In this document: in pieces, positions 1-64,000 of the stretch
How positions within the stretch are numbered: position 1 is the stretch's first letter
Layout: every line of letters begins with the position of its first letter
Assembly (NCBI GenBank): GCA_013239625.1
Contig: MU054974.1
Location: 930,001-994,000, forward strand
Origin: Lama guanicoe
Taxonomy: Eukaryota
DNA length: 64,000 nucleotides
Direction of reading: 5' to 3'
Position numbers and translations under genes: made by a program
Notes under the pieces: model-generated
What the model was told of the DNA's origin: nothing
Databases searched by the model: none
The model's input: only the letters and a program-made list of their open reading frames with translations

Positions 1-947
1 GAGGCCTCGCTGTCTGCCGCCCCACCCGTGAGCCTCCGGCCTTCGTCCCTGTGGGACCTTGCAGCGTGTGCCCCTCCGGCCGGCAGCATGTCTGTGGCCT
101 GCAGAGATCATTCCCGGTTGTCACTGCTGCAGAGCATCCAGGCGTAGGGACGTGCCCGGTGGCGAGGGGTGTTCTGGGAGTTTCCACGTGGGGGCTGCTA
201 GAAGCTGGGTGGCTGTGGTGGCATGGGGTGTGTGCCGAGGACGTGAGCACCCCTCCGGCTGGCATTTCCCCGGGCAGAGCCCAGGCCTGGGTCCGTGGCC
301 CTCCAGCCCTAGAGGCTCCTGCCGCATGGCTCCCGGGACGTCTGCTGTCTCTCCTGATGGGTGGGCTCCTCCTCCTGGTGCACTTGTGCTTCGGAAGTCT
401 CTAGAAGTGACCCTTGAGGTGCTGTGAGCTGTTGCTGAATCCTGCCTGACGTGCTTAAACACACCTGTTGTGGCTCTCCCAGTTCAGATGCTGACATTCA
501 GCTCTTTTTTTAAGGTTGTTTGATAAAGGAGCAGTCTCAAGCATTTAAGTGCAAAAAAATTCAGAACTAAAAACCTGCTTTTAAAACTGATGGATATAAA
601 CTTCAAGTTCAATTTCAAAATTAAAAAATAAGTTTGGCCACTGAACCACACATTTAAAAATGGGTAAAATGGCAAATTTTGTGAACATTTGCCACAATAA
701 AAGTAAGTGAAAAACTAAATTAAGGGCGGGGAGGCACCTCCAGGCAGTGCAGAGTTGCTCGGTTCTTCTGTTTTTCCCAGGCCATTCCGGTCATTCCTCT
801 GCCTCCGTGATGCTCGGCAGCCGAGGCTGGCCGCTCTGGTGACACCGCCCGCGGAGGCGCTGTCGAGCATTCCTGTCGCCAGGCCCCCTCGGTCTGTGTC
901 AGGGCCCTGCAGGTGCCAGGCCGTGACTTCTTTCTCTGAAACTCCAG

Positions 948-1071
948 GGGGATCGGAAGAGTCGGTGTCCTGTGCTCCTGTGGAGGAGAGCAAGTCCGAA
1001 GAGCAGCCGGGAGCTGAGCTCCAGAGGGAGGCGGAGGCCCGCCCCAGGATCCACAGCCGGCGGTTCCGGGA
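948..1071 (+). CDS. SECISBP2: SECISBP2 internal coding exon (SID C-terminal part, ...RPRIHSRRFR-D)
   Basis: Acceptor ttctttctctgaaactccag| (phase 1) and donor GA|gtgagt (phase 2). Peptide KSEEQPGAELQRE...PRIHSRRFRD matches SBP2. The 5' boundary is less certain than the 3'. Confidence 0.85.
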
Positions 1072-1700
1072 GTGAGTGAGCCGGGGCTGTGCCCGCGCGG
1101 GGCCGGGGACACTCACATTGAGCATTCAACTCTCCGCCTGGCGTGCTCAGCGCAGCAAAGCTGCAAGGCTGGGCCCCAGGGCCCAGGGCCTCGTCATAAC
1201 ACGCAGAGAGCTCCCTGACGTCTTGCGACGTCTCTGTCCTAGTGACGTGATGCCAGAGGTGCACTTGGGGAGACGGGTCGTGAGGTGACAGGCCATGAGG
1301 TGACAGCTCCTGACATCTGGTTTCCCTCTTGTGGTTTAATTTCTCTGCATCGTTTTTTAGGGAGCTGTGCCTCCTTCCTTCCCACTTTCCTGCACCGTAG
1401 ACTCCCTGAGGCGTTTGTTTTCACGGGGAGCAGCCGTGGTCAGGGCGCAGCGGGGCTGTGCTGGAGAGCAGGGTGGAGGTCTGTCCTTGTAGTTGGGGGC
1501 GCGGGAGGATGCCTCTATCCTTACCTTCCTTAAAGTCACATTAGCGAGGAGTTCCACCTTTCTGACTAGTGGTGTTGGTCGAAGCGTGGTTTGTTGGGGG
1601 TAGGGGGGCGTGCTGTCACGTCCCTCATCTGAAGAGTGGCGGCAGCCGCGCTGAATGTCACGGCCGACAGAGAGCTGACTGTCTCTGACGCTTCTTCCAG

Positions 1701-1921
1701 TTACTGCAGCCAGGTGCTCAGTAAGGAGGTAGACGCGTGTGTCACGGATCTGCTGAAAGAGCTGGTGCGTTTCCAAGACCGGATGTACCAGAAAGACCCG
1801 GTCAAGGCCAAGGCCAAGCGCCGCCTCGTGCTGGGGCTGCGGGAAGTCCTCAAGCACCTGAAGCTCAAAAAGCTGAAATGCGTCATCATCTCCCCCAACT
1901 GTGAGAAGATCCAGTCGAAAG
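1701..1921 (+). CDS. SECISBP2: SECISBP2 coding exon (start of RNA-binding/L7Ae region)
   Basis: cttcttccag| ... AAAG|gtaagg. Encodes YCSQVLSKEVDACVTDLLKELVRFQDRMYQKDPVKAKAKRRLVLGLREVLKHLKLKKLKCVIISPNCEKIQSK. Confidence 0.97.
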
Positions 1922-2276
1922 GTAAGGGCGCCGCACGTCCCTGGCGGGCCCCGTGCCTGCGCCGCAGCTGGGGTCCGGCCCAGGCTGCGGCAGCACGGTT
2001 TGTTTTGTGTTCTTGTCATGGAGTAATTTGTTCCCAAAGTTCGTATGGTCCCTAAGGGTCTTGCTCTGTGAGGTGGCCGGGCCCCTGTGGTCCCCACGGT
2101 GTGTATTGGGTTGGCCCCTGCGAGCCTCTGGCGGCAGGAAAGGCTGCACGTCCGTCACGGGGCGTGCGGGGTGCCTCCCCGGTGTGCTCTGGAGCTGGGG
2201 AGGGGCGCTTGCACACACCGCACGGGTTTGTGATGGCAGCTGTGGGCTTCCATCCGTTTTATTTTCTACGACTATC

Positions 2277-2394
2277 TTTTTGGTTGGGGGAGGTCATTAG
2301 GTGTATTTGTTTTTTCATGGAGGCCCCGGGGATGGAACCCAGGACCTCGCGCCTGCTGGGCAAGCGCTCTGTCCCTGAGCTACACCCTCCTCCC
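2277..2394 (-). mobile_element. tRNA-derived SINE (camelid Vic-1-like)
   Basis: - strand GGGAGGAGGGTGTAGCTCAG...GGTCCTGGGTTCCATCCCC with Pol III A/B boxes and an A-rich tail. Confidence 0.8.
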
Positions 2395-5129
2395 TTGTGC
2401 ATTCGAAGTTTACTTGCTCGGTCTGTAAGTCATCCGGCCACTCTTGACTGGTGTGGGTTTGTCCAAGCGCTCGCCCTCCCACTGCAGCTGCGGTACTGGC
2501 TCTGTTCCGTGGGGTGTGGTACGCCGGGCGAGGTGATCACCAGACGGATGCCTGTGATGAAGTCTCCCCGTCGACCCTCGCTGGTCTGTTCTATGTCCTT
2601 CTTGGGCCGCGTGGTAGAGAGGTTGGTAGTTGGGAGCAGAACGCCGTCACTCAGACAGCGGTCCTCCGTGTTGTCTGCATGTTCAGAGTCCCTCCCTGGT
2701 GCCAGTCCTCGCGGGGGTGTAGAGTTCAGCTCGGCTGGAGCCCCACCTCCAGGGAGCCAGTCCAGATCCTGGTGCTCAGCGTTTCCGGTTGCTGCTTCCG
2801 GACTCACTGCCAGCCCCGCGGGCTTGTCCTCGTTCTGGTTCAGGGCAGGTCCAGTCCCCGCCCTCGGGACGGAGCCTCGGGGACCTGCCCGTCTGGCTGT
2901 GTCTGGCAGTGTCCCCCCCGTAGTCCTGTGGCAGGCGCTGGGCGTGACGTGGCCCGTCCCTCGGGCTCTCGGCCGGCTGCCCGGGCCTCCCGTGAGGCTG
3001 GGGGTGCATCGGGCCTCCGGCAGCCTGGTCGGCCTCCCCGCCTCCCGTCGGGGTGTGCCGTGTGTTGGTTCCCAGGCCTCGGGCTGGGAGAAGGGGTGCG
3101 GGCAGCGCATCTGGGAGGTGGGGCTTGGCGTCCAGCCTTCCTGATCTGTGGCTTTTCCACCGTTCTTCCCTGTGCTCGGGGTGCTGGGACGCGCTGCAGG
3201 TTGTGTTCTGTGTCCTCCCCCCGACGTGCCGCTGGGAGCGCCTCCCGGACCCGTGCGCGGGGTGCCGGGCCCGCTGGCCTCCTGTGACTCCCTCCTCTTC
3301 CTTCCACCTCTTTTCTTTTGGTCTTGGTTTCAGTAGAGACTTTCCAGCCCTGTCTTTGAAGCTTTCTGTGGAGGTTTTCATCTCTGGGAGCTGTGTGTGT
3401 CGCAGCTGCTGTTGCCTCGGGGGGATTACCTCCCTGAGAACCGCGGTGACGTGAAGCTTCCTTCTCCGCAAACGGCTTCCCTTTCCAGGGAAGACCAGGT
3501 GGTCTCCAGAGGGACCACCATGGTCTCATGGTGGATGTCTCTGTAGATGTCTGGGTCCACCTGTCTGTTAAGAGCCACTGCAGCTGATGGAAACCTGGGG
3601 GTGTGGCTGGCATTTACAGGCCTGGAGCTGCTCTGTGGGGCAGGGGCTCTCAAACCGCAGTGAGCATCAGAGTCACCCAGGAGGCTGGAGAGGACGCGGA
3701 TACAGCGGCCCCCAGCTCTGCGTTCCTGGCAAGTTCTCGGGTGGTGCTGCTGCTCAGGGACCCCAGGCGGCCACCCTCTGCTGTAGGAGGGTGGCGGGGT
3801 CTCCGCCCTGTTGGAAAGCACCCCAAGGGCCAGCTCTCTGCCTCCACATGCCTTGGAGGAGAACCTTGTACCTCCTGCTGGGAGCGTGGGGTCCAGTGTC
3901 GCTCAGGCCTGCTGCCCAGCGCTGGGGTGGCCGCCTGGGTGAAGTGGGCCTGGGCACCAGCTTGCTGCCACCTCATCTGAGCTGCACCCTGAATCTCTGA
4001 GCTCCCTCTGGACTTGTGAAGCTGGCGCTGCCAGCTAGTTGGCAAGCTCTGGGCGCTGAATTCTAGGGTGTAGGCGGCTGGTCCTGGGTGTTTTCCCCCT
4101 GGCCTAGTCAGCTGTGTGCATCTCAGCTTCCAGAAATGTTTTTGCTCTTCTCTCGCATTCTTCTGGGGATTTTCATCCTTGAAAGACACACCAAAAAACG
4201 GGGATGGATGTATTCATCTGACGGTCCGCCCCGTCTTCCCTGTGAGCCCCACTCCTCTCCTCTGACGCTGGGAGCATGCTGATGGCGTCCCGAGGGCGTG
4301 CTAGGGGTTCACAGTACATTGTGTGCTCATTCATCCCTCCGTTGTTTTGCTTTGGGGCACAAGGAACTTGATTATGTGTCTTACGAATGTTCCTTGATAG
4401 CCAGTGGTTTGCGGTCACTTTAGAGGTAGAACGTAGTGTTACAGCCTGGGATTCTGTTAAAATGCTGTATTTGCTCTGAGCAGCATTTTGCCTAATAATT
4501 CTGAACTTAAACTTTAAGTGGCAGTTGTTTCTCTGAGCATTTGCGTGTTTTAGGTTGAGAAGTCGGCACTTAGAAGTGCTCTCAGCTCTCACTGGAGACG
4601 TGGGCTGGGGGTCAGGAAAGCATCGGACGCTTCCAGCATCTTCTCCCAGGCCGTCAAACAGGACACGCCGAATCCTCCCCAAATGAGGTGTGACGCACGT
4701 GTGAAGTGTCGTGTCATCCACCAGGGGAGCTCCTCAGAGACTCGCGCAGCCCGGGTTTTTACCGGGGCTGGCCATGTGGGCGCCCGCTGCCTGGCATGTG
4801 CCGAGATCCCAGACTCACAGAAGGAAAGCATAACCCTCTGTTCGCTCTCGTGTTTTGGGCACAGGAGCCATTCTCATCAGAGGTGGGGGCGGCGCTCCCA
4901 AAGCCCAAGCTCAGGTGCCAGCCAGGGGTCGGCCACACAAGCTGCCCTTCCTAAGGCCAGCAGCTGCCCAGTTGGCCCTGTGGCAGCTCTTCCCTGCGCC
5001 TGCCGGAGTCACGTCTGCAATCATGTCCGGGCTGGGGTGGGTGCCAGGCGTGAGAGACCACGAGGCCGGCGTCTGAGAGGCTCGGTCAGTGTCCCGTGAC
5101 GAGCTGAAAACACCGCACTGTGAGGAACA

Positions 5130-5452
5130 CAGCCTCACCTCCGTCCCCGTCCCCCCGGCGCCCAGCCTCAGCTCCGTCCCCGTCCCCCCGGCGCCCAGCC
5201 TCTCCTCCATCCCCCCCCCCCTGGTGCCCCCCCTCACCTCTGNNNNNNNNNNNNNNNNNNNNNNNNNNNNNNNNNNNCCCCGTCCCCCCGGCGCCCAGCC
5301 TCAGCTCCGTCCCCGTCCCCCCGGCGCCCAGCCTCACCTCCATCCCCGTCCCCCTGGGGCCCAGCCTCACCTCTGTCTCCCCAGCTCCCAGCCTCAGCTC
5401 CGTCCCCGGCGCCCAGCCTCAGCTCCGTCCCCGTCCCCCCGGCGCCCAGCCT
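5130..5452. repeat. 33-bp GC-rich minisatellite spanning an assembly gap (N at 5243-5277)
   Basis: Unit agcctcagctccgtccccgtccccccggcgccc at 5131, 5164 and 5197, with further copies after the gap. Confidence 0.92.
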
Positions 5453-7625
5453 GCCCGGAACTGGGGCTCTTCTTTAACGTCCGTGCCCCTGAGGGGCTCC
5501 CTCAGCACCTTTCACACTCTTTAGGTGGCCCTGGGTGGGGGTGGGCAGGTTTAAGGGAGGTGGGGCCTACGCACGGATCCCCAGTCAAGCCAGCTGGAGT
5601 GAGTTCCTGGTTCCCACCGAGCAGGGGGACGTGCATTTGAGAAGTTACTCTTTTCAGAGAAAATTGGGCAGTCACACGTGACCAGGTGCCAGGTGACAGG
5701 ACACGCTGGGAAGTCTTCCTTCTCATGCGGGCGTCGTGGGTAGTGTGTGCGCAGGGGTCAGCTTGCTGAGGACCTGGGGCGGAGCCACGCTGTGACCCCC
5801 TTCCAGGCACTAGGCTCAAGCAGCTGGCCGTGCTGGGGGTGGGGTTCAGCGCCTAGTACTGTCCCTTGGCGAGTGAGTCCCCCAGATTGTTCCCACGTCC
5901 CGGACGCAACCCCCTTTGTCATATTTTGACGTGTCCTTGATATTCCGTACGTGCGCACGTGTGTGTGTGAGAGTGTGTGTGTGTGAGATCTGGCATCCTG
6001 GGCCCCAGTTGTGCCTTGCTCTTTTTAGCATCACAGTGTGTTTCGGGACGCTCCCTTTCCTCCGGCCACATAGTCTCTTGCTGATGGACACTTAGCTGCC
6101 TTCGGATTTCTGCAGCCGTCAACAAGGACGCCCTTTTGCACGCCGTGGCTTCTTGCCCGTGTGAATGTCTCTGTGGGCGCATTCCCAGAGGAACAGGGCA
6201 CCTGCACCCGTAAGGCTAAGGCGCGTGCCACCTGCCTCCCGGGCCCCCGCCCGCTTTCCTGTGGGGAGACTTGGAGCACAGTCCGCTTGTGTACGGACTT
6301 GGTGTTTTCTCTGAATTGTTGATTCTCTGCCTTGGGAGGTCTGTCTGTTTTGTGTGCATGTACTGTTTTTTATAGTAAGAGTGCTTTGGGTGAGAGTTGA
6401 GTATTTTTCTGGGTTGTCATTTGCTCATTTTTCTTTACACCTGGTTTTGGCCACGCAGAGGCTTGAGGTGTGTGTGCTGGTGTGTTTACTCTTGTTTTCA
6501 TTGCATCCAGGTTTTATGTTATTCCTCGACCTTCTCCACGATTATCCAAGGTTTGTTTTTCCATTGCTCTTTCCTGGGTTTTCCGTGTTTTCATTTTTGT
6601 GTGCTCAGGGAGAATGTGTTTCGGGTGGGGCCTCGTGGGGGCCGCCCCGCTGTCGCTGCTCCGCCGCCTCCGGGGCTTCCAGATGCCCCTGCTGACCCGC
6701 CCTGCTTCCGCGCGTTTGGGTCATTTCCGGGCCCTCCCTTCTGCCACCCTGCGTCCCCTTACCACGTTCTTGTAGTTTTAACGGAGAATTGACATGTGAT
6801 CACCCTGGATCGTCCATCCCGGAGTCGCGGTGCCTTGTGTGTGGACAGTCTAATCACCAGCACGTTGAAGTTGCTCCGTAAATCCCTCAGTTTCTTGGTA
6901 CGGTGGTTGCCACCTGTTGGGACTCTGGCTGCTGTTGGAAGTGGAGCCATCTCTTCTGTTTTCCGTTCTGGCCGGATGACGCCTGCGTGCGTGCAGACTG
7001 GTGTCTGTGTTACTTGTGCGCAGACACCCAGATGTGATTCCTTGTTGGTTCTGTCCCTGCAGCGCTGCTGGGTTTCTGGCTCGGGAGGCCGTCACCCCAC
7101 ACAGAGCCCCTTCACCCCTCTTCCTGCTCGTGGTGTCCCTGTTCCCCAGCTCCGCCCTCCTCCCCAGCCCCACCGCCACCAGCCCCCAGCCAGGGCCTCG
7201 CTGGGAGGTCAGGTGGAGGGCTGGAGACTCTGGGCAGGTGCCCAGTGACCTCTCAGGCTCCAGATTTTCATCTTTCAGCGAGGTGTAGGGTTTCCTGAGG
7301 ATTCAGGAGCTAATCCACGCGAGGTAGATAGACCGCGGCCTGGCACCTAAGTGTTCACTTCCCGCCATAAACAGCACTCGCTGCTGACTCGACATGGACA
7401 CGCTGATTCCACGAGAGGCGTCTCTTTTGGAGAGTTGGCTTCTTCCCCGTGGCCCAGAGCAGTAATGTACTTGCCCTGGAGTTTCCCGGTGGAGCCTGGC
7501 CCGGGACGCTGGCAGAGGAAGGAGGTCGCTGGGAGTGTTGCCGTCTGGCGGGAAGAGCCCTTAGCGACTGCTGCGGCCAGCGTGCTCGTGTGACGCACTC
7601 CTGCCGTGTCTGTTCCCTCGACCAG

Positions 7626-7780
7626 GTGGGCTGGACGACACGCTGCGCAGCATCATCGACCACGCCTGCGAGCAGAACATCCCGTTCGTGTTTGCGCTCA
7701 ACCGCAAAGCGCTGGGGCGCAGCCTGAACAAGGCGGTCCCCGTCAGCGTGGTGGGGATCTTCAGCTACGATGGGGCCCAG
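7626..7780 (+). CDS. SECISBP2: SECISBP2 coding exon (L7Ae core)
   Basis: accag| ... CAG|gtgagg. Encodes GGLDDTLRSIIDHACEQNIPFVFALNRKALGRSLNKAVPVSVVGIFSYDGAQ; phase is continuous with both neighbours. Confidence 0.97.
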
Positions 7781-8050
7781 GTGAGGCGGGGAGGGGGCGC
7801 GGCCTGCCCGCCAGTGCTCGGGGGAGGTGGGGCTTGCCTGCCTTCCTCCGGGGAGGCAGCCCGCGGGCCCCGGGCCGGAGGCAGCCGCCTTGGCGGCCTT
7901 GTTTCCTTAGCAGCACGGGCTTGGGATTCTGAGAGCTCTGGGCTCACGGCAGGCTGGAGGCATCCCTGTGGAGGGCGCCGTCGCCAGCTTGCAGGGGGCC
8001 GTGTCCTCTGTGGTTGGGGGACATCACCTGTGCTCTCGTTTCTGCCCAAG

Positions 8051-8243
8051 GACCAGTTCCACAAGATGGTTGAGCTGACGATGGCGGCCCGGCAGTCGTA
8101 CAAGGCCATGCTGGAGAACGTGCACCGGGAGCTGGCGGCGGCTCCCGGGCCCCAGGCCCCGGCCAGCCCGCCCGTGCAGGGGCCCGGCCTCTCCACGGAG
8201 GACGGGCCCCCAGCCCCCGCCGGCGAAGAGGAGCAACGCTACA
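8051..8243 (+). CDS. SECISBP2: SECISBP2 penultimate coding exon
   Basis: tttctgcccaag| ... TACA|gtgagt. Encodes DQFHKMVELTMAARQSYKAMLENVHRE...EEEQRY. Confidence 0.96.
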
Positions 8244-8589
8244 GTGAGTGCGGGGTGGGGGGCGGCTGAGCGCCCTCTAGGTCTTCGAGCTGCCTCTCAG
8301 GCCCCATTAGGCTGGGTTCAGACTTGGGAGGGCTGGTCAGCGGGTGTCTCAGACAGACCTCGGGTCAGGCAGCACGCGAAGGGGGTGGCCTTGAGGACAG
8401 CTGTGTCCCCCGCGGGCCGTTGTCAAGGCCGCTGTGCGCTGCGGGGACCGATGCTGCTCACAGGGGTCGCAGTGGGGGGCTCGGGGCGGGGTCCTGGCCG
8501 TGACCGGCCTGCTGGGTGCTGCCGGCCTCCCAGGAGGCCTCCCGGCCTGTCCCTGCCTGTCCCTGAGCTGTGTGCTTTCCTGTTCCCAG

Positions 8590-8693
8590 TTGAAATCTGG
8601 AGAAGGCACCTGGAGGCGTACAGCCGACGTGCCCTGGAACTGGAGACGTCGCTGGAGGCTTCGACCTCTCAGATGATGAACTTGAATTTGTAA
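8590..8693 (+). CDS. SECISBP2: SECISBP2 terminal coding exon
   Basis: ttcctgttcccag| then (I)EIWRRHLEAYSRRALELETSLEASTSQMMNLNL*, the known SBP2 C-terminus; TAA at 8691-8693. Confidence 0.97.
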
Positions 8694-9445
8694 GAAGAGT
8701 TCTGTCCTGTGTGTGTGCATTGGGAGTAAGGAGGGGTTTGAAAGACTTTGGGGCCTTTTTCTTCTCAGATCTTTGTTGACCACGCGTGTTTTTATGACTG
8801 TTCAATTGGAAGCCACCCAGCAGTGTCTGCCGGCGTCCCCGGGCCCCACGGGCGGGCTCTCCGTAGGCTGGCGGAGACCTTTTCGAAAAGCCTTGGGGCA
8901 CAGCTTTGGCCCTTGAGCGCAGTGAGGCTGGAGGGGGCCGGGGGGTGGGCGGCACTCAGAGCACCTGCCGCTCAGGAGACGCGTCGGCGTTGCGGGGCAG
9001 CTGGGCCAGGGTGGCTGTGGGAAGCAGCGGTGGGCTGAGGGGATGTGGCTGGGAGGCTCTGAGTGCCGGTGACCCAGCACAGCCCCGGGGACGCTGCCGG
9101 ACGGGCCCTGCGGGGGGTCAGTGTCGGGACAGAAGGCAGGGTGGGGTGCCTTTCTCAGGATGTGGCTTTTCAGCCAGAAAATTTAGGGGATACTTGAAGG
9201 GTTTGCTACAGTGAGCCTCAGAAGGAAAATCGGTTCTCTGACCTGTGACCTTTTGACATGAATTACTCTGTTTATTCTTAATTTTTCAAAGGAACACTGT
9301 GTATTGAAGTTGCTAAATTTCAGTTTTGATAATCTTCAGAGTCTTTCTTTTGTAAATGAACACATCCTGGATGTGGTCTCTGTCCTAGAGGCCAGAAGGA
9401 CAGCAGTCACTCCTGTGTTTTCCTGGAAGAAGCTTATTTATTTTG

Positions 9446-9451
9446 AATAAA
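9446..9451 (+). terminator. SECISBP2: Probable SECISBP2 polyadenylation signal (AATAAA)
   Basis: First AATAAA I found after the stop, ending a U-rich 3'UTR. A second AATAAA lies at 10114-10119. Confidence 0.7.
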
Positions 9452-10474
9452 GAGTGATTATTTAACTTCGCTGGGGGCTCTGCCTATCTCGGGCTAGTCA
9501 GCGGTCCCCTTGTCCTGATCTGGGACTTCAGGGCATCGTCTCTGAACGGAAGGGGGCCGAGCAGGGAGAAGTTCCCTGAGCCCAGACTCACACCTCCTGG
9601 GTCTCGCAGCAGTGACTGCTGAGCGTCAGGCCCTTGGCGGCCCCGTTGCTGACCCGCCTTGTCCAGCCGCCCGCGTGCCTGTCACGTGGGAGATGGCGGG
9701 AACAGACTCTGCTCTGTGCTTGTCAAGCCAGCAGGGCTTGCGTGGGCCTTGAAAATGCTGAGTCGGATGCAGTCACGCCAAGTGCACTCCTGAGAGTGAG
9801 TGGCCTGTGACGAGCAGATAACCGTGGGACAGTGAGTCGGAAACGAGGCCGGGGCCGGGAGTGAGGTGGGGGCCGTCTGTGCAGCACTGATCTGCCCTCT
9901 CATCCGGGACCCCTGTTGTTCCTAGTGTGCGCCCTACTCTTCCGTACACTTTCTGAGCTGTTTAAACGGGTGACGTGCCACCTGGTTGACCAAGCCCTCC
10001 GTCCCGTCCGCGGGTTTCTCCCCAGGAGGAACCAGTGCGGTCTTCCCTGCCCACGCTGTGTCAGCACGTAGCAAGTCGACTGTAGTAGGTTAGACAATCA
10101 GAGATTACTTGAGAATAAAGGTTCCAAAATGAATTTGTAGGGAGAAAACTAAACAGTTGTCAGCTGCACCCAGCAACCTAGAATCATAAAAGTCTCTGCT
10201 GGAGACGCGGGGCTGCCAGAGCGCCCGAGGCCTCGGGCCGAGGGGTGTGTGCAGGTGAGCTGAGCGAGGGGTGGGGTTTTAACATCGCCTTCGGCTCCCG
10301 AGGGAGCCTGCTGCTGGTGTGACTGACCGCCCGGTTGCCCTGGTCGTGCTGCCACCTTCCTGGCAGGGGCCACCACTGCAGGGGTCACAGCGACCCACGC
10401 TGTGCTGACGGTGCCGCAGGGACCCACGGGGCCTCCCGGGTGTAAACACGCCTCACAGAGCAGATGTAGAACTC

Positions 10475-10480
10475 TTTATT
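10475..10480 (-). terminator. SEMA4D: Probable polyadenylation signal of the SEMA4D alternative (secreted) isoform
   Basis: TTTATT on + (AATAAA on -), about 1.46 kb downstream of the alternative stop, followed on - by GU-rich sequence. Confidence 0.6.
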
Positions 10481-11098
10481 TTTTTCCAACAATTCAGAGA
10501 ATCAGAAGTCAACCTCGTAACCACATTCCCCACCCGCGCACGGCCCGTCGATGTGACGGTGACCTAGTGTTTCAGTGCTGTGGGTCGTGGAGAAGGGGGG
10601 CTGACAGCAGCAGGAAAGGGCCCAGCTCAGTGCAGCTCGCTCAGCAGCAGTGGTGGCTGGAGCCACGTGCGCACAGGAGTCACGGCGAGAGCTGAGGGAG
10701 GTTTACCAAAAACTATGTCCCTGGCTGTGATGCTCTGTGGGCCAGATCAGCATCTGTTGGCAAGACGGGCGGCGCCTGGGCAGGAGGGGAGAGGGGTAAG
10801 GCGGGGTGGGCCGCCAGGGCGACCTGAACCCGAAAGCCAGCCATCCTGAGAGCCTTGCTCACATCGGATCCTGGAGGTGACTGGCCGGAAGTGTGTGCTA
10901 CTCCGTAGGAAGGTGCCCAGCTTCAGAACAACGGGGTCTGGAAAGAGGCTGCGTCATGAGGCTGAGGAGACCGGGCTCACAGGAGAAGCAGCGCTTTGTT
11001 AACAGAAGTTTTGGTTTTACAGTAGACTGCATTCCGGTAAAAGCTGTCATTCCACAAGCAGATGTCTGCGAGCTGCTGGGCGGAGCAGCGTTAGGCCT

Positions 11099-11253
11099 GG
11101 GCCCTCGTGCTCACACGTGCACACGCTTGCACACACACACACACACGGGCCCTCGTGCTCACACGTGCACACGCTTGCACACACACACACACGGGCCCTC
11201 GTGCTCACACGTGCACACGCTTGCGCGCGCGCGCACACACACACACACACACA
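11099..11253. repeat. Three copies of a 46-48 bp unit, each ending in (CA)n
   Basis: gggccctcgtgctcacacgtgcacacgcttg(ca)n starting at 11099, 11147 and 11193. Confidence 0.92.
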
Positions 11254-11938
11254 CGGTCCCGGCTGCAGTGTGGACCGGAGGCCCCGCAGCTCAGCCTCGT
11301 GGGCTCGCCCCGCTGTGAGAGGAGGGGCCGCGGCCGGGGACACGTGCACAGCTGGCCTGCTGGCTCTTCCCTGCAGGCGAGCCTGGTGCCCAGGCTGCAG
11401 CCGCGAGGACAGGTGCACGCTCGGACCTCTAGCGGGCAGGCCAGAACTCGACGGTCTCCCCACGTCCGTGTCAGCTTCTGGGTTTGCACCTTCGCCCTCA
11501 AGGTTTAAGAGAAATTCCTGTCATTTGGAGCCTCACCTCCCCTGTCGCTGGGCGGCGTTTCTTGGAGTCACATGGCTAAGTGAAGGTGGCGAGAAGCAGC
11601 CGTCAGGAGGGGCCACCACCGCCGGCTGCTCCGGGGGGCGGCCCGCTCGTGTGGTCACATGGCGTGACCTGAGGAGGAGACAGGAGCCATCACACACGCT
11701 ACTGTCTGAAGCAGTTTCTGTTTGTAGCTTGTTAGTCGCCTTGGTTTCCTGCGTCTGCCAGACAGGCCCTCCTGTCCCCTCTAAGCACCTAAATAAGAAG
11801 GAGACATTCTGGCAACTGTCGCGGGTCCACTCGGGGCTCCAAGTTCTCTGCGCAGCCCGACGGCAGTGTCCGGCAGGCGGGAGGCTTCGCCAGGGTGCAT
11901 GGCAGCGTGGGCTTGGGGTGGGCACTGCCTCCTGGCGC

Positions 11939-11965
11939 TCAGAAGGCGTCCTGGCCGCAGCTTTC
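11939..11965 (-). CDS. SEMA4D: SEMA4D alternative isoform terminal coding exon (ESCGQDAF*)
   Basis: - strand gttgttctttcag|GAA AGC TGC GGC CAG GAC GCC TTC TGA, phase 0. Resembles the recalled human isoform-2 end ESCSKDTL. Confidence 0.85.
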   Translation of the reverse strand, partial: ESCGQDAF

Positions 11966-12280
11966 CTGAAAGAACAACGTGGTCTTTTAGGTCCTGGAGC
12001 ATCAGGCGGGCCCGAGTCCCTGTCCTGTGTGCTCCCCGTGGGGCCTAGGGTCTGAGCTCTGTCTGGGGTTAGGGTGGCCGTGGGGGCATCTTGCCAGAAC
12101 CAGCTGGTCCTGCCTGACTTGGGAAGTCCTGATTCCCCTCCCGGGATTGGCCCTGGGTGGGAGGGGTGCGGGTTTCAGAAAGCAGAAGTGCTCGATGGGC
12201 CTGGGGAGGCACCAGCAGGACGGGCCCCGAGATGGGTGGCCGTCCGGCCAGACCCCGCCCCCCCGGGCCCGGCCACGTAC

Positions 12281-12378
12281 CCACGCCTTCCTCCAGCTCT
12301 GCACCATGCGATCATGCTCCCCGACCACGGCCCTCCAGGCGGCGAGCTCTCTGGTCCACCTCTCTTGGTGGGTCGCCT
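12281..12378 (-). CDS. SEMA4D: SEMA4D alternative isoform exon C (Trp-rich helix)
   Basis: tcttgcag| ... TGG|gtacgt, 98 nt, phase 1 to 0. Encodes EATHQERWTRELAAWRAVVGEHDRMVQSWRKAW. Confidence 0.88.
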
Positions 12379-15229
12379 CTGCAAGACAGAGCAGGGCTCA
12401 GGTCTCAGTTCCGCTGGCCTTGGTGGCCCTCGGGTGCCCACCGTGCTGCACCTCTGCTGGGCTGAGCTGGGCCTTGGCAGCCGAGTGGGCTCAGGGAAGG
12501 TGTTTACCCCTCGGGCCTCGCCTTCCTGGCTGCGGGGGCTTCCACAGAGAGCCTCCTCCACCCAGCCTTTCCTGGGCCACCGGCACCCCGGGCGGCCGCT
12601 CCCCAGGGCCCCGCTGGCTCTATCCTCCGTATCTCAGGGGCGTTTCCATCCAGCCTGGAGGGGACTCGACTCACTTCCCACGCCTCGAGGGGCAATGCAG
12701 ACACCCTGGGGTTCGGGGTGGGCAGGGGCTGGGAGCTGAGGCCCGGAAAGCAGCTCGGTAACCAGGGCTAGCGTCTTGTTACATCACGTGCTGCTCGCTC
12801 CGCGCAGCGGCCGTGTGAGTCTGGTCCTGAGGTTTGAGGAGGAGCGACTGCAGGGCTGTCCGGTTGGCACCAGCCTGACGGCCACGTGCTCTCTTTGTAA
12901 ACACAGAAATGCGCGGCAGCGTCGCTTGGGACCGCAGCTCACGTCGCTGGTCTCAGAAATGGGTCCCAGGAACCTGAGCCCTTCAGACGGGAAGCAGGAC
13001 TCACACCCGGGGCAGAACTGAGCGGGCCCAGCGCTCATGGTACCCACACAGCCAGCCTTCAGCCTGCGCCGCCCCCCAGGGTGACAGCAGGGAGCTGGCG
13101 GGGCTCTGGAGCAGGGCCCTTGGTGGGCTGAGCTCCATGGGGCCCTGCAGGGGCTCCTGACTCAGGACGCGCAGGGCTGGGGCAGTCTGGGTCCCCGGAG
13201 GCTCGTTTTATTGTCTAACACGTCCTCCAGCACCGCCTGTGCCTTCGCAAACATGGTTGGAGGCGGGGGGGAGGATGGAAAATACTGAGGCGCCTTAACT
13301 GCTTGCGTCTTTTAGCCCCTTTCCTGGCTTCTGTGTCTCCTGTCTGCACGGTGCCTTGGGTGGACCCTTGCCTGCCATCAAGTCAAGCCCTGTGCTTGAG
13401 CGCCGGTGGGCTGCGTGACCTTGGGCGAGTCCCTTAACCTTCATCGTCAGTGCGTGGGGTTCAAGTTAGATGACAGTTTAGCTCAAACTGGCTCGTTACT
13501 TCTCTGGCTGTTACTACTTCGCTGTTTGCTGACAGCACCGTTCACTTGGCTTCTGGGTAAGACGTCACAATTTCTAAGTCTCACATGGGTATTCATTTTA
13601 TCCTGACAGCAACAGGCAAGGGCACTTTATAGAAATGAAAGAAATGGGGGTTCTGGGTGGGAGTAAGTATTTGAAATTTCCTTTTCTCTGAAACCCCCAC
13701 TTACAGGACAAGGGAGCTTTTAAAATGTGTACTTTGTGTATAAACTCTTGAAAATGGACAGAGGATAGGGGAGGAAGCAGTGGAAGCTGGAAGCTGAGAA
13801 GCGGGGGGGACCAGTGGAAACCGTAGCAGCAGAAGCAGCAGGCCCGGAAGGCAGAGCCCTGCCCGGCAGCGGGGGGCAGGTGGGGGGCCTCTCGGGGGCC
13901 CTTGGGAGCCCGGCGCTGCCTCAGCCTGGCGTGCCTGCTGCCCTGGGCGTGGGCTGCCGCCCGAGGCCCTGCACACGGCAGCTTCTCTGCTAGCGCGTCC
14001 GGGAATCACGAGGTGCCCCCGGAACGGGCTCCCAGGTCATCAGATGCTGCCCAAGACGACACCTGGGCTGGGAGGGGCATCCCGGGAGGGTGCCCTGTGC
14101 CCGTCTCTTAAATGTACCCGGGCAGTCGCTCCCGAGACTTATGAGCGAGACTAAGGCAAAACCACCAAAAAGGGGCAACTGGGAGGGAAAAGAAAACGGG
14201 GAAGTGCTCAGTGATCTCAGAGCAGAGCGGATGGCCACACGCAGGACAAGAGGAGGATGGGGTCCTGACAGAACAGAACGAAAACCCCTGCCTAGTGAAA
14301 ATGTGAGGCTGGGGTGGGGACTCACTACAGGGGGCGCAGCGGAGGGAGGGCAGCTAACGGGTGGACGGGCCGGGAGAGGAGACGGACGGGGGGCCAGCCC
14401 AGGAGCCCAGCACCCGGGAAGGTAGTTCCAGAAAGAGTAGCAAATGACGTAAGTGCGGCACGTCCGAGAGTTGCAGGCCGGGGGCTGTGAAACGCGGCGG
14501 GCCCCGCCCGAGAGGTCTGCGCCCGTGTGGGGCTCAGAGAGACAGTGGTCACGCGGGGTCACAGGCAGCCTCCGGGGCCGGAGGGCGGAGCCAGCCGCAC
14601 GCGCTGGGAGTATCTTCAGGCCAGAACTGTCTACGCGGCTGAAGATGGAGGAAAGACGTAGGCTCTCGGGACACGGACTCCCCCAGATGCTATGTCTGCG
14701 TATGGCCGGAGGCACCCCACGAAACAGCGGAGGAGGAAATCAAAAAAGGAAGGGACACCGGGAACTAGGTCACGAGATCCAGCGTCAGAGGAGCGGACTC
14801 TCCAGCCCCAGCGGGAAGGGCCAGTCCAAGGAGGACGAGCGTTTGGGGGGGGTGACAACGGGGACACCAGGGTGCCTGCAGGGGTCGGGCACTTAGCCGC
14901 AGAGCCCGGTGTGGAATTCCTGGTAACTGAGCAAGCGAGGCGGCACGGGGGTTCCCTACATGTGGAGGGATGGGTTCCAGGCTTCAGCCATCCCCGTGAT
15001 GTAACAGACTCTCCTCCTGTGGGGACGGGGGATTAGCAGCCGCTGTGCATGCATGCGTGTGCGTTCACACGTGTGTGCGTTCACAAGTGCATGTGCACCG
15101 GGGAGGCAGGCAGCGAGAAGCTAACTCATTCGTCTCAGCGAACACCAGCAGGTCATCCCTACTGAAGTGTCAGCGCGCGGGGCCGCTGCCAGAGATGGGG
15201 GGGAGGCACTGAGGTGGCGGGGGGCTCAC

Positions 15230-15439
15230 CGTGTCCCGTCACGGCGATGTGCACCCGGGAGGTCTGGCTCCCCGCCGCGGACAGCGCGGAGCAGCGGTAC
15301 TCGGCGCTCTCCCGGACGGCGTCCCGCAGCCAGCTGAGCACGAGGGCCCGGCCGTCGGGCAGTGCGTGGGTCTGCGTGGGGATGCACGCCTCCAGCACAC
15401 GCCCGTTCTTCTCCCAGAGGAAGTGGACGTCCGCGGGAC
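15230..15439 (-). CDS. SEMA4D: SEMA4D alternative isoform exon B (Ig-like domain strands C-G)
   Basis: gtgcccccag| ... CACG|gtgagc, 210 nt, phase 1-1. Encodes GPADVHFLWEKNGRVLEACIPTQTHALPDGRALVLSWLRDAVRESAEYRCSALSAAGSQTSRVHIAVTGH, with Ig WxxNG and YxC motifs. Confidence 0.92.
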
Positions 15440-18400
15440 CTGGGGGCACACAGACCATCTTCAGCCCCGGGACCCCCACCTAGGACCGAGGGGAGCCACC
15501 CTGGCATGGGGCGGGGGGCAGAGCCACCCAGATTAGGCGCCTCGTCCCAGCAGGGCCCAAAGTGACTGGGTGGGTGGCTTTCCGGTAAGTCTCTGTCCTT
15601 TCCCTGGAGGGGGCCTGGGAGGGGTTCCCCACTGTGGTCCCCGGTGGCCCTGGGAGAAAAGGGTGCGAACACCTCAGTGCCCTGTGCCCCACGGCTCCCT
15701 GCTCCTTGGCCTCACTTGGGCGCCTTTTTCAAAGCATACTTGCGTGGCCATGTCCCCAGGACGTGCCGGGCCCCTGGGCGCACCCTTTTCCTCCTCCCCA
15801 GGCTGTGCGCCCCGTGGAGTGCCTGGTGGCCGGGCTCTGGGGCAGAGGGTCTGGGCCAGGAGCTTAGCTGCCCACCTGGCCCTGCTGCCACCGCTTTGAG
15901 CCTAGAGCTCTGTCTGCACAGGGCCACTCGCTCTCCCTGGGGCACCAAGAGGCCAGGGCAAGCCTGCCCCGCTGGCCGGGTCACGTGGCCAGGGAGCAGG
16001 ACTGCCACCAGGAGCCCCAGGCTGGGCCGGGGGGCGGGCGCATGGCGCCAGGAAGGGCTGGCGGCCTGTCTTTTCCACATAAGGACTTGGAGGAGAACGG
16101 ACCCGAGGGAAGGGCCCGGCAGAAGCCCTCTCCCAAAGCACAGCGGGGTCCTGTGCCGGAGCCCCGCCCGGGCCCCATGTTCATCTCAGAGTGGCTGACA
16201 ATGGGGGCCGTGGAGCCCAGTGCACGGAGAGCCTGGAGCAGGACTGGGCTCTGGTCCCAAGGCCAGAAGTGGCCTCAGCGAGCACCTCCTTGGTGGGGCC
16301 CCTTCCCCAACCCTAGAGGGTGGCCAGGTGAGTCTGGGGTGTCAGGCTCCACGCCGGGTCCCCGGGCTGTGCTGAGACGGGCCCGACTCCCGTCCTGACT
16401 TAGGAGCGAACCAGGTGGGTCACCTCCACCTTGACCTGCTTACATACCGGCTTCCACTAAAGGGCTGAAGACAGGACCCAGCTGGCACCACTAGGCTCCT
16501 CCCTGGGGTGTGTGCAGACCCCCGGTGAGCTGAGCTAGGACCGAGCAAAGGCCGGGCTGGGCCCTAGGGCGGAGCAGCAGCCCGGCCAGCCCCGGACGCC
16601 CTGGGGTCAGAGCCAGGCACGAGGGGATGCAGGCCCTCCCCACTGTGTGCGCGGTGTGGGGCGCGCAGCCCCTCTGTGCCCGCTGCTCCCAGTCGCGGAC
16701 AGGGTGGTGCTGGGGCCAGGCCCTGACAGCCCACGCTGCTGCTCCCCCCACACCTGTGCGGGGCGGGCACCCCAACAGTGTGGACTGGGGGGCCCTCTGG
16801 CCGCCTTGCCCAGGGACCCAGCTCCCTGACAAACGCCCGCCGTTCCGAGTGGACTGCCCCACGCGGGGGGAGGCCGACCTCGACCAGAGCAGCCCTGCCT
16901 GATGGCCGCGTGCCTGAGACTCAGCTTTCAGGAGTAGACTCCACCCCAGCCGCCCGCCAGCCGGGGACTGACACACGACGGAGTTTCGTGCGGGATGGTC
17001 GGTGGACTCGATCTGTCCAGCTGGGGTTCACTGAGCAGGCAAAGCGAACGGTAGACGTGAAGGATTAAACAGCACAGAGAGCAGCTGGCGCCCGGGTGTG
17101 CGCGCGTCGGGGGGCACGTGCGGGCGGGGAGCTGGGTGAGGGGCCGGGTGGTGGGCAGAGGGGCTCTGCCACGTGCTGGGCTTTTTACAGGGGGGAGAGG
17201 CTTCTAGTTTAGATGACTTCTGGATTCCCAGCCGGTCAGGTCCCTGCGCGGCCAGTCTGGCACCGTTCATCTTTGCCTGGTCCCTTTGTCAGTGACCGAC
17301 CACGTTCAGGACCGGCAGAGAACCTTCCTCCCAAAGGAGAGTCAGACCCTTGAAGTGGACAATCCCAGGAATGGGTCCTGAGGCCACGAGCGAGACCCAC
17401 AGAGGAGCCACTGAAGTCGTTTGTTAGTGGGAAGTTGGGGAGCATCCCACAAGGGGTCCCCTGAATGATGTGGTGCCCCCCACCGCCTGGGTGCCTGTCA
17501 GTCGGGCAGAGGTATCTCCTCCCGTGAACTGCATGCACCTGGTGACACCGCGTGCTGTTCAGTCACTCCCTGGCCGATGGGCATCTCGGTGGCGTCTGAC
17601 TTTGAAAGCTGACACTCGTGAGGCGTGATTGGTCACGGACGTGAGACCTGTCTCTGAGCAGCCACTGAGGTCAGTTCTGGAAAGGCCCCGGCACCCCCCT
17701 TGTCCCCCGGCCCTGTCCAGGGGTGACGTGCACAGAGACCCACCCCCCAGGCTGGGGGGCCGCAGTCGCAGGAGCGTCTGGAAGGTTCTCCTGATCCTCG
17801 CCGGGACGAGACCCGGATGGCCTGAGCTGGGGAGGGCTCGTCGCCCCGAACCACACGGCCAGGACCCCTCAGGAGCAAAGCTCCTCAGACCCCCGGTTCC
17901 CAGGGTCTGCACCGCCATCACGAGGACCGTGTCAGGCACTGTTAAATGTGCCGTAAATGTGTATTTAACCGCAGTAAAACGTTAGAAATGTGAAAGTACT
18001 TACGTTCTGTTTCTTTTCTAAAACTATCCAACTCATTCTGAATGCAGAGGTTAGAGAGAGAGGGAAAGTGAAAGTTAAAACCGGTCAGCAGGGCTACCAC
18101 CCTGGACACTGGGGATCCCGGGCAGCAGGGGCCTGGGCCCATCCCTCGCAGCTGCCCCGGGCTGGCCTCTGCAGGGCGGGGCGGCTGGGGTCTCGGGGCC
18201 CAGCCCCCACCTTGGGACTCCATCCTGCCCCACCCACGGCCCCACACGGTCTGAGGAGACCCCCGGGGTGGGGTGTGACAAAACCAGAACCCCTCTGAGC
18301 AATGGCCTCTCCCCGAGGGAAGCCGACCCGTCCTAGGGGCAGAGGGCCTGACAGCCCGCAGCTGGAGGGGACCGATGGGGTGCACCCGAGCCCTCAGCCC

Positions 18401-19343
18401 ACATCCTGACCGGTGCCCCCGCTGCCGTCTGTGCAGCTCCAGGCAGGTGAGCCTTCCTCCAGGCACCCTCCTGCGTGTGGTCAATTCTGACTGACCCCAG
18501 AGCTGGCGGCCCCAGGGCCAGCCCCTCCCCCGCCCCATGCCCAGGGTCCTGCCAGCTACTCCAGTGCACCTCTGGGGGGCTGTTCTCTGAGCACCCGAGG
18601 CTGTAGGCACCAAGGATGCTCACTGCGGATCCCCGGGACCGGGCACTCCCCTGCGCGGCTGAGACCCCACAACCGTATGGGAATCAAGAGGGCCTGGCCG
18701 GCCCGGAGGGCAAGGGGTCTCCCAGGTCTGCCGCCCCGGTGCCATCGGCTCTCCCCCATGTCACCTCTCAGGCCCTCACTCAGGTGCTGGGGCCCCGTGG
18801 TCAGCTGAAGAGTCACCCCCAAATGTCCAAGTCCTCATCCCTAGGCCCTTGTGTGGCTAAAGGCGCTTCCAGACCACAGTGGGCAGTGCAGGGAGGTGAC
18901 CTGGTCCGCCCCGCCCCGACGCGGAGGGGTGTCCCGACTCCTCCTGGAAAACTCACAAGTCGGCTCTCCGCCGTGGCTCAGCCCTGGCCTCCCAGGGGTC
19001 CTGACGCGCACACTGGCAGCAGCGGTCACTGCAGGAGGCCCAGGTCTGCCCTCTGACTCCAGCCGCTCACAGAGCTCTGCTTTCTAACGTCTTGGTTAAG
19101 ACATGAGCGGCCATCCAGAACCTGAGCATCCAATACCACCTACGTGTAGGGGATCCACCCTCAGCTTTAAAGGTGACACAGGTCTCACCGCGACACGGAA
19201 GAGGGAGGGCCCTTAGAGACCGCACTTTGGTTAAGAAGTCACATACGTCTCTTTCTGCGCTACGTACGTGCGTGTGCAGACACATGACATGGGTGGCACG
19301 TCCGCGTGCACGGCCGCACCGTCCTTCATTGGCCGTTACCTGC

Positions 19344-20090
19344 CAGGCGCGCCACGCCCCCTTTCCCTGCGCTTTGCACGCCGCAGGTGCACTTTCTACA
19401 GATGGAAGGTTTGTGGCCACGCAGCGCCAGGCCAGTCTGCCAGCACCGTTTTCCAAACAGCGTCTCTTCACTTCCTGCCTCTATCACATTTTGATGATTC
19501 TTACAGTATTTCAGACTTTTTCATTATTGCGGTGACTGTGATTGGAGACCTTTGCTGTTAGCACTTCAGCCTGCTAAAAGCTCAGACGACGATCGGCATG
19601 TTTTAGTGGTGGTTTGGGTTTTTTTGGGGGGGGGATTGGGTTTATTTATTTATTTTTAATTTTTTTTTTTAGTGGAGGTACTGGGGATTGAACCCAGGAC
19701 CTTGTGCGTGCTAAACACGTGTTCTACCACTGAGCTACACCCTCCCTGCAAACATTCGGGGGTTTCTGTGTTAATTTTTTGCTGTTTTTGTTTGTTTTGG
19801 GGGGGTAATTGGGTTTATTTTTATTATTTTTTAAAATTTAACTGGAGGGACTGGGATCGAACCCATGACCTCCTGCACGCTAAGCACACACTACCACTGA
19901 GCTGTACCTTCGCCCCTTTAGTGGTATTTCCTAACTAAGGTACGTACCCTATGTTTTCAGATGTGACACTTGCACACGTCACAGACTGCAGCATAGCACG
20001 ACCTAACTTCCACGTGCACCGGGAAACCGGAGCGTCCGTGTGCCTCTCTGTTGTGCCTGGACCTGCACTCAGCACCTCCGAGGTCTGCTC
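19344..20090 (+). mobile_element. Internally deleted Tigger1-like (TcMar) DNA transposon interrupted by SINEs
   Basis: Recognisable Tigger1 5' part (acagatggaaggtttgtggc...cacattttg...tatttcagactttttcattatt) and 3' part (taaggtacgtac...tgcaccgggaaacc...ctccgaggtctgc), compared with the consensus from memory. Confidence 0.75.
19611..19916 (-). mobile_element. Head-to-tail pair of tRNA-derived SINEs
   Basis: Two units (about 19619-19746 and 19786-19916), each with an AGCTCAGTGGTAG A-box, a GGGTTCRATCCC B-box and an A-rich tail. Confidence 0.88.
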
Positions 20091-22051
20091 AGGACCCCTT
20101 TGCTCTGCTTGTCCTGACTCTCCACTGTGCACGTACGTCGCTCGCAAATGGAAGACAGCCAGCAGTCGGGACGGCCACTCCGGGGCCCGGAGTCCGTCCT
20201 CCCCGCGCGCAAGCCTCGGCGCCTGTGAACGGAAGCGTGGCCCCAAGGCGCGGTGCGCGGAGTGCTCTGGACCAAAAACACACACACACACACGTGCACA
20301 CAAGAACACAGGCATACCGGCGCACACAGGTACACACATGCGTGCAGTTATGTCAGCACACAAAGCGCACATGTACCCATGTTAACGGGGGTACATGCAG
20401 ACACAGAGGCGCGCGCGCACACGCTCCACCAGGAAGATCTGGAGATGGAGAAGCCCCTCGGGGTCCCTGCGCGCCGAGGCCAGGCCCGCTGTGAGACACT
20501 GGCCCGGCTTTAGCGCAGCCAGAGCTTGAGCCACCGTGACCGGTCCCATGAACCCAGCTCTACAGAGACACACAGGCCGAGCCACGCAGGGTAGACAGGG
20601 AGCAAGCCAGACAGGGAGGTGCCTGCAGGCAGAGGCAGGAACCAACCTCCTGCAGAGCCGCAGCCTGACCCGAAAGTTGACCTTCAGTTCTGGTGCCGTC
20701 CGGGGCTTGGGGGAGGGGACGGCCGGAGACGCCGCCTTGGTAAACACTGTGCCCCCCAACACCACGATGCACAGTGACCAGCACTGGCTGGTGGGCTGGG
20801 TTTAGGGGAGAGGGCAGCACCTGCCTAGATCCGGACGTGTCCCTGGGGACGGCCAACCCAGGGGCCTGCGGCAGGACGGGCCTGGGGCAGGGCCCGCATG
20901 GCGCCTCGGACAGAAGGGACGTGCTCTCGTCCCCTGTCCCTTGACAGCAGGTGGGAAGAGCATGTTTCCCGAGGGCAGGCGTGAAACCGCCCCATCGAGG
21001 GCTGGTCCCTGCGAGCCCGTCAGCGGGGTCCCCGAGGACCTGCGTCCACCAGTAAGGGGCCCTGGTGAACCCAGCACCGAGCCTCCCCGCCTTCCCAGTG
21101 CCAAGGAGGTCCCCAGGCGTGGCAGTGGAGGACGCTGCAGCCGCAGGACAGGCCTGGCGGGTGGAGCACATACCTCAGTGCCCGCCCTGAGGGCCTGAGG
21201 CGGCCCAGGTGACCCGGGGCCACACAGCCGCCCTCACACGTCTGTCTGCACACGTCCCACTCGCAGCACCTGCCCATCGCCTGGGGCCCATGCAGAGCCC
21301 AGGGGACGGAGGCCCATGAGCCGACTCCACAGGGGACACGCAGCGGCGTGACACTCGCGGCTCCTCCCAGCTTGCCCCAGAGCTCCCAGAGGGGAAGAGA
21401 CCTATCTGTTCTCCCTCCTCCTTGACCCCCTCCCCGCTCTGAGCAGAGGACGAGCCCCAGGCCTGGGACGGGCTGTGCGCTTTCTCTCGCAGCTACCGAC
21501 GAGCGAGAAGCCGGCACCCGGGGACCAGGGCCGCCCGCGCTGCCCAAAGCCCGGGACACATTCAGAACGCGGGTTTGGCCGCCGTCCCATCCCAGTGTAT
21601 CCAACACAGAGCAAACCCCCCGTGCCCGAGGGGGCAGGCTAGACTCTCGGTCTTTTCTGTGTTTAAACATCCTGAAACAAGTCATTCAAACAATTCCCAC
21701 TTGGCTGGCTCTGGAGTTAGTTTTTGAAATCTCCAGATGCACACAGACCCACACACATCAAACCCAAACGGTCGGCCGACACAGAAGCGCCCCCCGGGCC
21801 GGCCGCGGCCCGGCAGCTGGTGCTGGCGGACAGTCTAAGGCACACGGCCGCGCCCGTGTTCACGTCACGAGGGGAGAGCTGAGTAATTGCAACGAAACTA
21901 CGTTCCCTGGAGCCTCAGAGGAAAACGCTGGTTGGGCCCTGCCGCCCCCAGCCCCAGCCTCGGGCTGACGGTTCAGTGTCGCCGGGGGCGCCCGCACTCG
22001 TGGAGGGCGCGCCCACCCCCACCCCCCGCCCCGCACAAGTGCCCCGCTCAC

Positions 22052-22261
22052 CTGTGGCCTGGCAGAAGAGGTGGAAGGTCCCCAGGGCGTGCACGTGCTG
22101 GGCCTGGTCGCTGAGGAAGGGCGGCAGCAAGGTGACCCGCGGGCGGCTGTCGGGCCCCGCGCCCGAGGCCGGCCAGGGGCTTCGGGGAGAGGAAGGTGAG
22201 TCGGGGCCCAGACAGGACAGGGAAGAGGACCCCGGAGGGGGGAAGGGCAGAGGAGATGAGG
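22052..22261 (-). CDS. SEMA4D: SEMA4D alternative isoform exon A (Pro/Ser linker plus Ig strands A-B)
   Basis: Long polypyrimidine tract ending ctctgtctcgcag| ... ACAG|gtgagc, 210 nt, phase 1-1. Encodes ASSPLPFPPPGSSSLSCLGP...RVTLLPPFLSDQAQHVHALGTFHLFCQAT. Confidence 0.9.
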
Positions 22262-22438
22262 CTGCGAGACAGAGGACAGAAAAGAGAGAGGGCTCTGAGA
22301 GGGGCGTCGTCAGGGACACACCGCACGCCGGGGGCGGGGGGGCGGAGCACAGGAGAGAAAGGGGCCCCTGTCCAGGCCGCGCGGCGGGGCGGGGAGCCAC
22401 AGCAAGCCACAGGCCGCGCCAAGGATGTAAGCGTCTCG

Positions 22439-22586
22439 TTTATTTGGTTACTTTCCAAATGTATACAATTCAAAGTAGAAAAATAAAAACAAAGTAAATC
22501 TTACAAAACACAAATGTTTACACCAAAACGGTCGAATCCATCATGCTGGAAGATGACACTGTCCACACACACACACTCAGTTTATT
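22439..22586 (-). terminator. SEMA4D: Tandem AATAAA poly(A) signals of canonical SEMA4D mRNA (22581-22586 and 22439-22444)
   Basis: Two TTTATT on + about 1.13 and 1.27 kb downstream of the stop, flanking a tract that is U-rich on the - strand. Confidence 0.7.
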
Positions 22587-23715
22587 GCTCTTTGCCACGG
22601 AAAAGAAAGGCTCCTCTTGCGGGCGTCCGGAAAGCAGGAGGTGGAGTGTCACACCGGTGGCGGGAGACTGCCGCCCGCTTGCACCTCTAAAGACGGGGCC
22701 GGGCTGGGCCGGTCTGCGCGGTGACCTCTGGGGGGGGCCTGTGGTCACTGGCCCGGCCCCCCGCTCTCTTCCAGTCGTGGTCAGCTCGTCACGCCAAGCG
22801 GAGAGTCTGGGCGGCCGGGGGCACGAGGCGGAAGCGAAAGGAAGGGAGACGTTCAGACGACTGAGACATCCCGGCGAATGTCCGTCTGTCTGGACAGGAG
22901 GTTCTGACCGGCGGCCGTGGGCATCGGACTGTGAAAACGCGCGTCCCCTCGGCTCTGGGCCAGCCTGGCTCTCCCAGGCCCCGTCCCTCCCTTGACACCC
23001 TGCCTGGCGCTGCGTCCTCCACAACCTTCTCCTCCTCCAAAGACTTAAAACAAGAGAAATAAAGGAACAGAAAGAGAATCTCTGACAACGGTGCTTCCCT
23101 CAAGAATGAAATTAAAAAAAACAAAACAAAAAGGATGTTCAAGAGACGGTTTTGTCTACACTTCTAAAAGCAGAAAAGAACGCATTTAAGCAAAAGCAAG
23201 TTTATCCCTGAGAATCTCAAGCAACGTAAGCCATACCTTTCCCTACCAGACGGCAGAACCGAGATGTGCATCTCCTAAATATTAAACACATCTGCTTCAG
23301 TGATCAAAAAAAAAAAGACCTAACATACCAACACAATTAAAGCCAAATCCTAAAAAAGTAATTACGTGGGGGAAAAACGGTCCGTGCCAACCTGGAAAAC
23401 AGGCGATAAGTTACCAATCTGATAAACGAAGAACGTCATTTCCAATCTGGAAGTAAGCTATCCTGCAGTGGCCGCCGTGAGGAGGGCCGCCCTCCCGCCA
23501 CGGCGCGGGCTCGTCCCCAAGCGCTCCGACCCACCGAGGGAGGCCGCACGCGATGGTCGGCGTTTTCCGAAAGGACAAAGAGAAACCAAGTCACAAGTGC
23601 GACCCAAGAGAAGAAGACACAGAAGACGGAGGTCTGCAGACGACGCCTACCTACGAGGCACTGGGCGGGGGACGGAACTGGCCACACGGGGACCTCCCTG
23701 CGCGCGCCGGGCGCC

Positions 23716-24644
23716 TCAGTCCCCGTCCGCGTCCGAGTCGGCGAACTGCAGCTCGCACTTGACGTCGAACGGCTTGTCCCGGCCCGGGAGCTCGTCCATC
23801 CTCTGCGAGTCCTCCCTGTCGGTGGGCACCCTGCTGGCCATGGTGTCCTGCTCCGTCTCGTAGCCGGTGTCCAGGGCCGGCTTGGGCTGCCCTCCGTTCT
23901 GCTGGGAGAAGCTGCCCTGCTCCACCAGCGTCTCCTTCCCGCTCTGCTCGCAGTCGGAGAAGTCCAGCGCGGGCTTCTTCTTCCCGAGGAACACGGCCGA
24001 GCGGAACTTCAGGCACTGCCCGGGCAGGTAGCCCTTGTAGCAGTTGTAGGTCAGGAGGCAGAGGAACAGGACGAAGAAGAGGAGGCAGAGGGACATGAAG
24101 AGGCGGTTGTCACTAGATTTGAGATACATTGTCTTCTCCGAGTGGACCTGGGGGACCGTGTTGATGACGATCTTTGGTTCACAGGACGTGCTGGTGGGCG
24201 CTGCGGGGTGGGACGGGGGGCTGACGGCACTGGGCGTGCTGACCCGCACAGCTGGGGTCTGGGGAGGGGAGCCTTGGGTGGGCCCCAGCGACATTTTGGG
24301 GGTGATCCTGCCACCTTCTGTCCGTGTGGCCGGCGGGGCAGAGGCCGCCGGGGTCCGCGGGACCACCTTGACCTCCAGGACGTGCTTGGCCACCACCTGC
24401 AAGATGGTCTTGTTTCTGACCCTCTCCTCCGACAGGCACTGGTACACCCCACTGTCTCCTTCCGACAGGTCGAAGATGAGCAAGTTCTTCCTGCCCACCA
24501 GGCTGTACTTGGGGCTCTCGACCTTGAGCACGCTGTCCCGGAACTTCCACACCACCCGGGCCAGGTTGGACTTTTGGGAGCACTTGAGTTCTGCTGTGCC
24601 ACCACGCTTGAAAAAATGCTGCCGGTAACTTTCTTTAACTTTAT
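23716..24644 (-). CDS. SEMA4D: SEMA4D canonical terminal exon: Ig domain, stalk, transmembrane helix, cytoplasmic tail
   Basis: gatgttccag| DKVKESYRQHFFKRGGTAELKC...GVYQC...LFMSLCLLFFVLFLCLLTY...DTGYETEQD...FADSDADGD*; 929 nt. Confidence 0.98.
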
Positions 24645-25443
24645 CTGGAACATCAAAATAAACGTGCACAGTGTCAACAGCCCTGCTCGGTACTTGCTTC
24701 AAAAACAGGTCAACACGCACAAGAGGACACAAGAGTTTCACCCAGTGGAGCAACATGGAATCTTCCAGAACAGCTAAGGAGGTAAAGACATGCGTGACAG
24801 AAAAGCAAAGATGAGCAGCCCTTGGGGACAGAGATCGAAGCCAACTCCGAGCAGGAGAAATCCCGTTTCGCACCCCGGTTCCCCAGGAGAAAACGCGCCA
24901 GGCCGGGGAGGCCGGGCAGTAGCGCCGAGTCAAACCCAACCGGCTTCTGCTGGGGCCGCTGGGCACGCCAGCTGGTCCGAGCACCTCCACGCCCGCCTCC
25001 TGAACTGGTCTTAACGGGGCCAGGGTCGGGAGGGCAGGAGCCCAGCGCACGCCTGCCCTCGGCTGGGACAGGCCTGCCCTCCCGGGCAGAGCTGTGCTCC
25101 CCCGAGGGGCGCGAGGACGGATCTCTCAGGGGTCCCCCCTCCTGTAACCAGGGCCACAGGTTTTGTTTAGGGAGCCCCAAGCTAAGCAGGAGAGAGACGG
25201 ATGCATCTCAGGAGCAGGTGTCACGGTCTGGGATAGAGAGTGAGTCCCTGCGTGGCTTCCACATCCTGTTCTGCGATAAACAGGACAGAGAAATGCCACG
25301 GGGTCAGCCACGAGATCCTTGACCTCCGTTCCGAGTAGAGAAAGGAAAATGAAATGGGCAAAATGCCACACCACGGAAGCACTGTGAAATGGTTAGGGGA
25401 CCCGGCCGGTCCCGAAGGGAACGCAGCAGGGTGAGCCACTTAC

Positions 25444-25487
25444 CGGGGCAAGCGGATGTGTCCCCGCTCATTTCCTGAATCAGCCCC
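25444..25487 (-). CDS. SEMA4D: SEMA4D coding exon 13 (end of PSI domain; branch point for the two 3' ends)
   Basis: ttttgcag| ... CCGG|gtaagt, 44 nt, (R)[14 protein letters not shown]. Confidence 0.96.
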
Positions 25488-25572
25488 CTGCAAAACAACC
25501 GGGCACAGGTTACCCGCAGGCATGTGCGGCGCAGCGTGGGGCGGGGGCACCGACGGGCGGCGGGGCCGGTAC

Positions 25573-25745
25573 CTGCTGAGGCTGTCGGCCTGGTGCAGGG
25601 CGACGCAGGCGGCCGCGGCCGGGCTCCAGGCGCAGTAGGGGTCCCGGGCCAGCACACAGTCCTCGCAGGTGCCGTGCTGTCCGCAGAAGGCCACGGGGGC
25701 CTGCACCACGCCCGAGTTGGAACCGGCGTAGATGAACCTCCTGCC
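25573..25745 (-). CDS. SEMA4D: SEMA4D coding exon 12 (PSI domain)
   Basis: cccacag| ... CAG|gtaccg, 173 nt, [40 protein letters not shown]. Confidence 0.97.
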
Positions 25746-28134
25746 CTGTGGGTGTGGAACAGATGAGAACGGTGGGCACGGGGTGAAGCCACCAGCGTGA
25801 CGGGGCGACCGGTGCTGCTCTAGCTCGGGGGCGGAGGGGGATGACGAAGCACCCCCCGAGGTTCTGGAGGAGAAGGTGGAGCAAGGCCCGGCTGGATCCA
25901 AGACTAATCTGAATCACAGCATCGTAATGATACAGGCTAACTCAGGGCACCCTGGGCTGTGGTGCGAGTCCCGCCCTCCCTGGCCCAAGTGCCCCATCAC
26001 CCTACCCACCAGCAGGGCGCTGCGCCCCTCCTCCGCGGGCAGGGGCTGCTCAGGCCCGCGGTGCACGGGAGGCCCCCACCAGCCTGGCACTCCCGGCCGC
26101 ACTCCCGGCCTCACCACGGGCCAGGGCCAGAGGACACCACCTGCGAACCACGCCTCGCGCCTGCCACATGCGAGCACCAGTACACAGAAGGCCCGTGCCC
26201 GTGTCTGAACCCGGCGGGGCCGCGGTGCAGGAGGCGCGCCCACGTTTACGGGAGATGAATGCTGCTGGGGAGATGAACAGCCACGCTCCAAGCAGGGAGC
26301 AAAAAGCAGGCTCCTTCTGGAACTCCAGGCCCTCGGGCCACCGCCGCCAGCGCCCACGGCACTGGCAGGCGGCTGTGCACGCAGGCAGGGCTGGACTGAG
26401 GGCCCCACGGAGCGCGCCTAGGCCCGCGGCACCGCCGGGGTGGGCAGCCCAGGCCCCAGGAGATTTCCGTCTCCTCTGCTGGCGAGCCTGTCTCACTCTG
26501 AAGTTCCAGATGGGCCTTCAGGTTAACGTCAAGAGACTCCCCGGTCTACACAGAGCTCAGTGTTTTCCACTCGGATGAGATGCAGCCTCTGTCCCTGGAG
26601 AATGCGATCTGAATCGACTTCAGAGTCCGGCTGGAGCTCAGAGTCCCTGCTGTTACCCCAGAGCCCCTGGCTTGCGATGCCTCCCTCCCCGGGGGTCACA
26701 GACCCACCCTGCGGAGGGACAGTCAAGGGAGGGCAGCCCCTGCAGTGAACGGACAAGCGGCTGAGAGCCAGGCCCAGGGCCGGCCTGTCCACAGCAGCAG
26801 ATGAGGGACAGGGGCAGATGAGGGCGCGCGAGCCCCATATTCACACAGGAGGGATAATGTCCCAGGTCACAGCCAGGATTACGTGGCTCAGAGAGGTGAG
26901 GGAGCACCTCCCGGGGTGACAGGCTGAGCGGGGCTCCCGGAGGGACCCTAGTATGGGCCCGGACATTCATGCAGAGCCCAGCAGGGGGCCCGGGCTGCCT
27001 GGGGAGCCCACGGGCACCTCCCCCGGGGAGGAGGCCCTCCCCAGCCCGGCTCCTGCGCCCAGCAGTGCGGGCCGAGCCCCTGTGACGCAGAGCCGACGGC
27101 GCCTCTCCGACTCCCACGGACGGGGGAGGGAAGGGGATGGGAAAGCCGCTTGGATCCTGCAGCAGTGCCCGCTGCGGGCCAGGCCACGGGCGGACGTGAC
27201 GAGTCAGCGGGCACGGGGCCAGGTGTCTGTGGAGCCTCAAGGTCACCCACAAATTAGTGGTGGCGACAGTAGGAGCTGAACGTGGCCCCCAGACTCTTCA
27301 GCCTCCCCCTCGAGAAGCTGGGGCTTAGCTCCCCATCCCCTGGGGAACTGGGCCCACCGAACACAGGGCGCAGGGACAGCACGGAAAAAGAAATCAGTAA
27401 CTCTGAGAAGTCACGTCGAGGCCACGTCCCTGAGACAGTGGTCATCTCCCCAAACACTCACCCCTAACCTACACACAACACCAGAGGCGCCCAAACTGAA
27501 GGGTGTCCGCAGAACGCGACCTGTTCTCTCCTGAGTGTCACAGCCACCCAGACGGGCGGATGGGGGGCCGTGCGGGCTGGAGGGGACTGAGGAGAGGAGC
27601 TGGAGGACGCATGGGGCCCTGCAGCCTGAAGGCAGGTGGCGGGACAGGGGTTCCGGGGCCTGGAGGGGAGTGGGGGTGCGGTGCCAGCGGACCTCCTCGG
27701 GTTGGCAGGCACGCACTGGACTCCCTGCACCATCGTCCCAACTCTTCTGAGAGAAAACCACCCGGCCGGGCGCCATGAGAGATCTGTTGGGAACGCGCGT
27801 TCCCCAGCCCTCTCCCTGTGGGCGCCGCGTGTGTCTCCACCCTCCAGCTGACTACATGCCCTGCTGGAGCCCTGGGCCCACACTGTCTCATTTCCATCCC
27901 TGCATACACAGGCACGTGATCGTGGGGGGACGTGGCTGGAGCTGGAGGAGCACCTGCCGAAGCAACTGTTCCCTCCCCTTTGCTGCACAGGCTGCCCCTT
28001 ACCATCCAAGAGTGTCCTTGGGGACCGCAGACGCAGCCGGCTCTGTGGCCCAGGGCACACCTGCCACGTACACACAGAGACCCGGGAGCAGGACTCAGAG
28101 ACGTCACACGGCACTAGTCACAACACCCCAGGGG

Positions 28135-28550
28135 TGGAGGCAACCCAAGCGTCCCTCAGTGGGTGAGTAAACAAGATGTGGTGTGTGCACATGATGGAAT
28201 ATTATTCAGCCCCGAAAAGGAAAGAAATCCCATCAATTGCAATGGCATGGATGAACCTTTAAGACAATATGCTGGAGAAAACAAGCCAGTCCAAAAGGGC
28301 AAACATTGTAGGATTCCACTGAAGTGAGGTTCTTAGTCAAACACTCAGAGATGGAAAGCAGAACGGGGCTGGGGAACGGGAGGAAGGAGGAGTCAGTGTT
28401 CAACGGGGACAGGGCTTCAGTTTGGAAGGATGAAAAAGCTCTGGAGGTGGACGGCAATGATGGCCACACAGCGTGACTGCACTTGGCGCTGCTGAAGTGT
28501 ACACACAAAACAACCAAAATTTATCTGATGAGTATTTACCACACACAAAA
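28135..28550 (+). mobile_element. Old L1 (L1M) 3'-end fragment
   Basis: caacccaagcgtcc...atggaatattattcagcc...catggatgaacctt, typical of the L1 ORF2 end and 3'UTR. Confidence 0.75.
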
Positions 28551-30184
28551 AAACCCAAAAAAACAAAGTCACTTGTTAGGGGACAGGAGATAGTGACAAG
28601 GGGCAGTCCCCCTTTCTGGCTGCAGGGGGCTCTGTGCTGCCCACAGCTGCTCACCAGCCTTCCACACTGAGGCTCAGGCACGATGGGCCGAAGACTGCAG
28701 GCGGGGACAAGGGGCAGGGGGCCTTTTACCCAGAAGAGCCGCTTCCTGCTGCCCCGGCAGCACGGCCAGCAGCCCAGGGGAAGGTGCGGGGCCCCGTGGG
28801 TGCGCGACAAACTCTCAGGTGTCCCAGGTAACTGAGCATGCCCCAGTGCAGTGGGGACTCTTGCAGGGACAGGCCATTCATTCCCCGGGCGCCAGGCTTC
28901 CCCCAGCCACGTGACCGCATCCTGACCGCAGAGTGGGGGGCAGAGGGCTGACCTGTAAGAGCCCCCCAGGAGATCCTGCCCTCCTTCCTCCTCCCCCCAT
29001 CCTCCAACGAGATGAGAGCCCATGTGCCCTGGGCCCTGGACTCGGGTTCAGGATGGCAGGGCACAGGTCCGTGAACTGCACCGTGGCGCAGAGCAGGGCC
29101 CTGTTCTCACCGCACGTCCACCCGCGCTCGGGGTCCGGCCTCAGTTCTGATGAGTATGTGTGCATTTGGAGGCCTCAAGGGTCCTCGTCCCAGGCTGGCT
29201 GAGGCACCTGGGGGACCTGCCAGCAGGCGGACGGTCTCCTGGGTGTCCTTGGCTCAACAAGGACGTGGGGTCGGTGGGACCCCAGAAAGGGGGGCCGAAG
29301 CACCCCCCCGAGAGGCACGGATGCCACGTCTGGTAGCCTAACTCCATTGACCTCGTCCTTCCTCCCTCTCAGAACGGGAAGGAGGGAGCTCGCCGTGCAG
29401 TGGCCAAGGGGGGAGGTGGCCCTGTGACAGGCGTCTGAAACCAGAGCCACCTCCTCAAGCTCAGGACAAAAGACCCACATGTGATGTTTGCCAACACGTG
29501 GCGACCGAGAAGTCGCCTTTTTTCTTTTCATTCCCGCCTGGCTACCAGGGGCGCCCACCTGCTGCCCGTGGCCCAGGGCTGAGGGAGCCGTGCGCCTGGG
29601 CCCCACAAGCCGGGTGGAGCCAGGGCAGCGAGGATGCTCCGAGGGGCCACAGGAACAACCTCTTTCCAACATGAAGAGAGGAGGCCCGGCGTGTCACGGG
29701 TCAAACCGGAAATTCCCAGCAACAGGTGACACCACACGAAGCAGGGACAGCCTGGCCTGGTGCCCCTGAGCAAAGCTTTTCAAACAGGGTGCAGGTGGGG
29801 AGACTGAGCAGTGGGGGGCCTGCAGCGCAGGAGAACGTGACGCATGGCCGAGCTTCCCTGGGACTGCCAGGCCCCAGAGCCCGTCAGCCCAGGGACACTC
29901 AAGTCCCCACGGGGGGACCCTACACGCGTAAGGGAGGTCCTTGACCTGACAGCCCAGGGGCCGCAGTGTGGGGAGTCACAGGGCAGGGCCGGGACCAGGC
30001 TGGGACCCTCCCATCTGCTGTACCTCACTGTATGGATAGAGACCGAGGTAGGACTGGCCTGCCCAGGCTCCCGGTCACACATTGTGGAGCCTGGATTTGG
30101 ATCCGGCCCGCACTCTGCCCGTCACTGCTCCATCCCAGCTGTAAACCGGGTGGCATGTTTCCCAAAGGCCACTACAGATACACG

Positions 30185-30487
30185 ACAGGTGACAGCCTGT
30201 GGACGGCAAGGCAAACCCAGCCCGCTGGCTGTCTCTGCACAGCCCACCAGCTAACAAACGGGTTCACATTTTTAAATGGTTGAAGGAAAGTCAGAAGAAT
30301 GACATTCGGTGACACGTGAGAATTCCATGAACTGCAAAGCTCGGCGCCCGTGCATGAGGCTTTGCGGGAACGTAACAGGGCTCGCCAGCCTGCGGACCGC
30401 CCACGGCTGCTCCAGGCTGCAACAGCCCGGCCCCTGGGGCCTCAAGCAGTCAAGCTTGGTCCTTTAGAGAAAAGCCTGCAGCCCTGG
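30185..30487 (+). mobile_element. MER58B-like hAT-Charlie MITE
   Basis: cagcccaccagctaa...ttcacatttttaaatggttgaa...gtgacacgtga...cctttagagaaaagcctgcagccctg resembles the recalled MER58B consensus. Confidence 0.7.
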
Positions 30488-30849
30488 AGTAGGAGGAAGT
30501 GCCCTGCTGTTACTCAGAGGACGGTTTTCTGCAGTGATGAGGCGGTGCACAGGTGGCGCACCGGCCGGCGGGGGCTCGGCCTCACCGAGTCCCGGACACG
30601 AGGAAGTGCTTTCACAGGCCAGTGACGACGCGCCCCCAGCGCTGGTCCCGACAGCTCAGTGAGGCTCTGTCAGCTTTTAGGACAGTTGTCGTCCCTCCAC
30701 CCCAAGCCCCACAGCTCATGGAAGGACCTTCTGTAAGAGCCTGAAGGTCGGCTCATCTGGGCCAGACAGACGGCGCGGACTGCCCGGCCCAGCCCAGCCT
30801 GTGGCCGCTGAGACGCGGGGCCACCCACCCAGCTGCCCGGTCACTTTAC

Positions 30850-30965
30850 CTTCTTGGAGGACAGCAGCAGGGTCTGGACCGGCTCGAAGTCCTGGAAGAG
30901 CTGTGTCTCCTCGATGATGTGGACGTCATTCTCAAGGTTGATGGCTTTGTGCAGGGCGCCCCGGT
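30850..30965 (-). CDS. SEMA4D: SEMA4D coding exon 11
   Basis: ctcgcag| ... AAG|gtaaag, 116 nt, [39 protein letters not shown]. Confidence 0.97.
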
Positions 30966-31736
30966 CTGCGAGGTCAAAGGTCAAAGCTATAGGTCAGTCC
31001 CCGAGGGGAGAGGATGGTCAGTGGCAAATGGTCACCCTTCCTCCCCTCACTCCCTCCCCCAACAGGAGGCTTAGAAACAGATGGTGTTTTTGCATCAGAA
31101 ACAGAAGAGGAAAAGCAAAATAAACAGCTGGAAACCCAAACAGCACAAGCTGCTCCCGTTCTTTTCTGGGAAGTACACAGCCCTTTGCTGACCCCGACTT
31201 CCCTCATCAGCATGGTCAACGTGCCACCCGAACAAATGGGGCATGTTTCCTGGGCTCCAGGGGCCTCGGGGGTGCCAACCCCCTGGAGCCCCAGGCCAGG
31301 AGGGCGGGGGCTGGACAGAGCCGCAGCGGCCGCAGCACCTGGCCGCCATCCCTGTTCTGGGAGCACCTGTGTCAGGCCAGGGGCGACCAGGAAAGGCATG
31401 CCTCACACAGCAGGTCAGGACAGGCCTTGAACTCAGCCACGGGGAGCTGGGACGTGCGTATCTGCCGGCTCTCACCTCGCCTCCCCAGGCACCACCCGGC
31501 CTCCCTTTACACCAGCCCAGACCCTTCAGACCTGAATTTCCAGATCTGGGCCAAGACTCGCATTATTAACCAGTGCCCCAGGTGGTCTGACGGCCACTGA
31601 GATCTGAAGCCACCTTCTTAGAAACCCTCCCACGCTCTAAGAAACCACCCAGGCACCGGGGGGAGGGAGACGCTGGCAGCATGCAGCAGAGATGCGCCGG
31701 ACTTACCCACGTCCTCGCCCAGGGCGCGGGACCCAC

Positions 31737-31959
31737 CTGTGCTGACAAACATGACATCGTAGACGGTCCCGTCCAGGGCCTGGGTCCTGTCCACCACGAT
31801 CTGCGTGTAGTTCGCGTCGGTTTTGACCAGCCGGGGCCTGTTGTCTACCGGGGTCACGGAGTCGTCCATCAGCGGGTGATCTTTGACAAACTGCAGGGTC
31901 TTGTCTGGCAGGTTGAGCGAGCTGGAGAGGTTGGCCGCCCGCGCCTCCCGGTTGATACA
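31737..31959 (-). CDS. SEMA4D: SEMA4D coding exon 10
   Basis: cctgcag| ... CAG|gtgggt, 223 nt, [35 protein letters not shown]...DVMFVST. Confidence 0.96.
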
Positions 31960-32882
31960 CTGCAGGGGGCAGACCAGCCGTCAGCACGCACGCACTCGGG
32001 CGCGCAGCACACGCTCCGAGCAAAAGCTGAGGCTTCCCCGAGGTGCGAAGCTCGGGACCCCAGAGTGGGCTTCTTTGAAACATGGAAAAACTGAGGTGAC
32101 CGTCCCCCAGGAATCTGAAGACGCAGTTATAAAGCACGTGGGAAAGGCAACGATCTCTTCGTCCACAAGACACAGTTGTGTCTCACGATATGTAATGATT
32201 TTCGTCTCTTCATAAGTGAAAAAAGTGTGTCAGGCTTTTGAAATTAAAAATAAATATTTATCATTTGCTAGCTCTCCTGGAAAAGAAGCCTGGAAAATTC
32301 ACTAAAAACAGTCCAATTCTAAATACAAGGAGCACAAAGGTCAAGAGAATGAAGGATCTTTTCTCCACCCAGCACCTGCTGTGCAAAAACCAAAATTCAT
32401 GGCCACAAGTGAACACCTTTTGCTTAATGACATGCATGAAAGGGCATGGGCCAGGTCAGCAGGGGTGTGGGGCCCAGGGAGGGGGACCGTCCCTGGGGTG
32501 AGCTCCGAGCACCAGACCACTCGCCCAGGTCACAGCCCCGCCTGACCAGTCACACAACAAAAGGAGGCAGCCACACAGGCCTAGAAACCCAATTCACTAC
32601 TTTCAGAAAAAATGTGACTCCCATTAATGAATGGAGAGTATCGCTCAACTCTTTGCTAAGAAATCGTGTGTTTCTTTTGCAGGAAACAGAAAATGAAACA
32701 GAGCTGGTTTCATTACGCAACGTGAATCCCACACGATGCTAATCCCGTGCCAGCCGGGACAGCCTTCCTGTCCGGGGAGCACGTCGCACCAGCTGTCACA
32801 CAGCACGCCGACGAGCAGGGCCAGGGGAAGGGGGAGCGCGCCCGCCGCCCCTCCCCACCGCCCGCAGCCCCGGCCCGCTCAC

Positions 32883-33039
32883 CGCCCCGGGCTGCGGCGT
32901 GGGCACCGGCCCGTTGTAGCGCACCCACTTGGTGTGGGACTGCTCCACCGTGGCGCTCTGCATGTACTTCCCGCTGGCGAAGACCGCCTCGGCCGTGGAC
33001 AGGTTGTAGGCACACACGGCCGACAGCCCCACATTGTTC
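32883..33039 (-). CDS. SEMA4D: SEMA4D coding exon 9
   Basis: ccccaccag| ... GCG|gtgagc, 157 nt, [14 protein letters not shown]...[16 protein letters not shown]. Confidence 0.97.
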
Positions 33040-33129
33040 CTGGTGGGGAGGGGCGATGTGACTGCCCTGGGTCGGGGTGGGGGGGGTGCAGAGAAGACAG
33101 CCCCGCCCCCGCCCGCCCGGGGCACTCAC

Positions 33130-33305
33130 AGCTGCGGGGTGAAGACCCCGTAGAACACGGGCTCCTTCAGGCCCGGCGCCCGGAGGACGAAGACGTCCCG
33201 CAGCACGTTGAAGACGAGGTTGCTCTCCGGCCGGGAGCAGATGAGCCTGGCCTTCAGGAAGGAGGTCCACTTCTTCTGTAAGGTCCTCAAGCCGCCCTGG
33301 TCCCC
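33130..33305 (-). CDS. SEMA4D: SEMA4D coding exon 8
   Basis: gtttcag| ... GCT|gtgagt, 176 nt, [24 protein letters not shown] (sema signature). Confidence 0.97.
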
Positions 33306-34208
33306 CTGAAACCCAAAGACGGGCGTGGCAGGGGGAGGGCAGGCGCCCCCACGGGCGGGCGGTAAGGGACACACTCGGGCCCAGAACAGCTCTTCTTCAC
33401 GAAAGGCAGCAGAGGCCTGCAGACCGCTCCGCATCCCCGGCACGCCTCCCACGGCAGCTCGCGCCCCGGATCCAAGCGCAAAACCGAGCCGGCAGGTAAC
33501 TCCCCCGACTAGGTGTCACCCAGTCGCAGCCGGAGCCACCCGACTGCCCACGCCCAGTGTCCCGCAGCAGACGCCCCTTGTCCTCGAACACGGTCACTGC
33601 TGCGGCCTTTGGCCCGTGTGCCTCTCCAGACTCACGGCCCGGCTGTGAGTGACCCGTGGCGCCAGGGGCCGGTGGGCGCACGGGCGCCCCCGTCTGTCTC
33701 AGGTCAACTGCGTAGGTGTGGTCCCCCCAAAAGGTGCTCCTTGTGGGAGATCAGACCCTCACTTCCCGCCAGCCCCGAGCGACCTGCTGGTCTCTGGACC
33801 TGCCAGGTTCTCCACGAACACTTTTTAGGAAAATGACCACCAAGAGACAGTCGTCAACACCCCTGACGTGACTTAAGTCTGGAGAGAAACGGTGAAACTG
33901 GGGCGACCGGACACACGTGAAATCGAAGTGTCCTTCTTTATCCTGGACACGCTGAAACACGTTCCTCCCGCCTTCACACTGGAGCAGCAAATCCCAGTTC
34001 CGGGAGAATCTGGCTAATAACAGCACAGGAAAACTAACTTCCTATAAACCAGGGGAGGTTGGAGGAAGGTGTGGTCGGCGCAGGTCTGACCGCCACACAC
34101 AGGTGCCGGTGCTCCGCACCCGACGCCCGTCCACACCGGCATTTCAGTGGCGCCCGGATGACATGAGGTCACCGAGGGCTGGAACCAAGAAGCGGGGAGG
34201 GCGCTCAC

Positions 34209-34354
34209 CTTGCACACCCTCGCCACCCGGGGGATCAGCAGCTTGAAGACAAACTCGTATTCCACAGACACCTCCGTGAAGAAGAAATAGACCCTGTCGT
34301 CCTCGCCGTTGTCCAGGCTCTCTCGGATGACGTCGGAAAACACGAAGCTGGGCT
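34209..34354 (-). CDS. SEMA4D: SEMA4D coding exon 7
   Basis: ccctgcag| ... AAG|gtgagc, 146 nt, [49 protein letters not shown]. Confidence 0.97.
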
Positions 34355-35108
34355 CTGCAGGGAGCACTCTGGTTGTCACTGTGCCCACAGAGCGGCCCGG
34401 GCGCCCCCTACAAAGGACGTGAGGGGGCCCCGCCACGCCCCAGACTAACTCCAGGCCCAGGAAGGGCGGCGGTGCCCAGCACGTCCTCCTCGGCCTAAGG
34501 AGACGCCTGAGATGGTGGTTCTGAAGCACACCCTCCGGGGCCACCCCGAGAACGGAGCTGGGGCTCCCAACAGGCAGGCAGACTGGGGGCCCCAGGGAGC
34601 CAGATCCCGCTGTCCCTGGGGACCCGCTGGAAGACATGCACCTGCCGGTTCCAACAGCACACGCCTGAAGTGGACAAATTCCCGACCACCAGACCCAGGG
34701 GCCCCGAGGCTCTGGCTCTGCCTGGCTGGCACCCACGAGAACAGTCCTGTGGGAGCAGCTGAGGGCCCCTGCACCGTGAACCCGACGTGGACACACGACG
34801 CTCAGAGGTGAGGTTATAACATCACGTGCCGATCTGATGAGCCTGGTTCGCCGCTCTGAGCCTCCCAGATCCATTCTCAAGGAGGGGTAAAGGCAGACTT
34901 AAGGCAGCACCCCCTCAGCAGAGCAGAGAACAGCGAGGGCCCTGGCTGCTGGCCGTGCGGCCCCAGCAGCTCCTGGAGCGCCCTGACCACGCGGGGCACA
35001 CGCGGGCGGGCTGGGAGCCAGGAAGGGGACAGCCAGAGCCGGGGCCCTGCTGGCGGGGAAGCGACCCCAGGCGGAAAGGCACCTTGGCTGGCGCCGCCTG
35101 CTCCTTAC

Positions 35109-35222
35109 CGTTCAGCCAGGGTATCGCGTACTCTGTTCTCAGAGGGCTGTGGGAGGAATTTCGGGAGATGATGGGCTCGCTTCCCAAAAAGTTGTACGAC
35201 GTCCCGGAATAAAGCTCTCCGT
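35109..35222 (-). CDS. SEMA4D: SEMA4D coding exon 6
   Basis: caccgaag| ... AACG|gtaagg, 114 nt, DGELYSGTSYNFLGSEPIISRNSSHSPLRTEYAIPWLN. Confidence 0.96.
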
Positions 35223-35839
35223 CTTCGGTGGCCCAGGAGGAGCGCGGAAAAGGGGATCAATGCCAGTGCTGGGGACAGACGCTCAGCGCCACGCTCCCCT
35301 TCCCGACCCAACAGCAGTCGCCCCGGGACCCAGACAGCCCACCCCTGCCGCTGGCCACGTGCTTCTGTTTCGTCTCTGTGACACGGGGCATCTCACGCTC
35401 CACGGCAAACTGCACCGCATGGGCCTTACGGGCAGTCAGTAAGCCAAGCAAGGAAATCCTGCCTCCAGCGAATCAGCAAACACACCGGAGGCCGCACACA
35501 GGGCTCGGCCGGTCCGCCTCGGGCGCACAAGGACCACGCCCAGGCAGGCCGGGCTCAGGCACCAACTCTCCTCGAGCGGGGGCACCGACTCCGTGTGACC
35601 GACCACGCCAGACAATTTGCACAAAGGATGTAAAATCTTCTCTCCCCAGTTCTACCTTGGGGACCGTGGTGGTGGCAAGTTATCCAACCGAACAATGAAC
35701 TCAAAAGCTGCTATCAGGGGGCCCGCGGAGAGGCGCCTGTACCTCTCGTGAGGACTGTGAACATGGGAGTGAAGCAGGGGGGACCCTGCGGAGGAGGAGG
35801 GGGCCCGGGGTCCAGCAGAGCTGAGAGCCGGAAACTCAC

Positions 35840-35933
35840 CAACCATGACAGACGTGTAGCTCTGCGCGGGGTCGAAGGGACACCTCCCTTTGCCATCTTC
35901 ATTTTTCCCCAGAAACTGAAAGGATGTTAAGCT
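35840..35933 (-). CDS. SEMA4D: SEMA4D coding exon 5
   Basis: ccattatag| ... TTG|gtgagt, 94 nt, SLTSFQFLGKNEDGKGRCPFDPAQSYTSVMV. Confidence 0.97.
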
Positions 35934-38129
35934 CTATAATGGAACGAGAAGAAAGAGAATCACAACGTGTCTGCGTTTCTGCAGTCATAGCGTTGTCTTC
36001 GTTGCACGGTTTAATTACAGACTCGCTCCTCCGGGGGGACGGAGGGGAGAGCGCATGTGCAGCCAGCCCCCGAGTCCCGGTCTGGACGCCGGCGTCTCGG
36101 CGTGCTCGCTTTGACACCCTTGAGAGCTCCTTGAGATTCTGGAGCCTCGGTTTGCTCCTCTGTAAGACAAGCACAGCGGTGCTGATGGCTCAAGGGCCGT
36201 CGAGCAGCCAGGGCAACCCAAACACAGGACGTGCTCTGGAATGAGCAGAGGACACGTGCAGAATCCTAACGTCCACAGAGATGGCCCTCGTGGCAGCGGG
36301 GGACCCGGCCAGCCAACGAACAGATGACAGGAAGGAGCAGGACCTCCCCCTCATTCTGCCACCAAAACCCACTGCAGATGGATCAGTGACTTGAAAATTA
36401 AAAACGGAACCGTGCTGCGTGAACAGAGATTTCAGTCTTAGGACAATCCTGTCACCTAGCGAGAGAGCCCGGATCAAGTCGGGGAGAGAGACAACGGACA
36501 GAGCCAACACGCAGAGGACCGGGCGGCTCCTGTCGACAGAAAGAATGAGACAGAGACCAGCAACAGTGACCACGTGGGGGGAAAGCCTGCAAAATGGGGC
36601 GTCTCCACCCCGAACGTGTCACAAGCTTGTTCATATGAGGTAAGAAGGCACCCAGGAGGAAAATGGTCAAAACACAGCAAGTGAGAGGAAGAAGAAACCC
36701 ACGGGGCAGCGCAGACAGCAGAGGGTGCTCCGAGCTACCGGAAACCCAGCAAGCACGCGGAAACGGGCGCGGGAGGCGATTTTCCACCCAGCAGCCTGGA
36801 GGAGCTCCAGAAGGTGGACAGCCTGCCTGCGGGGGTGGACGAGCCGCCTCACTGTCTGTCTGCCTGCCTGCCTGAGGGAGGGAGGGGAACGTGTCACAGC
36901 CACAGAGCAGAAAGGGCCCAGGCGCACGAGGAAAGCCGCGGCCACGTTTCTAGCAGGCGGGTGAAGCGACACGCTCCGCTTCGGTCACCAGGCGTGAACC
37001 GGGGCTGCCAGGGCACTCACTTGGCGCGACCCGCGGGCCCAGTTCCCAGGGAATGTTTGGGGAAATCTGCGCGAGGACTGAAGGTGAGGTGACACCGGGG
37101 AACTCCTAAGTCTTAGATGTGATGACAGACTTGGCATGACGCAGGAAAATGCCATTACTCTTAGGCACGTGACAGCATTCAGGGGTCACGGGCCACAGCT
37201 GCGCACGCTCCCCACTGTGCGGTCCAGGTGCTTGGGACATGCGGGCAGGACCAACTGTGCTGTCGGCTTGAAAAATTTTTTAAATGTTGGGGGAAAAAAT
37301 ACAGGCCTAGCTTGAAATGGAATATACGATCCCCCGACTTCAACAAACGACATGTCTATGGAACTGAAGTTTAAATTCCACACGCTAAGATTCTAACTAG
37401 AGTTTAGCCAGGAAGCCCTTTCACGTACCCAATGTTCCTAATACGACTACTACGCAGTCCGTGGCTGAGGACCGCAGGTCTCGGCGTCTCGAGCACCCCC
37501 CACCCCGACACCAACCTCGGCCGCGGGGTCTGTGGACAGACGGCCCGGCAGACCCAGGCCACGTGCGGACCCCTCCCCAGGGGTCCGTGTGAACACCAGC
37601 CTTTCCAGGCAGATCCTTACTTTGCCACACCTTGTCCTATCATCAACCTCTGACTCAGGCTTGGAAAATATTTTAAAGTTCCAACTGATTTAGGGTTTAA
37701 GCAGAGTAAGCCCTCCGCGCCGGCGTACTTCACGTGTGACGGGTGCTCGCTAAGTCAGGGTAGAAGGTGGGCCTCATTTTCAACCCTCACGTGCATTTAA
37801 AACACTCCTCCTCCCCATCTGTGGTCTTACAAATGGCTCATCAGATCCTCTGGGGACGAAGATTACCTCCGGGAGAGACACCGCCCGCTAACGCCCTCGC
37901 TCCTTCCAGCTCACAGTCCACAGGTGAGTCAGCAGCGGCGGGAGGGCGGGGTGAGGGCGGGGGCCCTCTCCCCAGGACCCTGGCGCAGCGGAAGGCAACT
38001 GACCAGGCTCGGGGTGAGTCGGGGACGTGACGCAGGCGAGGGAGGGGCGAGGCCCTGCTTCTAAGCCCCAGCACACTCACTCGCCCTTGGAGGAGCGAAT
38101 TCCAGAAGGGGCATCGGGGCAACTCACAC

Positions 38130-38524
38130 CCCAGCAGCCGGCACCGGATGGCAGCGCCCCAGGACCAGAGGGGCAGACACGCGTCCTGGGGACAGTGGGC
38201 CCAGGCTGCTCTGAAGACCACACGTGGGATGGGGACACACATTCACTCCTCTTGGTTCTGGGGGCAGGACGCCAGGGATCAGGGAGCCAGCATGGTTAGC
38301 TCCTGGCGAGGAGCCCCTTCCTGGCTCGCAGACAGCGGCCTTCTTGCTGCGTCCTCACGTGGTGAGAGAGAGAGAACGGTCTCTGATGTCTCTTCCTCTT
38401 CTTGTGAGGCCATCATCCCATCGCATCAGGACTCCACCCTTATGATCTCGTTTACCTTCACTTATCGGGGAATTATGGCTTCAACATATGGATTTGGGGG
38501 GGTCACAGACATTCAGCCCACAAC
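38130..38524 (-). mobile_element. MLT1 (MaLR) solo LTR
   Basis: ttcaacatatggatttggggg...acattcagcccacaaca terminus and ctccacccttatgatctc core. Confidence 0.65.
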
Positions 38525-38934
38525 ATACACGAGCCAAGAACCGGGGATGGACCTAGGAGCAGAGGTCCTGGCTTCCCCACTTGGCCAGGACCCAGCACGT
38601 AGCCAGGGCTCCTCAAACAGTGCAGAATGTGACAAAGAGAAGCAGGCAGGACGCTGGGTCCCGGCTCACTGTGCTTCTCTGTCAACAACGCCCCTCCCAG
38701 GAGGTGCCCCGCTGCCAGCTTTGCACCGTGGCCAGTGGCCCCGTGGGTCCTGCCCCGGCCACGCCCTCAGTCATGCTGAGAGGAGGCTGGCGAGAGGATG
38801 GGGCCTTCGGAGCTGCCCCACCCCCACACGGCCGCAGGGAGGAAACCCCCCGGTCTGCAGAGTGGGGCTCACCGGGCGCTGCCCCCCGCCCTGCTCTGCT
38901 CTAACTGCTGGCCAGGGACGCGCTGCAGCCTTAC

Positions 38935-39033
38935 CAGGTGGTCGCAGGCCGGCTGGAACGCGTTGGTCCCGCACACGTAAAGGGCGCTGGCACTCAGCAG
39001 CTGCAGCACGCGGATGTAGTTCAGGCATTCCGT
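38935..39033 (-). CDS. SEMA4D: SEMA4D coding exon 4
   Basis: ccttgtag| ... CTG|gtaagg, 99 nt, [33 protein letters not shown]. Confidence 0.97.
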
Positions 39034-40591
39034 CTACAAGGGCGGGAAGTGCACGGGTCAACCAGATGTCCTCACAGCCCGGCGTGTTCACTGCTGCGTG
39101 TCCTCACACACCGGCCTGGCCCAGCCCTGCCCAGCATGGGGGGAGCAGACTCACTGAGACCCGGCCCCACCCCTGGACAAACCTCAATCTGCAGCAGGCT
39201 GAGGGCTTCTGTCTCCGCAGCGCCCACAGGCCGCTGTCACGTGCCAAGTGGATTTCACTTCAGGCACTAATTTGCACTCAGCAAAGATGTGCCGGCCAAA
39301 ACAGCCATGGAAGCTGACCTCGAACCTCGCTGGACACCCACCATGGGAGAAGCCATGTTCGCTCCCTGAGCACACGCGCACCGGGCTGGCAGGCCCACAG
39401 GGAAGTGCGCTGTGCGGAATTCCCTCCGCCTTCCCCTGCTCTGGGGGGCCCCAGCCTCCACACCCCAGTGCGTGCAACTGGAAACAGTGCTTGTCAGGAG
39501 AGGGGTGTGTCTCACCCGCCCAGCTCAGGGCCGAGGCTGGACTAATGAGGGGTCCGCCTCAGAACGCCGCCGAGGAACCCGCTATTTCAGGCTGAAATGT
39601 CCTTGGATTATACGTGCCAGTATCTGAAATTATCCCTGCTCAGAAAAGTGTTTTTGTTTTTGTTTGTTTTCTTTGTGCCACGATTGTTCTTTAAACTGGC
39701 TTTAAACTCATCCTCCCCAAAAGGAACTGGGAGGGGCCCTGACCGCCGCACGGCCCCACGCGGGCGGCCAGAGCACTCGCCCTAATTTAGCTCCAGGGCC
39801 ACTCCCTGCAGCGCCCAATGCTACACTGCAAGGCCTGCATGTTCCCTCGTTTCTCACACTAACTTGAATTTAGTGACTTTAAGTGAAAGTGTTGAGCATT
39901 TTGCTGAAAATAATTTAGCCAAAATTCTCTTACTTTTGGTTTTTAAAAAAACAATTTAACTGTTTTGAAATTAACTGGTAACTACTGCGATTTACAACTC
40001 AGTTGTCTACACCAACTGCCAAGACAGGGTCTTAAATTCTAAGACTCCAACACTGGCCCAGCACCAGTTAGACGCAGGGAGGCCCAGTGGGTGAGGGGGT
40101 AACCCAAGCTCGGGACGGAGACAGACCCTCAGCCCAGGGCTCCCAGACGGGCACCTGCTTCAGGTGCCCCGCATCTCCTGGAGAAGGAGCAGACTCTCAA
40201 GGGAGAGGTGCTGCCCCAAATCCAGGACCCCTGCACCCCCCGCCAGGCCGCTGGGGTGCAGCGGCGGCACGAACCCTGCACATCACACCTTCAGCCAACA
40301 GGCACCAGGCACTGCTTTCTGTAGTCAAAGTTTTAGGCCCTCTGAATAAATTCAGTTCAGATAACCTTTTAAGTAATTTGCAAAAGCTGTGTTTGGCACC
40401 TGCTTTGAGAGCCCCAAGCTCACCAGCTGGGCACAGAGGGATCACCTGCAGGGGGAGTCAGGAGGACGTGACTGCTAGAATTCTGAGGGCTGGGCCACCG
40501 CCTGGGCGGTGCTGAGCAAGCCGGGGCACGCGGGAGCGCAAAGCAACTAAGAAACGCCTGGGTGGCCTTTGAAGTTGGCCGACGAAGTTAC

Positions 40592-40654
40592 CTGTTTTGA
40601 CTTCCCCTTCTCCGCGCATTTGGCTTTTTTATCTTCTGAGACCTTCCAGTAGGC
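40592..40654 (-). CDS. SEMA4D: SEMA4D coding exon 3
   Basis: tcctcacag| ... CAG|gtaact, 63 nt, AYWKVSEDKKAKCAEKGKSKQ. Confidence 0.96.
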
Positions 40655-43150
40655 CTGTGAGGAGGAATGAGGGTCCATTTTAGTGCACGTTCCCCCTTTC
40701 AAAGGAGATGCTGGCATGAAAAACGTACAGTTCACAAAGCGCACGGTGGCGTCTAGAGCACAACTATTTCCCGAGACGGTAACATCCGAGGCGGCAAAGC
40801 GAGGCTCGGAGAGCAGGCACCGGGGCCCGTGAGCAACCGGTCCCGGGAAAGTTCTAGCCATGAGCCTCCCCCGCAGCCGGGGACCGGGAAGGCTGCTCCC
40901 GGATGACCGTGATTCACAACGAAGCAACTGCAAAAACTAAACGTGTGCAAGTGGGGAGGACTGAATTATTTATCAAAAAGCTGAACCACCGGTATTCTCA
41001 AGACCAGAGTGGGTTTCTTCATCCCTTCCGAAGTGACTCTGGAGTCCAGTAAAAAGTCTTTGCCGTTTACTTGAACCATCAGTGAAACGGCAGGATGATG
41101 AGTCTCTAAATGTTATGTGATGGCAGCAGGGGAAGGCAACGGAGCAGCGCGCGGGTGGAGCACCCTCCGCAGACGTGGGAAGCTCTGGGCTCCTGCTCCG
41201 TCCGCACCAGGTCTATGAGTCAGGCTGGCGGCGCCTCGGCCCCTCGCCCTCCAGGGGATGGGGAGCGACAGCCTGCGTCACCGAAGGCTCCCGCACTCCT
41301 GCTCCCCCTCCCCGAGACCCCCCACCTGCCTGTGTGATATTCCAGGACTGATGCCAAATTATAATCTATTTCCCACCTCGAGAACCAAAGCCGGCCGTCG
41401 GGCGCTCAGAGGTCAGGAGGCACACATAGCGTCTCCACGGCAGTGGAGTGAGTCCCTCAGCAGTGTTGCCAGAGGACTGGGAGTCCCAACCAGGCCCCAC
41501 GAAAGCAGAACAAAGCCCCATTTCAAACAGCAGCCGCCTTTAGAAACCAAAATGCGGGGAGTTTAACCATCATCTACGCACAACGCCTGAGGACATGGGA
41601 ACGGAGCTCTGACGGGCCCCTGATCACATTCCTGGGGTGGCCCTGAGGCGCGGCTGTGGCCCTTTCACCTTTTCTCTTCGTCTACGTCTACGGGGCCCAA
41701 GGCCTCTCGGTCACCCCAAGGGGCCACAGTGGCCGAGCACCCGCGGGCCGGCGTGTGTGCGCAGTGGAACCGCGGTTCTCCCAGGATGACACCCTGGAGG
41801 GCGGCATTGGCCCCTGTCATGGGGAAAGGGGTGTGAAGGACAGGGGGTGGGGCTGAGTTCCAGGAGGCAGGCCCGGGCTCCCTCTGCTCTGAGCGTAGGG
41901 CGTAGAGTCAGGAGACAAAACCAAACCAAAAAACTAAGGCGTCTGGGGCAGAAAATGCACAAGATGAGTGTGGACCGGCTCGACTCCAGAGAGCAACAAA
42001 ACCACACCAGCCGTTGAGGTCGCGTCTAAGGACTCGGGAGCCATGGAGAGGCCGTCAGAGGCCAGGAGGGGACAATCCGGGCATTGAGAACGGCTCGGGG
42101 CACTTCCAACATGTTTAAATCCATGAGTCATGGTCGTGCTGAAAAAAAATCCATCAAAACACTCTCTCCCTTTGGAGAGAATGAACTCATTATTTTGAAA
42201 ACCTGTAAATCGTGGCAAGGATTTCAAGCACTGGTCCTGCCATTCCCAGAGGAACCGGCGTCGGGAGGCGTAATCAGCTGCTGACAGACAACGTGCCAGC
42301 TCACAGGCGGGGAAGGGAAGGCAGAGTTGGAACGTCCCGTTTTGCAACCCTTAACGTGAGTGTGGCTCTGGGCTGTGACGGGCAGGGGCTGGCTGGAGGG
42401 TCCTGCCTCTCACAGGAGCCAGGCCGAGGCTGGGGGCTGGACAGGACTGCGAGGGGCTTTCCCAGCGAGTGGACCCAGGGCGGCTCCCAGAAACAGACCT
42501 CGACAGAGCGCCCGGCCACACCGACAGCCTGATTTCAACCCGATCAAACAGGACAGGACAGCCAGCCAAACGTCAGTTACGAGAGAGTCCGTGAAACGGG
42601 AACCCTATCTGATGTTAATGTTTCAGACGTGATCATGATACTCTGGTGATTCTAAAGAGAAAAAAAAGGCATCCTTTCCTATAGGGGATGCCCAGGGAAA
42701 CATCTGCAGATGAAGAGTGTTTGGGATTTGCCTCACAGCCTCCTGGGGGGGCGCAGAGGAGGGGGACACGGGAGGGAGGACGGGGGTGAACCCCTGGCCT
42801 GCAGGAGCCTCGATGGTACAGGGTTCATCACATCACTCCCTCCGCTCCCACGTATGCCTCAGATTTTTCTGTAATAAACAGTTCAAAAATCCAAGATGAA
42901 AAGAGGGTGACCCCAGGTGAGCTGCCGGCCCGGGGAGGACAGAGGCTCCCGGGGACACCCCGCGTTGGGGCTTCGTGGACACAGGGCGGGAAGGAAGTTT
43001 CGGGAGGAGAGGACCCTTGGTCCTGGTAGGCGAGCAGGCTGCTCAGCAGGTGTGCGGGACGTCTGTGGGGCCGGCCTTGGGGGTGAGCAGGCCACACGCC
43101 AAGCAAGGGTCTGACACCCTGGGCACAGCCCAGTGGAGCCCACGTCATAC

Positions 43151-43296
43151 CTCGTGCAGCTTCTTGGAGATGTTGTGCGCGTTCAAGGCAAACACGGCTT
43201 CCCGGGCGCCCACGTACAAGGTGTCCTTGTCCTCGCTCAGCAGCAAGGCCGAGTAGTTGAAGATGCCCGGCTCGTGAAACTGCACCAGCGGCACCT
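43151..43296 (-). CDS. SEMA4D: SEMA4D coding exon 2
   Basis: Poly-C tract then cag| ... GAG|gtatga, 146 nt, EVPLVQFHEPGIFNYSALLLSEDKDTLYVGAREAVFALNAHNISKKLHE. Confidence 0.97.
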
Positions 43297-43984
43297 CTGG
43301 GGGGGGGGGGCAGGTCAGGGGGAAGGAAAGAACATTCTGGGTGTTTCTGAGCCTGGACACACCCTGAGCGCCCGGGCTCCTTCCACTGCGCCGTCACGGC
43401 CGGGCCGTGCAGGGGTCTGCTGCCCCGGCGGCCGGAACTCAGGCACCTTCGGGTGGAGCCGACCCCCCGGGCGGCCACCAGGTGTGAGGCCCAGACCCTG
43501 CACTGTGGCCTCTCAGGAGCGCGCCCTTCGAGGGACACGACCTCCTGGCAGTGTGACCTCCTCGGAGAGCAGCCTCCCAGCAGCAGGACCTCTTCGCGGT
43601 GTGACCTGCGACCTCCCAGGAGACTGCAGACCAGCCCCACGCTGCCGGCCACCGGGCTTCCCTCCGCCTCCCACCAACCCCCTCCGTATGTGTGTTTGAC
43701 CATCCATGGGTCAGGTTTAGAAAGAACGTAACTGCTTAGGACTTTCTTATTCAGAAAAAAACCATCTACCTCAACACCTTTAAAATAATCTATTTCAGTG
43801 GTTGTGTCTTTCAACCCAACCATTTTTTCAAGGACAAACACCCCAAACTTTCAAAACAGAGAAACCAGTGACTTTTCCGCTTAGCAGCTGATTGCATCAA
43901 GAGCTGTTTAGGAAAACGAGCGATTTAGGGGTCAGTGATTCAGGAGTAACGCAAACACATCAACATTATTGCTATTATTATTGG

Positions 43985-44104
43985 TTTTTCCCGGGGGGGG
44001 GGAATCAGGTTTATTTATTTATTTTCAGGGGGGTACTGGGGGCTGAACCCACAACTTCGTGCAAACTAAGCACGCGCTCCACCACGTGAGCTACACCCTC
44101 CTCC
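43985..44104 (-). mobile_element. tRNA-derived SINE (camelid Vic-1-like)
   Basis: - strand GGAGGAGGGTGTAGCTCA...GGGTTCAGCCCCCAGTACC plus an (AAAT)n tail. Confidence 0.82.
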
Positions 44105-44743
44105 TCGCCGACACTGTTTCTTTAGAAGATGTCTCTTCTTTTTGACCATCCCAGCGTCAGCTCTGAACGTGGCTTTCTGCGTATCACCCAAGCTCTGACT
44201 TTACTTAAGGGGGAGGTGTCCCCGCTCCCCGCTCTCCTCAATGTCCAGTGTTGGCGAGAGACGCTCGCAGGACAAAGGTACCACCCGGGCTCTGCGCGGG
44301 GCAGCTCAGCCCTGCAAGGCCCCGGACCAGGACCAGGAGCGGAGCCCTCAGTCCACTGAGCCTGAAAGTCCGGGGCCCCAAGACACAGCTCCCAAGAGAG
44401 GAAATAAATAAAACGGAAACTAATAAACGGCAAACGAAGACCGCTAGTCTGAAGCTCAACTACACGCAATTCAATGTCCTCGAAGCACGGTCTGCGTCTG
44501 GGTGGCGGGCACCAGACATCAGGCACGAGGACGCTCAGCTTCCTCCCAGGGCCCCCGACTTAAAACCCAAAGCAGCAGGCGGTGCCCCAGCCCCGCGAGG
44601 GGCCGCGGCTATCCGGGCATCTCCCAGGAGCGCAGCGCAGACCCGGCAGAGCCAGCGGCTCCCACGCATCTTGCATCTCGACATCTGAGTGGGGGCCACT
44701 CCCTTCAGATGCCGCAGCGCCGCCAGCAGGGCTCTGCCCTCAC

Positions 44744-44849
44744 CTTGGTGCTCCCAGGTGATCCGAGGTACGGGAGCAAACGCCACCGCTGTCCCAAACA
44801 CCACGGCAAGGGCGGTGAGCAGCCCCCCGGCGGGGACGCACATCCTCAT
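44744..44849 (-). CDS. SEMA4D: SEMA4D first coding exon (signal peptide)
   Basis: ATG at 44849; MRMCVPAGGLLTALAVVFGTAVAFAPVPRITWEHQ; donor AAG|gtgagg; 106 nt. Confidence 0.97.
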
Positions 44850-45103
44850 CGGCTGGGCCGCAGCGGGGATTTCGGCAGCAAACGCCCGTGGGTGGCAGCG
44901 CCTGGTGGTGGGTGTCCGGCTGGGTGCTGCTCAGAGCCCTGGGGCCACGGCCTGCAGCACAGCCGGGAGCTGGGGGGCGGCGCCAGCCCCGAGGACCCGC
45001 ATTTCTCGGCGCTCTGGGAGAGGGCGGGCTGCTCTCAGCGCCGCCAGGGTCAAGGGCCACCCGGCGCTCTCAGTGTGCTGCTTTACGGCCTTCCGAAGAA
45101 ATT
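44850..45103 (-). other. SEMA4D: 5'UTR part of the SEMA4D ATG-containing exon
   Basis: Strong acceptor on -: ccttccttctcactttcttccag| at 45104-45126. Further upstream UTR exons and the promoter could not be located. Confidence 0.7.
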
Positions 45104-47789
45104 CTGGAAGAAAGTGAGAAGGAAGGATGTGTGGTAATAGCGCCTGCTTTCCGTTTGCCCAACATCCCCCACGGCTCTGCTCTCCCCACACCCCCAGCCA
45201 CAGGCTCTGTCTGCTGAGGAGCAGAGCGATGGGGACACGGGGCCCCGGGGGACAGCCCCACATGGACACAGGCGGAGTTACAGGAGTCGGGGCTTCCCGC
45301 TCCTCAGGTCAGCCCGGGATGCAGGACAGACATGGGGACCCAGGCCAGGGGGACAAGCGCCGGCCTGGCTGCCCAGCTTCCTCCCCGTGCGGCCGCCGTG
45401 TCCAGCTGGTAATGCGACGGGAAGGAAGGGAATGGAACCCGGGTTTCAGTTTCCCTCAGAGACTCCGGCTTCCCAATTCCTGTGATCCTCATCGAGGGCG
45501 ACAGTCAGAGCTAAAGACCGGAGGAGGGCACAGAGGCCGAAGCCTACGGGTACACACGCACACGCTCGCCTGCGCAAGCACACGCCTATGCACGCATACA
45601 GATACACATACACGCACACGTGTCCTGGTCATGCAAGAGTAGCTGACCTCCCGCAGGGGACAGGGCCACCCCCAATGGCCTCGCCCCTCCCGCCTCACCC
45701 TAAGTGTGCACCCATGGGGACAGTGGTCATGGGCTCTGCTTTGTCACTGAGAAACACTCGATGGAAAAAACAGCCCTGTGCTGAATACAGCAACTGTGGG
45801 GCTGGGGGTCCGCAGGTCTCCGGGCCCCCACACTCTGCCCTCCAGTCCTGGCCTCCCTCTTGCTCAGCCCCAGGCACCCTCTGCGAGGGTCCCGGTGGGG
45901 GGCCACAGGAGAGCCCCGCTCCAGATCAGGGAATCAGGGCAACTGAGCACTGGGATTTGCCCCAGACCTGAGGCCCCACCAGGATCCCAGTGACACTCTG
46001 AGATGGACTGGTTCCCAACTTCTCAGGAGGGAGCTGAAGCCACAATGCGGCCTAAGCACAGACAGGACCCTTGCTGACCACTCCTGGGGGTCCAATTAAG
46101 TGACGGCAGAAGCCCCCACGCCCTGCAGACGTGCTGCCCCGGGAGGCCCCATGCGGCGTCCGTGGGCACGCAACCCCTTCCCATCGAGTGCACTCTTGCA
46201 GTACGGCGGAGCAGCTGCCTCCCCCTCCCCCCTCCCCACAGCCCTCTCCCTGCCCCTGCTGGGCCCAGGAGTCGGCCATCCTCACCTCCTCCTCTTCCCT
46301 ACACCCCCCGCAAGCCAACCCACCTCCAGGTCTATCTGTCCAACTGACACCCCCGGGACCCTCCCTCCCGGAACCTTCCCCTTGCGCCCGCCATCACCGT
46401 CAGCATCCCTACCACCATCTGTCAGGACGTGTGAGGGGCAGCCAGCTGCCTCACTTCCTCTCCTGGCTCAGCCTCTCCCCGCGCCCCCCAGCCTGCCACA
46501 GGCCAGCATTTGTCCAGCCACCTGCCCTGCTGCTCCCTGACACCTCGGGCCAAACCTAACCTCCCAAGAGGGTTTGGGGAGAAATTTCGGCTTCCTATTC
46601 ACCTGGTTCGGTCACTGCCTCCAGGAAGCTCTCCCGGCTCCTTCCTCATTACGCCCAGGGACGTTGCTGCTCACATCCCCTGGTGTCCCTGTCTTGACCC
46701 CAAAACCCATCAGAGAAGAGAGCACGGCGTGCCCTTGGCGGAGCTCTGGGAGGTCCTCTTATTTGCATGGGGCACTACACCTCCTGCTCCATCTCATAAA
46801 GGAAGGGCTCAGGGAGGACTTGCCACTGGGGAGATGCCAGGCAAGGGCCAGACTCCAGGGAACAGGCCTCATTTGCCCGCCCACCTTCCCTGCTCAGGCG
46901 CCAGGCACCAGCCAGGCCCCCCGTCCACCCAACATCTATTCTCCGTCCTGACTGGTCCCCTGAAGTCGGGGAGCACACGGAGTCCGTCTTTTTCTCCAGG
47001 GACTGGCACGTCCTGGACGGAGGCTGGCACTTCTTTTCCACAAAGGGCCAGATGGGCATTACTTTCAGCTTTTTGATTCTTAGAGCCTCTGTCCAGTGTG
47101 GTAGCTCGAGAGCAGCCACAGATGATGGGTGAATGGATGAGCGTGGCTGAGCGCCAACACAACTGTGTACAGGACAGGCGCCGGCTGCTGGCCAAGCCCC
47201 ACACAGGGGGCCCACGGGGACAGCCAGCCCAGACACCCAGCGGCAAGGGCGTGACCCACGCTGAACGCAACACCAGATACAGCAGGAAGCTGAGGGGGCC
47301 AGGGGGGGAGGAGGGAGGGCTGCCTCACGGAGGGGCTGTCAGTGCTCACCCTCCGCGAGCCAGCTCTGGGGGCGCCCACTGTGTGGGTCACATGTCACCC
47401 TCGGCCCAGGCCCCGGGTGGGGACCCTGCTCTCCTGCCCTCAGTACGGAAGTGAGGTACAAGGAGGCTCTCGAAGTCCAGGCCAGGTGAGGTCTCACGCT
47501 GCCCAAACGTGCTCCCAGTGCGACCCGCTCAGTACACAACCCCACTGAGCGTCCAGCGAACACTAAACACTCTGCAGAAATCCCGCACGGCCCTGGGACG
47601 CGGAGGTCCTAGGGGAAGCTGTCTGTGTGGATGAGGCTGGGGTTCAAGGAGCACCGGATGCCCGCCTGGCTCACTGCCAGGTCTTGTTCACTCCGAGCGA
47701 GGCAACGCTCACCTCCCATCCTGATCTCTCCACAGCCTCCTACCCACCGACCCTGGTTCTGTTCAGCCTGCTGCCTGGAGCAGAGATTG

Positions 47790-48260
47790 CTCACTTCATG
47801 TCCCAGCATCCACATCCCTGCATTCTCACTAACAGAATCTTAATTTTCCCTGGGGTGGCAGTGTGCCCAGCTGAGCATATCTCCCAGCTTCCCTGCTGGC
47901 AGCTCTGGCCAAAGAACTGTGAACAGCAGTTATTAGGTAGGACTTCCAGTAAAGCTCTCTAAAGGAGGCTGACTCAGCTGGTGTTCGTACTTTTTGGCTT
48001 CAGCCTTTCCTCTTTTTGCTGCCTGGAAACTGATGGCTGGAGCTCTGGCAGCCATCTTGTGACTATGAAGATGGGAGGCTCATTCTAAGAACAGCCAAGT
48101 GGAAATCCACAAGAACTTGGGGCCCGCACAACAAACTGGAGACTTTTTGCCTGGTTCTCTCTGCCTACCTCTAGACTTGAAAATAAACTATTAATCCCTT
48201 TAAGTGACTGTTTCCTCAGATCATTGTTACCAGCAGCCAGACACAACCTCCCTATAACAC
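47790..48260 (+). mobile_element. MLT1-type LTR fragment
   Basis: gcctggaa...tgatggctggagct...gcagccatcttgtgactatgaag...aataaac...ttgttaccagcagcc. Confidence 0.6.
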
Positions 48261-49599
48261 ATTTACCAAACAGCAGCAGGAGCCAGAATAATGCTTCTCA
48301 TGTAAATCAGAACATATCATTTCCCGACATGAGATGCTTCTCACTCATGTTAAACCCAAGTGTACGACCTCGGTCCACCCTTTATCCAGCCTCTCCCGTT
48401 CCTGCACCTTCCTGCCCCAGCCATGCCTGGATTGTGGCGCTTGGCCCATCTGCAGGCGGTGTTCCCACCGCCTGTCAGAACCATTCAGAGCATTTCCACA
48501 TGCGTCTGTTCCAGAGACCACGCGTGCAAGTCCCACAGCCCCGGGGTTCCTGGAGGAGACTTTTTGTCCGTGTGACTGACTGGTGACTGGCAGTGCCTCC
48601 CCACAGCTTCTCTGCTCTGAGCTCCCAAACAAGCTAAGTTTCCTAGGAGCGCCACCTCAGGGCAGGGAGAAGACAGGTGGCTGCCAGGGCTAGGACAAGG
48701 GAGGGATGAACAGGCAGCGCGCAGAGGGTTTTTAACCGCTCTGGAGGGGACGCTGAAATGGGGAAGGGAAACTCCACGTACTTTCTACTCAATCTCACTA
48801 TGAATCTGAAACTGCTCTCAAATAGAAAGTTTATATTTTAAAAAACACGCCAGCTCAGAGAGCTCCTTCCTGACCACAAAAGGAGCATGTGTGGAGCCCT
48901 GTGCAGATGTGCCCACGGCCCGGGATGCCCCCCACGACAAGAGCAAATTCCTGCTTAGGTCCCTGATAGAAGTCACCCCCCGGGACATCCCGTGACAGGC
49001 ACCGCGGCCAGGCTTAGAACCCGGAGTGGGAGGGGGGAGACTCCCCCTTCTGGAACCTGACACCCGGAACACAGAGATTCATCTCCACTCTCTCCTCAAA
49101 CCCAGTAACATTCTGACACCCTAAAAGGACACACACTCATCGGATAAAAATGGGGCGAGGATAACAGCCCACGAGGATGTTAACAAACCCTGGGAACTAG
49201 AGAGAAGAGACAAGCACAAGCAGCGGTGTGCTGGGGCTCCCCGGGGGCAGGGCGCCCACCTCGCAGTGTACGCCCCCCGCAGGGGTGTAAACGCTGCTCT
49301 CAAGCTCCCAACACGGCACCCCGGGACAGAGACAGGACGCAGCGCACAGAAGCAAGCCGGTGTTCGGTACTTCCATCACGCGCAGACAACGGGCACGTGG
49401 CCTCCAGAGCAGGAAACAGTGAAGTGCACAGGGGGTGGTGGGTCTTGAGCACGTTTCCCTCCACCTCTATTTTTCATACAGGTCACCTAAGTCCCCATCA
49501 TTTAGTTTCTGATCTCGGGCTGTGTTCACCGCCTGCCCCAGCACACCCCTGCTGGTAATGAACCGACTCTGTCCACCAAGCGGCTGGAGACGGGGAGCC

Positions 49600-50170
49600 T
49601 CAAGACACACAACCGGACAGGATGAAAGCGACCTTCAACTCTGAAACGCTGACAAAGGAAACAAAACGTTCAGCCGAAGGGCTGGAAGATAAAATCGAGG
49701 CGGGTTCCTGAGACTTGAACAATGTGACAGAGACGAAAACAGGGACAGGAAAGATAAGAGAGCTGGAAGATGGTTCAGGAGACCCCGATCCGACTGCTGG
49801 AGCTGCAGGAGAGAGTGAAAAAACGTAAGGGATCATCAGAGGAATAATAGAAACATGTCCAGAACAACAACAAAAAGCCCACGGGCTCACAGCATGGAAG
49901 CGCCCAGCAGTGCAGTGAATGAACAAAGACCGAGGTACCAGGCACGCCGTGGTGCAATGCGAGAGTCCCGGGGGACAGCTGCAGATCCCGAAAGCTCCCG
50001 GAGAGGAACCAGGCCCCGTACAATCACGCTGACACCCAGGAGGCGGCAAAACGCCTTTAAGATCCCCAGAAGAGCATGATTTCTCATGCAGAGTCTTAGA
50101 CGGAGCCCAATTACCAACCAGGAGCGCGGCACAGAAAACGTCTCGACCACGGAAGGTCTTCACCCTTAGC
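49600..50170 (+). mobile_element. Degraded L1/HAL1 ORF1-like fragment
   Basis: Purine-rich stretch with agataagagagctggaagat...gaggaataatagaaacatgtccagaac...aacgcctttaagatc; disrupted, no intact ORF. Confidence 0.5.
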
Positions 50171-52499
50171 TCGCTCGCAGTCCTTCTCAGAAAGCTGCTG
50201 ACGATCAGGCTCCACGGGGACGAGGGCGCCATCTCCCCGGTCTTCCCGAGAAGGAAGGGGAGCTGGGGGCAGGAGATGGGGCGCGCTACGTGGAAGCGGG
50301 GCGCAGGAGAGACCCGCGGGTCTGTGTGCTGAAAGCGAGGGTAACGGGCCCGGCAGAGCCTGAGGATGGGCTAGGAACACAGACAGAGACACAAATGGCG
50401 CCCACGCCCTCCAAACGAAGCAGCCACTGACCCCCGGGAAGGCAAGCCGGGAACCTTGAACGGGAACGTAATCCAAGTGAACTCGTCACGGTCCGGCTGT
50501 GGGCAGCACTGACAGGGCACGGGTAACAAAACCCGAGGAGGGTCCCTGCCGGGAGGCGGGGGAGCAGCGAGAGGAGGGGACCCAGGGAGCCCCACTCCCC
50601 ATCCTCTCCGGTAAAGAAGCGCCTGGAACCCCAAAGGCAGGAAATACGGGTACAAGCACCTTGAAGGGAAAAATGCCCAAAACGGCTAACACAGTGACAG
50701 CTCGCTGTCTCAGGGACAAAGGGACAGGCCTGGAGCTGCTGCTTGTTCTCGTAAGAACGACGTCACTTTAAAACCATGTGCATTAATTGCTCTCATAAAA
50801 ATTAGAGAAATTTAAAAAAGAAATCAGCGCTTTGATTCCTTGCAGCCTGGAGGCCAGCAGCTCAGCGGGTGAAGCAGCCGCGAACACGGGCCCCTGCAGG
50901 CAGCCCCCGCCGAGGATGGAGCAGAGCGAGGTGCGTCCACGCACCACACTGGGGCTCACACGCTTCTGCAGAAGCAGGATTGCTCACCAAGCGGCAGGCG
51001 TGCCTGAGCAGAACAGGAGTTGCATAAAATGCCTCTCCAAGGGCGCCTGATGAGGGGACCTGGCCTCCCGCCCCTCCTGTGCATTGTGCACCCCCCCACC
51101 CCCAGCCACAGGATGCACTCAACGCCTTTGCGTGTGCTGGTCCCACCTCCTGAACATCCCCCCGCCCCAGGACCTCCTGGTGGCTGGCTCCTTCCCGCAG
51201 GCACCTGGCCTCAAGGCCACCTCCTCCCAGGCTGCCCACCCCACCCCCATCCGCCTCCTGTTTTATTTTCTTTATGGCATGAATAGTCTTGAAAATGCTC
51301 AGTGATGTGGTCCATGTAGGGCAGGGCAGACAGAGGGAAAGTCAAACATCCCAGTTAGAAGACGAAGGCCGGAGCTGGAGAGAAGCCAGGCGAGGCCTCA
51401 GGGGCAGAGTTTCACAACACAGCACCCAGGGCGAACGGACCTCGTAAAGGCATTCACGGCCACAGCTCCGGGACAGGCCGAGCTGCCCTGACGAACGTGC
51501 CAAGCGAGTGTCCGCGGATGCCCGGCGGAGGGGCCCGTCTCCCTCTGGGACCTGAGGGACGGGCTGCCGTTCACGTGGGCCGCTCAGGCTGGTTTGGGTC
51601 ACAACAGAAACATTCCTCTTAACCACCTTGAGCCTGGACCCACCCAGACACTGCGGTTCAGGAGCCGGCGGTGCTGAACCGGCTGGGTGGCCGCTCACCC
51701 CCGGCCATTCGCAAGCCCACCCTGCCCACGGCAACCGGGGGGAGGACGGGCTGAGTCCTTGCAGGGGCACATGCAGGCCTCCCAGCGTGGGTTTCACCCA
51801 GCTCTGAACTGTCTTCATCTCATCAGCAGATGCCAGATGCCCGATGGCCGCGACCGGACCCTGCCTCTCGTCCCTAAACGGTCTTTAAAAAAGTCCACAC
51901 GAACAGCCCGAGGTCAGGAGGGTCCTCTCCGGGGAGGGGTGTGGGGGCTGCACGTTTTGCTTTATGACATTGGAAGGGTTTGACACTCGTTCTTCTCCGA
52001 GAAGTAGGCATTGCTTTGTGTGATGGAAAACTGCTAAGCAAAGCACGCAGCACACTCACTCCACACACACACACACACACAGCCACTGTGCACTCAACCG
52101 GGAACCCTGGCGCGGCGATCACTGACAGGACGTCACGCTAAGAATCGAAGCCTAAGCGTTCAAATGGAAACAACTGGACAAAGCGCCCATCCTGCTGGCT
52201 TCTGCGGGAGCCGAGGGTCGGGAGTGTGCACTTAGCCTCCTGCATGTGAAAGTGTCACACTGAGACGGGAGCCCATTAGAAAGACGGGGTCACACGATGT
52301 CACACCCATTACCCACACGTAATTGCACCGGTTCAGGAGGAGCGCACGATCCCACTTTAACTGCCAGGAGGGGGGAACCCAGAGGGTCTCCGAGCCCATC
52401 ACTCAGAGGCCTGTCGGGGCCTGTCACACAGCAGCTGTCCCCTCGAGTGGCCCTGAATTAAGTCGGGGGTCGGGGCAGAGGAAACAGGGCAACGGCTGT

Positions 52500-52780
52500 T
52501 ACATGTCCCACATGTATCGTGTGCCTGTTTCAGGTCCATACACGTATGTGTGCACCTGTACTTGCGTGCATGTATCAGACCGAGTGTGCACACATGCACC
52601 TGTGTGTGCATTTGTACCTGTGAGCATGTTCGTGTAAGTGTACACTCGTGTGCAAACATGTATCTATGTGTGTTTATACATCTACAGGTATGTGTGTACA
52701 CGTGTACCCGTGTCTGCTTACGCGTGTCTATGTGTATTATGTGTACATACGTGTGCATGCACGCCTGAGCCATGTGTGTG
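52500..52780. repeat. Degenerate (TG/TA/CA)n purine-pyrimidine tract
   Basis: About 280 bp of near-alternating RY sequence. Confidence 0.85.
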
Positions 52781-54620
52781 CTCTGTTAAGGCACAAAAAT
52801 TCCGATCGAGCACTGCAGCCCTAGATGTGACTGGTGACCAGAGGCTGGGGCCCTATATGGCAGGCACCACGGACGGAGGGTGCTATCTGGGGTCTGTCGC
52901 ACCCTCCCCACACCTTGGCTTCCCTTTCTGGGACCGGCTGCCTGTGGCAGCAGGGGCGGGTCACAGAGGGGAACCGCTCACTACCACGTGTAAGGTGCCA
53001 GTGCTTCGGTCAACAACAGGATGCTAGACCAATGTTAAACAGTGCCCTCGCTGGCGTCCCCAGGGAACCCACGAAAGGGGAGCCTGGTGACAGCCGTCGA
53101 CAACTGCTGGGGGCCTGTTCTGGCTTCCTGTCTGCCGGGTTTGCCCAGACGGGGCAGGTGAAGCCCCACGCACCCTCCAGGCCCTGTGGCCAGCAGAGCA
53201 GAAGACACACACCTGACCATGCCATCCCCTCCCAGCCAGGGGCAGACGGCACAGCGGCTACCCTGAGACCATGCCCTGCCACGCCGACGTCCCCGCCTCC
53301 AGGCTGCCCCCCACCCCCGGCTGTGGTGCTAATGCCACCACCTTCCCAAACGGCCTTGTCCCCTCAGGAATCAGAAAAGGTTTCAGGAGCTCTCTGCGTC
53401 TCACACACACACGACAAATAGTTCATTGTTTCAACTCCAGTTTCCCCAGAACTTAGAACTGATCCCGGGAGCAGCAGGGGCCATGCGCAGCCTTGGACTT
53501 GAGTCCAGCTGGACCCCTCGCCCCCCTACCGACACACCGCCAACAGAAGAGCATGCAGGACGCCGGCCTTCCCCGCCGGTGGCCCCACAGGGGCAAAGAA
53601 GCCAGGATGTCGCGACACGCCTTACCCCTCCTGCCCACACCCAAACCCGGGCACGTGTGTGCCACGCGCGCCGATGGGGGCCGGGAAGGAGGCAGAGGGC
53701 GGCGGGGTGACAGACGCACATACCAAATAATCAGCAGTCAGTCAGCAGGGACAACGGACAGTGCTGAGAAGGGGGTCACACCACCCGCGCACCATCACCC
53801 TTCGCACACGGACACTCACCACCGTCTCTTTCCAGAGGGCGTGCGGCACCTGCGCAGGGCGGGTGCATGTGTCCCTGAGCCCGGACAGCCTAGCGCTGTG
53901 GAATATAACACAAGCCCCCTCCCCGGCCTGACTTTTCCTGCCGCCCGCCCCAGGGAGGAATGCGTGAGGTCAGGGGCTGCTGGTGTCACGGGGAGCTCGG
54001 CCCCAGATTCACCCCCAGGCACGTTCCCCAAGGGCAGGAGGACACGGTGCGCACAGGGCAATACTTGAAATGCCACTGAAATTGGTGCTTAGGGCTCCAG
54101 TTTGACCTGTGCAGAGGGCAGACGTAGGTAAAGGGCACTGCTGAAAAGTCTGGCCTTGTCTGGAATTTATTTGCATTCTTAATTTTCTTTTTACCTTATG
54201 TAACTCTCCTACTTTCAACAGCAAGTCCAAGCAGGCTTAGCTCTGCTAATAAGGAAATGTGAATTAAAATAAAGTGCCTGATTACCCCCCCACGAGGGAA
54301 CGAGAAAATTTAAAAGACTGATTGATGCTAGCGGCGCTGGTGAAGGGGTCGGGTGGAGGATTTCTGAAGGCGATTCTGAATTTCCAAATCGTTCCTACTA
54401 CCTAGCGACTCTCGGCAGTCATCCTACAGAAAGCCCGGCGTGCAAAGCCACATGGACGAGGCTGCACCTCCATCGGGGGCTGGTTAACAGACACGTGCAG
54501 GGGACCGAGCCACGTGCGCGAGATTCGCCAGGGAGCACACGGCAGCCCGGCCGCACGGAAAGGCAGGTGCAGGGCGGGCAGCAGGCCGGGATGGCCCACG
54601 TGCGTCCAGGGAGGAGGTCT

Positions 54621-54652
<32 letters not shown>

Positions 54653-54680
54653 ACACGGACACAGACAGACACAGACGCAG
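54621..54680. repeat. (CA)n microsatellite with degenerate tail
   Basis: About 13 perfect AC units followed by (CAGA/CA) variants. Confidence 0.9.
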
Positions 54681-57600
54681 ACCCGACTGCTAACAGTGAC
54701 CATCTCTGGGCGGGGAGAACGGCCAGGGGACTCACTTTTTACGTTTGTTTTTAAAACAATGAGTTGCCCTTTCTATCGCTTTGCAAAAAATATTTAATAC
54801 GTTAACAATGCACGTCTCCTCTCTACTCAAGTCGGTGGACAAATCTCACACGCAGCGTGCTGCCCTGTGGGGCGGGTGCGGTGGTCCCCGCGCCCGCCCA
54901 CCTCTCGGTGTCAGCGTCTGTTCCAGTCGAGTCTCTGCCCCTAGCGTTCACATAAAAATGAGAAGTGGCCTCCTTTCCTGCACGCACTTCGTGCTTTTTA
55001 TGACCACAGAGTAACAGGAGAGCCCACCCTCTTCGCTTTAACCTGGGAACCGTCTCAACTCAACACAGTACTGAACAGAAGCAAGCAGCCTTGCTTTCAA
55101 TTCCCTTACAGCTGAGGATTCCAAACTACGTCTTGAAAATAAAGGGCTCAGCCAACAAAATCCAAAGACACACGATCCGGGGGGAGGGGGTAACTAGGAA
55201 AAAAAACTTGTAACACAGATGCCAGGGACTGGAGTTCCTGATTAGAGCAGAAAGAAAAGATCTAACAGATCACAGAGCCCTGGCCCCAAAGAGCAGGTAA
55301 CCGAGCACACACATGTACAGAACCAGCCAACAACACGGGAAGGGCTTTGTAACCCTGGAAGTGGAGCCGTGCTCCTTACAGACGCCCCCTAAGCTGGCAT
55401 GACAGGCCCCTGGGACTGCCGCGCGCACGGACACCAACGACTAGTCTGGCAGCGGGCGAGTGGAGGGGCGGGCAGGAGCGACAGCCCCGCCCGCCCACGC
55501 ACGGCACACGCGTGCCAGCAAAGGGTGGAGGGGAGATGGCGGCTTGCCTTTTGTTTATACAAATTAAACTGGCCTTTCTCTTCCCTCTAAAGCTGGAAAA
55601 CCATGGTTGACCAGGTATCAATTGGCCAAAATTAAGATTAATCATAAAATGATTCAAATCCCAGGCAGGGGGTGACATGGAGAGCCTCTCTTTCCCATCA
55701 GACCTCACCGATGACCCCCCTGCTCCCCCAAAAGAGAAGACGGAGCATCTCGTCCCTAGACTGGGGCCTGCAGCCTAGGAAGAGGGCAGGGGAAGAGTCG
55801 GGGGCAGAACGGCAGTGCGGCAGGGAAGGAAAAACAGGCAGTGCACCTGCTGCCCTGTGGACTTTCCCCCAAGCCAGCCCCGAGGGACGAGGGACGGCGG
55901 CCAGGTCCCGCCCTCCGCAGGGGCCAAGCACCGACCTTCCGCTGGACCCCACTGAGGCTTCTACAAAGTGTCAGCTTAGCCAAGCTGCGAGGCAGACTGA
56001 GAAACAAAGTGATTTTACCTGTATCTTGTGCTTCTCAGATCTTCCCAACTGTTTCTAGAAAGGAGTCTTCAGAAATCTTGGCTCTGAAAATAATGAGGAA
56101 CAAGGATATTTAAACACTTAAACTGTCTGTCCACATAAACTCAACAAGACTGCTGGAAAGGCCCCGAAAAGAAACCCTGCCTTAACTTCTGGACCTCCGG
56201 CAGCACACGCTCATCTGTGCATTTATGCAAACTGGAGGTGGGGGGGTGTGAGATCCTGCGCCCACGAACAAAGGAAGTGCAACCCGTCGGTCACCCAGGT
56301 GCCGGAGCTGCTCCCCAGCCACTGACCGCCACCACTTCCCTGCCGAGGGAGCCGTTCAAATGCGAGCCGGGGTCACTGTCAGCTGAGAGTCTGTTAGTCA
56401 CAAAAGCATCACCGACTTGTCTACTGGCCTCAGATACGCGGCCTTTAGAGCCCACTGCCGTTGAGATCCAAGGGCGCAAGGCACAAGGGAGAAGAGATGC
56501 AGGTGACGCGCTCACAAGATGATTTCCTCAAGAACCCACTTACAACTCCCTCTTCCTTTGTTTCTGGTTGTTTTTAAGCCAAACAGAAGAGTTTCCACAC
56601 TGGTGTAGCAAGTTCCTGCAGGGTATTTGTCACCCCCTCCCAGTGCAGGATGGAGCCCTCAAACACAGGTCCCTGAGTCCAGTAAGATCACAGACTATCA
56701 GACCACGGGTCAGAACTGAACCACCAGAGGCCACCAGCAGGGCTGATGAAGGTTTAGAGGCTGGTTATCAATGGGCGCTGACACCTCTGATGACTGCAAA
56801 TGGTTCAACATACTTTTTAAGCCTCAGAGTCAAATTCCAGCATTTTTTGTGGGTGGAATATTTTTTTTGCTTTTGCTTTAAGGGCTTAGACAATTTTTGC
56901 CATTTTTCCGAAGACAGCCGAGCAGTGGCAGATGCTCCCTGGAAACACGGCTGACGCCCCGTCTCTCCCACAGCCCCGGGGGCAGTGGGACCAGCGTGCC
57001 TGCAGCACACAAACCAGCCGGTACCCCACTCACCCACGTCCACCCACGCGCACGCCTTCCAGGGCCACCCACGGCCCCTCGGTGCCCAGCAGGTCCCCTG
57101 AACCCTAAGCAAACAGCTCGAGGCACCAGATGTGACCTCAAGGTGACAGGCGGAAGTGGGTGGGCTGCACCAGGCGCCACTGTGCTGTGCGGCCCGAGGC
57201 TGGTTCTGGGTCCTTCCCACACAGCGGCTGCTTCTGACGGCCAGTGCGAGGGCAAAAATATCTTCAGGTGAGCAAGCAGGGAAGTGTCCCGGACAAGGTC
57301 ATACCCACCAGGACCCGGAACCGATGTCTCCTGTTACAACGCTGGGCGAGGGGTCGGCACAACCGCTGGGCAGGCGATGGGCAAACCAGACGACCTGTTC
57401 ACATGGGGCTCCCCTACCACGGGGCACAGGGGCGCCTGGGGGCTGCTGGAAACACTTCGGGGAAAAAGAAGTGGGTCTCCCGTGAGTAACAGGTTGAGGT
57501 AAACAATGCGAATGCCAAGAATTTTAAAACCAAAGAACGCCTTTCTTCTAGAAATCCAGTAAGTGTTTGTCACTCTAATAAATAAAAGCCTGGAGCGGCC

Positions 57601-58370
57601 TGTTCTGTGGTTGGACAAGGCGTGCATCGCAGTCGCCCTGACTTCATGGTGCTGAGCAACAGGGGCAGCAGGTTAGGGGGTCTGCGTGCGCGTCTTCGGC
57701 TTGACCCCCTCCTACAAGGCACCGGGACACCAGCGTCCCCCACTCCCCTCCGCTTTCTGCCTTCAAGCCACATCTTCACATCTACCCCCCATCAAAGAGC
57801 TTCTAGCCCCAAGGCTCCTGAGTGAAGACACACACTTCTGGCTCAGCCGACCGCGAGGCCCCGGGGGCCCCCAGCTGTCTGTACCCTTTACCGCGGCAAT
57901 TTTTCCTCTCCTTTCCCAACATAAAAACCCACAAGCTATAATTAGTTATCACACAATGAAGAATGCAAAAGAGGTGCTCTGTGTGCCATTACGAATCAGA
58001 TCAGTCTGTGCATCTCCTTCAGGTATGCATACCTGCTTATCACGGACCGCAGCGGTCCACTTGCCAAAGAAGTGAATGACACTGCCCAGAAGAGAGAGGT
58101 GCCTCCCTCTCATGCAGGAGAAATCCGGTCTTCACTGCCACCCCCACACCCCCAACCCAGCAGGGAGTGTGGGAGCCCCAGTGCCCAGGCCCTGACGCCA
58201 GCTGTCGTATGACCGTTTAAGGCAACAGCGCAGGGCCCAGGTGAAGGGGGCCTGCGTCCTGCTTACATTCTGCAAATGTGACCTCGCCTTCCCAAGGCCC
58301 CTTGCCTCAGCAGTAGCCCGACGCTCTCCAGCACGTGGAGAAGACACAGGTGGTGTGGGGCCGGGCGTGG

Positions 58371-58560
58371 GACTCTGTGGTCAGAACCGCCTGGGTTCCG
58401 GGCCCAGCTTCTCCATTTTCCAGCTGTGTGACCCTGGGGAAGTTCCTGCGCTTTTCTGTGCCTCTGCTTCCTCATCCAGGAAATGGGGATAATAGTGCCT
58501 ACCTCACGTTAAGTTCCACGAGTGACCCATGCGAACAGCTTAGAGCTAGGGAGCACCAAA
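58371..58560 (+). mobile_element. MIR SINE
   Basis: cctgggttc...cagctgtgtgaccctgggga...tctgtgcctctgcttcctcatc...aaatggggataatagtgcctacctca, the MIR core. Confidence 0.8.
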
Positions 58561-60589
58561 CACCGACGATGACTCTTCCACCTGCGAAGTGGAGCCAGCC
58601 ACACCTAACCTGACTTCCGTACCTTGCCAGACACAGACGCCAGGGTCTGGCCCCCAGCAGGTGTGAGCACACTTCCAGCCCCTGTGATGACCGGGGGCCC
58701 CCACCAGCCCCCTCCTCTCAGGGACGCCAGAGCTCAGCCCCTGGGTTTGCCCGGGGCCACCTCCACGCTCTGCTGGGAACAGGGGCCTTGCCTCTGCGGT
58801 TGCAGATGGGGAGGGGGCCCCAGGCCCCACCTGCTGGACCTCCTCACTTCCGCCCAGAAGCCCACCCTGAGGAGCCCGAGCAATGGGGAGATGCCAGCAG
58901 CACCCACCCACGCGCCCTGTCTGGGGCGGGCCTGCACACCAGCGCAGGACACTGATCTGCATCTCTGAGGAGGGCCGCGTGAGGCAGGCTGGCTATCACA
59001 CACTGAGATGTGGGGCTGGGGGCACGCGCTGGGGCAACCAAGCTTTCTGGGAGCCACTGGGTGACACCTGCCAAGATTCCACGTCCAGACCCTCTGACCC
59101 AGCAGTCCTCCTTCAGGAGTTCAGTTGGGCACAACCCCACGTGTATAAGATGCCCAAGTATGAGGCTGCTGACAGGAAAGTCCGGGAAACACCTGGTCTA
59201 CCTGTGTGCGTGCAGACCTGTGTATGTGGAAACTGATTTGTATACCAGCTATGGCACAGCTGTAGGACGGAATACTATGCAGCTGTTAAAAAGGTGGCCA
59301 CTGAGCTAAAAAGAGGTCCAAGATACTCAGTTCCATTAAAAGTAAGGTTCCCAATGGTGTTATGATGTGCTCCTATTTGTGTAGGCACCATTTCCGTGTT
59401 CACATAATTTAATCAAAACTATTTTTAGATCTGCATTTAATCAAAGATCTGTTGGCAGTGACCAACCACAGTGGCTTTGGTCTGGGGTAGGAGCATGTTT
59501 CTCTTTCACTACTCAAGTTCTTTCGATTGGATTCTTACCTTAAGCATGTGGTTTCCTAGTTAAAATACTTGAAATCTAATATTAAAAGTAAAGTATATTA
59601 AATGTAAAAAGTTTGGAAAACAAAAGGCCTGAGAAGAAAAATGGGAGGGTAATTTCAAAAAACAGGTTACCATAACTATTAACATACGATTCCCCTTTCT
59701 GAAATTTACTAAACGTATTTCATCCAAATGGAAATTTTTAAGAACAGCTGACAGATTTTACATCATTTCTGGCTGTTGTGACATTTTGTTAGAACTGCTT
59801 CTCCTAAGAAAACTCAGACATAGAGGAAAGCACTTCTGTTTAGGTTGAGTACAGGAGACCCCAACCCCAGCGCAGGGCCTGGGGGAGGGCAGGCTGAAAA
59901 GACTCCACGGTGCCCCGGGAAGTAGGGGAGGCAGGCTCGCAGCCACATGGCAGGAGGAACAGAGACCTGGAAGTCCCAGAAAGAAGGAAGGACCTGTCGC
60001 CTGTGGGCTGCCGGAGGCGAGGGCGGGCCCCCGAGTGAACTGTGCCCCAGGAGTCCCTGCACGTGGCACCGTCCCACGTGATCCAGGGCTCCCAGGCACC
60101 GACTTGTGGCTGTGTGACGCTCCAGAGTCAAATATCATACTGTTGGACGTTCAGATCATTGCCAGTTTCCCACTTAAAATTCATCTTTAAAGACTGATTT
60201 TAACAACCAGCAAAACTTGAGCAAGAAGCCCTTCTTTCTAGAATGGAGAGCCTACACGCAGAGGTCTGGGTGCCACACAGAGGACACCGTGAGATGGTCG
60301 TAAGTCCCTGTCCTCACACACGGTGGAGGGGGCAGGAAACAGGCCCAGAACACTTGCTCGTCACGCCCACAGGCTTGCTTCCTTCTACTGGGAAACACTG
60401 CGCAGAACTTCCATGACTCACGGCCATTTGACTCACTGCTACGTTTTCCATTAGTTGGGGTCTTTTCGAAAAGGCCTAATTTTCTCTGCTATGAAACACA
60501 GTCAATGTCTAAAACTTTTTAAATACTTTTCCCAAGCCAATTAGATGCCTTAATTCAGTCCACGTTTATTCTCCCCCTAATGGGGGAGG

Positions 60590-60850
60590 CAGCAAAATGT
60601 GGTGGCCAGAGTGCGGGCTCTGAGGCCAGCCTGCCTGGGCTCAGATCTGGGGCGGCCACTTCTCAGCTGTGTGACCTAGAACAGGTCCCTCCCCTCCGGC
60701 TGCTCCCTCAGCTCCTCCCCCAGCTGCTCCCTCAGCCCCTCCACCTCCCCAGCTCCTCTCCGGGAGAGGAGGTGATGCACCCCACCTCCGGGGAGGGAGC
60801 AGCATGAATGAGGAGCTGTAAAGCACATCCGTGTGCTGCAGGAGTGGACA
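60590..60850 (+). mobile_element. MIR SINE with an internal 12-bp tandem expansion
   Basis: ggctctgaggccagcctgcctgggctcagatc...agctgtgtgacct, followed by (cagctgctccct)-like repeats at about 60694-60760. Confidence 0.6.
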
Positions 60851-63695
60851 CTAAATAAATGCTAACACGGCGACACACACGACACCCTGCTGTCGCGATA
60901 CAGCTGGGACCCTCCCCCACGCTGGGAAAGCCCACCAGAACCTCCGGGCCACACTCGGCCACGTTCTGGCAGAAACAAGTGTGGGGCTGAAGCGGGTCCT
61001 TTCAGTCCAGCACCGACCCCCTGCGGGCTCCAACTCTGTGATTGGCACCTAGATTTAAAGCTTCTCTTTCTAAAGCGCATGGCCATGACATCAGTTCTTA
61101 CCCCCAACCCCGGTAAACGAGCTTGAGAAGGCCTGAACTGGGGTGCATCCTCTGACTGCAAACTCCTGCAAGCCCTGGCTTTGCCCAGAGTGACCTCTGC
61201 CCTCTCCTCCCCAAGTGTGTGACAGGCGCCACCTCTAGGGCTCCCCCTCGGGCCACACCCCTCTCCTTCCTGTGGGGCTCTGAGGGCACATGGTGGCCCA
61301 GACTCACCCCCAGACATCCCGCTTGGAGCTCCCTGTGCACCCGAGGTCTGTGCGATTTCGGGGGCTGAGCAGAAGCACCACCACACTGCCTGCCTTTCCC
61401 AGCGTGGCCCTGCCCTTCCGGCTCCACACACCCCGGCTGTGCCCCGCCGGGTACGTCCCCGTCACACCCACCCTCCGGCATCCTGCCGTCACCCCAGCTC
61501 GGCTCACGGGCGAGGCCAGTCTCAAAACTGCCCTCAGGGAACAGGTGCCTGGACACAACCAAGCTTCGCTCACCGGGTCTCGTGAAAAGTTTAAGCAAGG
61601 AGAGTAACGGACAACCCGCCAAAAGGCGACGGTGAGGAAGTGACACCGACAAGAGCAGAGCAGGCCCCCGGCTTTGCCGTACTCAGCCCTGCACGCCGCC
61701 AGTGACCCGGCCGTCAACGGCGCCGTGAGACAGGGGGCCACTCGGGTCCCAGGGGTGTGCCCGTGCCTGACCACAAAGCCTGAGCCATCAGTGTGGGCCA
61801 ACCCAGGGCCTCAGCCCCACGGCACTGGCCACGGGGCACCAGCTGTGCGGCTCTCCTGCCTCCGGGAGCAGCTGTGCATCCACCCCCTCCCCGGGTGACC
61901 CCAGACCCTCCAGGGCCCCGGTGGGACAGGTTTTACCTGCTGCTGCTGCCGCAGAGAAGAAACAGACTCACAGAACACAACCACCAGTCCAGAACCACAG
62001 TCAAGCTGGGACTCCCTCCCTCCCTCCCTCCCTCCAGGGCCTTGCGTTGCCCGGAGGCCTGGTCAGCGCATCCCAGGCTCTGCGACTGTCCTGGCACAAG
62101 AGCAGGGCAGAGACCGCTCTCTGCGGACGTTCTGTGCCCCCAGCCTGAGCCGATGCTCCTTCTGCCCTGCAGCCAGCAGCTCCCACCCTTGCTCCCCCGG
62201 GAATGCAGGGCAGAGACGAGGGCCTCCCAGCCCCACGGTGGGCACTTCAGAATCAGTGTCCCTTCTCTTCACCTTCTGCCAAGCGGTGAAGAGGCCACTA
62301 AATCTGCCCAGAACATCCAGAAACCAGGCTGGTGCAGGGCTGTGCTCGGGGCCACCTGGCGCAGCGCCCTGTACCCCAGGGACTCAAGGCCCACCTCCCG
62401 TGTCTACGTGTGGCTTCAGCAGGGACCTGACTCCTCTCGCCCTGCATGAGGCCCCCGGACCCAGCCCAGCTGCAGAAGGACAAGAAAGCTGCTCCTCTCG
62501 GCAGAGGCACCAGGGATGGGCCGGGAGCCTCACCAGGCCCAGGCCCGAGCAGGGATTTCTTTTTTAAGTCTCGAAGCCACAAAATGCCACTCTCTTTGCC
62601 TTGATCTCTAGTGATTCCTTAAAAGTACACAGCAGAAGCACAAAGTTAGGCCAGCTCGACCACAGGCCAGCAACTAACTCGAGTCGGCAAGGGCCAGGGC
62701 CACCGCCAGGCCTTTCCTTTTTACCCGGCCGCCCTCCCTGGACGTGGCCTTCCCCCCCAGCTTGGCAAAATCCATCTGGGAAGCCACACGCTCCAGCAAA
62801 AGCGCTGGGAGGGGCCCAGGCCACCTCACTCTGGCAGGACGCAAAGGAACAGTCACCATCCCGCCATCACAGGCCCAGCTCCACCCCAGTCATGACGGTG
62901 GGCCCCCAGCTGTTCACTGCTGAGCACACGCTGCAAGCACAAGCCTTGCAGCCTGACTGCTGGCTTCTACAGCCCTCCGAGGGCACGTCCAGGAACGCCA
63001 GCCCAGCCCTGGCCTCAGCCGAGCACCTGGCAGCAAAGGCCGTTACTCTGAGATTCTGCTGTCTCTGAACCATGTTCCGACCACACCAGCCCACAGCTGG
63101 TCAACGGGGGACCGAGGGGTCCCTGTCTGTCTGACCCCAGGTGGGCAGAAGCCGCGGGCAAGGTCAGAAGGACGTGTAACCCAGCGAGACGGCCATACTG
63201 GAAAAATCAAATGCCCGCGTCCGCCCAGACGGCACGACGGTGCCTGGGCATCACCTCTGCTAAAACTCCCCATGTGAAGTGATGCCCACGTCGCAGTGAT
63301 GCATCTGAAGTGACAGCACCCGCACCCCACAGTCCAGGAATTCACCCCGCGGCCTCCACGTGGTGAGGAGACCAGCCACGTGCCACGAGCCCCTGCGGGC
63401 CAGACCCGGCTCTGTGAAACCGCAGTCTGCCCCGGAGCCCAGCCTAGCGGTCCCAGGGCCCAAGGGGGCTGTTCCCCCAGTGCTCATAGTCCCACGGCGG
63501 GAGGGGTGGTCCCGTCCGAGTCCTGCGTCACCTTCTGGGTGACTCAGAACATGTGACACACGCACAAGTGGCAGCTGGTGCATCGTCATCATGCCGTCAT
63601 CTTCCAGGTGGAGGACACCAGCCGAGGGGAGAACCAGCCCTGCTCTGTCTCCTGCAGCCCCAGGAGGCCTCGCCCCTCTGGGACCACTGCTAAGA

Positions 63696-63878
63696 GCGGG
63701 TCAGGGGCGACGCGGGGACGGAGGGGGCGGGTCAGGGGCGACGCGGGGACGGAGGGGGCGGGTCAGGGACGACGTGGGGACGGAGGGGGAGGGTCAGGGG
63801 CGACATGAGGACGGAGGTGGGGGTGTCTTGAGTAGGTCAGGGGAGAAATGAGGACGGAGGTGGGGGTGTCTTGAGTCA
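63696..63878. repeat. 31-bp G-rich minisatellite with a diverged, longer terminal duplication
   Basis: gcgggtcaggggcgacgcggggacggagggg at 63696, 63727, 63758 and 63789, then a duplicated atgaggacggaggtgggggtgtcttgagt. Confidence 0.9.
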
Positions 63879-64000
63879 GGAGGTCGATCCCCTCAAACTA
63901 TGGCAAACAAAATCAACTGGAAAACCTGAAAGCCGTTCTAGAACGTTCTTACACCACATAAACTAGGCCACCTGCTCCACCCCCACCCCCACCGGGGTCC

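Follow-up and report, generated by a model that had tools for sequence, protein, structure and literature searches.

A predicted C-terminal helix of anchor-free SEMA4D resembles the cholinesterase WAT domain in pattern without detectable homology

The window, the whole 64,000-nucleotide stretch of guanaco DNA that was analysed, carries the SEMA4D gene on its minus strand, and two exons of this gene encode the conserved C-terminal tail of an anchor-free and presumably secreted SEMA4D isoform. The tail is predicted to fold as an amphipathic helix, and in its pattern of residues it resembles the WAT domain of cholinesterases, although no homology to that family is detectable. We give an even chance to the reading that it is a valency-setting helix, four copies of which would close round one antiparallel polyproline strand as the WAT helices of cholinesterases do. 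SEMA4D is a much-studied ligand of the immune and nervous systems whose soluble form is usually credited to shedding; the present form would be made by splicing, kept across vertebrates, and equipped with its own candidate assembly module. In the open-access literature searched, no function is described for the spliced secreted form or its tail, and a WAT-like reading of the tail was not found.

Exon structure of the anchor-free isoform

Every exon of the camel SEMA4D X2 model P0001 was placed on the window, between 44849 and 11939. The exons for the signal peptide, Sema and PSI domains (44849-25444, minus strand) are common to canonical SEMA4D and the tail isoform, and four alternative exons complete the latter (Table 1). 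AG acceptors are present at all four and GT donors at the three internal ones, no stop interrupts the reading frame between the last PSI exon and the end of the tail, and P0001 agrees at 190 of the 195 residues; the guanaco tail itself is identical to the tails of the camel models P0001 and P0002. The encoded protein runs, in order, from the signal peptide through Sema, PSI, a disordered Pro/Ser linker and an alternative Ig domain to a 41-residue tail.

Table 1. Features of the SEMA4D locus that bear on the tail isoform (window coordinates)
Feature	Position	Strand	Details
Last exon common to both isoforms	25444..25487	-	End of PSI domain; joins 22261 in the anchor-free form
Canonical last exon, coding part	23716..24644	-	Ig, stalk, transmembrane helix, cytoplasmic tail; skipped by the anchor-free isoform
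Canonical stalk Cys codon	24183-24181	-	
First alternative exon	22052..22261	-	210 nt, phase 1-1; Pro/Ser-rich disordered linker, C569, first strands of the alternative Ig
Second alternative Ig exon	15230..15439	-	210 nt, phase 1-1; second half of the alternative Ig; carries extra Cys C641
Tail exon	12281..12378	-	98 nt; entered in phase 1, left in phase 0; codes for E1-W33 of the Trp/His heptad helix
W8 codon	12358-12356	-	Tail exon
W15 codon	12337-12335	-	Tail exon
H22 codon	12316-12314	-	Tail exon
W29 codon	12295-12293	-	Tail exon
W33 codon	12283-12281	-	Tail exon
Last exon, coding part	11939..11965	-	27 nt; ESCGQDAF-stop
C36 codon	11959-11957	-	Last exon
AATAAA	10475..10480	-	First one 3' of the isoform stop, ~1.45 kb off; candidate poly(A) signal

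The tail isoform is an already annotated SEMA4D product, listed in RefSeq and UniRef as 'isoform X2' and similar. Annotated short isoforms are 729-740 aa long, and longer tail-bearing forms of ~840-900 aa retain the canonical Ig. Three assembly-derived isoform proteins from other mammals (P0096-P0098, 734-735 aa) lie on contigs of 3,110-3,417 bases, and since the gene spans 33 kb, only spliced RNA explains these contigs.

The loss of the membrane anchor, which the initial annotation had proposed, is borne out across species: a transmembrane-like segment after PSI is absent in 157 of 158 full-length tail-bearing models, a count that excludes 50 further long models judged incomplete. Its statement that the stalk cysteine is missing is correct as far as it goes, but the skip takes the whole canonical last exon, Ig included, rather than that residue alone. 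The canonical Ig is skipped in 92 of the 158 models and kept in 66. The canonical last exon contains, at 24314-24313 (minus strand), what may be a weak internal donor, at the point where the squirrel and many bird and fish models exit; its use would possibly give a second predicted secreted form with two Ig domains, as in those 66 models.

Apart from the tail, the isoform has two further non-canonical cysteines, C569 in the linker and C641 in the Ig domain (P0001 numbering). Both are conserved in amniotes, the frog has C641 only, and teleosts have neither (exons 22261-22052 and 15439-15230, minus strand); the two may bond to one another, or may connect chains in the manner of an antibody hinge. 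The alternative Ig itself was compared with known folds as a candidate antibody-like C1 domain: Foldseek puts C1-set domains level with IL-1/IL-18 receptor domains, and VIA-align places I-set domains first, tied within 1 Z; its best match, MuSK Ig3 (Z 13.2, rmsd 1.6, 91 aligned residues), carries no meaning as a match to MuSK.

Several minor features surround these exons. On the plus strand, ~880-8300 holds the 3' exons of a gene that is convergent with SEMA4D, encodes an L7Ae-type domain and is presumably SECISBP2; it ends near the candidate poly(A) signals (10480-9276) for secreted SEMA4D. An intronic frame close upstream of the second Ig exon (16185-15715, minus strand) includes a brief hydrophobic run that resembles a signal peptide; it has no Pfam match and is probably due to chance. 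Two intronic tRNA-derived SINE-like copies, presumably of the type found in camelids, lie at ~19915-19850 and 19745-19675 (minus strand).

A conserved, predicted amphipathic helix

Translation of the minus-strand exons confirms the 4-3 heptad spacing that had been noted for the tail, with W, W, H, W and C at d and L, V, V and W at a (W8-L12-W15-V19-H22-V26-W29-W33-C36) and no proline. Across residues 8-36, a segment chosen post hoc, hydrophobic residues occupy 8 of 9 a/d positions (p 0.0003, 20,000 shuffles) and all five Trp and Cys residues fall on a/d positions (p 0.003, shuffles); for the same post hoc segment, the hydrophobic moment is maximal at 104 degrees, with p 0.011 at the heptad angle. 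The tail thus has what is expected of a coiled coil, namely a hydrophobic a/d pattern that continues through four or more heptads, and no proline. Two details of the original description need correction. Residues outside the core were said to be mostly charged or small, but V18 and M25, at g positions, are likewise hydrophobic; and the helix was said to end in cysteine, although the cysteine from the micro-exon, which does fall on a core position (d), is followed by five residues, GQDAF. The tail is neutral in charge, with 6 K/R vs 7 D/E in 41 residues.

An AF2 monomer of a rodent orthologue, built on a 43-row alignment, has one continuous helix after the Ig, with pLDDT 96-97 in mid-helix and the helix free of the Ig (pTM 0.59). 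The full-length AF2 model is weak, with a mean pLDDT of 66, and was used for the limits of the helix (696-727, pLDDT 61-74) and the linker (554-591, pLDDT <50) only. The tail exon gave 0 matches at E <= 10 against PDB sequences, no Pfam family covers the tail, an Ig-plus-tail profile gave Ig matches alone among the matches listed (60 of 79), and the first match of the Atlas search is probably the protein's own cluster. Within its own genome the Ig/tail module has no paralogue, the 12 matches being the SEMA4D locus itself and weak Ig matches.

Conservation of individual tail residues extends over ray-finned fish as well as mammals and includes a lamprey protein. Among mammalian matches, 92 of 114 have the tail exon, and the 47 distinct tails have H22 in 47/47, W29 in 47/47, W33 in 45/47 and C36 in 37/45; W8, E11, L12 and W15 were fixed by the anchoring pattern in this set. 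A profile search over 1.84 billion representatives extended the matches to snake, bird, frog, sturgeon, teleosts and one lamprey protein. When longer proteins were searched, 118 of the 120 listed were vertebrate models as long as a semaphorin, almost all of them named SEMA4D; leaving out 2 without the Ig anchor gave 116 rows, of which 96 were distinct and 85, mostly non-mammalian, had the tail. In these 85, W15 is kept in 84, H22 in 85, W29 in 85, W33 in 82, C36 in 74 and W8 in 35, W8 having been lost in teleosts and frog, and many of the C36 misses coming from gene models that continue past W33 into intron sequence. Of the Trp and Cys positions singled out by the initial annotation, W15, W29, W33 and C36 are thus conserved and W8 is not.

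Fused SEMA4D-tail forms are annotated in birds, crocodilians, turtles, lizards, frog and teleosts. The idea that the tail belongs to a separate neighbouring gene was ruled out for bony vertebrates, for which fused SEMA4D models predominate in the searches. The lamprey protein, which also has the module, is unnamed in the database; database names obscure the module elsewhere too (P0116, P0346, P0355 and P0154), with a pangolin model called 'LRIG1', fish models entered as 'Semaphorin-3C' in UniRef, and pieces from lamprey, snake and electric eel listed as 'uncharacterized'. The last residues vary: mammalian ends (QDTF, KDTL, EDNF, KDTF, QDAF, RDAL; 11939-11950, minus strand) are faintly KDEL-like and fish ends are not.

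This spread bears on the reading that the isoform is a minor transcript, or is mostly retained and degraded, with the tail as a quality-control or retention signal and little secretion. The protein's absence from the open-access literature searched and the faint likeness of mammalian ends such as KDTL, KDTF, QDAF and EDNF to KDEL speak for it. We nonetheless consider it highly improbable, given that single residues are conserved between ray-finned fish and mammals and in the lamprey protein, and given the full isoform encoded on the spliced contigs P0096-P0098, and fish ends (CDGH) that are unlike KDEL.

The helix could also be a docking site for a co-receptor, a matrix protein, a lipoprotein or a membrane interface, presenting a Trp and Arg/Lys face without any role in valency. 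Its strong amphipathy fits this, as do its freedom from the Ig in the monomer model and the good conservation in mammals of b and c positions such as G20/E21. We regard docking as unlikely, however, since the most invariant residues follow a strict 7-residue repeat, as expected of a superhelical bundle, and a docking site leaves the terminal cysteine unexplained.

A third reading, which we hold to be possible though not probable, is a self-sufficient parallel coiled coil, from dimer to tetramer, in which C36 disulfides would replace the stalk cysteine and the canonical Ig-Ig contact and the invariant core histidine would perhaps bind metal or sense pH. It draws on the unbroken a/d repeat and on C36, which sits at d and is kept in 74 of 85 tails, the misses being mostly intron-reading gene models. 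Precedent exists as well: according to one study, class 3 semaphorins, as in the case of SEMA3A, and SEMA4D are disulfide-linked by post-Ig cysteines, and the Ig contributes to dimer stability (PMC6695400). The same study describes a monomeric semaphorin ectodomain, so that the premise of the initial annotation, that semaphorins must dimerise, is a rule rather than a law (PMC6695400). Against a self-sufficient bundle, tryptophan at successive d positions together with hydrophobic g positions suits a two-stranded core poorly.

Taken strictly, the Trp-zipper comparison drawn by the initial annotation fails. In the engineered Trp-zipper coiled coil, Trp occupies every a and d position. The SEMA4D tail shares with it Trp on heptad core positions, which in the zipper favour higher oligomers, but only 4 of its 9 core positions are Trp, the rest being His, Leu, Val/Met and Cys, and the most invariant core residue is the histidine. 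What stands of the original idea is a helical module, which the monomer model predicts with high confidence, and, on the modelling described below, a putative role in oligomerisation. Like the class 3 semaphorins described in PMC6695400, the isoform is Sema-PSI-Ig with a C-terminal cysteine capable of linking chains and is predicted to be secreted; unlike them, its tail is not basic, it has a different Ig behind a long disordered linker, and it arises by splicing of a class 4 gene.

Comparison with the cholinesterase T peptide

The closest likeness is to the cholinesterase T peptide or WAT domain (Pfam PF08674), known from the WAT4-PRAD complex (PDB 1VZJ) and the BChE tetramer (6I2T). As described in the literature, WAT is an autonomous helix with evenly spaced tryptophans and a cysteine near its end, four copies wrap one antiparallel polyproline PRAD, and the cysteine bonds either to that of a neighbour or to two ColQ cysteines (PMC1285061, PMC2212707, PMC8518539, PMC5943944). 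A further source states that this mode of tetramerisation is found in cholinesterases only (10.1101/431288). Our comparison set comprised the ACHE and BCHE T exons, 54 further AChE proteins and the COLQ PRAD exon.

Like the T peptide, the SEMA4D tail is a C-terminal amphipathic helix of ~40 residues with aromatic residues at every seventh position and a cysteine near the end. The ACHE and BCHE T exons and the SEMA4D tail exon are all alternative terminal exons entered in phase 1, and the host protein, a secreted dimer in the cholinesterases, is taken to be likewise in the SEMA4D isoform. There are also clear differences. The tail has fewer aromatics, and its invariant triad W15-H22-W29 (84, 85 and 85 of 85) has His for the middle Trp of the cholinesterase WWW, W8 supplying a third Trp in only 35 of 85; its cysteine is sixth from the end and on a separate micro-exon, and it follows Sema, PSI and Ig domains instead of an esterase catalytic domain.

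Membership of the WAT family was rejected, since Pfam, genome and profile-profile searches gave no detectable homology. PF08674 gave 0 matches at E <= 10 to 27 proteins, and across the genome it recovered the ACHE and BCHE exons and not the SEMA4D tail locus. A 27-row tail profile reached a best E of 320 against 19 distinct T peptides, a T-peptide profile run in reverse on the tails reached E 3 (frog) and 18 (lamprey), and hhalign of tail versus T peptides returned a probability of 5%. Ungapped fits to the ACHE and BCHE T peptides were best at heptad-register shifts (-5, +2, +9), and the ungapped score exceeds full shuffles (1/300) but not shuffles that preserve the core (p 0.27; 14/27 tails, 4/19 T peptides). 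Identity of the guanaco tail to T peptides is 3-5 in 36-39, ~10%, and the lamprey tail reaches up to 9/38 against ACHE.

Predicted assembly around a polyproline strand

We modelled the 37-residue product of the ColQ PRAD exon from the same genome together with four tails (residues 690-733), using no alignment. It scored 0.69 (runs 0.71, 0.69 and 0.54), against 0.02 for the best of three controls, in which the swapped-in chain was not a Trp-heptad helix. Contact agreement between runs was at least 64% and partner pLDDT at least 57. Of 78 solved complexes, 51 attain the mark that this score passes, as do 2 of 108 mismatched pairs (39/65 and 2/126 in eukaryotes); peptides and 4:1 complexes fall outside this calibration. 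Because the AChE-ColQ complex has been solved and the same PRAD chain was used here, the pass may be memory on the part of the predictor; as a modelling result, it shows likeness, not binding.

In the model, each tail copy makes contact through 696, 700, 703-704, 707, 710-711, 714, 717-718, 721, 724-725 and 728, all of them a, d or g positions, and the core residues that touch the PRAD coincide with those conserved in 82-85 of 85 tails. W707 (W15) meets P27-29 in the three-proline run, H714 (H22) meets P21-L25 in the middle, and W721 (W29) meets T19-P22 in the five-proline run, so that the PRAD runs antiparallel to the tails, in the layout described for WAT4-PRAD (PMC1285061, PMC2212707), whose four helices are parallel to one another. 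The interface extends to C36 and both cysteines preceding the ColQ PRAD. That the conserved face is exactly the one engaged argues further against a docking site. Tail pLDDT is 73-76 beside the PRAD vs 53-55 beside unrelated partners, a difference that favours a bundle templated by its partner, of the WAT/PRAD type, which the initial annotation did not consider. It speaks weakly, since a partner was present in each case, against a coiled coil that suffices by itself.

The WAT-like reading would then work as follows. In the secretory pathway, two Sema-domain dimers would join into one tetramer as their four predicted tail helices wrap a polyproline strand, with W15, H22 and W29 stacking on its prolines; C36, which the model places beside the two cysteines preceding the ColQ PRAD, would lock neighbours or the partner by disulfide. 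Candidate partners are ColQ, PRiMA or a free polyproline peptide, and the choice among them would set the fate of the tetramer, in the basal lamina, at the membrane or in circulation. Such a tetramer would raise avidity for plexin-B without shedding. If so, the WAT/PRAD module would gain a second, apparently independent user, a partner chain could set the valency of a semaphorin, and ColQ and PRiMA could carry signalling cargo.

A bolder extension, which we consider rather doubtful, would make secreted SEMA4D the first protein outside the cholinesterases to use the PRAD anchors, with ColQ and PRiMA holding semaphorin or hybrid tetramers at neuromuscular junctions and cholinergic membranes. A hybrid tetramer would join a SEMA4D dimer to a cholinesterase dimer, acetylcholinesterase and a plexin-B ligand would be placed by one hook and compete for it, and some phenotypes of ColQ or PRiMA loss would be semaphorin phenotypes.

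The isoform also has a proline-rich stretch of its own. At the start of the first alternative exon (22261-22205, minus strand), 71 of 104 models of tetrapod type have P[LKIM]PFPP or a close variant, as does 1 of 56 of fish type; the motif resembles the end of the ColQ PRAD and, judged by its residues, could be a candidate built-in partner for the tail.

What the first reader, a model, noticed from the sequence alone, without database searches (positions are those of the whole stretch)
11939..22261. Intact four-exon cassette giving a genetically encoded, transmembrane-less SEMA4D (733 aa)
Seen in sequence: four exons (210, 210, 98 and 27 nt) with GT-AG sites and phases 1-1, 1-1, 1-0, 0-stop. 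They splice in frame onto the phase-1 donor of the PSI exon (25444) and bypass the canonical Ig/TM/cytoplasmic exon; total CDS is 2202 nt. Established: soluble SEMA4D is usually attributed to proteolytic shedding, and a similar human isoform 2 (former C9orf164) is annotated but little studied. Inference: keeping the frame, splice sites and key residues in a non-primate lineage with heavy GC drift implies purifying selection. This would be a real second secreted semaphorin, or a once-independent gene captured by SEMA4D.
Basis: partly seen in the sequence, partly recalled or inferred. Interest (0 to 1): 0.8.

Follow-up and report, generated by a model that had tools for sequence, protein, structure and literature searches.

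The report
Conserved secreted SEMA4D splice-form tail exons
Four intact exons downstream of the usual last exon of SEMA4D give this (camelid-like) gene a membrane-anchor-free ending. Databases already list the same ending for more than a hundred vertebrates, and its tail module reaches back to lamprey, yet the papers I could search do not study it.

Summary
On the minus strand the exons are 22261-22052, 15439-15230, 12378-12281 and 11965-11939, with AG/GT sites and phases 1-1, 1-1, 1-0 and 0-stop. They follow in frame from the phase-1 donor at 25444. The 17-exon chain, starting at ATG 44849, totals 2202 nt (733 aa plus stop).

The tail has an S/P-rich linker, one Ig-like domain split by the 6.6-kb intron, a long Trp-striped helix and a C-terminal ...WESC motif. 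It has no hydrophobic segment.

This is the orthologue of a widely annotated isoform. Camelus dromedarius "semaphorin-4D isoform X2" (733 aa) is 98% identical. Over 100 full-length Sema-PSI-tail proteins are listed for placentals, marsupials, birds, reptiles and frogs. Tail-bearing proteins also occur in teleosts and a lamprey.

Spliced transcript contigs exist for bats, ruminants, cetaceans and equids. Conservation of this depth implies purifying selection, though dN/dS could not be run.

Nothing supports the "captured gene" idea.

The feature is already known at annotation level and functionally unstudied.

The parts
25573..44849 (-). SEMA4D coding exons 1-12 (signal peptide, Sema domain, most of PSI), shared by all isoforms. 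Start codon at 44849.
   Evidence: tblastn with Xenopus SEMA4D X2 (P0171) and splice-site/phase chaining. Exon 1 has a hydrophobic signal-like segment (KD 2.05).
25444..25487 (-). PSI mini-exon (exon 13, 44 nt). Its phase-1 donor CCG|GTAAGT is the branch point between the isoforms.
23716..24644 (-). Coding part of the canonical terminal exon (Ig, stalk, TM, cytoplasmic tail, stop), which the cassette bypasses.
   Evidence: Pfam ig, E 2.9e-6; TM segment KD 2.63
24313..24315 (-). Internal phase-1 donor in the stalk (GAA G|GTGGCA). It sits at the same '...TE|ASSP...' junction used by the ~840-aa Sema-PSI-Ig-stalk-tail isoforms annotated in birds, reptiles, frogs, marsupials and a squirrel.
   Evidence: Use in this species was not tested.
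22052..22261 (-). Exon A (210 nt, phase 1-1): S/P-rich linker plus the first ~27 residues of the Ig-like domain (LLPPFLSDQ...FHLFCQAT).
   Evidence: 100% identical to camel X2
15230..15439 (-). Exon B (210 nt, phase 1-1): the rest of the Ig-like domain.
12281..12378 (-). Exon C (98 nt, phase 1-0): Trp-striped amphipathic helix.
11939..11965 (-). Exon D coding part (27 nt): ESCGQDAF plus TGA, carrying the near-invariant C-terminal Cys.
10475..11938 (-). Probable 3' UTR of the alternative transcript, up to the first minus-strand AATAAA at 10480.
   Evidence: signal scan only. RNA runs hold about 0.23 of the words of 10400-15500, but which part they hold was not resolved.

Best explanation
These are the alternative distal terminal exons of SEMA4D, the orthologue of the 'isoform 2 / X2' form annotated in many vertebrates.

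If the phase-1 donor of the PSI mini-exon (25444) skips the canonical terminal exon and its poly(A) signals (22586, 22444), it joins exon A about 170 nt further on. It then joins exons B, C and D. The stop codon lies in the last exon, so nonsense-mediated decay is not expected.

The product keeps the signal peptide, Sema domain and PSI domain. It replaces the Ig, stalk, TM and cytoplasmic parts with an S/P-rich linker, a different Ig-like domain, a ~37-residue helix and a terminal ...WESC. The helix has a conserved Trp/His/Leu stripe on one face.

The exon anatomy, the frame, the lack of a TM segment and the deep conservation are shown. The rest is inferred: that the protein is secreted as a soluble plexin/CD72 ligand made without shedding, and that the helix and terminal Cys provide covalent dimerisation in place of the canonical membrane-proximal Cys.
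For: - Exons, sites, phases and the 2202-nt total are confirmed.
- Camelus dromedarius SEMA4D isoform X2 (P0280, 733 aa) is 98.0% identical over the Sema-PSI exons and 97.8% over the tail.
- 215 proteins of 402-1279 aa carry the tail. About 110 join PSI directly to it, in placentals, marsupials, birds, crocodilians, turtles, squamates and frogs.
- The junction is the same in Xenopus (...QCP|ASSPIPFPP) as here (...ACP|ASSPLPFPP).
- Tail homologues occur in teleosts, including a 741-aa Salarias SEMA4D, and in the lamprey Lethenteron.
- Spliced transcript contigs were found: a full-length 735-aa ORF on a 3385-nt contig (97% to Phyllostomus), exons A-D (99% to Rhinolophus), and exons B-D in ruminant-, cetacean- and equid-like contigs.
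- The window keeps all 15 invariant or near-invariant tail positions.
- The maximum 19-aa hydropathy is 0.4-0.7 in the tail, against 2.63 for the canonical TM.
- The AF2 model of a bat tail with a 28-sequence alignment has pLDDT 84 and shows a 7-strand sandwich plus one helix at residues 98-134.
- RNA-Seq runs from two studies hold about 0.23 of the words of 10400-15500.
Against:
- Many 'X2' models may have been propagated by homology-based annotation, so they are not independent proof of expression.
- No protein-level evidence was found.
- One paper states that both human isoforms are membrane-bound (PMC9148012). I could not check the human sequence here.
- Secretion, dimerisation through the terminal Cys and receptor binding are all inferred.
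Confidence: 0.85

Rival explanations
1. The four exons mainly belong to a separate transcription unit (a C9orf164-like gene) that makes a ~180-aa protein on its own. Under this reading, joining to SEMA4D is minor read-through splicing.
For: Stand-alone models exist. 183-aa 'semaphorin-4D isoform X6' models in Acomys and related rodents start ML(T/M)G and then run into exon A. 'Uncharacterized LOC' models exist in a snake, the electric eel and a lamprey.
Against: - These models have no signal peptide (maximum hydropathy 0.75), yet they encode a disulphide-bonded Ig domain.
- Their N-termini are not conserved between lineages.
- Exon A starts in phase 1, matching the PSI donor, in every lineage.
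- A full-length Sema-PSI-tail transcript contig exists (P0264).
- Relatives of the 'LOC' species carry the fused isoform.
Confidence: 0.07
2. The tail was once an independent gene that the SEMA4D locus captured. This is an origin story and is compatible with the best explanation for present-day function.
For: - The tail Ig shows no similarity to the canonical SEMA4D Ig.
- No other semaphorin appeared among 178 hits of the profile search.
- The lamprey homologue is annotated alone.
Against: - In teleosts, frogs, reptiles, birds and mammals the tail is already part of SEMA4D, in the same position.
- The stand-alone lamprey model has a non-conserved N-terminus that looks intronic.
Confidence: 0.15
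3. The exons are splicing noise or a decaying relic with no protein function.
For: No protein-level evidence exists, and no junction reads were obtained for this species.
Against: - The frame, the splice sites and 15 invariant residues are kept from lamprey or teleosts to mammals.
- Similarity ends at the exon borders in genomic ORF fragments of other species.
- The tail diverges only 1.1-2.2 times faster than the Sema-PSI core.
Confidence: 0.03

Closest known systems
Annotated 'semaphorin-4D isoform 2 / X2'
   Same: It has the same gene, the same PSI donor, the same '...CP|ASSP...' junction, the same four-exon tail and the same length. Identity to camel is 98%.
   Different: Nothing structural differs. 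This is the same isoform in another camelid-like genome. I did not check the human tail sequence itself here.
~840-aa SEMA4D isoforms (Sema-PSI-canonical Ig-stalk-tail) annotated in birds, reptiles, frogs, a caecilian, marsupials and Sciurus
   Same: They use the same exon A acceptor and the same tail. The window keeps the phase-1 stalk donor at 24315.
   Different: They retain the canonical Ig and part of the stalk. Use of this donor in this species is untested, and the donor matches only 6 of 9 consensus positions.
Soluble SEMA4D produced by proteolytic shedding
   Same: Both are TM-less ectodomains with the Sema-PSI receptor-binding part.
   Different: The shed form keeps the canonical Ig and stalk and needs a protease. 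The form described here is encoded directly and ends in a different Ig, a helix and a Cys.
Class 3 secreted semaphorins
   Same: The layout is similar: secreted Sema-PSI-Ig followed by a C-terminal tail with a dimerising Cys. For the present protein the dimerising role of the Cys is inferred.
   Different: This protein has no basic C-terminal domain. Its tail is a Trp-striped helix ending in ...WESCGQDAF, and by its Sema-PSI sequence it is SEMA4D.

Membership tests
SEMA4D isoform-2-type orthologue | The tail exons lie in the SEMA4D gene, on the same strand, downstream of the canonical terminal exon. | tested here: met
   Exon chain 44849..11939 on the minus strand. SECISBP2-like 3' exons lie convergent at 1636-8693.
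SEMA4D isoform-2-type orthologue | The phase-1 PSI donor joins exon A to give the ...CP|ASSP... junction. | tested here: inconclusive
   In silico the phases match, the split codon is GCC, and the camel X2 protein matches across the junction.
SEMA4D isoform-2-type orthologue | The tail has a linker, an Ig domain, a helix and the ...WESC motif, with the conserved residues. | tested here: met
   Alignments A1, A3 and A4. All 15 invariant or near-invariant positions are present.
SEMA4D isoform-2-type orthologue | No transmembrane segment after the signal peptide. | tested here: met
   Hydropathy was computed per exon for the window and on the whole camel, goat, bat, alligator and Xenopus proteins. 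The maximum is <=1.27 outside the signal peptide, against 2.63 for the canonical TM.
Class 3-type secreted semaphorin | A basic C-terminal domain after the Ig. | tested here: not met
   The C-terminus reads ...RKAWESCGQDAF, which is not basic. The Sema-PSI exons are SEMA4D orthologues.
Ig I-set (PF07679) versus C1-set | A significant match to one Ig subtype. | tested here: inconclusive
   Exon B alone matches Pfam I-set at E 0.13, below the cut-off. The profile search against PDB sequences finds titin and RPTP sigma/delta Ig (E 1e-12 to 1e-7). The best Foldseek hits are beta-2-microglobulin and MHC C1-type domains, with I-set domains at similar E. The Atlas neighbours are C1/C2-set, scoring below 0.9.
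Independent C9orf164-like gene | Its own conserved start codon and signal peptide upstream of exon A. | tested here: not met
   The N-termini of the stand-alone models are not conserved and not hydrophobic.

The most novel reading that the evidence does not exclude
SEMA4D has, since before the split of lampreys and jawed vertebrates or at least since the bony-vertebrate ancestor, encoded soluble forms by splicing. These are Sema-PSI-tail and Sema-PSI-Ig-stalk-tail. Both end in a private module of an Ig domain, a Trp-striped helix and a terminal Cys, which probably makes a covalent dimer. Part of what is measured as 'shed' soluble SEMA4D in blood and tissues could be this isoform.
Probability: 0.6. 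Interest if true: 0.6.

Novelty: already known. Interest (0 to 1): 0.4.

Why it matters
Soluble SEMA4D is a disease marker and an antibody-drug target, and the papers I could search attribute it to proteolytic shedding (PMC10935759, PMC9148012). One of them even states that both human isoforms are membrane-bound.

A splice form without a membrane anchor, kept across vertebrates, would be a second, transcriptionally regulated source of soluble ligand. It would differ in its C-terminus, its epitopes and possibly its oligomeric state.

For this genome the practical value is correct annotation. The exons are real and belong to SEMA4D.

Tried and rejected
  - A local tblastn used the whole window file only as the subject.
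- **Orthologous DNA:** No orthologous DNA, no dN/dS and no lamprey locus context could be obtained.
- **Joined model:** the joined 733-aa model was never sent to any tool. Exons were searched one by one by reference. Natural proteins (P0019, P0171, P0197, P0280) served as stand-ins for fold, profile and region searches.
- **Duplication idea rejected:** the tail Ig as a duplicate of the canonical Ig gave BLASTP E 7.7.
- **Literature:** searches for C9orf164, NM_001142287, Q92854-2, splice variant and short isoform found only gene lists and one passing remark.
  - I could not verify the link between C9orf164 and this tail.
  - I could not verify the human isoform-2 sequence.
- **Possibly human material:** short primate-like ORF fragments (P0014, P0017) that might be human were listed by the first search. 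They were not fetched as contigs or used further.
- **Earlier findings:** The search of earlier findings by words gave nothing relevant.
Full report
**Observation**

| Exon | Coordinates | Acceptor context | Donor or end |
|---|---|---|---|
| A | 22261-22052 | ...CTGTCTCGCAG\| | CAG\|GTGAGC |
| B | 15439-15230 | ...GTGCCCCCAG\| | ACG\|GTGAGC |
| C | 12378-12281 | ...CTGTCTTGCAG\| | TGG\|GTACGT |
| D | 11965-11939 | ...GTTCTTTCAG\| | ends in TGA |

- Between 15229 and 11966 only two 98-nt AG...GT intervals are open in the required frame. The one at 12378 is the one that matches orthologues.
- The PSI mini-exon (25487-25444) ends in a phase-1 donor, CCG|GTAAGT. The canonical terminal exon begins at 24644, also in phase 1.
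- The split codons are GCC, GGT and GAG.

Using Xenopus laevis SEMA4D isoform X2 (P0171) as a guide, I mapped all upstream exons by tblastn and a splice-site/phase search.
- There are 17 exons from ATG 44849. Every intron is GT-AG, and no exon has an in-frame stop.
- The canonical form is 2586 nt (861 aa).

I checked frames exon by exon. Natural orthologous proteins were used instead.

**What the tail is**

Exon A encodes an S/P-rich linker and the first strands of an Ig-like domain. Exon B encodes the rest of that domain. Exon C encodes a helix, and exon D encodes ESCGQDAF-stop.
- Pfam sees only a weak I-set match in exon B alone (E 0.13).
- A three-sequence profile of complete tails hits titin and RPTP sigma/delta Ig domains in the PDB sequence set (E 1e-12 to 1e-7).
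- AlphaFold2 on a Rhinolophus-like tail (P0019) with a 28-sequence vertebrate alignment gives pLDDT 84. The model has a seven-strand sandwich (residues 12-94) and one continuous helix (98-134).
- The best Foldseek hits are beta-2-microglobulin and MHC C1-type domains, with I-set domains at similar E-values. The Ig subtype is therefore unresolved.
- The tail Ig is unrelated in sequence to the canonical SEMA4D Ig.
- In the helix, the conserved residues W104, L108, W111, H118, W125, W129 and C132 (P0019 numbering) fall within about 120 degrees at 100 degrees per residue. That is one conserved face, as expected for packing against a partner. This is my arithmetic and my inference.
- Hydropathy shows no TM candidate in the tail: the maximum is 0.4-0.7 per window exon and <=1.06 in relatives' tails. 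The canonical TM scores 2.63 and the signal peptide 2.05.

**Relatives**

A word search with the ORF around exon B gave 22 short proteins.
- Some are genomic ORF fragments whose similarity stops at the exon B donor.
- Others are spliced fragments joining B-C-D (P0006, P0007, P0012, P0016) or A-B-C-D (P0019).

The profile search of 1.84 billion representatives gave 178 hits. The named ones include:
- Xenopus laevis SEMA4D X2 (729 aa)
- Salarias fasciatus Semaphorin 4D (741 aa)
- Arapaima, Electrophorus and Pleuronectes
- a snake and two birds
- the lamprey Lethenteron reissneri (LOC133346301, 256 aa)

No other semaphorin class appeared in that search.

Two region-restricted searches, using the Xenopus and alligator tails inside their full-length proteins, returned 38 and 215 proteins of 400-1280 aa.
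- "Semaphorin-4D isoform X2"-type proteins of about 725-740 aa occur in frogs, turtles, crocodilians, lizards, snakes, birds and marsupials.
- Among placentals they occur in ruminants, camels, cetaceans, suids, bats, a rhinoceros, carnivores, a sloth, rodents and a lemur.
- By motif census, about 110 join PSI directly to the tail. About 23 are ~840-aa forms that keep the canonical Ig and stalk and join at '...TE|ASSP...'.

The closest protein is Camelus dromedarius X2 (733 aa), with 98.0% identity over exons 2-13 and 97.8% over the tail. The window therefore comes from a camelid or something very close to one.

**Selection**

No orthologous DNA could be fetched (look-up of encoding contigs closed), so I could not compute dN/dS. 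The indirect evidence is strong. Identity to the window:

| Species | Tail | Sema-PSI |
|---|---|---|
| Goat | 86% | 90% |
| Rhinolophus | 82% | 89% |
| Degu | 75% | 86% |
| Tasmanian devil | 56% | 80% |
| Alligator | 55% | 75% |
| Xenopus | 48% | 70% |

- The tail diverges only about 1.1-2.2 times faster than one of the best-conserved parts of the protein.
- Unconstrained sequence would be unrecognisable at the marsupial, reptile, frog, fish and lamprey distances.
- All 15 invariant or near-invariant positions are present in the window: G27, P28, D30, W35, S62, W63, Y74, C76, G83, S87, W111, H118, W125, W129 and C132.

**Expression**

The evidence from other species is transcript contigs that can only come from spliced RNA:
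- P0264, a 735-aa full-length Sema-PSI-tail ORF on a 3385-nt contig, 97% identical to Phyllostomus X2. It contains ...ACP|ASSPMPFPP.
- P0019, 99% identical to Rhinolophus sinicus.
- P0006 (ruminant-like, 56 member sequences), P0007 (cetacean-like) and P0016 (equid).

For the window's own species, five RNA-Seq runs from two studies hold 0.22-0.23 of the sampled words of 10400-15500. That is compatible with exons B-D plus a 3' UTR. The key junction 25444->22261 is therefore not shown in this species.

**Mechanism**

This part is inferred from the anatomy.
- The canonical terminal exon has poly(A) signals at 22586 and 22444. Exon A begins about 170 nt beyond them.
- The choice is therefore between a proximal terminal exon and a distal four-exon terminal cluster.
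- The window also keeps an internal phase-1 donor in the stalk (GAA G|GTGGCA, last base 24315). It lies at the junction used by the ~840-aa forms of other vertebrates. This would turn the TM, the cytoplasmic tail, the 3' UTR and the poly(A) site into an intron.
- Both routes give a signal-peptide-bearing, TM-less protein ending in the same tail.
- The terminal Cys is near-invariant from fish to mammals and has no conserved intradomain partner in fish. An interchain disulphide is the simplest reading (inference).

**Rivals**
- **Separate gene.** The only support is heterogeneous stand-alone models that lack a signal peptide and lack conserved N-termini.
- **Capture of a once-independent gene.** This cannot be excluded for the period before bony vertebrates, but it has no positive evidence.
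- **Noise or relic.** The conservation contradicts this.

**Literature and novelty**
- The searchable papers attribute soluble SEMA4D to shedding (PMC10935759).
- One paper says both UniProt isoforms are membrane-bound (PMC9148012). That is at odds with the tail described here, if the human isoform 2 has this tail.
- C9orf164 occurs only in three gene lists.
- I could not verify the human isoform-2 sequence or its former C9orf164 name with these tools.
- The isoform is annotated in over 100 species, including the nearest relative, so I rate it already known. The gap is functional, not genomic.

Noticed in passing
window 24313-24315 (minus strand): An internal phase-1 donor (GAA G|GTGGCA) lies in the stalk-coding part of the canonical terminal exon. 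It sits at the '...TE|ASSP...' junction used by ~840-aa Sema-PSI-Ig-stalk-tail isoforms annotated in birds, reptiles, frogs, marsupials and a squirrel. Here it would give a second TM-less form of about 843 aa.
   Followed up: partly
window 1636-8693 (plus strand): Convergent 3' exons of a SECISBP2-like gene: an L7Ae-type segment at about 1636-1930 and a last coding exon ending at 8693. The alternative SEMA4D 3' end (stop at 11939, first AATAAA at 10480) approaches it tail to tail, so the two 3' UTRs may overlap in antisense.
   Followed up: no
P0020, P0023, P0033 (rodent proteins): 183-215-aa 'semaphorin-4D isoform X6'-type models start ML(T/M)G and then continue with exon A. This suggests an internal start exon or promoter in rodents, or an annotation artefact. 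They have no signal peptide.
   Followed up: partly
P0168 (Scortum barcoo, 1185 aa): This gene model runs from the canonical TM and cytoplasmic tail straight into the tail exons. It shows that teleosts have the same genomic order (canonical exon, then tail exons). The fusion itself is probably a prediction artefact.
   Followed up: no
window 11100-11320; 19640-19940; 5243-5277: A (CA/TG)n-type microsatellite lies just downstream of exon D's probable UTR. A-rich, tRNA-derived SINE-like copies lie in the A-B intron. A 35-base N run was left untouched.
   Followed up: no
tail Cys in exon B (EAC), window ~15370: A Cys in the Ig domain (LE.C) is present in tetrapods but absent in teleosts and lamprey, whereas the terminal Cys is near-invariant. 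The pairing of these extra cysteines is unknown.
   Followed up: no
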